Counted from the first letter of the stretch, positions 1 to 37,351 are shown. The stretch: 37,351 bases of DNA from Gammaproteobacteria bacterium (GCA_002715785.1 PBAA01000048.1:1-37351), one strand, 5' to 3'. Notes: generated by a model from the letters alone, not told the origin. Made by a program: numbers and translations.

Positions 1-567
1 CTCCGTCGAGGTGGTATCGAAAACATTACCGAAACGGGGGTGAAGACTAAACAGGGATCCTACGAGTTCGATGCCTTGGTATACGCGACAGGATTCGATG
101 CCATGACCGGGGCATTGTTGAAAGTCGAAATCAAAGGTCGAAAAGGAACGCGTCTTGCCGACGTTTGGGAAGCAGGCCCTCGAAGCTTTTTGGGACTGCA
201 GATCCATGGGTTTCCGAATATGTTCACGATCACGGGACCTGGAAGTCCGTCGGTACTAAGCAATATGCTCGTCTCTATCGAGCAGCATGTCGATTGGATT
301 AGCGATTGCATCGCGCATATGGATCGACGCCAGCTTCGTTCCATTGAACCTACGGCCGAAGCTGAGCAAAGTTGGATAGAGCACGTCAATGAAGTCGCCA
401 AAGGTACGATGTTTACGGCTCCAAGTTGTAATTCGTGGTACTTGGGCGCAAATATTCCAGGCAAGCCTAGAATATTCATGCCCTACGTCGGCGGCGTCGG
501 CGCCTATCGGAAAAAATGCGACGAGATTGCATCGAGCAACTACGCTGGATTCGTTCTATCTTCCTAG
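1..567 (+). CDS. Baeyer-Villiger-type flavin monooxygenase, C-terminal part (5' end outside the window)
   Basis: Frame 1 is open from nt 1 (LRRGGIENITETG precedes the listed GTG at 40), so the gene is cut by the window edge. Motifs YATGFDAMTG, GFPNMF..GPGSPS and CNSWYLGANIPGKPRIFMPYVGG fit cyclohexanone-monooxygenase-like BVMOs as I remember the family. Confidence 0.8.
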   Translation, partial: LRRGGIENITETGVKTKQGSYEFDALVYATGFDAMTGALLKVEIKGRKGTRLADVWEAGPRSFLGLQIHGFPNMFTITGPGSPSVLSNMLVSIEQHVDWISDCIAHMDRRQLRSIEPTAEAEQSWIEHVNEVAKGTMFTAPSCNSWYLGANIPGKPRIFMPYVGGVGAYRKKCDEIASSNYAGFVLSS

Positions 568-628
568 CTAGGCAGATGACGTCGAACCGCGAAAGATTAC
601 TCGTTGTGCGAAACCTTGCAGGCACGCG

Positions 629-2104
629 CTAGCGGCTGGCGTTCTCCCAATAACTGTGGGTGCCGACGCATATGCGTTCTGGCAACTTAATTGAGGCAAT
701 AGGACCGCTTGGTAGGTCGTCGGCTTTAAATACCAAGCAGCTCGAGGAATCTTCGTTCATATCTGAAATGAGCGTGACGACATATCCACCGTCCTCACGA
801 TCTATTGTACGCGCTGGTATAACGGGGCTTTCGCTCGCGTAGACGCCTGGTCGAAATTCGTAGCCTTGCCGTTCACCCGTTTTCACGTTGAGCCGAGTGA
901 TCCCATTGAACAGAAACCATCCTGGTTTCGTCGTCATCTCCCAAACATACTGGTATGGCTTACCCGCGACATCCGGATTAATCATTCCAAATTCCGAAAT
1001 CGTATCGTCGAGCGGTTGTTCGGAGACGGAACCGGTTTGCATGTTGAACCGCCACCGATAGGCACGCGCCCCGACGGAATGAATGTCCAACATTCGATAT
1101 GGGATCAGGTTTTCAGGTAAGTCGACGCTGACAGCTTTGGACGGGTCCTGGGCGTATCCGTCGAGTATCACTTCGTCGCCTTCCTCGTATGCGTTGATCC
1201 AGTGCAATACGTACGTTGGTTCAGCTTCGAACCAACGGATATCACTTACCTGGCCTCGTCGAGGAATGACTGCGAAGCGACTGGGTATATCTCGGAAAAA
1301 ACGAACAGCGTGTGCGCCGTGAATGAGAGCTTCAGGGTCCCAGAAAAGTGGCAGGTCGTTGAGGATTGCATAGTTTTCTGTGAACGCCATGTCGTGTGGC
1401 AGTCGGGGTCCGGGCAACTCGATGGGAACGTAATGCACAAGTTTTCCGTCAGAATCGACCACGCCGTAGTGCATGTATGGGTTTTGTTTTGAGTAATTGA
1501 AAAACAGCATCTCGCCCGATGATGGATCGACTTTCGTATGCGCTGAAACTCCCCACCCAGGCGTAACGTCCTTTGTCCAGTTCGCCTTACCCAATTGATG
1601 GAGCGTCTTGGGATCAAGCTCGTAGATGTCGCCACATTGGTAAAAACTGGTCGTTGCTCGACCTCGGTGGACAACCACGTCGGTGCTTGACGAGTCTTTG
1701 AGGCCCGTTCGGGCTCCCCAGCCTTGGCGCTTTGACTTCTGAGGATTTTCCATCAAGCCGGCCCAAAGCGGTGTTCCAGATTCAAGCTCGGCGTTAAATC
1801 CATCGGTACGTATATAGCGATTGCGATATTCAACGTTTCCCGAGTCGAACGAGACGGAATGCAACATGCCATCGCCATCGAATGGGTGGTAACGCCCTAT
1901 TGCTCCATGCAATGGGTTTTCGGTGTTCCTCAAATACACGCCGTTGAGGTCTAGGGGCAATTGGCCGATCACATCTAAATCGAAGGCGTCGAACTCGCGT
2001 GTGTTGGGCTTCCACGGACCGGTCCGATAGGGATGGTCATCGTCAAGTGGAAGATTGCCGTGAACTTCGTCGACCAATTGAATCTTCATTCGCTCGTGAT
2101 ACAT
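629..2104 (-). CDS. Carotenoid/stilbene cleavage oxygenase family (CCO/RPE65 fold) non-heme iron dioxygenase
   Basis: Within ORF 629..2251. HPFDGDGMLH, PHDMAFTENYAILNDLPLFWD and LHWINAYEEGDE are typical CCO/lignostilbene-dioxygenase segments. I moved the start to ATG 2104 (MYHERMKIQ). That leaves about 44 aa before LPLDLNGVYLRN, as in known members. Starts at 2251 or 2089 remain possible. Confidence 0.85.
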   Translation of the reverse strand: MYHERMKIQLVDEVHGNLPLDDDHPYRTGPWKPNTREFDAFDLDVIGQLPLDLNGVYLRNTENPLHGAIGRYHPFDGDGMLHSVSFDSGNVEYRNRYIRTDGFNAELESGTPLWAGLMENPQKSKRQGWGARTGLKDSSSTDVVVHRGRATTSFYQCGDIYELDPKTLHQLGKANWTKDVTPGWGVSAHTKVDPSSGEMLFFNYSKQNPYMHYGVVDSDGKLVHYVPIELPGPRLPHDMAFTENYAILNDLPLFWDPEALIHGAHAVRFFRDIPSRFAVIPRRGQVSDIRWFEAEPTYVLHWINAYEEGDEVILDGYAQDPSKAVSVDLPENLIPYRMLDIHSVGARAYRWRFNMQTGSVSEQPLDDTISEFGMINPDVAGKPYQYVWEMTTKPGWFLFNGITRLNVKTGERQGYEFRPGVYASESPVIPARTIDREDGGYVVTLISDMNEDSSSCLVFKADDLPSGPIASIKLPERICVGTHSYWENASR

Positions 2105-2336
2105 GGTCCGACTTCGAGCGTCAATGACCAGTTTAAGGCTCGATCCCAATTCCGTACTAACCACCTCATCGGAGTTAATGTTCCCTCTCTTATGCGACAA
2201 ATGATGAACCCCTGGAAGTGTTTCGAGTAAACGACCGAATGGGTCGAGCAAACATAGTGGAAGGCCAGTGACAGATTAGGGCGACAGGGGTACGTTTAAG
2301 AGCAAGGACGCTGTGTATTTGTTGAGGAATTTCTAT

Positions 2337-3764
2337 ATGGCGGCACGTACAGGTGCGCAATACATCGCTGGACTGCGAGACGATCGATCTATTTGGGTGA
2401 ATGGATCGCGCGTAACAGACGTTACTGACTACCCCGGTTTTGCCGGATCATTACAAGGACTCGCGGGCTATTTTGATTGGCAACACACCCACGCGATCGA
2501 ATGTCTCTCAGACGGAGAAAATATCAGTCACCAAATTCCTCGTTGTTTGGAGGATCTGTCAAGACGACACGTTGGATTGGAGCGGCTAGCCCGATATAGC
2601 GCCGGGATGTTAGGACGGACGCCGGATTATGTGAACGTCACCTTTGCCGGATTTGCCGGACAACCGAGTATATGGAAGCAGGAGGGCAATGAGGGAGGCT
2701 ATGAGAACCTCGTAGCCTTCCAGCGAGAAGCGGCCGAAGGCGACCTCGCGTTAACTCATACCATCATCCATCCGATCGTCGACAAACGCACGCGCGACTA
2801 TGAGGGTGAAAACAGATCGCTCGCACTCAATAAGGTAGATGAGACGGCTGAGTCGATCGTTGTCAGCGGTGCACGTATTCTTGCGACGTTGGGTCCGTTC
2901 GCGGACGAGCTTACCGTTTATCCGGGACATCCGATTCCTAAAGATCAACCGGAGTTAGCGCTGGCATTCTCCGTGCCGATGAACACGCCCGGGTTGAAGG
3001 TAATCTGCCGTGACCATTACGGAGTCGACCGTGACGAATTCGACCTCCCGTTTTCCAGCCGTTTTGACGAACAGGATGCATTTATCGTTTTTGACGACGT
3101 CGAAATACCGAAGCACAGAGTTTTCTGCGATGGCTTACCTGGCGTCTACAACTCGGTTATGGGGCGCGGATGGACCGGAAACATCATGCAACAAACGAGC
3201 ATCAGGGCTCAGGTCAAACTTGAATTCGCGTACGAACTGGCCACAAGGATGGCGGTAGCTACCGGTCAAAACGAACGGCCTGATATTGCTCAAATGTTGG
3301 GGGAGTTATGGAGCTATGCGGAACTTACCCGATCAGCCGTATACACCGCTGAAAGTCAGGCATTCGACTATGGTGATGGGGTTTGGTTTTGCGATGAACG
3401 ACCGTTTGTAGCATTGCGGCCGACCATGCCAGGCTGGATGGTCCGTGCGAATGAGATTCTCAAACTGATTGGATCGCACAATTTGCTCGCGACTCCGGCT
3501 GCGGCCGATTTCGATGATGAAGAACTCAAACCGATCTTGGATAAATACCTCAAAGCTGCGGACGGCATGAATGCCAAGGACCGCAGTCGGCTGTTCAGAA
3601 CTGCATGGGACTTTGTTGGGTCTGCCTTGGGCGGTCGAACCGAGCTCTATGAACGTTTTTACCTTGCTTCCTCAGCCCGCATGTACGGCGTCGCGCATGC
3701 GGTGGCACAACGTGATCGTGAATGGGAAGCGGTGCCCACATTCTGGTCCCAAGCAGATCGGTGA
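2337..3764 (+). CDS. hpaB: 4-hydroxyphenylacetate 3-monooxygenase oxygenase component family (HpaB-type two-component flavin monooxygenase)
   Basis: ATG at 2337 is preceded by GAGGA at 2323-2327, whereas the listed start at 2313 is GTG. N-terminus AQYIAGLRDDRSIWVNGSRVTDVTDYPGF, plus GRTPDYVN, VVSGARILAT, SSRFDEQDAFIVFDDVEIP and GGRTELYERFY, parallel E. coli HpaB as I recall it. Confidence 0.8.
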   Translation: MAARTGAQYIAGLRDDRSIWVNGSRVTDVTDYPGFAGSLQGLAGYFDWQHTHAIECLSDGENISHQIPRCLEDLSRRHVGLERLARYSAGMLGRTPDYVNVTFAGFAGQPSIWKQEGNEGGYENLVAFQREAAEGDLALTHTIIHPIVDKRTRDYEGENRSLALNKVDETAESIVVSGARILATLGPFADELTVYPGHPIPKDQPELALAFSVPMNTPGLKVICRDHYGVDRDEFDLPFSSRFDEQDAFIVFDDVEIPKHRVFCDGLPGVYNSVMGRGWTGNIMQQTSIRAQVKLEFAYELATRMAVATGQNERPDIAQMLGELWSYAELTRSAVYTAESQAFDYGDGVWFCDERPFVALRPTMPGWMVRANEILKLIGSHNLLATPAAADFDDEELKPILDKYLKAADGMNAKDRSRLFRTAWDFVGSALGGRTELYERFYLASSARMYGVAHAVAQRDREWEAVPTFWSQADR

Positions 3765-3785
3765 TAGTTCAAGGAAGGAAAACCT

Positions 3786-4646
3786 ATGGGTGAAATTGTG
3801 GCAGCCGCGTTGGTTTCTCACGATCCAACGATCATGTTGGATGAAGAAGTGCGTCGTGCGGGTAATGGCGGTCAGGACACCTCGCTCGTTGCCGGATTCG
3901 CCGAAATTCGGAACGAACTGAGTGCGCTGGGCGCGGACACTCTGATCATTTTTGATACCCACTGGTTCACTACGGCTGAACATATCGTTGCCGGAAGCGA
4001 TCACTATCGAGGGACGTATACTTCCGATGAATTACCGACGATTATTTCAGATTACGAATACGATTATGCCGGCGCACCGCAACTGGCAGAGGCGATCGAG
4101 CGCGCGGCGAAGACCAATCGACAGCGTGCTCGAAATGTTACCAACGAAAATATATCGCGACACTACCCGACGATTAATTTGGTTCACTATCTGCGGCTCG
4201 ACGAGAAGATACTCTCAGTAAGTGTTTGCCAGACCGCGGCGTGCCACAACTATCTTGGTTTCGGGCAGGTGATCGCCGAAGCGATTGGGCAAACAACGGG
4301 AAGGTTTGCGCTGCTCGCAAGCGGAGGTATGAGCCATTCTTTTTGGCCACTGGACGATTTTTCTCGTCATCTTGGTAAAGACCCGGATAACGTCATTTCG
4401 GAGGACGCCAGGGAATTTGATGAAAGAATTTTGGAGCTTTGGCGGGTGGGAGATCACGCTACGGTAATCGATCGTTATCCGGAGTATCTTCGCTTTCAGC
4501 CGGAAGGATTTTTTGGTCACTACCTGATGACTATAGGCGCGCTAGGTGGTCGAGATTGCACGGCTAAAGGTCGGCTTATGTCGAATTACGAAAATGCAGC
4601 TGGCACAGGACAAGCGCATGTCTGGTTTGATCTGGGTCGCGAGTAG
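3786..4646 (+). CDS. hpaD: Class III (LigB-type) extradiol dioxygenase, homoprotocatechuate 2,3-dioxygenase-like
   Basis: LIIFDTHWF, DHYRGTYTSDELP, ALLASGGMSHSF, REFDERILELWRVGD, YPEYL..PEG and AAGTGQAHVWF are colinear with E. coli HpcB/HpaD (about 283 aa) from memory. It lies 22 nt downstream of the hpaB-like gene. Confidence 0.7.
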   Translation: MGEIVAAALVSHDPTIMLDEEVRRAGNGGQDTSLVAGFAEIRNELSALGADTLIIFDTHWFTTAEHIVAGSDHYRGTYTSDELPTIISDYEYDYAGAPQLAEAIERAAKTNRQRARNVTNENISRHYPTINLVHYLRLDEKILSVSVCQTAACHNYLGFGQVIAEAIGQTTGRFALLASGGMSHSFWPLDDFSRHLGKDPDNVISEDAREFDERILELWRVGDHATVIDRYPEYLRFQPEGFFGHYLMTIGALGGRDCTAKGRLMSNYENAAGTGQAHVWFDLGRE

Positions 4647-4772
4647 TGAAGGTGATAATGAAACAAGCGTCTGCCGTGCGTTAGTTTCCATGCCTCTAGG
4701 CTGTGAACAAATAATGATGTTGGAACAATACAATCATCGAAGTCTGAGTCACCAACACGGCGGTTGATCAAG

Positions 4773-5342
4773 ATGAAGGACGAGAAAGCGACGTTGATCT
4801 CGGTATCGATTGGAATCGGTGACGACGTGGCAAAGCAAGAACGAGAACACGTCATGGCCGATCTTGAAGGCTTTGTCGACGACAAGCATCGCGGTTATAG
4901 CCGGGTCTGTTATGAAGGAGATACGGAGCCGGTAGGGACCGTGAGGAGAAACAACCGGCAATGGTCTGGGATGTCGCAAGAGGAAGTAGGGGAGATCGAG
5001 GCAGCATTGAATCTCGATCAGCGATTATTGCCTGAGGATCTTGGCGTCAACGTGTTCGTCGGAGGGATCAAAGATTTCTCTAAACTCCCGAAAGGGACCA
5101 AGCTAAGATTTCCTTCAGGAGCGGTTTTGGTTGTCGAGGATTTCAACCCGCCTTGTGCGCATATGGCCGATAAGATTGTCAGCCTTTATAAAACATGTTC
5201 AGGAAAGCCGCTTACGCGTCGACAGGTTCTGATTGAGGCAAAACGGAAGCGCGGGGTGGTGGGGGTGGTGGATGTGCCCGGAAATATCTGTAGCGGAGAT
5301 TTGATTGACGTGAAACGGTACAAATCGCCAAAGCTTGGATAG
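4773..5342 (+). CDS. MOSC-domain protein (beta-barrel, molybdenum-cofactor sulfurase C-terminal-like)
   Basis: The pattern GFVDDKHRG ... LGVNVFVGG ... LPKGTKLRF.SGAVLVVEDFNPPCAHM fits the MOSC domain layout (G..gD.H, geN..v.G, PC..m). I prefer the ATG at 4773 over the listed TTG at 4764. Confidence 0.55.
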   Translation: MKDEKATLISVSIGIGDDVAKQEREHVMADLEGFVDDKHRGYSRVCYEGDTEPVGTVRRNNRQWSGMSQEEVGEIEAALNLDQRLLPEDLGVNVFVGGIKDFSKLPKGTKLRFPSGAVLVVEDFNPPCAHMADKIVSLYKTCSGKPLTRRQVLIEAKRKRGVVGVVDVPGNICSGDLIDVKRYKSPKLG

Positions 5343-5344
5343 AG

Positions 5345-5884
5345 TTGTTGTTGCGACGGTTAGCTGTGAAGATCAAAACACCGGTTGTCGAAGTGCATAT
5401 TCCGATAGAGATTCGTCGGTCGCTTGTCTTGTTCGCCCTTGGTGTGCTGGCCGCGGGTTGTGAACCCAAGGATGTTAGGCCGGGATTTTGGCTTGCTGGT
5501 GAGGACGTAGCTTCACCTGTCGATGATTGGCAATTTACCGATCAAATTGACGAAATATTTATTGAAACTCGCTCTTGGTATGGCATTCCGCATTCCACCA
5601 CTATTTGGTGCGTGCACGTCGCGAATGAACTCTACATTGGGTCATACGGAGAAGAAAAAAAATACTGGGAAATCAATATTTTACGAGATAATCGTGCCAG
5701 GGTACGTATCAGAGGAAAGATCTACGACGTGACGGTAACGGGGCTGGATGACGCTACCCAACGCCATGTAGTCGATATGGCCTACCAACGAAAGTACGAT
5801 ATGGCCCAAACCTTTGGTAACGAGATTCCAACGTGGTCGTTTTATCGGGTCGAGCAGGATGGAAATGAAGAACCCTCTACATAA
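5345..5884 (+). CDS. Hypothetical protein, possible lipoprotein
   Basis: The N-terminal hydrophobic stretch ends in a lipobox-like VLAAGC. No family recognised. The start is uncertain (TTG 5345 or GTG 5366). Its 3' end overlaps the next gene by 20-26 nt. Confidence 0.45.
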   Translation: MLLRRLAVKIKTPVVEVHIPIEIRRSLVLFALGVLAAGCEPKDVRPGFWLAGEDVASPVDDWQFTDQIDEIFIETRSWYGIPHSTTIWCVHVANELYIGSYGEEKKYWEINILRDNRARVRIRGKIYDVTVTGLDDATQRHVVDMAYQRKYDMAQTFGNEIPTWSFYRVEQDGNEEPST

Positions 5885-7190
5885 CGAGATAGATCTTTCC
5901 GCGTACTGGATGCCTTTCACGGGCAACCGTGCATTTAAGAACGAGCCCCGACTCATGAAAAGCGCCCAAGGTCTTTACTACACCACCATAGATGATCGTC
6001 AAATTATGGATGGGATGTCGGGGCTCTGGTGTTGCAATGCGGGTCATTGCCATCCTCACATCGTTGAAGCCATTCGTCAGGCAGCGGGCGAGCTTGATTA
6101 TTCTCCCGCTTTCCAAATGGGGCACCCCGGAATTTTTCGCCTAGCGGAACGCTTGGCGGCCATGATGCCGAAGGGGATGGAGGCCGTTTTCTTCACTAAT
6201 TCAGGATCGGAATCCGTGGATACAGCGCTCAAGATTGCATTGGGGTATCACCATGCACGAGGAGAAGGACAACGGACGCGCTTGGTGGGGAGGCAACGCG
6301 GGTATCACGGTTCTGGATTTGGCGGGACGAGTGTCGGAGGTATCGGTAACAATCGCACGGCTGCTGGGCCCCTACTTCCCGGCGTACTTCATCTTCCGGA
6401 AACCTACAATGCCGAGCATCAGGCATTTAGCAAAGGCCAGCCTTCGTGGGGTGCACATCTTGCGAATGATCTTGAACGCATCATCGCGAGCAATCATGCG
6501 AGCACCATTGCGGCGGTCATTGTGGAACCTTTTGCCGGCTCGGGTGGGGTGTTGGTTCCGCCGGTGGGTTATCTGGAGCGACTTCGTGAAATCACTGAAG
6601 CTCACGGCGTTTTGCTCATCTTTGACGAAGTGATCACCGCCTTCGGTCGACTGGGTTGGGGTTCGGCAGCGGAGAGATTAGGCGTTGTACCTGACATCAT
6701 CTGTACCGCCAAGGGGCTCACGAGTGGCACGGTGCCGATGGGGGCTGTAGTCGTACAAGAGAAAATACGGGAAGCCTTTATGAAGGGGCCGCCGACGGCG
6801 ATCGAATTTTTTCATGGTTATACGTACTCAGGCCATCCTCTTGCCGCCGCCGCGGCGCACGCGGCATTGGATGTATATGAAAACGAAGGTTTGTTTCAGC
6901 ATGTGCTTGGACTCGAGTCGGCTTGGGAGGAGGGGTTGCACGCGTTGGCGGATAAGCCGCATGTGATCGACGTGCGTAATTTTGGCCTTGCCGGCGCCGT
7001 GGAATTACGTCCGCAAAATGACGCGCCGACTGAACGCGCGATGGCGGTATTTCGTGAGACGTTTGATCGAGGTTTGCTCGTTCGAACCACAGGAGACATT
7101 GTGGCTCTTGCACCTCCGTTGGTGATAACCGAAACGGAGATTGGTCAGATGCTGGGGATACTCGGTGACGTGTTGGATGACATCGACTAG
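5859..7190 (+). CDS. Omega-amino acid (beta-alanine)--pyruvate aminotransferase, class III PLP enzyme
   Basis: AYWMPFTGNRAFKNEPRL, LWCCNAGH, DYSPAFQMGHP, FFTNSGSES, IFDEVITAFGR, GYTYSGHPLAAAAA and VRNFGLAGAVEL are colinear with Pseudomonas beta-alanine:pyruvate transaminase as recalled. Start is at MEMKNPL (5859 or 5865). Confidence 0.85.
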   Translation: MEMKNPLHNEIDLSAYWMPFTGNRAFKNEPRLMKSAQGLYYTTIDDRQIMDGMSGLWCCNAGHCHPHIVEAIRQAAGELDYSPAFQMGHPGIFRLAERLAAMMPKGMEAVFFTNSGSESVDTALKIALGYHHARGEGQRTRLVGRQRGYHGSGFGGTSVGGIGNNRTAAGPLLPGVLHLPETYNAEHQAFSKGQPSWGAHLANDLERIIASNHASTIAAVIVEPFAGSGGVLVPPVGYLERLREITEAHGVLLIFDEVITAFGRLGWGSAAERLGVVPDIICTAKGLTSGTVPMGAVVVQEKIREAFMKGPPTAIEFFHGYTYSGHPLAAAAAHAALDVYENEGLFQHVLGLESAWEEGLHALADKPHVIDVRNFGLAGAVELRPQNDAPTERAMAVFRETFDRGLLVRTTGDIVALAPPLVITETEIGQMLGILGDVLDDID

Positions 7191-7211
7191 TTTTTGGATT
7201 CAGGAACGATA

Positions 7212-8732
7212 ATGGAAAGACACTTGGAAGCGACAGAGATCACGGGACATTTCGTTAGCGGCAAACCAGATGCTACTGGCTCGAAAAAGCTTGAGCGATT
7301 TGATCCGGCGACCGGCGAGAAAATTGGATACGTCACGCTTGCAGACGAAACGACAGTCAATGCCGCTGTTGAATCATCGATAAGTGCCTTCCAGGAATGG
7401 CGATTGGTCGAACCGGCAAAACGGGCAGTCGTTCTGAGACGTTTTTGCGACTTGGTGAGTGCCCGGGCGGACGAACTTTGTCGGCTTATTACTAGTGAAC
7501 ATGGCAAAACGCTGTTGGATTCTAAAGGCGAGCTTCAGCGCGGTATTGAGAATATCGAGTATGCCACTGGGATAGCGGAACACTTAAAGGGCGAACACAG
7601 TAAGGCGGTTGGACCGGATATCGACAGTTGGAGTGAATTGTCTCCCTTGGGTGTTGTCGTGGGCATTACGCCGTTTAATTTTCCAGTCATGGTTCCTCTT
7701 TGGATGTTCCCACTAGCCGTCGCCTGCGGAAACGCGTTTATTTTGAAACCTTCGGAGAAGGTTCCTACTGCGGGATACCGACTGGCGGAACTATTCTCGG
7801 AAGCGGGACTCCCCGATGGCGTTTTCAACGTTCTTCAAGGTGATCATGAGACCGCCGGGTGGTTGTTGAAACACCCGGATATCCAAGCAGCCAGCTTTGT
7901 TGGTTCGACGCCTGTCGCAAAGTCCATATACAAAGCTTCAGGTGAGAGTGGAAAGCGCGTTCAGGCCCTGGGCGGGGCGAAGAATCATGCTGTCGTGCTT
8001 CCCGACGCGGACATTGAATCCGCGACGAATGCGATTATGGGTGCGGCTTACGGATCGTGTGGCCAGCGCTGTATGGCCCTGTCGGTGGTGGTATCGGTGG
8101 GTGACGAGACTGCGGACGCGGTTGCTGACGTACTGACGAAGAAGGTTGCGGGATTAAATATCGGGCCGGGCATGGATGATCTCGATATGGGTCCGCTTAA
8201 CAGCGGCCCGCAGCGGGATCGAATCGTTGATTTGATCCAAGAGGGCGTGGATCAAGGGGCGACTATCCTGATCGATGGTCGAAGGCATGGTAGTTACCAA
8301 CAACCCGGCTTCTATCTTGGAGGCACGCTTTTTGACAACGTTCAACCAGGCATGTCGATTTATGATGAGGAGATATTCGGCCCCGTTCTTTGCCTAGTTC
8401 GTGTTAGGACCGCTAGTGATGCGATGCGGATAATTAATGACAGTCAGTACGGAAACGGGACCTGTATTTTTACTCGTGACGGCTATTCGGCGCGCACCTA
8501 CGCGAATGAAGTTGAGGCAGGCATGGTTGGGATTAACGTGCCCTTGCCTGTCCCAGTCGCCAATCACAGCTTTGGCGGCTGGAAAGATTCAAGATTTGGT
8601 GACCTTGCTGCCTATGGTCCGGACGGGGTGCGTTTTTACACCCGCCGCAAAACGATTACTGAACGTTGGACCTCGTCCGCGGGCGGTAGGGGTATCGATT
8701 TTGCATTTCCTGGCTCACGACCTGCCGGATAG
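7212..8732 (+). CDS. mmsA: CoA-acylating methylmalonate/malonate-semialdehyde dehydrogenase
   Basis: ATG 7212 is preceded by AGGAA (7202-7206). It has aldehyde dehydrogenase motifs (FILKPSEKVP, FVGSTPVAK, GQRCMA) and the MmsA-typical tail VPLPVPVANHSFGGWKDSRFGDL..YG.DGVRFYTRRKTITERW. Confidence 0.85.
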   Translation: MERHLEATEITGHFVSGKPDATGSKKLERFDPATGEKIGYVTLADETTVNAAVESSISAFQEWRLVEPAKRAVVLRRFCDLVSARADELCRLITSEHGKTLLDSKGELQRGIENIEYATGIAEHLKGEHSKAVGPDIDSWSELSPLGVVVGITPFNFPVMVPLWMFPLAVACGNAFILKPSEKVPTAGYRLAELFSEAGLPDGVFNVLQGDHETAGWLLKHPDIQAASFVGSTPVAKSIYKASGESGKRVQALGGAKNHAVVLPDADIESATNAIMGAAYGSCGQRCMALSVVVSVGDETADAVADVLTKKVAGLNIGPGMDDLDMGPLNSGPQRDRIVDLIQEGVDQGATILIDGRRHGSYQQPGFYLGGTLFDNVQPGMSIYDEEIFGPVLCLVRVRTASDAMRIINDSQYGNGTCIFTRDGYSARTYANEVEAGMVGINVPLPVPVANHSFGGWKDSRFGDLAAYGPDGVRFYTRRKTITERWTSSAGGRGIDFAFPGSRPAG

Positions 8733-8763
8733 AGGCAGTGAGAGCGACGGACGTAAGCGCTAA

Positions 8764-9969
8764 TCAAAAATCTGCGGCTGGCGTCGCGCGCGTTCGCGCG
8801 GGAGACCAAAAGGGTTCATGTTTAATCGTGCATCTGGCGACTTTGCTGTACTGTCGCAGTTCCTTTTCATAATAGATTTCCGACCAGATTTCGCCTTCGA
8901 GATATTTGGTCTCGATCATTGCAAGCGCTATGTTTGCCTTGGCTGCTGGCGACCACATGCCGGATGTAACGTAGCCAATTTCCTCGGTGCAACGCTTGTT
9001 GCTGTATAGGAACGAACCTTCGGCAGGTTTATTGCCCTCGATGTCCAATTTCGTCAACGTGTAGCGCGGCCCACGTTTTTTCTCGTCGAACAAGGCCCTC
9101 CGACCGTTGAAGTGGGGTTTCTTAAAGTCGACCAACCATCCTAAATTAAGTTCGAAGGGTGTCTGGTCGTGTTCGAAATGGACAGTTTTTAGAGCTTCGT
9201 TGAACTCGTATCCCGGCATAATAAACCCGGCTTCGAGCCTCAACATGTTGGTCGCCTGGTCGCCGTAGGGATGAATACCCAGATCGTGGCCGGCTTTGTA
9301 GACAGCGTCCCACAACGGGATCGCGAGGTTATGATCTATCCATAGCTCGTACCCGAGGTCACCAGTGAATCCAGTTCTGGACACCATAAGTCGCGCATTT
9401 TGAAAATCGAAAAAGTTGATCGAGAAGGGCTTCGCGCTCTCGATATTCTCGAGACCCATACTCTTGAGTACAGCGCACGAAGTTGGCCCTTGCAGTGCCA
9501 TCGCCGCGACATCATCAGTCTTGTCGTCAATAGTGATGTCGTGGAAGCCGAAAGCGCTCTTGTCCAGCCAGGCGCTGCAGGGACTACCACAATTCAAGAT
9601 AAAGTGATCGTCTCCTAGCTTGAAAATCGTGCCGTCGTCGATCAGACGGCCCTCGTCGTTGCACCACACTACGTAGCTGGCACGATTGGTTCGTATTTTC
9701 GTTACGTCACGAGTCACCATCCGGTCTAACATTTTTTCCGCGTCTGCACCGGTGATGTGATATTTCTGCATAGGGCAAATGTCGTAGGTGCCACAGGTAT
9801 TGCGGACGCAAAAATATTCGAACTCCACGTCGTAAAAGTACTCTGCGAATTTGTAGCCGTTCCAGGACGACCAAGCGTCGTGAATATTGAGTTCATCTTG
9901 GCGTTGCTGGAAGTGGCTGGGTTTGGGCCGCTCGCTAGAAAAATCGTAGTCACTCATCGTAGAAGTCAT
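8764..9969 (-). CDS. GcvT-fold aminomethyltransferase-family protein (folate-dependent C1 transfer), free-standing
   Basis: SRTGFTGDLGYELWI matches the GcvT signature (SRTGYTGE.GFE). Length and domain order fit GcvT/DmdA-like proteins. The start (ATG 9969 or 9957) overlaps the stop of the upstream flavoprotein gene at 9950-9952. Confidence 0.8.
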   Translation of the reverse strand: MTSTMSDYDFSSERPKPSHFQQRQDELNIHDAWSSWNGYKFAEYFYDVEFEYFCVRNTCGTYDICPMQKYHITGADAEKMLDRMVTRDVTKIRTNRASYVVWCNDEGRLIDDGTIFKLGDDHFILNCGSPCSAWLDKSAFGFHDITIDDKTDDVAAMALQGPTSCAVLKSMGLENIESAKPFSINFFDFQNARLMVSRTGFTGDLGYELWIDHNLAIPLWDAVYKAGHDLGIHPYGDQATNMLRLEAGFIMPGYEFNEALKTVHFEHDQTPFELNLGWLVDFKKPHFNGRRALFDEKKRGPRYTLTKLDIEGNKPAEGSFLYSNKRCTEEIGYVTSGMWSPAAKANIALAMIETKYLEGEIWSEIYYEKELRQYSKVARCTIKHEPFWSPARTRATPAADF

Positions 9970-11569
9970 CTACCGGAACACTATTGGGTCGCTTAAGATC
10001 GATCAGAATTTCGCGCGCTGCGTTAGCACCACATGCGGACGACACGCCACCACCTGGATGCGTGGAGGAACCGCACATGTACATATGCTTTAGAGGCATC
10101 CTGTACTGCGCGTAACCGGGGAAAGGGCGGTTGAAGAACAACTGATCGATTGTGAGTTCACCTTGAAATATGTTGCCCTCGGTCAACCCGATTTCCTCTT
10201 CTATCTCGTGAGGAGTTCTCACTTCCATGTGCACAATCAAGTCCTTGAAGCCCGGGCAATAGCGAGCGATTTTGTCGACCACAGTTTGGCCAAACAGGTT
10301 TCTTTTCTCTTCTGTCCAAGGTCCGTCCGCAAGTTCGGCGGGACAGTACTGGATGAAGTTCGACATCCAGTGTTTTCCCGGTGGTGCAACCGTCGGATCC
10401 CAGGCAGAAGGAATAACGCCCTCGACGTAGGGATCGTCGGAGAAACGTCCGCGCTTCCAGCAATCGTACGCTCGTTCCATGGTTTCCAATGACCCCGTTA
10501 ATTCGAGCCCGCCTCGATTAACGTAGGCGTTGTCGGGCACGTTACTGAATTTAGGCAATGCGGATAAGGCAATGTTCACTTTTCCCGACGATCCGCGAAT
10601 CTTGAAGTTTTTTGCTTTATCGTAAATCCCGGGCGGGAGATCTTTCTCGTCCATGATTTGGGTAAATGTTCGTTTGGCGTCAAGGTTTGATACGACTACT
10701 CGGGCTCTGATTTCGTCTCCGTTTTCTAAGGCGACGCCTACCACCTTGTTTCCCTCGACAAGTATTTGTTCAACGCCAGCGTTGGTTCTGATTTCTCCGC
10801 CGAACGATTGAAAGGCCGATGCAATGGCTTTCGAAATTGCTCCCATGCCACCTCGCGCTAGACCCCAGGCGCCGATGCTCCCATCGACATCTCCCATTAC
10901 GTGGTGCAGCAAAATATATGAAGATCCGGGTGAGTAAACGCCTAATGCTGTACCGATGATTCCAGAACTCGCCTTGGACTGCTTGATCAACTCGTTTTCG
11001 AAGTAATCCTCGAGAAAGTCAACCGCGCTTAGCGTAAAGAATCGGACGTATTCGTAGATTTCCTTCTCACCGAGAGACCAAAATTGTTTTGCAAGGAACA
11101 GAAGTTCATGGATATCTCGACGTCGAAAAGAGGTCGGGTCGGGGGGTGTACGGAGCAATGTTTTCCGAATCAGTCGGGCGTATCTGGTCAGGTCAGCTTG
11201 AAAGCGGAACATCGAATCGGCGTCGTGTTTCGAATGCCGTTTCAGTTCAAGATAAGCGGCTTCCTCGCTGTTGTAGGCGATCAGTGTGTTCCCCACGTCG
11301 TCGTAGTTTACGGAACCTAGATACGGCACCAGAATTAACCCATGTCGACTGAGATCTAAGTCTCGATGGATTGCTTGACGCATCAAGCTGCAAACGTACG
11401 AACAATTTGAATATGTCCAACCTTCATGTAATTCACGGGATACAGCTGCACCGCCTATGTAGTCGTTCTTTTCTACGACCAGAACATCAAGGCCCGCCTT
11501 GGCCAAATAAGCTGCGTTTGTCAGGCCATTGTGGCCGGCCCCGATAATGATGGCATCGTAACGCTTCAC
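9950..11569 (-). CDS. FAD-dependent oxidoreductase, phytoene-desaturase/amine-oxidase-like (COG1233-type), paralogue 2
   Basis: N-terminal dinucleotide fold YDAIIIGAGHNGLTNAAYLAKAGLDVLVVEKNDYIGGA and C-terminal MCGSSTHPGGGVS..GANAA. The GTG start at 11569 overlaps the stop of the upstream paralogue (GTGA). Confidence 0.8.
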   Translation of the reverse strand: MKRYDAIIIGAGHNGLTNAAYLAKAGLDVLVVEKNDYIGGAAVSRELHEGWTYSNCSYVCSLMRQAIHRDLDLSRHGLILVPYLGSVNYDDVGNTLIAYNSEEAAYLELKRHSKHDADSMFRFQADLTRYARLIRKTLLRTPPDPTSFRRRDIHELLFLAKQFWSLGEKEIYEYVRFFTLSAVDFLEDYFENELIKQSKASSGIIGTALGVYSPGSSYILLHHVMGDVDGSIGAWGLARGGMGAISKAIASAFQSFGGEIRTNAGVEQILVEGNKVVGVALENGDEIRARVVVSNLDAKRTFTQIMDEKDLPPGIYDKAKNFKIRGSSGKVNIALSALPKFSNVPDNAYVNRGGLELTGSLETMERAYDCWKRGRFSDDPYVEGVIPSAWDPTVAPPGKHWMSNFIQYCPAELADGPWTEEKRNLFGQTVVDKIARYCPGFKDLIVHMEVRTPHEIEEEIGLTEGNIFQGELTIDQLFFNRPFPGYAQYRMPLKHMYMCGSSTHPGGGVSSACGANAAREILIDLKRPNSVPVDDFYDE

Positions 11570-13110
11570 GATAGAATCTCATGCGCAGCATTGTGTCCGG
11601 GAACACCGGTGATATCGCCTCCGGGATGCGATCCCGCCCCGCAAAGATATAGACCTCGTAGGGGCGTCTGATACTGCGCCGCACCATAGGTGGGTCGCAT
11701 CATAAAAAGTTGATCGAGTGCGAATTCGCCGTGGTGCCAATGACCTCCTGACGTACGGAACCTCTGTTCAAGATCGATGGGTGTCAGAAGTTCGCTTGCC
11801 ACAATCTGCTCACGAATGGTGGGCGCGTACAACTCGATTTTGTTGATAAGTTTGTCGATGAACGTGTCGATGGCTGTCTGATCCCATTGGCTTTTCATCT
11901 TGTAAGGGACGTACATGACGTGAGCGGACAAGACATGCTGACCACTTGGGGCGAGTGAGGGATCGCGCATGCTCGGAATCACTATCTCCATCACAGGATC
12001 AGTAGGACATTGGCCATACTTTGATTCGTCAAAAGCACTTTCAATCGTTGCCATATCCGGAGAAATGAGTAGCTGACCGTCGGATTGATCTAAGCCAGTG
12101 AATTGTGGCAAGCCGTTTAAGGCGAGATGGAGTTTTGCAACAAGCCCTTCTGAGCGAATACGGCGGATCCGATTCGTGAACTCGATTTCGAGATTTTCCG
12201 CACCCAGTAAAGTGAGAAACGTTGTCTTGGGGTCTGCCGAAGATACGATATTTTGGGCGGATATCAGTTCCCCGTTATCAACTTGCACACCGGTCGCACG
12301 AAGACCTTCTTTCTGCTGATCAACCACGATACGGCGTACCGACGAGTTGGTTCGAATCTCAATACCCTGTGATTTGGCTGATGAGCAGAGTGCGTCAATA
12401 AGGCGCGACGTACCTCCATTTGGTATTTCGTGTAAACCGCTCATGCCCTCAGACATTCGGTAGAGCATTAACATCACGGAATTGTTGGGCGACCTTGGTG
12501 CTTGCTTCGATCCGATAAGGCCGTTCCAGCAGAGTAGGGCTTTAAGGAGTGGATGATCGAAATACTCGTCCATGAGATCGTGTGTTGGCAGCGAGACGAT
12601 CCGTAGAAACTCGCGCATGTCGTCCTTGCCCAACATTCGCATTTTCACGCCAAGTTGAGCGAACGACAGTAGCTCGTGTAACGAATTGTTACCGATAGCG
12701 GGAACAGTTTTCAGCCAGAAGGGTGCTAAAAGATTGGCGAAGCGCTCGGTGAGTTTCGAGTAGTTTGCATAAGAGACCCGGTCTTTTTCGGTTACTCCGC
12801 TGACCGTATCGCCGTCGAGTACGACGTGATTCCCCTGGCGATTTAGCGCCACGCACGGCAGAGGGTTTGCCATAGCTGTTAGACCATGTTTCTGCAGTTC
12901 TAAGTCCCGATATATTTTTCGTGAGAAATGGCTGACCGTGTGTGCTACCGAGGTCCTAAAGCCAGGATGAAATTCGTAGCTAGACGCGAGCCCACCGGCC
13001 GCGCTTGATGCCTCAAGGACAAGAACCTTTTGTTTTTTTTGCGCCAGGTAATTGGCGCAAACCAGTGCGTTGTGGCCTGCGCCAATGATGACGGTGTCGT
13101 ATTGAGTCAC
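11566..13110 (-). CDS. FAD-dependent oxidoreductase, phytoene-desaturase/amine-oxidase-like (COG1233-type), paralogue 1
   Basis: YDTVIIGAGHNALVCANYLAQKKQKVLVLEASSAAGG and C-terminal LCGAGSHPGGDITG.PGHNAA. It is colinear with the downstream paralogue. The start is GTG. Confidence 0.8.
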   Translation of the reverse strand: MTQYDTVIIGAGHNALVCANYLAQKKQKVLVLEASSAAGGLASSYEFHPGFRTSVAHTVSHFSRKIYRDLELQKHGLTAMANPLPCVALNRQGNHVVLDGDTVSGVTEKDRVSYANYSKLTERFANLLAPFWLKTVPAIGNNSLHELLSFAQLGVKMRMLGKDDMREFLRIVSLPTHDLMDEYFDHPLLKALLCWNGLIGSKQAPRSPNNSVMLMLYRMSEGMSGLHEIPNGGTSRLIDALCSSAKSQGIEIRTNSSVRRIVVDQQKEGLRATGVQVDNGELISAQNIVSSADPKTTFLTLLGAENLEIEFTNRIRRIRSEGLVAKLHLALNGLPQFTGLDQSDGQLLISPDMATIESAFDESKYGQCPTDPVMEIVIPSMRDPSLAPSGQHVLSAHVMYVPYKMKSQWDQTAIDTFIDKLINKIELYAPTIREQIVASELLTPIDLEQRFRTSGGHWHHGEFALDQLFMMRPTYGAAQYQTPLRGLYLCGAGSHPGGDITGVPGHNAAHEILS

Positions 13111-13246
13111 GTGGACATCTTAGCGTAGTAATCGGTTGCGTTGACGAGCATATTGCGTGTGATCGGTCATGGCGATGGAGTCGTTGCCAGAAACGGTAAA
13201 TGAACCCACGTCATCGTCAGATTCACGAGAATGATTCGACACATTG

Positions 13247-14623
13247 CTACACCGTCAATAACAGATGCTGACGTTCCCACGCCGTAACGGTGGATGAAAA
13301 CTCACTGAGTTCTCTCGCCTTGAGATCAACGAACACGTTAACGAACCTTTCACCTAGAAGATCAATGATTGGTTCACACTGTAAGAGTAGCTCAAGCGAT
13401 TCGTGCAGGGATCGAGGTAGGGTGCGTTCAAGATCCCAAGCGCTTTCTGTTATGGGTTTGCTCGGACGTAAACCTTCCTGGATACCCAGGTAACCGCAAG
13501 CAAGACTCGCCGCAATCGCAAGGTAAGAGTTCGTATCGGAACCAGGTATTCGGTTTTCAATTCGGGTCGAGTCGGCGTTGCTACGCGGTATCCTGAATCC
13601 TGTCGTTCGATTGTCGATGCCCCATTGAGTATTGGTTGGGCAAGATTCTGCGTCTTCGAACCTTCGGTACGAATTTACGTAGGGTGCGAGGAATGCCATG
13701 ACGTGAGGCGTGTACTTCTGAAGACCGCCAAGGTAGGCGTATAACTGCTCGCTGTATTCGCCGTCATTGTCCGAGAAAAGATTCTCCCCGGATACGGCCT
13801 CCACGATACTTTGGTGTAGATGCATCGCGCTGCCGGGCTCATGCGACATCGGTTTGGATAAAAAGGTTGCGTGATAACCCTGTTCCACGGCGGCTTGCCT
13901 CGCAATCCTTTTAAAATTGAACATCCCGTCAGCAGACGCCAAAGGGTCGCCGTGCCGGAAGTTGATCTCTAGCTGGCCGCATCCCATCTCGCTGACGACA
14001 CCTGCCGTCTCGATATCGTGGCCCTTTGAATATTCGTATAGCCTTTCGAGGAAAGGGGAGAACTCGGCTAGAGCTTCTGTTTGGAAAGAGCGGGGCGTTT
14101 TCTGCTGGCGACCAGATGTGCCGGTTGCAGCTTGAATGGGTTTGGTGGGGTCGGGATTTTTTTCCACCAGATAGAACTCGGCCTCTTGAGCAACGACAGG
14201 ATTCAAGTTCTTGGCGTGAAAAAGCTCCAGGATATGTTTCAAAATCGTTCGTGGTGCGATAGTTGAGGCGGCGCCTTCGAGAGTTTCACAGTCGCAAATG
14301 CATTGCGCGGTTTTGGTGGTCGACCAAGGCTGCTCGATCAGAGTTGTTGTATCCGGGATCAACAACATGTCGATATCAGCAACGTCGAATAGGTCGTGAT
14401 TTTCAGACCACCCACCAATGATATCTTGTCCAAATACCGCTTCTGGCAAACGGATGCCGCCTTTTGCCAGGTCTTCGGCTGGGACGATCTTCCCTTTACT
14501 CACACCGTGAATGTCAGGGACCAGACATTCGACTAGATCGATCTGGCGGGAGGCTAGCCATTCTTCTGCCGTAGTCATCGGCGCGTGCTCAAATAAATGC
14601 GCTGGCACTTTGCCAGCACTCAT
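13247..14623 (-). CDS. Glutamine-synthetase-family gamma-glutamyl-amine ligase (PuuA/PauA/GmaS-like)
   Basis: GS catalytic-domain segments EAEFYL, GQLEINF, HATFLSKPM...GSAMHLHQS, APYVNSYRRF, DNRTTGFRIP and RIENRIPGSD.N.YLA are colinear with E. coli PuuA as recalled. The start is uncertain (TTG 14635, ATG 14623 or ATG 14578). Confidence 0.85.
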   Translation of the reverse strand: MSAGKVPAHLFEHAPMTTAEEWLASRQIDLVECLVPDIHGVSKGKIVPAEDLAKGGIRLPEAVFGQDIIGGWSENHDLFDVADIDMLLIPDTTTLIEQPWSTTKTAQCICDCETLEGAASTIAPRTILKHILELFHAKNLNPVVAQEAEFYLVEKNPDPTKPIQAATGTSGRQQKTPRSFQTEALAEFSPFLERLYEYSKGHDIETAGVVSEMGCGQLEINFRHGDPLASADGMFNFKRIARQAAVEQGYHATFLSKPMSHEPGSAMHLHQSIVEAVSGENLFSDNDGEYSEQLYAYLGGLQKYTPHVMAFLAPYVNSYRRFEDAESCPTNTQWGIDNRTTGFRIPRSNADSTRIENRIPGSDTNSYLAIAASLACGYLGIQEGLRPSKPITESAWDLERTLPRSLHESLELLLQCEPIIDLLGERFVNVFVDLKARELSEFSSTVTAWERQHLLLTV

Positions 14624-14715
14624 TTTTGGTTGCAAACGTGCTCAGCCATCCGCATTGATCGGCCTCGTCAAACTGGCTATCGTCGAAATGAGTATTAACC
14701 CAGGGCACCAGTTCG
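14624..14715. promoter_or_regulatory. Divergent intergenic region between the GS-like operon and the spuC-like operon
   Basis: This call is positional only. The two outward-facing operons must be initiated from here. I could not identify convincing -35/-10 or sigma-54 elements by eye. Confidence 0.3.
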
Positions 14716-16077
14716 ATGTACAACTACACTACCGATCAACTACAGGATCTGGATACCAAACACTATCTTCATCCCTTTACCGATCACCGACAGCTGGCCG
14801 TCGAAAGAAGCCGTATCATTACTCGTGCGAATGGGATCTATCTTTGGGACAGCGATGGAAATCGCTACCTGGATGCGATGGCTGGTCTCTGGTGCGTCAA
14901 CGTTGGCTACGGGCGCGAGGAAATTGCTGACGCCGCAAGCCAGCAGATGCGTGAATTGCCCTACTACAATAGTTTCTTCAAAACCGCGCATCCACCTGCC
15001 ATTGAACTATCACGCCTCGTCTGTTCGCTAGCTCCAGCGCATTTGAATCGCGTGTTCTTTACCGGTTCCGGATCCGAGGCAAACGATACCGTCGTCCGAA
15101 TGGCTCGCTATTACTGGTCATTAAAAGGGCTACCAGATAAGAAAGTCATCATCAGTCGCAACAATGCCTACCATGGGAGCACGATCGCAGCCGCGAGTCT
15201 CGGGGGCATGCGCACTATGCACGTGCAGGGCGGTCTTCCTATTGCCGACATAGACTACATAGGTCAACCGTACTGGTACCAGGATGGCGGAGATCTTCTT
15301 CCGAACGAATTCGGCGAGAAAGTTGCAGATGAACTGGAACAGAAGATCCTCGAGCTTGGCGAGGGTAATGTCGCGGCATTTATCGCTGAACCAATACAAG
15401 GTGCCGGTGGAGTCGTCATTCCGCCGCCAACCTACTGGCCCAGAATTCAATCAATTTGCGATAAGTATCAAATACTGTTGGTCGCTGACGAAGTTATCTG
15501 CGGGTTTGGGCGAACCGGCAAGTGGTTCGGGAGTGACTACTTCGAAATCAAACCGGACTTGATGTCGATTGCTAAAGGTCTGTCTTCGGGATATGTACCA
15601 ATCGGCGGAGTATTGGTCAGTGACGATGTTGCGTCCGTTCTGATAGAAGATGGCGGTGAGTTTAACCACGGATTCACATACTCGGGTCATCCTGTCGCCG
15701 CCGCCGCCGCCATTGCCAATCTTAATATCTTGCGGGACGAAGGCGTGGTCGATCGAGTGGAGACCGAAACGGCCCCCTATATTGCGAAGAAATGGCAACA
15801 ATTAACGGCGCACGAGCTGGTCGGTGAGGCTAGGATTGTGGGGCTCATTGGCGCTCTGGAGTTGGTGAAGGACAAAGCTACGCGGCAGTTCTTCGACGAT
15901 CGAGGAGCAGTGGGTACGCTCTGCAGGGATATTTGTTTTAACAGCGGCTTGGTCATGCGAGCCATAGAGGACACGATGGTGATTTCGCCACCTCTTTGTA
16001 TTACCAGGGGGGAAATTGATGAGCTGATTGGTCTTGTTGTGCGTTGCCTCGATCAGACCGCGCAAAAGATTCAGTGA
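14716..16077 (+). CDS. spuC: Polyamine (putrescine):pyruvate aminotransferase, SpuC-like class III PLP enzyme
   Basis: Near-colinear with P. aeruginosa SpuC from memory: HYLHPFTD, LDAMAGLWCVNVGYGREE, MRELPYYNSFFKTAHPP, FFTGSGSEANDT, FIAEPIQGAGGV, ADEVICGFGRTG, FTYSGHPVAAA, MRA..DTM.ISPPL. Confidence 0.85.
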   Translation: MYNYTTDQLQDLDTKHYLHPFTDHRQLAVERSRIITRANGIYLWDSDGNRYLDAMAGLWCVNVGYGREEIADAASQQMRELPYYNSFFKTAHPPAIELSRLVCSLAPAHLNRVFFTGSGSEANDTVVRMARYYWSLKGLPDKKVIISRNNAYHGSTIAAASLGGMRTMHVQGGLPIADIDYIGQPYWYQDGGDLLPNEFGEKVADELEQKILELGEGNVAAFIAEPIQGAGGVVIPPPTYWPRIQSICDKYQILLVADEVICGFGRTGKWFGSDYFEIKPDLMSIAKGLSSGYVPIGGVLVSDDVASVLIEDGGEFNHGFTYSGHPVAAAAAIANLNILRDEGVVDRVETETAPYIAKKWQQLTAHELVGEARIVGLIGALELVKDKATRQFFDDRGAVGTLCRDICFNSGLVMRAIEDTMVISPPLCITRGEIDELIGLVVRCLDQTAQKIQ

Positions 16078-16093
16078 CGGGACAACGTTGGGC

Positions 16094-16954
16094 ATGAAGT
16101 TTAAGGATTCGATATACGACACCTTTAGTTTCTCAGCGGATCTGAATCTTGGAGCGGTCGGGAGCGTTGAAGATCTGTTAGGCCAAGCCAGAATATTGTC
16201 AGGCTCGGTCGATGGAATACACGTAAGCGACGGTCCCAACGATGGCGTCCACTTCCCGGCGTTGGCCGCCGCTCGGTTGCTTATAGAAAATGATATCGAT
16301 CCAATTCTGCAAATATCCTGCCGCGACAAGACCCGGTCGACCTTGGAGATCGAAATAGCGGGCGCACTCGCGCTGGGTGTGACCAGTATGCTCCTCGTAC
16401 GCGGCGAATCAGCGGGAATCAGCGGTACATCGGATCGGATTGTGAAAGTCAGCACGACCGAACTCATCCAGTTGGTGCGCAGTTTGGAAGACAGAGCGGA
16501 GCAAGCCAATTTATCGGTGGGTACGATCGCAACCGTGTTCAAGCCAGCCGCCGATTGGCGACCGCAAGCACTGCTAAAGAAAACGCATGCTGGCGCAAAT
16601 TTCATTCGCACACAGCTGTGTTTTGATACCGACAAGCTTAACGTCTACATGCCCAATCTAGTTCGGTCCAAAGTGACGTGGAAGGCGCCGATTTTCGTTA
16701 ACTTAGCTGTTTTGCCATCGGCTAAAGCCGCCAAATGGCTGGCCGAAAACCTGCGCGGTTCTCTGATTCCCCAAAAGGTGATTAAGCGAATGGAACAAGC
16801 CGTCGACCCGATATCGGAGGGAGTCGACGTCGCAGCGGAACTCATCGCCGAATTCAACACGATCCCGGGGATCTCGGGGGTTTGCCTCATGACGCCAGGA
16901 CCGCCCGAACTAATCCTAGAGGCGATCAAGGCCTCGGGAGTACGACAGGAATAG
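16094..16954 (+). CDS. Methylenetetrahydrofolate-reductase-fold (MetF/MTHFR family) protein
   Basis: I moved the start to ATG 16094 (MKFKDSIYDTFSFS), because the listed 16028 start overlaps the spuC 3' end. FSFS.., HVSDGP, QISCRDKTR, MLLVRGES, KKTHAGANFIRTQLCFD, PIFVNLAVLPS and GVCLMT follow the MetF TIM-barrel layout. Confidence 0.7.
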   Translation: MKFKDSIYDTFSFSADLNLGAVGSVEDLLGQARILSGSVDGIHVSDGPNDGVHFPALAAARLLIENDIDPILQISCRDKTRSTLEIEIAGALALGVTSMLLVRGESAGISGTSDRIVKVSTTELIQLVRSLEDRAEQANLSVGTIATVFKPAADWRPQALLKKTHAGANFIRTQLCFDTDKLNVYMPNLVRSKVTWKAPIFVNLAVLPSAKAAKWLAENLRGSLIPQKVIKRMEQAVDPISEGVDVAAELIAEFNTIPGISGVCLMTPGPPELILEAIKASGVRQE

Positions 16955-16974
16955 CGGATGTGGCGTTGACTAAA

Positions 16975-19467
16975 CTATTTACCGCCGAATTTGTAGCGGA
17001 AGTTGAAGCCGAAGCTGCGTGGTTGATTCACGGTCAGTCTTTGTTGCGCAAATCGGTTATTGAAAAATAACTCGCCGTTTTCATCCGTGGCGTTGTCCAC
17101 GTACAACGATGCGCTCCAGACGTCGGTTTCTACTCCCGCTTGAATGTCAAATGTTCGCCAGGATCCTTGCTGAACAACCGGTGGCGAAAACGAGATGGAT
17201 TCGATACCGGCTAGCGAATTGACCGACTCGCCCGTGTAGGTATAGCGAAGCATAATATACGGCTCGCCGCCGAATAGAGTCCGAGGTAGCTGGTACATTA
17301 CTTTCAAATGACGCTTTACGTCGGGGACGATAGGTAGTTGGGTACCGACTGGCACTGGGATCGCACCAGGTGTATTTGCGAACAACGTTTGCGCTTGCGA
17401 CAGTTCGCCATCGTTGCGGCCCACTGTTGCTTCGACGCTCCAGTTCGCATTCGGTAACCAACTTACCCACATTTCGACGCCGTCGATGTCCGCCTCGGGA
17501 AAATTGACGATGCCGAGGGTGAAAATATTATCTTGAGGATCCTCGGCCTGAACCTGGATGTTTTCCCAGGTCATTTGATAGTACGAGATATTGAACCGTA
17601 GTCGATCATCCAGCCATTCTGTTTTCGCGCCGATTTCGTGGTTGATAACAGTATCAGACTCGTAGGAATTCAATGTCCCAGCGGGCTCGTCAAAGAGATC
17701 GGATGGTGGGCCGAAGACCGATTGCGGTCGGGCTGAGTTAGCACCCCCGCGGCGGAATCCTTCTGAGTAAGTGGCGTAGACCAACGCGTTCTCCCATCGG
17801 TAGGAAAAATTGACCATCGGGACGAATCCATCTTCATCGGAGACGCCGAGGTCCCCCGGCGCATAACAGTAGTCGATGGCACAGTTGGGCATACCGCCAT
17901 TCATACCGATAAGCGTAGCGTTCATAACGATGTAATCGTTTTCGATACTGTAGAACCGCCCGCCTGCCTTGATGGTGAAATTCTCGGTAACGTCGACGCT
18001 GACTTCGCCAAAGAAAGCTGATTGTTTCAGGTCACTATCGTAAACACCCGTCCACCAGTTGTTGGATGCCGACTTCATCGGAATGCCGACGTAGTAGCCG
18101 GCATAGTTGATGTAATTGAATGCCCCTGTGCCGGTCAGACCTTCCACGTTTGATATAAACACTTCATCGACTTGGCGTTTGCTATAAAAAGCACCAACGA
18201 TGGCGGACCAGCGCCCGTCCGTTGGCGTGGCGTAACGTGCCTCAATCACCCAGTTATTGGTCTGCCTTCCGTCGAAGTCATTTGCAATGGGATCGCCGCC
18301 AAAATCGTAGATTCCGCCGGTGTCGTAATAGGGATTTCCCGTATTGAAAGAGCGGAAGTAGTCGCCGACTTGTTGGAAGTTCTGAAGGTATGAGGTGCTG
18401 TCCGCGAGATATGTGCTTTCCCGATCGTAATAGGCAGTAGTCAGCACAACGTCGCCGAAACTGAGGTTGCCTTCTAGGGTTAATGCGATCTGGTACCACT
18501 CGTCTTCCCAGTAATCCTGGGTATAGCGAGCTTGGTCATGAGGCCCGAAAGACGGGAAAACGGACGTATCGGCAAAGTGCTGTTTATTCAAGCTAACGTC
18601 GCCGAAGCCGTCCATCTCGTAGTACTGGTAGATCCCGGTAAGGTCTACGGTCCAGTTCTCACCCGTCTCGAGTCGAAGGCCCGCTCGTCCGCCGTACCAG
18701 ACCGATGAGTTGACGTCGCTATCGACTCGATTGCTATTGGTCGACGTTTGCCCGGGCGTGGGCGTCAGCACGTTGTCGACCCATCCCGGCTCGTTCGCGT
18801 AAAAGCCAACGAGGCGCACGGCGGCTTTGAGGTCCGGGTAGAGGCTACTGCCATCTTCTAGAAGCGGCACATTGATCATTCCGCTCAGATCGGTTCCCGC
18901 GCCTCCCTCCGAGACGGACCAGCTTGATACGTCCAGCCACCCGTCACTTGCAGTGGTGTCAGGTTTGTTGGTGATGATCCGTAACGTGCCGCACTGCGCC
19001 GCGTCACCGAAAAGTGACCCCTGAGGGCCGCCTAATGCCTCAACGCGGGCGACGTCGACAAGACGGGGATCCGGGTTATAGCCGGCCGACGTGATCGGTT
19101 GTTCATCGAGATAAACCGACGTGGTCGCTGAGTCGCTGAAAGACAAGCCTTGGGCAGCACATCCTCGCATGATGATTGAATTTGCACCCGGTTCACGCTG
19201 ACTGAGCGCAAGCCCTGGGATTTGTCCAACGTAATCTTCGAAGTTATCTAGTCGTTGGAGCGTGATTTCTTCGTCGGTAATGGCGGTGACAGAAAGGGGC
19301 GTGTCCTGAAGTTTTAGATCCCGCTTCGTTGCAGTGACAATGACTTCTTCGAGTCGAGCATCGTCCGCGTCCGATTCCGCTTGAGCACCACCCGTGCCGG
19401 CCACGGCTGCTGTTATCGCCAGCGAAAGATTGCGCCCGGTTGAAGAATTCTTGCGATCGTTTGTCAT
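16975..19467 (-). CDS. TonB-dependent outer-membrane receptor
   Basis: ATG 19467 has an AGAGGA SD upstream. It has a signal peptide (..AVAGTGGAQA/ES), the plug start LEEVIVTATKRDLKLQDTPLSVTAI, and long beta-barrel repeats rich in Y/G/N. The C-terminal strand FGFNFRYKF is followed by an unusual GGK extension. Confidence 0.9.
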   Translation of the reverse strand: MTNDRKNSSTGRNLSLAITAAVAGTGGAQAESDADDARLEEVIVTATKRDLKLQDTPLSVTAITDEEITLQRLDNFEDYVGQIPGLALSQREPGANSIIMRGCAAQGLSFSDSATTSVYLDEQPITSAGYNPDPRLVDVARVEALGGPQGSLFGDAAQCGTLRIITNKPDTTASDGWLDVSSWSVSEGGAGTDLSGMINVPLLEDGSSLYPDLKAAVRLVGFYANEPGWVDNVLTPTPGQTSTNSNRVDSDVNSSVWYGGRAGLRLETGENWTVDLTGIYQYYEMDGFGDVSLNKQHFADTSVFPSFGPHDQARYTQDYWEDEWYQIALTLEGNLSFGDVVLTTAYYDRESTYLADSTSYLQNFQQVGDYFRSFNTGNPYYDTGGIYDFGGDPIANDFDGRQTNNWVIEARYATPTDGRWSAIVGAFYSKRQVDEVFISNVEGLTGTGAFNYINYAGYYVGIPMKSASNNWWTGVYDSDLKQSAFFGEVSVDVTENFTIKAGGRFYSIENDYIVMNATLIGMNGGMPNCAIDYCYAPGDLGVSDEDGFVPMVNFSYRWENALVYATYSEGFRRGGANSARPQSVFGPPSDLFDEPAGTLNSYESDTVINHEIGAKTEWLDDRLRFNISYYQMTWENIQVQAEDPQDNIFTLGIVNFPEADIDGVEMWVSWLPNANWSVEATVGRNDGELSQAQTLFANTPGAIPVPVGTQLPIVPDVKRHLKVMYQLPRTLFGGEPYIMLRYTYTGESVNSLAGIESISFSPPVVQQGSWRTFDIQAGVETDVWSASLYVDNATDENGELFFNNRFAQQRLTVNQPRSFGFNFRYKFGGK

Positions 19468-19574
19468 CAGATTCCTCTTGTAAGTCCGACGGCTGTCTGG
19501 TCGGTTTGTGGAAAAGAATTTTACCGAAAACCTCGACAAATATCTTTGTTTCTCGGTCGGGAGGTCACTGAATT

Positions 19575-19697
19575 ATGGTTGACCTATTTTGGCAATCCCT
19601 GACGCTTGATTTCTGGTGCCGAACCATCGTTCTCGTTGCTGATGGACGTGGAGGTATGCTTGTTACTTCGGTACTTATCTCAAAAAGCATGCGATGA
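19575..19697 (+). CDS. Candidate 40-codon small ORF (MVDLFWQSLTLDFWCRTIVLVADGRGGMLVTSVLISKSMR), function unknown
   Basis: Not in the ORF track because it is too short. GGGAGG at 19559-19564 lies 10 nt upstream of ATG 19575. Its TGA (19695-19697) overlaps ATG 19694 of the next gene (ATGA). A 40-codon open frame alone is not statistically unusual. Confidence 0.25.
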   Translation: MVDLFWQSLTLDFWCRTIVLVADGRGGMLVTSVLISKSMR

Positions 19698-20629
19698 CCA
19701 CTCTCGTTGCAACGTCCGTTGTTCGCGGCAGCCGCCAAGGCGAGAGCCATGGCGGGGTTTACCTGATTGATTTAACGAACGAGCGCGTATTGAGGACTGT
19801 CGATTGGGATGCGGTGGATATCGATTGGCAGGGTCGAGGGTGGGATCGGGGCTTACGTGGTATCGAGTTTGACGGAGATAGGATCTTTATTGCGGCGAGT
19901 GACGAACTTTTTGTTTACGACCAAACGTTTCGGCAGATAACGTCGTATCGCTGTCCGTACCTAAAACACTGTCATGAAATCAGTCGATATGAGCGCCGAC
20001 TTTACCTGACCTCTACGGGATTCGATGCCATCCTTGGATTTGACTTGGATAGGAATTTGTTTTCTTGGGGACTCAGTGTCTCCAGGGATAAAAAAGGCCT
20101 TCGAGCGGTTCCGTTTGACCCAGAAAGTCGACACGGACCACCCTTGCGTAACGAACTTCATATCAACAGTATCTTTTGCGAGAGTCGCGCGATGTACATA
20201 AGTGGTCTACGTACTTCGGGTATACATGCGTACACCGGGAGACACCTTAATCAAGTGGCGACGCTGCCTGACGGGACCCATAACGCCCGACCATATCGGA
20301 ACGGAGTGTTATTCAACGATACGCAAAAGAATGTGGTTCGTTTTGTTCCGCAGCAAGGCAAGCAAGGTGTATTTAACATTCCGGTATATAACCCGGGGCT
20401 GCTCACGCATACCGAGTTCGATGACTCTCGTGTTGCGCGCCAAGCCTTTGGTCGGGGCCTCTGCGTGATCCGCGATGGTGTGATTGCTGGTGGATCATCG
20501 CCTTCGACGGTCACCCTGTACGACATTGATCAGATGAAAACAACGCAGTCCTTGAATCTATCGCTTGATATCAGGAATGCGATTCACGGTTTGGAAACTT
20601 GGCCATTTCCAGGTTTACCCGACGACTAA
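19694..20629 (+). CDS. Hypothetical protein with beta-propeller-like internal periodicity (possibly DUF4915/TIGR03032-like)
   Basis: There are five to six blade-like segments of about 45-50 aa (LRGIEFDGDRIFIAASDELFVYD, HEISRYERRLYLTSTGFDAILGFD, LHINSIFCESRAMYISG, HNARPYRNGVLFNDTQKNVVRFV, GRGLCVIRDGVIAGGSSPSTVTLYD). The family assignment is from memory and tentative. Confidence 0.6.
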   Translation: MTTLVATSVVRGSRQGESHGGVYLIDLTNERVLRTVDWDAVDIDWQGRGWDRGLRGIEFDGDRIFIAASDELFVYDQTFRQITSYRCPYLKHCHEISRYERRLYLTSTGFDAILGFDLDRNLFSWGLSVSRDKKGLRAVPFDPESRHGPPLRNELHINSIFCESRAMYISGLRTSGIHAYTGRHLNQVATLPDGTHNARPYRNGVLFNDTQKNVVRFVPQQGKQGVFNIPVYNPGLLTHTEFDDSRVARQAFGRGLCVIRDGVIAGGSSPSTVTLYDIDQMKTTQSLNLSLDIRNAIHGLETWPFPGLPDD

Positions 20630-22699
20630 CTACACGACGCTCGATGTCGAGTCATCTTGATTAATGGATTCGTATTGTTTGTAGCTGGATAGGACCGGTT
20701 CTAGTACGTCAATTAATTCGGCTAGATGTGATTCGTAGTTACGCCAGAAGTGCACGGATTTCGAGTAGATGGGCTGTCTCACTTGTTCGGAACTGGCGGT
20801 TCGTATGGGTCGCTCGGTTTCGTGGAATCGGACACAGGCGTCCTCCCACGGCAATTCGCAGTACGAAAGAAGTCGACGTACCTGGCCCTCTAAATCTGTC
20901 ACGACATCTTCGTATTGAACCGTCAAGATGCGACCCGGAAGTACCCGATGCCAATGATCCATCATGCGTTGGTACTGCAGAAAGTACTCTCCGATTTCGA
21001 TCAGGTCGTAAACGAACGTTTGTCCTTTAGCAAAAAGTTGTCGATAACAACTGAGTGTTGAATCTAGCGGATACCTTCGCGCGTCGATGATTTTGGCGTT
21101 TGGTAGAACCAGGTGGATCAGTCCAATAGAGGGAAAGTTGTTCGGGTTCTTGTCGATAAAGCGCGGTTTATCCGTCTGTCGATGTGTGCCCGCGTGGCTG
21201 AGATAGTCTTGACCTAGCGCTCGAAGGTTGTGGTCTCGTAGTTCTCGCGCGGCAAAAGGATAATTTACGCCGTCGGCGCGATTTCGATTGAGTGACGTGG
21301 CGACTCGTCCGATGTAGGGCAGTTCTGACGTTCCCTCAACCATGCTGTGACTGGCTAGTATTTGCTCGATTAGCGTCGACCCGGAACGCGGCAATCCAAC
21401 GATGAATATTGGCGCAACAGATGGATCGCCTAGGCCAGTGTTTTTCTGCAACAAAGATTGGTCGAACACCTGGATGATTTCGTCGTTGCTGACCTCAGTT
21501 TGGACCGGGTCATAGTGTTCTAGCGATCGTTGCTTGCTGTTTCCTTTCTGGTAGTAGTCCCAAGCCTGATCATAGCGCCCACCGTCTTCATGGACTTTGG
21601 CGAGCGCAAAGAGAAAATTAACCGCGGATTGATCTGTCAAACTTTCGTTATCTTCGAGTGAGGATTCCATTGACCGGATATCTTCGTTCGATAGCTTGTA
21701 CGTTTTGAGGTTGGCTAGACTCCAGTAGCTCTCTCCGTTGTTAGGTCGAGCCTTAATACTCTCCCGGTAAGCTTCGATGGCTTCGGCCTGACGTCCGACG
21801 GTTTTCAGTGTGTGTGCGAAACCGAGCCATGCGCCGGCATGCTGCGGATTTAACTCGAGTACACGGCGATACGAATCCAGTGCCTGGTAGGTTTGACCGG
21901 CGGGGGCTCGGGTTGATGCCAACATAAAGTGTGATCGAGTGCTGTTTGGCTCTAGCTCCACAGCGCGGTCAAAACATTCGATCGCCTCGGCGTATCGATG
22001 TTGTTCATGAAGAATTCCACCCAGGTCCAGTAAAGCAAGATAGAAGTCAGGCGCCGACGCAATTGCTTTTCTTAGTAACGGCTCCGCTTCGTCGATATCG
22101 TGTCTGTTAGCGACGATACCGGCCAACAGTCTCAGCGCATCGATGTTACTCGGATCGATCCGTAACAAGTCACGGTAAGCCCGTTCGGCTTCTTCGGTAC
22201 GACCCGCTTTGTGGTGTTCTGCAGCAAGAGCAAGTTGTTTACGGTGTGGGTTGAGTTCAAACGACGCTTCAAATGCAGCGTCGGATTCTGTCCCCTTGCC
22301 AATTGCTGCCAGCGCGCGACCGAGCGTGTAGAACGCCGGTTCAGACTGAGGATCCAGTCGCGTGGCGTTCTCCAGCACCTCGACGGCTTCGATCGGTCGG
22401 CCGGTTTCAAAAAGTAAAAAGCCAAGATCTTCGTGGGGTTTGGCGAAATTTGGAGCGAGGTCAATGGCTCTGCGTAGGTATTTTTCCGCTAATTCTGTCT
22501 CGCGTGATTTGAGCAACATGGCGCCGAGTAGGGCGGTCATATTTACGTCGTCTGGCTCTGTCTTGAGAGTGTCCCGACAAATGCGCATGGCAGCACCGAT
22601 CTGTCCCGAATTGATCAGATCGATTGCCTGGTTAAGAGTCGCTTTTGGCGATAGTGGTCGTTCGTCGATTGCCATTTGCTCTGGGTCGATCAGGGGCAC
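20630..22699 (-). CDS. TPR-repeat protein with C-terminal PAPS-dependent sulfotransferase domain
   Basis: The N-terminal ~400 aa are tandem 34-aa TPR-like repeats (A..Y..AL.L.P). The C-terminal domain has the 5'-PSB loop IFIVGLPRSGSTL and a 3'-PB-like RRYPLDSTLS. Its stop codon abuts the stop of the convergent gene with 0 nt between them. Confidence 0.85.
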   Translation of the reverse strand: MPLIDPEQMAIDERPLSPKATLNQAIDLINSGQIGAAMRICRDTLKTEPDDVNMTALLGAMLLKSRETELAEKYLRRAIDLAPNFAKPHEDLGFLLFETGRPIEAVEVLENATRLDPQSEPAFYTLGRALAAIGKGTESDAAFEASFELNPHRKQLALAAEHHKAGRTEEAERAYRDLLRIDPSNIDALRLLAGIVANRHDIDEAEPLLRKAIASAPDFYLALLDLGGILHEQHRYAEAIECFDRAVELEPNSTRSHFMLASTRAPAGQTYQALDSYRRVLELNPQHAGAWLGFAHTLKTVGRQAEAIEAYRESIKARPNNGESYWSLANLKTYKLSNEDIRSMESSLEDNESLTDQSAVNFLFALAKVHEDGGRYDQAWDYYQKGNSKQRSLEHYDPVQTEVSNDEIIQVFDQSLLQKNTGLGDPSVAPIFIVGLPRSGSTLIEQILASHSMVEGTSELPYIGRVATSLNRNRADGVNYPFAARELRDHNLRALGQDYLSHAGTHRQTDKPRFIDKNPNNFPSIGLIHLVLPNAKIIDARRYPLDSTLSCYRQLFAKGQTFVYDLIEIGEYFLQYQRMMDHWHRVLPGRILTVQYEDVVTDLEGQVRRLLSYCELPWEDACVRFHETERPIRTASSEQVRQPIYSKSVHFWRNYESHLAELIDVLEPVLSSYKQYESINQDDSTSSVV

Positions 22700-22745
22700 C
22701 CTTCAGAAAGTTCCGAATTAGCTACCGCTATCATATTTGTCAGTT

Positions 22746-23393
22746 ATGCAGAAATCGCCGTCTTTGGACGCTTTTTTTGCGTGGCGCGGTTTGATATACG
22801 ATACAAAAATGGACATCGAAGCGTCGCTAAAAGACTTAGGCCCGGTAGAGATAGGACGGTTGAGCGAAGCCGTTGTCGGATTGAGTCCGGCAAATTGGTC
22901 GGCACAACGAATTAGGCAGAACGAATACGAGGTACATAGTCAAACCGAGTCCGTCGTTTTGGTGTTTACTGATGGCGCGGGCTGGCCGGAACTGGAAGTC
23001 AGGAAAGAACAAGGTTGGAGCCTGTTGGCGGACACAGCGGTACCAGTGATGCACGACATATTGGCGGCACACTATCCTGCTGGTGGCACCATCATTCGGT
23101 CCATGATGGCAAAGCTACCCGCGGGAAACATCATTAAGCCCCACGTTGATCGGCACCCGTCGTTCCACGCTGGACATCGTATTCATGTTCCCATCACGAC
23201 CAACTCGAGAGTCAGGTTTATGATCGATGGACGGCCCCATCAGTTGTCGGTGGGTCGGGCATACGAGGTGAACAACCAAAAAAACCACAGCGTAATGAAC
23301 AAAGGGACGGAAGATCGGATCACCTTCATATTCGACTATCTTCCGCCCGAGGTCATGGTCCAGCGTCCATCAGATCCAAGAGATCAGGGCTAA
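22746..23393 (+). CDS. Aspartyl/asparaginyl beta-hydroxylase-family Fe(II)/2-oxoglutarate oxygenase (cupin)
   Basis: IKPHVDRHPSFHAGHRIHVPITTN.RV.F...G....L..G.AYEVNN.KNHSV.N.G...RI.FIFDY fits the Asp/Asn beta-hydroxylase (LpxO-like) domain, with an H-x-D plus distal His triad. I prefer ATG 22746 over TTG 22737. Confidence 0.75.
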   Translation: MQKSPSLDAFFAWRGLIYDTKMDIEASLKDLGPVEIGRLSEAVVGLSPANWSAQRIRQNEYEVHSQTESVVLVFTDGAGWPELEVRKEQGWSLLADTAVPVMHDILAAHYPAGGTIIRSMMAKLPAGNIIKPHVDRHPSFHAGHRIHVPITTNSRVRFMIDGRPHQLSVGRAYEVNNQKNHSVMNKGTEDRITFIFDYLPPEVMVQRPSDPRDQG

Positions 23394-23411
23394 CTACTAT
23401 TTGGAAAGTGA

Positions 23412-24455
23412 TTAATAGTAAGCAGTGGCCCCGCTAATCCGCGGAAGCGCTTTTGGCTGTTGTTGGGTAATACAGTGGATACAGCCCCCACCCTTGGTAA
23501 TTTCAATGGCGGGGAGCTGCACAATCGCTCGATCTGGGAATGCGGCGGCGACTGCCTCAACTGCTGCCTGATCCATGGGGTCATTGAATTCTGGCAAAAT
23601 GACGCCTCCGTTGGCGATATAGAAATTGATGTAAGAGAGCGGTAAACGCTCGCCACGGTATTCCTGTCGAGCGGGTTGTCGAATCTCAATAATATTGAGG
23701 CTATCTCCGGCCGTGGTGGTGGTGTTGCTGAGCGTGCGGATATTTCGACGCAGACGCGCGTAGTTTGGATCTTCCGGGTCCGATTCAGAAAGGGCCAGAA
23801 CTACACCTTGGGCGGAGAAACATGCCAGATTATCGACGTGACCGTCGGTGTCGTCGTATTCCAGTGCGTGGTCTAGCCACACTACCTTCTCGGCACCGAG
23901 ATAATCCCGGAACAATCCTTCCGCATCCAACCGCGTTAGGCCGGGATTTCGATTGGGATTGAGTACGACGTTTTCAGTAGTCAACAACAATCCATCGCCG
24001 TCACTGTGGATGGCACCTCCTTCGAGAAAGATTGAAGCAGGTAGGTTGTTCGCGCCGGCCGATTCGTTGATAACGCTCGCAATCGTTGCGTCCAGTTGGT
24101 GAGCGGAGTGTGGATCTCCCCAGCAGTTAAATTGCCAGTCGACGCCGCTTAATTGTTTGGTTTTGTCGAGTACGAAGGTGGGGCCGATGTCGCGCAGCCA
24201 GGCGTCATCCAACGCCTGTTCGATCACTTCCACCTGACGACTGCAATACCGTCTCGCATCATCGACCGTCTCAGTCGTTGCCAGCAGCATGACCGGTTCG
24301 AACTCAGCGATCGTGCTGGCAACGTTGGCGTATTGGCGACGCATGGGCTCAAGGTTGGGATAGATGTCGCGACGCTGTTCAGGCGGCCATGCCATCCAGC
24401 AGCATTTGTGCTCGCTCCATTCGCTCGGCATGAAGAAAGCGTTTGAGTCGCTCAT
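23412..24455 (-). CDS. aguA: Agmatine deiminase
   Basis: FFMPSEWSEH..CWMAWP, DDAWLRDIGPTFV, FLEGGAIHSDGDG.LLTTE, NPNRNPGLTR, DDTDGHVDN, DPEDPNYARL and the C-terminal GGGCIHCITQQQP (catalytic Cys) are colinear with P. aeruginosa AguA as recalled. ATG 24455 overlaps the potI stop (ATGA). Confidence 0.85.
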   Translation of the reverse strand: MSDSNAFFMPSEWSEHKCCWMAWPPEQRRDIYPNLEPMRRQYANVASTIAEFEPVMLLATTETVDDARRYCSRQVEVIEQALDDAWLRDIGPTFVLDKTKQLSGVDWQFNCWGDPHSAHQLDATIASVINESAGANNLPASIFLEGGAIHSDGDGLLLTTENVVLNPNRNPGLTRLDAEGLFRDYLGAEKVVWLDHALEYDDTDGHVDNLACFSAQGVVLALSESDPEDPNYARLRRNIRTLSNTTTTAGDSLNIIEIRQPARQEYRGERLPLSYINFYIANGGVILPEFNDPMDQAAVEAVAAAFPDRAIVQLPAIEITKGGGCIHCITQQQPKALPRISGATAYY

Positions 24456-25279
24456 GGTATGGCCTGAGGGTGCGGTCTCCTGGACTTTTCCATTCGATGC
24501 ATCACGAATCCGGCGATGACGACGCCGATTCCAACGAGGGTGATGACCAAGGTGGCCAGCGCGTTAACGTCGGGCGCAACCCCCAACTTAACCTTCGAAA
24601 AAATGACCATGGGTAACGTACTTGAGCCAGGACCAGAAACGAAACTTGCGATCACCAGATCATCCAACGACAGGGTGAATGCGAGCAGCCAACCCGAGAC
24701 CATCGCGGGTGCGATGAGAGGTAACGTAACGTCGATGGCTACTCGGAAGGGTCGTCCACCCAAATCCATCGCTGCTTCTTCTAACGACTTATCTACCGTG
24801 GACAGCCTTGATTGAACGATCACCGCAACGAATGCCATCGAGAAGGTGATGTGCGCGAAAATGATCGTTAATGTCCCTCGACTTTCCGGCCAACCGATTA
24901 ATTGTTCCGTACTAACAAACACCAACAACAACGAAAGTCCCGTGATGACTTCCGGCATGATCAAAGGGGCGGCGATCAGTCCGGTAAACAACAGTCGACC
25001 TTTGAACCGCCCCATGTGCGTCAGTGACAAACCTGCCAATGTCCCAAGGATTGTAGCGATCGTCGCGCTGATCAACGCGATCTGAAGACTCAAGAGTGCG
25101 GCGTCGATAACTTGTGCGTTATTGAGCAGAGCGGAGTACCAACGTAGGGAGAAACCATTCCACACCGATTGAATTCTGGAATCATTAAAGGAATACACCA
25201 TCAGGATCACGATCGGTAAATATAGAAACGCGTAGCCAAATGCCAGAGTCGTAAACAGGAAAGTTGATCGCTGTCTCAT
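24452..25279 (-). CDS. potI: Polyamine ABC transporter permease, PotI-like
   Basis: Multi-pass permease with the ABC EAA-type loop (LEEAAMDLGGRPFRV). I moved the start to ATG 25279 (MRQRSTFLF), which forms an ATGA overlap with the potH stop. The listed 25384 start would overlap potH by 109 nt. Confidence 0.85.
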   Translation of the reverse strand: MRQRSTFLFTTLAFGYAFLYLPIVILMVYSFNDSRIQSVWNGFSLRWYSALLNNAQVIDAALLSLQIALISATIATILGTLAGLSLTHMGRFKGRLLFTGLIAAPLIMPEVITGLSLLLVFVSTEQLIGWPESRGTLTIIFAHITFSMAFVAVIVQSRLSTVDKSLEEAAMDLGGRPFRVAIDVTLPLIAPAMVSGWLLAFTLSLDDLVIASFVSGPGSSTLPMVIFSKVKLGVAPDVNALATLVITLVGIGVVIAGFVMHRMEKSRRPHPQAIP

Positions 25280-26190
25280 TCGTTGCCGCTCGTTCCATCT
25301 GTTATCTGATAGCGCTGGAACAACATGATCGGAATAACGAGGATAAAGAGCAGAATCGTCGCGACTGCACTGGCTACTGGCCAATCACGATTTTCGAAGA
25401 ATTCGTTAAATAACTGCCTGCCTATCATCAGCGAATCGGCACCCCCGAGTAGGGCGGGGATAACGTATTCACCGATCGCGGGGATGAATACCAGAAGACA
25501 CCCGGCAATGATTCCAGCGCTCGACATCGGTAAGGTGATATCGATGAATACACGGAACGGCGTTGCACCAAGATCGGATGCCGCCTCGTGCATGGACAGG
25601 TCGAGCCTCTGGAGCGCCGCGTATAACGGCAAAACCATGAACGGTAGGTAGGCATAGACGATGCCGAGATACACCGCAAAATCGGTGTAGAGAAGTTTCA
25701 TGGGTTCATCGATAAGCCCGATCGAAAGCAGACCTTTGTTGATCAGTCCGTGGGTTGACAACATGCCCATCCACGCATAGACGCGAAGAAGGAATGATGT
25801 CCAGAAAGGCAGAATAACCAGCAAGAGGAGGATGTTTCTTGTCGTCGTTTTCGCGCGTGTGATGGCGTAAGCCATTGGATAGCCGATGACAAGACAGCAA
25901 AACGTTGAAACGGCCGCAACCCTGACGGATTTGAGGTAGCTCGACCAATAAAGGTCGTCTTCAAACAGGAACACGAAGTTATCGAAAGTAACGTACAAGG
26001 CATTTACGCCGTTTTTTGTCCAGTCAAACAACGGAGTAAACGGGGGCTGTGCGATAACCGGGTCAGAGAAACTGATTTTGAAAACGATTAGAAACGGCGT
26101 CAGAAAAAACAACAGGAGCCAAAGATAGGGCAGATAAACAACAAATAACCGCCAGGCCTTGTCGGCGATTTCAGCATAGCGGTTATTCAT
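25276..26190 (-). CDS. potH: Polyamine ABC transporter permease, PotH-like
   Basis: Six-TM permease with the loop HEAASDLGATPFRVF. ATG 26190 overlaps the potG stop (ATGA). Confidence 0.85.
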   Translation of the reverse strand: MNNRYAEIADKAWRLFVVYLPYLWLLLFFLTPFLIVFKISFSDPVIAQPPFTPLFDWTKNGVNALYVTFDNFVFLFEDDLYWSSYLKSVRVAAVSTFCCLVIGYPMAYAITRAKTTTRNILLLLVILPFWTSFLLRVYAWMGMLSTHGLINKGLLSIGLIDEPMKLLYTDFAVYLGIVYAYLPFMVLPLYAALQRLDLSMHEAASDLGATPFRVFIDITLPMSSAGIIAGCLLVFIPAIGEYVIPALLGGADSLMIGRQLFNEFFENRDWPVASAVATILLFILVIPIMLFQRYQITDGTSGNE

Positions 26191-27365
26191 TCTTTGAGTA
26201 CGATGCTATTTGTTAGTTCCCAGGAGATAAACACTTCATCGCTCGAATCGAGGGTGGGCACGGATGCTCGAAATTGATTTTGTGCGCTGATCTCGATGAC
26301 GTTCGAAGTATTAGTCGCAACTCGATAAATCGTGCGATTTCCATAGTAACCGAGGTCCGTTACCACGCCTTTGATAGACGTGGTGAATTCAGACGATATG
26401 GGCTCCTTGCTGATCGCAATTTTCTCCGGTCGAACAGCTAGCCAGACTTTACTTCCCGCGTGGACTCCCGGCGTTGGCGGAGCTTTGATGACACCGATGT
26501 CTACGGTATCAATGAGCAAGTACTGATTGGTGATAGCCGTGACGTTGCCCTCAAACATATTCATAGTCCCGAAAAAATCGGCGACAAAGCGATTTGAGGG
26601 GGATTCGTAGACATGGGTCGGGGTACCCATTTGTACAAACTTGCCTTCGTCCATGACCGCGATTCTCGTTGCCAAATTCATGGCCTCTTCCTGATCATGG
26701 GTGACGACGACGAACGTAATACCGAGTTCATGTTGTATGTTCATCAGCTCGAATTGAGTACGCTGCCTGAGCTTCTTATCCAACGCTGCCAACGGTTCAT
26801 CTAGAAGAAGAACTTTGGGCTTTTTCACCAGCGCCCGTGCCAGCGCAACGCGTTGTAGTTGGCCGCCGGAAAGTTGGTGGGGTTTTCGTTTTTCGTAACC
26901 GGAGAGTTGAACTAGCGACAGTATTTGAGCAACTTGTTCACCGATTCGTGCCTTATCGATACCTTCTTTCCTCAGTCCGTACGCGACGTTGTTCTCAACG
27001 GTCATGTGCGGAAAAACCGCGTAGGATTGAACCATCATATTCACGGGACGCTGATAAGGGGCCAGTCCGGACATGTCGATCCCATCGATGAGGATCCGGC
27101 CGGCCGAAGGTGTTTCGAAGCCTGCAAGCATGCGAAGCAACGTTGTTTTACCGCACCCGGAACCCCCGAGAATTGCAAATAACTCACCTTGGGAAATGTC
27201 GAGATCGACGCCGTCCACGACCGTGACGCCATCGAACTGTTTCGATAGGTTCTCAATTCGAACAAACGGCTCGGTGTTGGCGTTGCCCCCATTGCTCGCT
27301 CGGACAGGTTCCGGTCCGGCTTGATCTTGCGTGCCGTCGCCTGATTTGTTTACCGGGATCGTCAT
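26187..27365 (-). CDS. potG: Polyamine ABC transporter ATP-binding protein, PotG/PotA-like
   Basis: Walker A GGSGCGKTT, signature LSGGQLQRVALARAL, Walker B LLLDEPL and a C-terminal TOBE-like domain. I chose the start ATG 27365 (MTIPVNK) because it forms an ATGA overlap with the potF stop. 27389 is also possible. Confidence 0.85.
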   Translation of the reverse strand: MTIPVNKSGDGTQDQAGPEPVRASNGGNANTEPFVRIENLSKQFDGVTVVDGVDLDISQGELFAILGGSGCGKTTLLRMLAGFETPSAGRILIDGIDMSGLAPYQRPVNMMVQSYAVFPHMTVENNVAYGLRKEGIDKARIGEQVAQILSLVQLSGYEKRKPHQLSGGQLQRVALARALVKKPKVLLLDEPLAALDKKLRQRTQFELMNIQHELGITFVVVTHDQEEAMNLATRIAVMDEGKFVQMGTPTHVYESPSNRFVADFFGTMNMFEGNVTAITNQYLLIDTVDIGVIKAPPTPGVHAGSKVWLAVRPEKIAISKEPISSEFTTSIKGVVTDLGYYGNRTIYRVATNTSNVIEISAQNQFRASVPTLDSSDEVFISWELTNSIVLKE

Positions 27366-28474
27366 AGACCCGATTTCACTCGCGTCCATACTCGCGACCG
27401 TAGTCGTTCTAATTTCGGATGCAGCGTTTGAGTAGCGCTTAGTCGCTTGAGCGTGGCTGCGTCGGGATAGATGGCCGGATCCGTTACGATGTCGGCATCC
27501 ATCAATAGGCTTGCTTCCCGGTTAGCGTTGGCATAGCCAATGAAGTTCGAGACCTCAGCGATAACATCGGGACGCATGATGAAATCCAAGAATAAGTGCG
27601 CACCGTATACATTCGCAGCGCCGGCGGGAATATAGGCAACGTCGAACCAGATGAGTGACCCCTCAGTTGGGATCGTGTAACCGAGGGTTATATCGATACC
27701 GGCGTCGGCTGCACGGCGGTTCGCCACTGAGTAGTCGCCCGACCAGCTCATTGCGATACAAACTTCTTTGGCCGGCAAATCGAGTAAAAGTTTGGTGGAA
27801 CTGAAGTATTTAACGTGCGGTCGAATCGAACGCAATAACTGTTCTGCCTGCTGCAAGTGCGCCGGCTCAACCGAGTTCGAATCGTGACCGAGGTAAAGCA
27901 TCGCCATACCAATAACCTCGCTGGCCGAATCCAATAGTGACACGCCGCAATCCGCGAACTTGGACACCGTTTCGGGATCGAAAATCAACTGCGCACTGCC
28001 GACAGGCGCGTTTGGCATGCGTTCGGCCACCATCGCCTTGTTGTATGAAAAACCGGTCGTTCCCCACATATATGGGACGCCATATTGATTACCCGGATCG
28101 TATTTAGCGAAATTTGTGAGAAGCACAGGATCCAGGTTCCCCCAGTTTGAAAGCCGTTCTTTATCGAGCGGTTGAAATACGCCTATCGGTATAAGCCGCG
28201 CAGAGTTGGTGGCGGCATGTACGATCACGTCATACCCGGACTTTCCTGCCATGAGTTTTGCGTCAACGATCTGGGCGGAATCATAAACGTCGTAGTTGAC
28301 TTTGATCCCGTACTCGTCTTCGAAGTTCTCTAACGTGGTTTCGCCGATGTAGTCGGCCCAGTTGTAGACGTTAAGGACTTTTCCATCATTTTCGGAAGCA
28401 AAGACACCTGCACCCGCGGTGATCAGTATCGCGGCTGTGGATCGCGTGAACATTAAGAGCGGTACCCGTCTCAT
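27362..28474 (-). CDS. potF: Periplasmic polyamine (putrescine/agmatine/spermidine)-binding protein, PotF/SpuD-like
   Basis: Signal peptide (..ITAGAGVFA/SE), then LNVYNWADYIGE..LE.FE.E.GIKV.YDVYDS, which is typical of the PotF/PotD/SpuD family. Confidence 0.85.
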   Translation of the reverse strand: MRRVPLLMFTRSTAAILITAGAGVFASENDGKVLNVYNWADYIGETTLENFEDEYGIKVNYDVYDSAQIVDAKLMAGKSGYDVIVHAATNSARLIPIGVFQPLDKERLSNWGNLDPVLLTNFAKYDPGNQYGVPYMWGTTGFSYNKAMVAERMPNAPVGSAQLIFDPETVSKFADCGVSLLDSASEVIGMAMLYLGHDSNSVEPAHLQQAEQLLRSIRPHVKYFSSTKLLLDLPAKEVCIAMSWSGDYSVANRRAADAGIDITLGYTIPTEGSLIWFDVAYIPAGAANVYGAHLFLDFIMRPDVIAEVSNFIGYANANREASLLMDADIVTDPAIYPDAATLKRLSATQTLHPKLERLRSRVWTRVKSGL

Positions 28475-28618
28475 GAGGGGATCAAGCTAACACAATAAAA
28501 GTTGACGTTTGCCCCAGTCGAATGAACGTGCTCACTACCCCGTCGGCGAATAGGAAGCGAAGCGTTGACCATGAGATGATCACAGAGAGCGAGGTTGGAA
28601 ATTGCGCAGAAAACGGCC
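28475..28618. promoter_or_regulatory. Divergent intergenic region between the potF operon and the spdH-like gene
   Basis: This call is positional only. TTGACG at 28508-28513 is a possible -35 for the plus strand, but I found no convincing -10. Confidence 0.25.
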
Positions 28619-30463
28619 ATGAATTCGGACCAATACCTTGGCATGTACCGGGCAATTACGCGGCGTGATTTTATCGGTGGGATGGCGGTAACCGCGGCTG
28701 GGTTGGGGTTCACAGGCCGTATTGCGGCAGACAATTACCAGGCCTATCCGCCGGCACGGACGGGTATGCGGGGTTCACATCCGGGCTCCTTTAACGTTAT
28801 GCACGAACTCGCGTTTAATGGAACGTCGCCGGGTAGCATTCCGGTTTCTGATACAGCGCCTTATGATCTTGTGGTTGTCGGTGGCGGCCTCAGTGGCTTA
28901 TCCGCGGCGTATTTCTATCGGGTAGCCAACCCCGGCGCTCGGGTCCTAATTTTGGACAATCACGATGATTTTGGCGGGCACGCGAAGCGCAACGAGTTCT
29001 CCTATCAGGGCAAGACGCATATCGGTTTTGGCGGTAGCCAAACGCTCGAGAATCCGGGGCAATTCAGTAAGGTGACCAAAAACTTGCTCCGTGAGCTAAC
29101 CGTGGATGTTTCCGAGTTCTACGAAGCTTTCGATCAGTCTTTCGCGAGAAACCATGGGCTACGGAGTCAAGTTTTTTTTGACAAGGAGCATTACGGTATC
29201 GATCGCCTGGTACCCATAACGCTCAACGAATACCTGGATCCTGGTTTCGCGAATCAGGCGAACAACGTGCCGTTATCGGAACGTGCGCGCGCTGAGTTGC
29301 TGAATTTGATGACCAACAATCAACGGTCGTTAAGGCACCTCAATCGCCGCCAGCGCCGAGAATTTCTTGGCAGCATCAGCATCGAGCAATTTCTTCGCGA
29401 ACATTTGGGGTGTGGGGATGAAGTGGTCCATTTGTTGGGGAAAATAACCCTTAACTATTGGGCCTTAGGAATCGACGCGCTCTCGGCCCGCGACGCCGTC
29501 GACATGTGGTTACCTGGATTTGGCGGCTTATTGCGTCAACGTGATGTGGATGAAGAACCGTATATTTTTCACTTCCCCGATGGGAATGCGTCGCTGGCGC
29601 GATTGCTGGTCAAAAAACTGATCCCCGCAATTACTTCAGCTGACAACATGCATGAAATGGTTACTGCACGAATTGACTACGAAGCGTTAGATCAACCAGA
29701 CGAGGATGTGCGGATCAGGCTTAACAGTACCGTGACCAATGTTGCCGAGGTCCAGAATACGCACGGTTCAAACGTGAGAATTCAGTACGCCACAGGCGGT
29801 CAGTTGTTTGACGTGTACGGTAAAAACTGCGTTCTCGCTTGTTACCACCGGGTTATTCCGCATATTTGTCCAGCACTACCTGCCGAGCAGAAAGCGGCCC
29901 TCGCGCAAAGTGTCAAGGGACCATTGGTGTACACCAACGTGTTGATTCGAAACTGGCACGCGCTGAAGAACTTGCACATCGGCAGGGTGTACTGCCCCAA
30001 CGGGCGCTATCACTCGATAGCAATGGACTTCCCTGTCAGCCTCGGTGGGTACGAATTCGCCAAGACGCCCGACGACCCGGTCGTATTACGTCTTGTCCAC
30101 GTGCCGTATACGCCAGGAACAGGCTTAAGTGCGAAAGATCAGTGGCGACTCGGTAGACGTCAAATGATGGCGCAGTCGTTCGCCGATCACGAAAGAAGCA
30201 TCAGGCAACAACTCACCTCCATTCTCGAACCGGGCGGATTTAACGCAAGCCGGGACATAGAAGCGATTACCGTTAATCGTTGGCCGCATGGCTATACATA
30301 CGAATACATTCCTCTGTGGGATAAATATTCGGGCGAGGGGCCGCATGTTCGGGCAAGAAAGACGCAAGGTCGCATTGCCATCGCGGGCAGTGATTCCGGC
30401 GCCAGCGCTTACGCACAGGCGGCCATCGATCAGGCGTTTCGTGCTGTTAACGAACTTGTTTGA
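28619..30463 (+). CDS. spdH: Tat-exported FAD-dependent oxidoreductase, spermidine dehydrogenase (SpdH)-like
   Basis: Twin-arginine signal AITRRDFIGGMAVTAAGLGF, then YPPARTGMRGSHPGSF and YDLVVVGGGLSGLSAAYFY..LDNHDDFGGHAKRNEF. These match what I recall of SpdH-family proteins (about 620 aa). The CDS call is strong. The specific function is moderately supported. Confidence 0.7.
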   Translation: MNSDQYLGMYRAITRRDFIGGMAVTAAGLGFTGRIAADNYQAYPPARTGMRGSHPGSFNVMHELAFNGTSPGSIPVSDTAPYDLVVVGGGLSGLSAAYFYRVANPGARVLILDNHDDFGGHAKRNEFSYQGKTHIGFGGSQTLENPGQFSKVTKNLLRELTVDVSEFYEAFDQSFARNHGLRSQVFFDKEHYGIDRLVPITLNEYLDPGFANQANNVPLSERARAELLNLMTNNQRSLRHLNRRQRREFLGSISIEQFLREHLGCGDEVVHLLGKITLNYWALGIDALSARDAVDMWLPGFGGLLRQRDVDEEPYIFHFPDGNASLARLLVKKLIPAITSADNMHEMVTARIDYEALDQPDEDVRIRLNSTVTNVAEVQNTHGSNVRIQYATGGQLFDVYGKNCVLACYHRVIPHICPALPAEQKAALAQSVKGPLVYTNVLIRNWHALKNLHIGRVYCPNGRYHSIAMDFPVSLGGYEFAKTPDDPVVLRLVHVPYTPGTGLSAKDQWRLGRRQMMAQSFADHERSIRQQLTSILEPGGFNASRDIEAITVNRWPHGYTYEYIPLWDKYSGEGPHVRARKTQGRIAIAGSDSGASAYAQAAIDQAFRAVNELV

Positions 30464-30518
30464 GACGCGGCTACGGGACCAGCGATATTGGGTCGTCAAA
30501 CACTAATGATCAGGCTGA

Positions 30519-31718
30519 TCAATGAAGAGATTTCACCGGGATATTGGCCGCAGCGCTCGGTATTTTGTCTCTAATGAAATCCGCGAAATGCTTGACCAAG
30601 TTTTCTTTGTCTGACAGAACGCCACTTTGATAACTGCTGGAAATTAGTCCTTTCTGTACGGACTCGATGAGGTCGTTGTCTTCGTCTTGCACCCGATCGT
30701 TAATTCGAGAATTGAGGTATCGAGTCGCTCGCATGGCGCGCGAATCATCTTGAAGAACGTACGACTGACAACGAAGTAGTGACTTTCCTGGCGCAACGGG
30801 CAAGATCTGAAAGAAATTCACTTGGTCAGGATAACAATCAAAAAAGTTATTGGGATACAGCGCGTAATAAGTCCAGCGGCGGCGCATCTCTTTCGGAAGA
30901 TGCGTCTGGTCAGGTAACAGTTTGTTGTAGGCTTCAGCGCTCCAACTCGGTTGGGGACGGGCGCGCATTTTATGGCTTAATCGTGCGACATCCGGGCCGA
31001 GTGGTTCCCGATCGTATTGCTCTTCCATCAGCCCGAAGAGACCACGATGGCCGATGAAAAAATGATAGTCCTCAATAAAATTCTCGACTCCTACTTTCCA
31101 GTCGGCGTCGACGGCGTGGGTCCACATTACGGGTTTCGTCTCGGATTTTTCCTCAGGGGTCATCAAAAGTGTTTGATACGCCATGAACTCTTCGTGAACG
31201 GGTGACATCCTTTCGGCGACACCAGCCCCTTCCGATCGAAATCTGATGAAGATAAATCCGCCGTAGATTTCCATGTCGACAGGCGATAACGCGAAGTGCT
31301 GTGCGTCGTGGGGAAGAAAACTCGTGGGGTGTCCGATTGCTGTGCGGTTGCCTTCCAGATCGTAAGTCCAACCGTGATAGGGACAAACAAACTTTCCTGG
31401 GCACGTTCCACGGTCGTCGTTGAGCAAGATATGCGCGCGATGCCGGCATACGTTATGGAATGCTTTTATCTCGTCGTCTTGCGTGCGAACGACGACAGCG
31501 CGTTCTTCGTAGAGTTGAAAAGTGATGTAACAACCAGGTTCAGGAAGGTCGCTGGTGTGACCCACCAATTGCCACGACGAGAGGAATATCTTCTGTTTTT
31601 CTGCCTCAAAAAAGTCCTGACTATAATAAACCCAGGCCGGAAGAGTGGCCGTTAGATGACCAACGGAATCCGGCTCTATTTCTCCTTGATCACGGGGTTT
31701 GTCGGGTTGAACGGCCAC
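30519..31718 (-). CDS. Rieske [2Fe-2S] non-heme iron oxygenase, alpha-subunit type (GbcA/choline-monooxygenase-like subgroup)
   Basis: Rieske motif CRHRAHILL..(17)..CPYHGWTY and mononuclear iron motif ENFIEDYHFFIGH. I moved the start to GTG 31718 (AGGGA lies 7 nt upstream). The listed 31925 start has no Met until far downstream and would overlap the divergent puuB-like start. Confidence 0.8.
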   Translation of the reverse strand: MAVQPDKPRDQGEIEPDSVGHLTATLPAWVYYSQDFFEAEKQKIFLSSWQLVGHTSDLPEPGCYITFQLYEERAVVVRTQDDEIKAFHNVCRHRAHILLNDDRGTCPGKFVCPYHGWTYDLEGNRTAIGHPTSFLPHDAQHFALSPVDMEIYGGFIFIRFRSEGAGVAERMSPVHEEFMAYQTLLMTPEEKSETKPVMWTHAVDADWKVGVENFIEDYHFFIGHRGLFGLMEEQYDREPLGPDVARLSHKMRARPQPSWSAEAYNKLLPDQTHLPKEMRRRWTYYALYPNNFFDCYPDQVNFFQILPVAPGKSLLRCQSYVLQDDSRAMRATRYLNSRINDRVQDEDNDLIESVQKGLISSSYQSGVLSDKENLVKHFADFIRDKIPSAAANIPVKSLH

Positions 31719-31905
31719 GTCAAGATCCCTTGATAAGGGAAAATCGTACAAATAATGCGCGAAATTTATTGGGCACAGTCGATCACGGAGCGCCAGATTT
31801 TTGGGAATTCTACCATGGCGAATTCTGTGTATTTTCGTGGTTAGACCAGACAAGATGTGCCCCCCTACAATGGGGACTCGAACCAAACTGCTATAGGGAT
31901 CCAGC
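31719..31905. promoter_or_regulatory. Divergent intergenic region between the Rieske oxygenase and the puuB-like gene, containing a GAATTC-N9-GAATTC repeat (31805-31825)
   Basis: Positional call plus a visible repeat: GAATTCT at 31805 and again at 31820, flanking CCATGG. This is a possible operator. No regulator gene is adjacent. Confidence 0.25.
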
Positions 31906-33174
31906 TTGCCTGCTGAAGAACACACCGGCTCATATTACGCCGCAACGCGGACGGATCGGACGGCCTATCCTCCGCTTGATGGAGAAGAGGAAACGGAGGT
32001 CTGCATTGTCGGCGGTGGATTCACTGGCGTTGCTTGTGCGCTCACGCTTATCGAACGGGGCCATCGGGTGACGCTCCTGGAGCAGCACAGAATCAGTTGG
32101 GGGGCGTCAGGACGAAACGGCGGTCAGCTCATTCATGGATTAGGGGGTACCAAACAGCTGGGCCGCTTTCTCAGTGAAGATAAAATTCGGGCCCTTCATT
32201 ACCGCGGCAATGACATCATCAAAGGACGAATCGAAAAGTATCAGATCCAATGTGACCTAAAGGCCGGGTTCATCGAAGTTGCATTCAAACAAAGTCAGAT
32301 GGACGGGCTGGTTGAGGATTACGAGGAACACCGAGAGTGGAATTTGGATGAACATTTGCGGTTGGTAGATCGTGACGAACTGAAGTCATTGCTGGGTACC
32401 GACGTCTACATCGGCGGGATGATCAACGACCTTGACGGACATCTGCATCCGCTCAACCTATGCGCAGGTGAAGCGCGAGCTGCGGCGGGGCTGGGTGCGA
32501 GCATCCATGAGCAAACTGAAGTGATCGATATAGTTCATGGCGACAAGGTTCGCGTTGTCACTCGGCAGGGGGCAGTAATCGCCGACAAGGTATTGTTAGC
32601 GGGAAATGCGTACCAGCATCTGGAACTGAAGAAACTCTCTGGCCTGGTGTTCCCGGCAGGAAGCTTCATTATTGCAACGGAACCTCTACCTGACGATGTG
32701 ACGGACCGGATCAACCCGACCGACCTGGCTGTTTGCGATCTCAACAACGTTCTTGATTACTACAGACTGTCTGCCGACAAGCGGCTGTTGTTCGGGGGTC
32801 GGTGCAACTATTCCGGAAAAGTACCTACGAGTATTGAAGACAGCATGGTGCCGAGGATGCTAAAGGTCTACCCCGAGCTTGAAGGTAAGAGAATTGATTA
32901 TGCGTGGGGCGGCAACATAGGCATCGTCGTGAATCGGGTCCCTTGCATGGGGCGCGTCACCGACAATATTTTCTATTCGATGGGATATTCAGGCCATGGT
33001 GTGGCACCGACCCACATTGCCGCGGAGATCGTGGCTGATGCGATGGACGGTGCCACCGACGTACTACAAGCGTACGAGAACATCAGCCACTTCCGAATAC
33101 CCTTTGGACAATGGTTTGGGAATCAGATCGTTGCCTTAGGCATGTTGTATTACCGGCTGCTTGACGAGCTCTAG
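31906..33174 (+). CDS. puuB: FAD-dependent gamma-glutamylputrescine (gamma-glutamyl-polyamine) oxidoreductase, PuuB/PauB-like
   Basis: The N-terminus EEHTGSYYAAT...EVCIVGGGFTGVACAL...LE...I.WGASGRNGGQ parallels E. coli PuuB (MTEHTSSYYAAS..CVVGGGYTGLS..GASGRNGGQ) from memory. TTG 31906 is the only in-frame start after the TAG at 31894. AGGGA lies 6 nt upstream. Confidence 0.8.
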   Translation: MPAEEHTGSYYAATRTDRTAYPPLDGEEETEVCIVGGGFTGVACALTLIERGHRVTLLEQHRISWGASGRNGGQLIHGLGGTKQLGRFLSEDKIRALHYRGNDIIKGRIEKYQIQCDLKAGFIEVAFKQSQMDGLVEDYEEHREWNLDEHLRLVDRDELKSLLGTDVYIGGMINDLDGHLHPLNLCAGEARAAAGLGASIHEQTEVIDIVHGDKVRVVTRQGAVIADKVLLAGNAYQHLELKKLSGLVFPAGSFIIATEPLPDDVTDRINPTDLAVCDLNNVLDYYRLSADKRLLFGGRCNYSGKVPTSIEDSMVPRMLKVYPELEGKRIDYAWGGNIGIVVNRVPCMGRVTDNIFYSMGYSGHGVAPTHIAAEIVADAMDGATDVLQAYENISHFRIPFGQWFGNQIVALGMLYYRLLDEL

Positions 33175-33398
33175 ATGCGCTGTCTTTGAAACGATCGACG
33201 ACGACGTGAGCTGATTAAAACGGCGCCTCCGCCGATAAACACCATCGGCAGGAGCGGCACGACCAGTTCCACCCAAGCGCCAATCGTTGAGCCCGAAAGC
33301 TGTTGAAAAACGAGCGGTGCCCAGGCATTCCCAAATACGAGCAGGTAGGCGCCGAAAAAAACCATCACGATCGCAATACACCATGAGGCTGCCTTCAC
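33171..33398 (-). CDS. Possible small two-TM membrane protein (75 aa)
   Basis: GTG start. There are two hydrophobic helices (WCIAIVMVFFGAYLLVFG and AWVELVVPLLPMVFIGGGAVLI) and an Arg-rich tail. It is more protein-like than the overlapping Arg-rich 94-aa frame (33136..33420). No homology recognised. Confidence 0.3.
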   Translation of the reverse strand: MKAASWCIAIVMVFFGAYLLVFGNAWAPLVFQQLSGSTIGAWVELVVPLLPMVFIGGGAVLISSRRRRSFQRQRI

Positions 33399-33444
33399 CG
33401 GAATTTTGATCCATGGTCATGTCGAAGGCATTTCGTATCGATCG

Positions 33445-34311
33445 TCATAACGGGTCCGATTGTGGCGTGGTTTTTTCTACTTGCAATTCATCTCGCCATT
33501 TCGTGATGTTCATCTCGATCGCTGCGAACCCGGCGACCCAAAGGAGTTCGTCCCACAAGTAAAGCCAATGTGACAGTACAGCCCAGTAAACTCCAAATGT
33601 TAGAAGTATTAGGTACATAAGAATCTTAAGTGAATTGGCGACCGACAAGATGAAGCCTTCGGTGATGCCTCGATCTTGCAACCGGACGACAGTCTCTATC
33701 GCAAGTAGGATCAGGAGCCACAGCATCACTTCCCATAGATCCATCCAGGCGAGGACGCGCTCGAGTTCAAGGCCGACTTTGTCGGTCACGATCAAGCCGC
33801 TTGTCACCCAGTACAACTCTGTCGATGCGGACAATGTGTCGCATGTCTCGAGGGTGACGTCTGTGTATCCGAGGTTGTAAACGTACGATACGTCTTCACC
33901 TATCATGTCGCACAAGTTGGAGACGTTTTCGACGGCCAAGGTGGGTTGTAGGTTGATGGTCGTTAGAACGGCGGCATACAAGGTATGGGCAATCATTGCG
34001 TAGCAGCCAAAACGGACGCCGCGTACTACGTATGCCACCCAACCTTCCCAGTCTTCGTCCTCGAGAACATAAGTCTCAAGTTCGAGCATGCATAACAGAA
34101 GAATCCAGCCCACTAGGTCGATACTGGTGGCAAACTCGGCCATCCAATCAAAGATCGTGGATTCGCTCATCAGCGTGTAGGCAACTCTGTTCCAGTCTTC
34201 GGCTATGTAAAAGGCGAAGTTGACGAGAAGCAGCGCATAAACCGTCCATTTCAGGGCTTGCTGGATTTTGTGAGCGTTCCAGGTTCGGGTGGATGTGGTT
34301 GCGGGGCTCAT
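33445..34311 (-). CDS. Uncharacterised integral membrane protein (about 6 TM) with a thrice-repeated acidic helix motif
   Basis: Hydrophobic helices at roughly aa 20-40, 60-85, 90-118, 189-210, 220-245 and 247-272. Helices 2, 4 and 6 each start with Asp and carry Glu 12-15 residues later (IDLVGWILLLCMLELET, MDLWEVMLWLLILLAIET, WDELLWVAGFAAIEM). No family recognised. Confidence 0.6.
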   Translation of the reverse strand: MSPATTSTRTWNAHKIQQALKWTVYALLLVNFAFYIAEDWNRVAYTLMSESTIFDWMAEFATSIDLVGWILLLCMLELETYVLEDEDWEGWVAYVVRGVRFGCYAMIAHTLYAAVLTTINLQPTLAVENVSNLCDMIGEDVSYVYNLGYTDVTLETCDTLSASTELYWVTSGLIVTDKVGLELERVLAWMDLWEVMLWLLILLAIETVVRLQDRGITEGFILSVANSLKILMYLILLTFGVYWAVLSHWLYLWDELLWVAGFAAIEMNITKWRDELQVEKTTPQSDPL

Positions 34312-34443
34312 TGGTGGATCATACTGGTGGGCTGGGCGAGTCCGAGTCCTCCATGACTACCGGCGTGGACGATGTAAGCAACTCGGTTTTCGTACAGTCG
34401 CGAAAGGAACAAAGTACGCTAAGGGCAACGATAGGAAAAGTCC

Positions 34444-35073
34444 ATGATGAGACATAAAGCCGTTAATGGTTGGACGCTTTTTTCGATCGTCGTTGTACCC
34501 ATGTGCTCGGCTGCTCTGTTGGCGATGACAGCGGTGGATTTATCTAGCTCGCTTGGTATTTCTTCGATGATCCAGTTTTCGGTTCGTCTGGCGGTGCCGT
34601 GGTTGTTTATCGCATTTTGCGCTTCGTCTTTGGTTGCCATCTTCCCGGGAGAATTTAGTCGTTGGGTACTCCGAAATCGCCGCATGTTTGGCCTCTGTTT
34701 CGCCGCGGGAATGGCTTGGCAGTTGTTTTTTATCCTCTGGCTGGTCGTCGGACACTTCGATTACTACATGGAGGAGGCCTACGATTACCTCAGCCTGCTT
34801 GAACAAGTTCCTGGATATGTGCTGCTTATTGCGATGACGATTACGTCGTTCCGGTTTGGTCGAAGTAAATTAAGCCCGAAACATTGGAAAATTCTGCACA
34901 CGGGAGGCATCTACTTTATATGGTTCGTTGTCTGGACGACCTACTGGTTCGAACTTTTCTACTATGACGATATTCAGTTTATTGATTACTTATATTATTG
35001 GGCCGGTTTTACAGCCTGGGCGTTGCGAATGGCGGCGTGGACGTTGAAGCGGATGCGCCAACCGGCGATCTAA
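34444..35073 (+). CDS. Integral membrane protein, possibly ferric-reductase-like (MsrQ/YedZ-type) heme-binding TM domain
   Basis: AGGAAAAG SD lies upstream of the ATG. It has five to six TM helices. RNRRMFGLCFAAGMAWQLFFI, VVGHF and KILHTGGIYFIWF resemble the Arg-rich loop and conserved His positions of ferric-reductase TM domains. This is tentative. Confidence 0.5.
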   Translation: MMRHKAVNGWTLFSIVVVPMCSAALLAMTAVDLSSSLGISSMIQFSVRLAVPWLFIAFCASSLVAIFPGEFSRWVLRNRRMFGLCFAAGMAWQLFFILWLVVGHFDYYMEEAYDYLSLLEQVPGYVLLIAMTITSFRFGRSKLSPKHWKILHTGGIYFIWFVVWTTYWFELFYYDDIQFIDYLYYWAGFTAWALRMAAWTLKRMRQPAI

Positions 35074-35239
35074 CCGGCCCGCTTTCTCGATCGTATCAGT
35101 GTCCTAAAGCGCGGCTAATATCGTCAATCCAATATCCGCGAGAGCGGCGGCAATCACCGCGTAACGAATCTGCGTTGGAGCGTGCTGCGCGACGATGAGG
35201 TGCACCTGATTACCATCTGCAGACATTCAAATGCGCGAT

Positions 35240-36037
35240 TCACGATTCGAACCAGAATCCATCTGGGTCGCCCGGATACACGCCGAGGTGTTCATCGTGG
35301 GCCTGATAGCCGAGGAGCCTACGGACATCTTCGGGGTAACCGTCGGCAATCTCTCGGGGAATGGTGAGGTATTGGTTTTCCTCTTGGCGCAACCAGCCAA
35401 GACTGTAGGTATTGATCAGCCCGGATCGCGGTAACTGTGACTTGTTGGCCCCACCTCCGTGAATGATCGACCCGAGATAAAGCAGAACCGATCCTTTTGT
35501 CATGGTTGCTTGAACCAGGTCGGTATCGGTCACTTTGGAAATCGGCCGAAAGTCTTGGCTGCCGGGGACGACACGCGTCGCCCCGTTGTCCTCCGTGAAA
35601 TCGTCGAGTGCCCACATCGCGCCAATCTGAAATTCGACTTGAGGGATACGCGTCGGATAAATGTCGTCGTCTCGGTGCAGCGCTTGATCTTCTTCGCCTG
35701 GATGGATCTCGATGGCGGTGCAGCTGCCAATCCTGTAGTTAGAGCAGTGGGGTTTCAATACGTGATCAACGATTTCCATAACACGTGGATGTGCAATCAG
35801 TTGTTGTGACGCGCTCGAGAGTGCCAGGATGCCGCCGAGGCGCAGTGTCTTGTAGCCATTAAAGTCATTTTGGAATTTGTGTCCCTCGACGTCGAAGTGG
35901 GGACGCAGTTCGCTGGAAATCTGATCGATCAGGTCTTCCGATGCCAGATCAGCTATGACGACGCCACCGTCCTTGGCAAGCGCGCTAACTAACGGTTCTG
36001 GGTCTGATTTGTTGTCATAGGTTTGAAGCAAAACCAT
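35240..36037 (-). CDS. Phytanoyl-CoA dioxygenase (PhyH)-family Fe(II)/2-oxoglutarate oxygenase
   Basis: [10 protein letters not shown] (H-x-D), ATRVVPGSQ and [17 protein letters not shown] (distal His) fit PhyH-family enzymes. I prefer the start at ATG 36037 (MVLLQTYDN). 36097 is possible. Confidence 0.8.
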
Positions 36038-36447
36038 TCCCAAGGTTGGTGCGGATGTAACGGTACATGGGAGTAGCTGCGAATTGAACCGCAGCATGGT
36101 CGAGGCCTACAAGGAATGCGTTCAAATTCAACTCGGCAGCGTTATGCATTGATGCGCAGAGGTAACACAGTCTTTTCCTCTCCGTTCGGATCGCGACACT
36201 CGAATTGACTCGTGCGACACCGGGTAATCTAGTCAGAGCACTATGGTGTATGCGTTCGAAGTCAGCCATATCGGAAACGACGACGCGCAGGAGGTAGTTG
36301 AATTCACCCGTCATTAGGTAGCACTCCATCACAGTTTCAGGATTTCGCTTCGATGAGCGGGTATTCTTTAGTTTTCACGCGCACGGCAAAGATCGTGGAC
36401 CATCGGATTCCGGGTTGCCTGCCGTCACCTTCCTTCGAAGAAAGTGC
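36015..36447 (-). pseudogene. Lrp/AsnC-family regulator remnant: ligand-binding (RAM) domain only, interrupted by a frame break, HTH domain absent
   Basis: ORF 36015..36332 reads VMECYLMTGEFNYLLRVVVSDMADFERIHHSALTRLPGVARVNSSVAIRTERK, a typical RAM-domain core. The preceding strand (GIRWSTIFAVRVKTKEYPLIEAK) is in a different frame (36340-36447) and ends in TGA. Upstream of that is a TAA at 36448-36450, and then the opposite-strand amidase gene. No room is left for the ~55-aa HTH. Confidence 0.45.
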
Positions 36448-36449
36448 TT

Positions 36450-37351
36450 ATGCAAAACGATAAGTTGTTCGTCAACGGCGAACGCCTATGGTCATCGCTC
36501 ATGGAGATGGCCGAGGTCGGCGCGACACCGAAAGGAGGGTGCAACCGCCAGGCGTTGACCGACGAAGATAAAGTGGGCCGCGATATGTTTGTTGGATGGT
36601 GTACCCACGCCGGGTGCACTGTTCGCGTCGACACAATGGGTAACCTATTCGCCCGCCGGGCCGGTCGCGATGAATCGTTGCCGTCGGTCATCGCTGGGTC
36701 CCACCTTGATACTCAGCCGACGGGTGGCAAGTTCGATGGTGTTTATGGAGTGCTTGCAGGGCTTGAGGTCGTTCGGACGCTCAATGAAGCAGATCTGGCG
36801 ACGGATAGGCCGCTTGAAATTGTTGTTTGGACCAACGAAGAGGGTGCGCGCTTCTCTCCGGCAATGATTGGTTCGGGCGTCTGGGCGGGTGAGTTCAGTC
36901 TCGAGTACGGGCACGGTAGAACCGACAAGAACGGTGTTTCAATTGGCGAAGAGCTTGAGCGCCTGGGTTATCTCGACGAAGTCTCGATCGTGGAAAGAGA
37001 CGTGGCCGCAGCGTTTGAGCTACACATCGAGCAGGGCCCCATTCTTGAGAACGAAGGACTGAAGATCGGTGTATTGACGGGTGTGCAAGGAATGAACTGG
37101 TACGACCTAACGCTGGAGGGTGACGCTTGCCATGCGGGTCCAACGCCGATGGAGGATCGTCGTGATCCGTTTATGGGGCTTCATTCCATTGTGAAGAGAT
37201 ATTACGAACTCGCCACTGAAAAGGGTCCTTGGGGAAGGATGACCTTCGGTGATATTCGCCTGGAACCCGGAAGCCGTAATACGGTCCCCGAGAAGATTGT
37301 GCTCTCAATCGATATGCGTCATCCCGAACAAGCCGTTCTTGACGAAATGGA
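36450..37351 (+). CDS. M20-family Zn amidohydrolase of the N-carbamoyl-amino-acid / beta-ureidopropionase / allantoate amidohydrolase type (3' end outside the window)
   Basis: Hand-translated and absent from the ORF track because there is no stop before the window end. It reads MQNDKLFVNGERLWSSLMEMAEVGATPKGGCNRQALTDEDK...DTMGNLFARRAG...VIAGSHLDTQPTGGKFDGVYGVLAGLEVVRTL...IVVWTNEEGARF...ELHIEQGPILE...GDACHAGPTPM. All of these are typical of AmaB/hydantoin-carbamoylase-family enzymes. Confidence 0.8.
   Translation, partial: MQNDKLFVNGERLWSSLMEMAEVGATPKGGCNRQALTDEDKVGRDMFVGWCTHAGCTVRVDTMGNLFARRAGRDESLPSVIAGSHLDTQPTGGKFDGVYGVLAGLEVVRTLNEADLATDRPLEIVVWTNEEGARFSPAMIGSGVWAGEFSLEYGHGRTDKNGVSIGEELERLGYLDEVSIVERDVAAAFELHIEQGPILENEGLKIGVLTGVQGMNWYDLTLEGDACHAGPTPMEDRRDPFMGLHSIVKRYYELATEKGPWGRMTFGDIRLEPGSRNTVPEKIVLSIDMRHPEQAVLDEM

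Follow-up and report, generated by a model that had tools for sequence, protein, structure and literature searches.

A stretch of 37,351 nt from a Gammaproteobacteria bacterium (GCA_002715785.1 PBAA01000048.1:1-37351; hereafter the window) encodes on its minus strand two paralogous FAD proteins of the PYROXD2 family, followed by a free-standing GcvT-fold protein. This three-gene core (hereafter the trio) is real and non-random. Judging from sequence, we believe with somewhat more conviction than doubt that the trio is a heterotrimeric, FAD- and tetrahydrofolate (THF)-dependent amine N-demethylase, which would here belong to a polyamine/alkylamine catabolic island. No characterised pathway of this composition and no informative name for the trio were found in the literature or databases, in agreement with the first-pass annotation, which named no such pathway.

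Domain profile searches (Pfam and NCBIfam) placed the six ORFs of the first-pass annotation at the same coordinates and with the same domains. The first gene of the trio encodes flavoprotein 1 of the alpha clade (11566..13110, minus strand; 514 aa; PF01593 and NAD_binding_8), the second flavoprotein 2 of the beta clade (9950..11569, minus strand; 539 aa; PF01593), and the third the GcvT-fold folate protein (8764..9969, minus strand; 401 aa, or 397 aa from an alternative ATG at 9957; PF01571, 193 bits, and PF08669). Both flavoproteins have an N-terminal FAD fold besides PF01593 and retain the FAD motifs and all family-invariant residues, GAGHNAL and a C-terminal HPGG being the motifs of flavoprotein 1; they share 33% identity. 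The GTGA overlap of the flavoprotein 1 stop with the flavoprotein 2 start was read directly in the sequence, as was the overlap of the GcvT start with the flavoprotein 2 stop, which is 20 nt (ATG at 9969) or 8 nt (ATG at 9957), both junctions being as first described. Among the loci, the flavoprotein 2 stop and the GcvT match lay a median of approximately 20 nt apart.

The order and strand flavoprotein 1-flavoprotein 2-GcvT were constant in 65 of 65 related species-level genomes with enough upstream DNA to hold the full trio, indicating a conserved, translationally coupled unit. Across those genomes the identity of flavoprotein 1 went down to 50% (mean 57%), and flavoprotein 2 was the most conserved member (mean 81%, 71 loci); an identical flavoprotein 2 was encoded on 22 metagenome contigs, TARA Oceans among them, with an unchanged neighbourhood. 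The three-gene architecture recurred at 28-50% identity in other lineages, Acidobacteriota included. It was kept in three distant loci at 39-40% flavoprotein identity (L088, L091, and L093) and in two Acidobacteriota-type loci (L095 and L096), and 11 loci carried a second, paralogous trio. In a crude neighbour-joining (NJ) tree without support values, each trio contributed one member to each of two clades, with flavoprotein 1 in the Flv1 clade, which suggests an ancient alpha/beta duplication.

The third protein had been read as THF-linked, and inspection of the folate-pocket residues by alignment, distant trios included, indicated that its folate and catalytic motifs are retained. The DD, SRTGxTGxxGYE, and LRLEAG motifs aligned with those of T-protein and Tdm, and D111/D112, R198, E208, R244, and E246 were conserved even in trios of 28-44% identity. 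The protein scored below all NCBIfam cut-offs, and the closest solved structures were T-protein (1yx2) and Tdm (9q5a). A GcvH-like gene was absent from the window and from 80 loci, and no ORF of the window was long enough for GcvP. The GcvT-fold proteins DmdA and LigM can be non-oxidative methyl transferases; if the GcvT of the trio acted in this manner, the flavoproteins would need another role.

Profile and structure matches also upheld the earlier view that the trio is neither a DAO-GcvT fusion nor SoxABDG/MgdABCD; it is not Tdm either. The heterotetrameric sarcosine oxidase SoxABDG and the N-methylglutamate dehydrogenase MgdABCD resemble the proposed enzyme: they are flavoenzymes of several subunits in which an N-methyl group is oxidised and its carbon passed to THF on a GcvT-fold module, and their clusters often contain PurU, as do the surroundings of some trios. 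However, their catalytic flavoprotein (SoxB) is of the DAO type, their GcvT fold lies inside the large alpha subunit, and they have small delta and gamma subunits, whereas the trio combines two PYROXD2/CrtI-fold subunits with a free GcvT of 400 aa; domain searches found no SoxB, SoxD, or SoxG homologue in the trio operon. Dimethylglycine and sarcosine dehydrogenases and dimethylglycine oxidase likewise couple FAD-dependent N-demethylation to THF capture, and the GcvT domains of the fusions 5l46, 4p9s, and 1pj5 aligned with that of the window, but each of these enzymes is one polypeptide that includes a DAO-type FAD domain, whereas the GcvT of the window is unfused and its partners come from another flavoprotein family. 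Tdm, a trimethylamine N-oxide demethylase whose GcvT domain channels formaldehyde to THF (PMC13619132), gave the best NCBIfam match through its C-terminal half (235 bits against a cut-off of 1100, covering only model positions 401-761) and the second-best PDB match. It differs in that this domain is fused to an N-terminal metal-dependent DUF1989 catalytic domain and that no flavin is involved. DmdA, LigM/DesA, and Dmt with type-4 MTHFR share with the window a free-standing GcvT-fold protein and a nearby MTHFR-fold gene, and PurU-type genes are found in clusters of THF-dependent methyl-transfer demethylases (PMC11868366). These systems, however, need no flavoprotein and yield methyl-THF.

In the proposed mechanism, the three products would form one cytoplasmic complex of two FAD subunits and a THF-binding GcvT-fold subunit. 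One flavin would oxidise the C-H bond of an amine N-methyl (N-CH2-) group to an iminium, and the iminium or a formaldehyde equivalent would be passed to the GcvT subunit, where the carbon would be captured by N5/N10 of THF as 5,10-methylene-THF and the demethylated amine released. Electrons would leave via the second flavoprotein to oxygen or a quinone, the acceptor being a guess; no electron acceptor genes (ETF, cytochrome) travelled with the trio. The demethylated product may then be gamma-glutamylated by a GS-like ligase or transaminated by a SpuC-like enzyme, and C3 amine fragments may be converted via beta-alanine and malonate semialdehyde to acetyl-CoA by products of the adjacent AptA/BauA-like and BauC-like genes. 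Candidate substrates are omega-N-methylated di- or polyamines or methyl-lysines, dimethylamine/trimethylamine, gamma-glutamyl-methylamide, and dimethylglycine/sarcosine; gamma-glutamylation of the substrate is presumptive.

Upstream of the trio, after a gap of 136 nt, lies a gene for a GS-like ATP-dependent glutamate-amine ligase (13247..14623, minus strand; PF00120, 311 bits), the mechanical ORF of which extends to 14635, while external gene callers favour a 443-aa form starting near 14578. The ligase fell below the cut-offs for GlnA, GS type III, and gamma-glutamylputrescine synthetase (193 against 650 bits for the last), and its nearest PDB entry was the uncharacterised 5dm3, GmaS structures scoring lower. 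Divergent from it, across 92 nt (137 nt if the shorter GS form is taken), is a class-III, SpuC-type amine-pyruvate transaminase gene (14716..16077, plus strand; PF00202; PRK07480, 767 bits against an NCBIfam cut-off of 510), followed by a gene for a divergent 286-aa MTHFR-fold protein (16094..16954, plus strand; PF02219, only 61 bits), which reached no NCBIfam cut-off and had 6fnu as its sole PDB match (21 bits, E 1e-3), without further detectable similarity to solved MTHFRs. On the other side of the trio, a gene for a CoA-acylating (methyl)malonate-semialdehyde dehydrogenase resembling BauC (7194..8732, plus strand; TIGR01722, 585 bits against 448) converges on the GcvT gene with a gap of 31 nt. 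It is preceded by one for an AptA/BauA-like omega-amino-acid (beta-alanine type) pyruvate transaminase (5814..7190, plus strand; NF052567, 671 bits against 500), which likely serves a downstream step; homologues immediately precede the trio in L012 and L047 and lie close to it in L039, L056, and L057. An agmatine deiminase and a Pot-type transporter are also encoded in the window. The set recalls the Puu/Pau pathway, in which putrescine and polyamines are gamma-glutamylated, together with the Bau beta-alanine genes: the window or related loci encode a GS-like ligase, a DAO-type oxidase, an aldehyde dehydrogenase, transaminases of the SpuC and beta-alanine types, and a malonate-semialdehyde dehydrogenase. 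The Puu/Pau pathway, however, has no folate component, and no PuuD-like gamma-glutamyl hydrolase was recognised among those ORFs of the window that reach 150 aa, so that a complete Puu-type route is not encoded here.

Family-level neighbourhood counts, which carry no background control, were made within 10 kb of the trio in 43 loci. The GS-like, SpuC-type, and MTHFR-like genes proved accessory, occurring in 13, 11, and 5 of the 43 loci, respectively (about 30%, 26%, and 12%). Of the association suggested by the first-pass annotation, the trio itself stood (65/65), whereas its pairing with the GS-like and MTHFR-like genes was not a constant feature. The "divergent operon pair" is likewise no conserved unit, as the GS-transaminase(-MTHFR) arm with these orthologues is confined to the nearest relatives. 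The idea that both arms carry a folate enzyme also appears weak: the MTHFR-fold protein is very divergent and rarely linked to the trio, and in L018, L019, and L068 its gene neighbours a sulfotransferase/TonB-receptor cluster, in a locus where no GS-like gene was detected. More frequent companions were a DAO-type FAD oxidoreductase gene (23/43), a multi-pass membrane protein gene (20/43), and a MOSC-domain gene (19/43), the last often immediately after GcvT. In the window these are found at 31906..33174 (plus strand; PF01266, 232 bits; 19 kb from the trio), 33445..34311 (minus strand; assigned from its hydrophobic sequence, with no Pfam or NCBIfam match), and 4764..5342 (plus strand; small protein, PF03473), respectively. 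The best NCBIfam matches of the DAO-type protein were pipecolate oxidase and aminophosphonate oxidoreductase, both under the cut-off; its gene and that of the membrane protein co-travel with the trio in other genomes. A DAO-GS pair was seen in L039 and in the distant L091, where the two genes are adjacent. The aldehyde dehydrogenase of the BauC-like cluster was counted in 8/43 loci and agmatinase in 6, and in L088 the trio directly follows speD and adjoins speE. In 37 of the 43 loci at least one GS-like, DAO, class-III transaminase, aldehyde dehydrogenase, agmatinase, or Tat-FAD gene was present. One-carbon companions were seen in only 14/43 loci; PurU exceeded its equivalog cut-off in five of the 43, GFA genes lay near the trio in 15 loci, and in one protein (P0308) a GFA domain is naturally fused to a PYROXD2-clade flavoprotein. 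The amine and one-carbon context first proposed therefore recurs, although in the Acidobacteriota-type loci the trio stands alone and the polyamine context may thus be lineage-specific.

The solitary trios bear on a reading that we consider unlikely, in which the proposed chemistry acts on an ordinary substrate: the trio, like the paralogous one in other genomes, would be dimethylglycine and sarcosine dehydrogenases that, in hosts without SoxABDG, DgcAB, or DMGDH, act as non-orthologous replacements in glycine-betaine catabolism with no link to polyamines. A lone trio suggests a ubiquitous substrate, PurU is a usual companion in sox and betaine clusters, a BetI-type TetR regulator adjoins the paralogous trio of L014, and the window encodes a GbcA-like Rieske oxygenase (30519-31925; 157 bits, far under the cut-off). 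However, a betaine transporter, BHMT, and glyA were absent among the recurrent neighbours, which are instead GS-like, DAO, class-III transaminase, agmatinase, and speD/speE genes, and the human PYROXD2 links concern dimethyl-lysine, dimethylamine, and trimethylamine, not dimethylglycine or sarcosine. The same polyamine genes could be explained if the flavoproteins were polyamine dehydrogenases or oxidases cleaving the secondary amine of spermidine, norspermidine, or a gamma-glutamyl-polyamine to a diamine and an amino-aldehyde, with GcvT channelling the imine or aldehyde or playing a structural part instead of capturing C1. The PF01593 fold is common to polyamine, putrescine, and monoamine oxidases, and the GS-like, SpuC-like, BauA/BauC-like, agmatine deiminase, and Pot transporter genes of the window, the agmatinase genes, and the speD/speE neighbours would fit. 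Nevertheless, we give this explanation little credence: to our knowledge, wherever the GcvT-fold partner of an amine-oxidising or demethylating enzyme has been characterised, it hands a C1 unit to folate, the strict conservation of the folate and catalytic motifs is not required for a purely structural role, and the PurU and GFA neighbours and the GFA fusion indicate a formaldehyde-level carbon.

A biosynthetic direction, in which reduced flavin and methylene-THF would methylate or aminomethylate an amine, appears quite improbable. TrmFO and ThyX are flavin- and folate-dependent, and MnmE, with its GcvT-like folate domain, pairs with the FAD protein MnmG; the trio resembles MnmE-MnmG by analogy, and the speD-speE neighbourhood of L088 is one of polyamine biosynthesis. 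However, the neighbours are mostly catabolic or regulatory (AraC-type regulator, DAO oxidase, transaminases, aldehyde dehydrogenase, and PurU), PurU removes C1 units rather than supplying them, and an NAD(P)H-binding reductase partner is not evident.

The flavoproteins had been labelled CrtI-type, but they are better described as PYROXD2-family proteins. Flavoproteins 2 and 1 were homologous over the full length to mouse PYROXD2 (37% identity, E 8e-118, and 34%, E 1e-92, respectively), and their nearest representatives include animal and choanoflagellate PYROXD2. An AF2 model of flavoprotein 2 (pLDDT 85, pTM 0.88) matched CrtD/CrtI best (TM 0.72 to 4rep), followed by putrescine oxidase, NicA2, and MAO. 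That the flavoproteins are carotenoid/isoprenoid desaturases or ketolases ("phytoene dehydrogenase-like") beside a functionally meaningless GcvT gene is scarcely credible, and their identity as carotenoid desaturases was rejected: the nearest curated sequence models are indeed CrtO and the CrtI family, the best folds CrtD 4rep and CrtI 4dgk, and an RPE65-type carotenoid or stilbene oxygenase is encoded at 629-2251, but the scores are far from the cut-offs (CrtO, 268-278 against 1000 bits; CrtI family, 113 against 238), identity is only about 20%, the proteins are much closer to PYROXD2, only the closest relatives retain the RPE65 gene, other crt genes are absent from the window and the recurrent neighbours, and Crt enzymes have no known coupling to a folate protein, whereas that to GcvT is invariant here.

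PYROXD2 is a mitochondrial flavoprotein and an orphan human disease protein. It shares FAD motifs and length with flavoproteins 1 and 2, but it comes from a single gene, carries a mitochondrial presequence, and is not known to have a GcvT partner. In the NJ tree, animal PYROXD2 formed a third clade outside both trio clades, so transfer of function to or from the trio is not straightforward. Trimethylamine and dimethylamine (PMC3169529), N-epsilon-dimethyl-lysine (bioRxiv 10.1101/2023.09.26.559021), and N2-acetyl,N6,N6-dimethyllysine (PMC13352909) have been genetically tied to PYROXD2, these links being statistical associations, not enzymology. Since its biochemical function is unknown (PMC8777681), PYROXD2 is a lead for the trio, not a source of annotation. 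Conversely, reading this so far unnamed module, which is conserved across bacteria, as an amine N-demethylase gives a testable idea about the role of PYROXD2.

Three minus-strand genes of the window formed a compact set consisting of flavoprotein 1 (Flv1, or alpha; 11566-13110), flavoprotein 2 (Flv2, or beta; 9950-11569), and a free-standing GcvT-fold protein (8764-9969). Both flavoproteins had the amine-oxidase/CrtI fold of the PF01593 type, and the third protein matched PF01571 with 193 bits (gathering score 25.6) and PF08669 with 35 bits (25.9). A GTGA stop/start overlap joining the two flavoprotein genes was read directly in the window sequence, as was an overlap of 20 or 8 nt between flavoprotein 2 and the GcvT gene. 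An accessory arm adjoined this trio, namely a protein with a GS catalytic domain (13247-14623, minus strand), a class-III transaminase (14716-16077, plus strand), and an MTHFR-fold protein (16094-16954, plus strand; PF02219, 61 bits against a gathering score of 24). The six coordinates, the domains, and the junctions of the first-pass annotation were thus reproduced. Identical metagenome contigs, including those from TARA Oceans, carried external calls for the same gene set with slightly shorter starts (GcvT, 397 aa; GS, 443 aa).

A perfect 7-bp inverted repeat, GCTGGCA-CTT-TGCCAGC, was observed at 14599-14619, at the 5' end of the GS-like gene; it lies within the divergent GS/transaminase intergenic region if the 443-aa GS start is used. 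A promoter and terminator scan, in which the counts did not exceed the shuffled expectation, called this repeat terminator-like on both strands, and it may serve as an operator or form an mRNA hairpin. No Rfam match was obtained for the whole window at gathering scores, and the sole match in 12900-14900 at E up to 1 was a 15.6-bit sRNA.

Conservation of the trio was examined by a scan with the GcvT protein using one genome per species, which gave 227 confirmed relatives, and the best 80 loci were kept. These loci came mostly from metagenome-assembled genomes (MAGs) of Woeseiaceae, Halieaceae, and other Pseudomonadales/Cellvibrionales, together with three cultured Lentisalinibacter species and a few Alphaproteobacteria MAGs. 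In every one of the 65 loci where the DNA upstream of GcvT extended for 3.3 kb or more, Flv1 and Flv2 preceded it in the same order and on the same strand. Mean identity to the window protein was highest for flavoprotein 2 (81%), followed by GcvT (71%) and flavoprotein 1 (57%). The trio is therefore syntenic across genomes. The divergent operon pair proposed in the first-pass annotation did not hold as a conserved unit, since the orthologous arm of GS and transaminase (with or without MTHFR) was confined among the best 80 loci to the closest relatives (L001, L003-L007, L009, L020, L034, and L053).

A second, paralogous trio with 37-67% identity occurred within 10 kb of the first in 11 loci (L010, L012, L014, L024, L026, L031, L035, L038, L047, L055, and L074), at times arranged as Flv2-Flv1-GcvT. 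The additional trio of L014 was accompanied by a divergent TetR regulator of the BetI type and by a gene for a xylose-isomerase-like TIM barrel. Family representatives with 39-50% identity to flavoprotein 2 again lay in flavoprotein-flavoprotein-GcvT sets, although several distant representatives came from contigs too short for gene context. In L088/L089 (5297-11348), the trio was located directly 3' of speD (S-adenosylmethionine decarboxylase), beside speE (spermidine synthase) and glnE; in L091 (3833-15593), it followed glnE, with DAO-type FAD oxidoreductase (DAO) and GS-like genes a few genes downstream. These arrangements suggest a link to polyamine and nitrogen-status genes outside marine Gammaproteobacteria. 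A metagenome scan with the distant L088 GcvT returned the source contig alone, so that the speD/speE link comes from a single lineage. L093 had three flavoproteins with one GcvT; in L095 and L096, which are of the Acidobacteriota type, GcvT adjoined the two flavoprotein genes but lay on the other strand, and catabolic neighbours were absent; and the representative in L087 was solo, without GcvT. Overall, the trio was abundant in marine metagenomes and reached Acidobacteriota MAGs, and more than 7,900 close relatives of the GcvT protein were found among the matches listed.

We then characterized the flavoproteins, which the first-pass annotation had described as CrtI-type. The resemblance in fold was borne out. 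The AlphaFold2 model of flavoprotein 2 (pLDDT 85, pTM 0.88) matched CrtD (4rep) best with a TM score of 0.72, closely followed by putrescine oxidase, nicotine oxidoreductase, and monoamine oxidases. The nearest solved structures by sequence were CrtI and CrtD at just 36-80 bits, and no member of the flavoprotein family has a solved structure. The label itself fitted less well, because the curated scores fell short for both the CrtO ketolase (268-278 bits against a cut-off of 1000) and the CrtI phytoene desaturase family (TIGR02734, 113 against 238 bits), and PYROXD2, a mitochondrial flavoprotein of animals, proved to be a full-length relative. The N-terminal and central motifs resembled those of human PYROXD2. 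This likeness was tested with a probe sequence that served only for fetching database PYROXD2 proteins. Mouse PYROXD2 (P0224) shared 37% identity with flavoprotein 2 across 547 aligned positions (348 bits, E 8e-118) and 34% with flavoprotein 1 (282 bits, E 1e-92). The two flavoproteins, with 33% identity between them, are no nearer to each other than to PYROXD2. Both kept all family-invariant residues, including GxGxxG and the C-terminal HPGG. From this full-length similarity and the FAD motifs in common, both were assigned to the PYROXD2 family, a label that should take the place of CrtI-type.

An exhaustive search of 1.84 billion representatives gave a family of 1,975 clusters (50% identity) at E <=1e-30, and the top matches of about 580 aa were named PYROXD2 proteins of oyster, flatworm, and mayfly and a choanoflagellate protein. 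Bacterial members bore only generic source names such as 'NAD(P)/FAD-dependent oxidoreductase' or 'phytoene dehydrogenase-like', as did every one of 240 close and profile-level homologues. In a neighbour-joining tree, which was crude and had no support values, every trio, including the distant ones, comprised one Flv1-clade and one Flv2-clade member, indicating an old alpha/beta duplication. PYROXD2 fell in a third clade with solo bacterial members, for example the third flavoprotein of L039, which indicates family membership and not orthology. Two apparent Flv2-Flv1 fused ORFs of about 900 aa (P0391 and P0392, of which one came from a Paracoccaceae MAG) could be real fusions or else artefacts of read-through or assembly. 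Taken together, the gene overlaps, the invariant synteny, and these possible fusions give indirect grounds for predicting an Flv1-Flv2-GcvT heteromeric complex.

The window GcvT protein belonged to the GcvT/aminomethyltransferase superfamily, with both Pfam domains past gathering, and scored under the cut-offs of every curated GcvT-fold family. Its best matches were the GcvT half of trimethylamine N-oxide (TMAO) demethylase (Tdm) and true T-proteins. When it was aligned with the T-proteins 1yx2 and 1woo and with Tdm 9q5a, the DD, SRTGxTGxxGYE, and LRLEAG motifs were all present. By established T-protein structures, DD holds the catalytic Asp of T-proteins, and the motifs are assigned to folate binding. 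D111/D112, R198, E208, R244, and E246 were conserved in 23 sequences, including GcvT proteins of distant trios at 28-44% identity; hence the catalytic Asp and the folate-contact motifs expected of a folate pocket were retained. Conserved extensions specific to the family lay outside the T-protein alignment at the N-terminus (about residues 1-35) and the C-terminus (about 361-401), and could act as docking elements.

Known GcvT-fold enzymes did not account for this subunit. For glycine cleavage T-protein, it scored 161 against 236 bits (TIGR00528) and 214 against 300 bits (PRK00389). No GcvH-like ORF was detected in the window or the 80 loci with a single probe sequence, and none of the window ORFs was as large as GcvP; a role in glycine cleavage was rejected on account of the missing GcvH and GcvP. 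The Tdm model gave 235 bits against a cut-off of 1100, with the 401-aa protein covering model positions 401-761 alone; Tdm fuses its own N-terminal DUF1989 catalytic domain to GcvT, whereas the window protein lacks that domain. DMGDH, SARDH, and DMGO carry a DAO-type FAD domain N-terminal to GcvT, whereas the window protein has GcvT domains only in its 401 aa and partners of the PF01593 type. In SoxABDG/MgdABCD, a single operon encodes a SoxB-type beta subunit, an alpha subunit of about 1000 aa with GcvT inside it, and two small subunits, delta and gamma, whereas the window operon has three genes only, from other families; the soxA model was matched at 646-959 alone (150 against 1164 bits). 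Pfam and the curated models thus agreed with the early reading that the trio has neither architecture.

The accessory genes were assigned less uniformly. The class-III transaminase exceeded the cut-off for the SpuC-type amine-pyruvate family (PRK07480, 767 against 510 bits). For the GS-like protein, Pfam established only the GS catalytic domain. It scored 193 bits against the cut-off of 650 for PuuA/PauA (GGputSyn) and 215 against 470 for type III GS, and in a PDB search the GmaS structures 9qur and 7cql ranked under the generic GS entry 5dm3. Neither family models nor structure matches narrowed the substrate from the GS-like and DAO sequences. The MTHFR-fold protein was very divergent: it reached no curated cut-off (TIGR00676, 47 against 294 bits), and its sole PDB match was 6fnu at 21 bits (E 1e-3). 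Type-4 methyl-THF oxidases partner THF-dependent demethylases (PMC11868366). Such an oxidase (S6MTHFR) was rejected for missing similarity, by equivalog score and PDB sequence search. In L018, L019, and L068, the MTHFR-like gene stood beside a sulfotransferase/TonB-receptor/AspH cluster in loci where no GS-like gene was detected. The earlier statement that both arms carry a folate enzyme was accordingly not sustained.

Subsequently, ORFs were clustered and companions were counted in the 43 loci where the trio was flanked by 5 kb or more on both sides; all of these are raw counts, with no background control. An AraC-HTH/SnoaL regulator, absent from the window, was the most frequent (26/43), followed by DAO (23/43), a membrane protein without family match (20/43), a small MOSC protein (19/43), additional PYROXD2-like flavoproteins (14/43), GS-like ligases including paralogues of about 30% identity (13/43), class-III transaminases (11/43), and aldehyde dehydrogenases of the MMSDH cluster (8/43). 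PurU, above its equivalog cut-off, and MTHFR-like genes each occurred in five loci. On these uncontrolled counts, at least one amine-catabolic companion was present in 37 of the 43 loci and a one-carbon companion in 14. Agmatinase above the equivalog cut-off was found near the trio in six other loci, and separate genes for formaldehyde-activating (GFA) domains, confirmed by Pfam, in 15 trio loci. P0308 (816 aa, from a Logan assembly) was a natural fusion of a GFA domain with a PYROXD2-clade flavoprotein.

Within the window, the trio sits in an amine island, with the GS-like ligase and the SpuC-type transaminase adjoining and a MOSC protein near. Convergent with GcvT were a beta-alanine-type transaminase (NF052567) and a malonate-semialdehyde dehydrogenase (TIGR01722), both above cut-off. 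An agmatine deiminase, near but under the NCBIfam cut-offs, and a four-gene Pot-type polyamine ABC transporter occupied 23412-28474 on the minus strand. Positions 28595-36097 make up another block of genes for amines or quaternary amines, in which a FAD protein of 622 aa that carries a twin-arginine signal (TRRDFIGG) lies next to a GbcA-like Rieske oxygenase (157 bits; cut-off, 670), a DAO/membrane-protein pair, and a PhyH-type dioxygenase. Homologues of the 622-aa protein, which we take to resemble the spermidine dehydrogenase SpdH, were near the trio in 9 of 43 loci.

The remaining genes are described for completeness. A four-gene cluster at 16975-23393 recurred beside the trio and comprised a TonB receptor (16975-19539, minus strand; 11/43 loci), a 311-aa ORF with no Pfam or NCBIfam match (19694-20629, plus; 10/43), a TPR-sulfotransferase (20630-22699, minus; 11/43), and an Asp/Asn beta-hydroxylase-like gene (22737-23393, plus; 6/43). 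Positions 1-4646 carried an aromatic or stilbene-type catabolic set kept in the closest relatives only: the C-terminus of an FMO-like monooxygenase (40-567, plus), which is 544 aa long in identical contigs, an RPE65-type (carotenoid/lignostilbene-type cleavage) oxygenase (629-2251, minus), the 4-hydroxyphenylacetate 3-hydroxylase HpaB (2313-3764, plus), and the extradiol dioxygenase LigB (3786-4646, plus). Likewise kept in the closest relatives only was a DUF2255 protein (5345-5884, plus) between the MOSC gene and the beta-alanine-type transaminase, weakly like deazaflavin-dependent nitroreductase-fold proteins.

We propose that the trio would assemble into a heterotrimeric enzyme in which a flavin of the PYROXD2 type would convert an N-methyl group into an iminium by oxidation; the GcvT subunit would catch the carbon on tetrahydrofolate as methylene-THF and release the demethylated amine, and PurU, where present, would dispose of the C1 unit as formate. 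Judging from sequence and gene context, we lean somewhat towards such flavin- and THF-dependent amine demethylation as the general mechanism, and are much less confident of any particular substrate. The synteny and the conserved folate and catalytic motifs uphold the trio and the folate logic first read from the DNA. In the window, an N-methylated di- or polyamine would be demethylated and then gamma-glutamylated or transaminated to beta-alanine/GABA-type products, a route that is coherent but unproven. Since a PuuD-like hydrolase was not detected among the window ORFs of at least 150 aa, the GS-like protein might alternatively make a gamma-glutamyl-N-methylamide, which the trio would turn directly into glutamine and methylene-THF.

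Other explanations were weighed against flavin- and THF-dependent demethylation of such amines. The same chemistry with dimethylglycine or sarcosine as the substrate is one of them, and we regard it as rather unlikely. Cleavage of polyamines at a secondary amine, with GcvT in a non-C1 role, would suit the polyamine genes of the window and leave the conserved folate motifs idle, and seems improbable to a similar degree. The reverse reaction, a flavin- and methylene-THF-dependent N-methylation after MnmE/MnmG, TrmFO, and ThyX, would employ the same cofactors beside largely catabolic companions, and we give it little credence. That the flavoproteins are carotenoid desaturases with a meaningless GcvT neighbour is scarcely believable: among named families the curated carotenoid models come closest, though far under cut-off, and no crt neighbours occurred in the window or among the recurrent companions.

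THF-coupled oxidative amine demethylation is known; its build from two PYROXD2-family subunits and a free GcvT was undescribed in the literature and database names found. The full-text literature held no description of the gene set of two flavoproteins and GcvT, and with the database names generic, this agrees with the initial impression that no characterised pathway has this composition. More tentatively, with a probability that we put well short of even, the trio may found a demethylase class in which PYROXD2-family and not DAO-type subunits act on omega-N-methyl di-/polyamines or methyl-lysines and a separate GcvT channels the carbon to THF, and human PYROXD2 may be the missing mitochondrial N-epsilon-(di)methyl-lysine/methylamine demethylase. 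Marine candidate substrates would include the N-methylated propylamine units in the long-chain polyamines of diatoms.

Human genetics bears on this proposal. PYROXD2 is mitochondrial, and loss of both alleles leads to a severe metabolic disorder of infancy; its 'precise biological function' is described as unknown (PMC8777681). The PYROXD2 locus is a metabolite QTL (mQTL) for urinary trimethylamine and plasma dimethylamine, with higher trimethylamine at lower expression (PMC3169529). In an mQTL study of cerebrospinal fluid, it was the top signal, with N-epsilon-dimethyl-lysine as the metabolite, and an association with N6-methyl-lysine had been reported earlier (bioRxiv 10.1101/2023.09.26.559021); it is also tied to N2-acetyl,N6,N6-dimethyllysine (PMC13352909). 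These associations, which are statistical and not enzymology, point to consumption of N-methylated alkylamines, and the pairing of the bacterial flavoproteins with a folate C1 acceptor independently suggests the same chemistry. The full-text literature gave no biochemical function for PYROXD2.

Woeseiaceae and Halieaceae, which carry the trio, are major marine sediment and coastal bacteria, and the module is unnamed yet abundant. If it is an amine demethylase, it would be an unrecognised route from methylated nitrogen compounds to ammonium-level nitrogen and folate-bound carbon. PYROXD2 is a severe disease gene whose links to methylated amines have been strong and replicated since 2011, with the reaction missing. 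A PYROXD2 demethylase, if true, would explain a lethal mitochondrial disorder of infants as well as a human metabolite QTL that ranks among the strongest, and the bacterial operon joining PYROXD2 homologues to a folate C1 acceptor offers a concrete testable reaction for this orphan disease gene.
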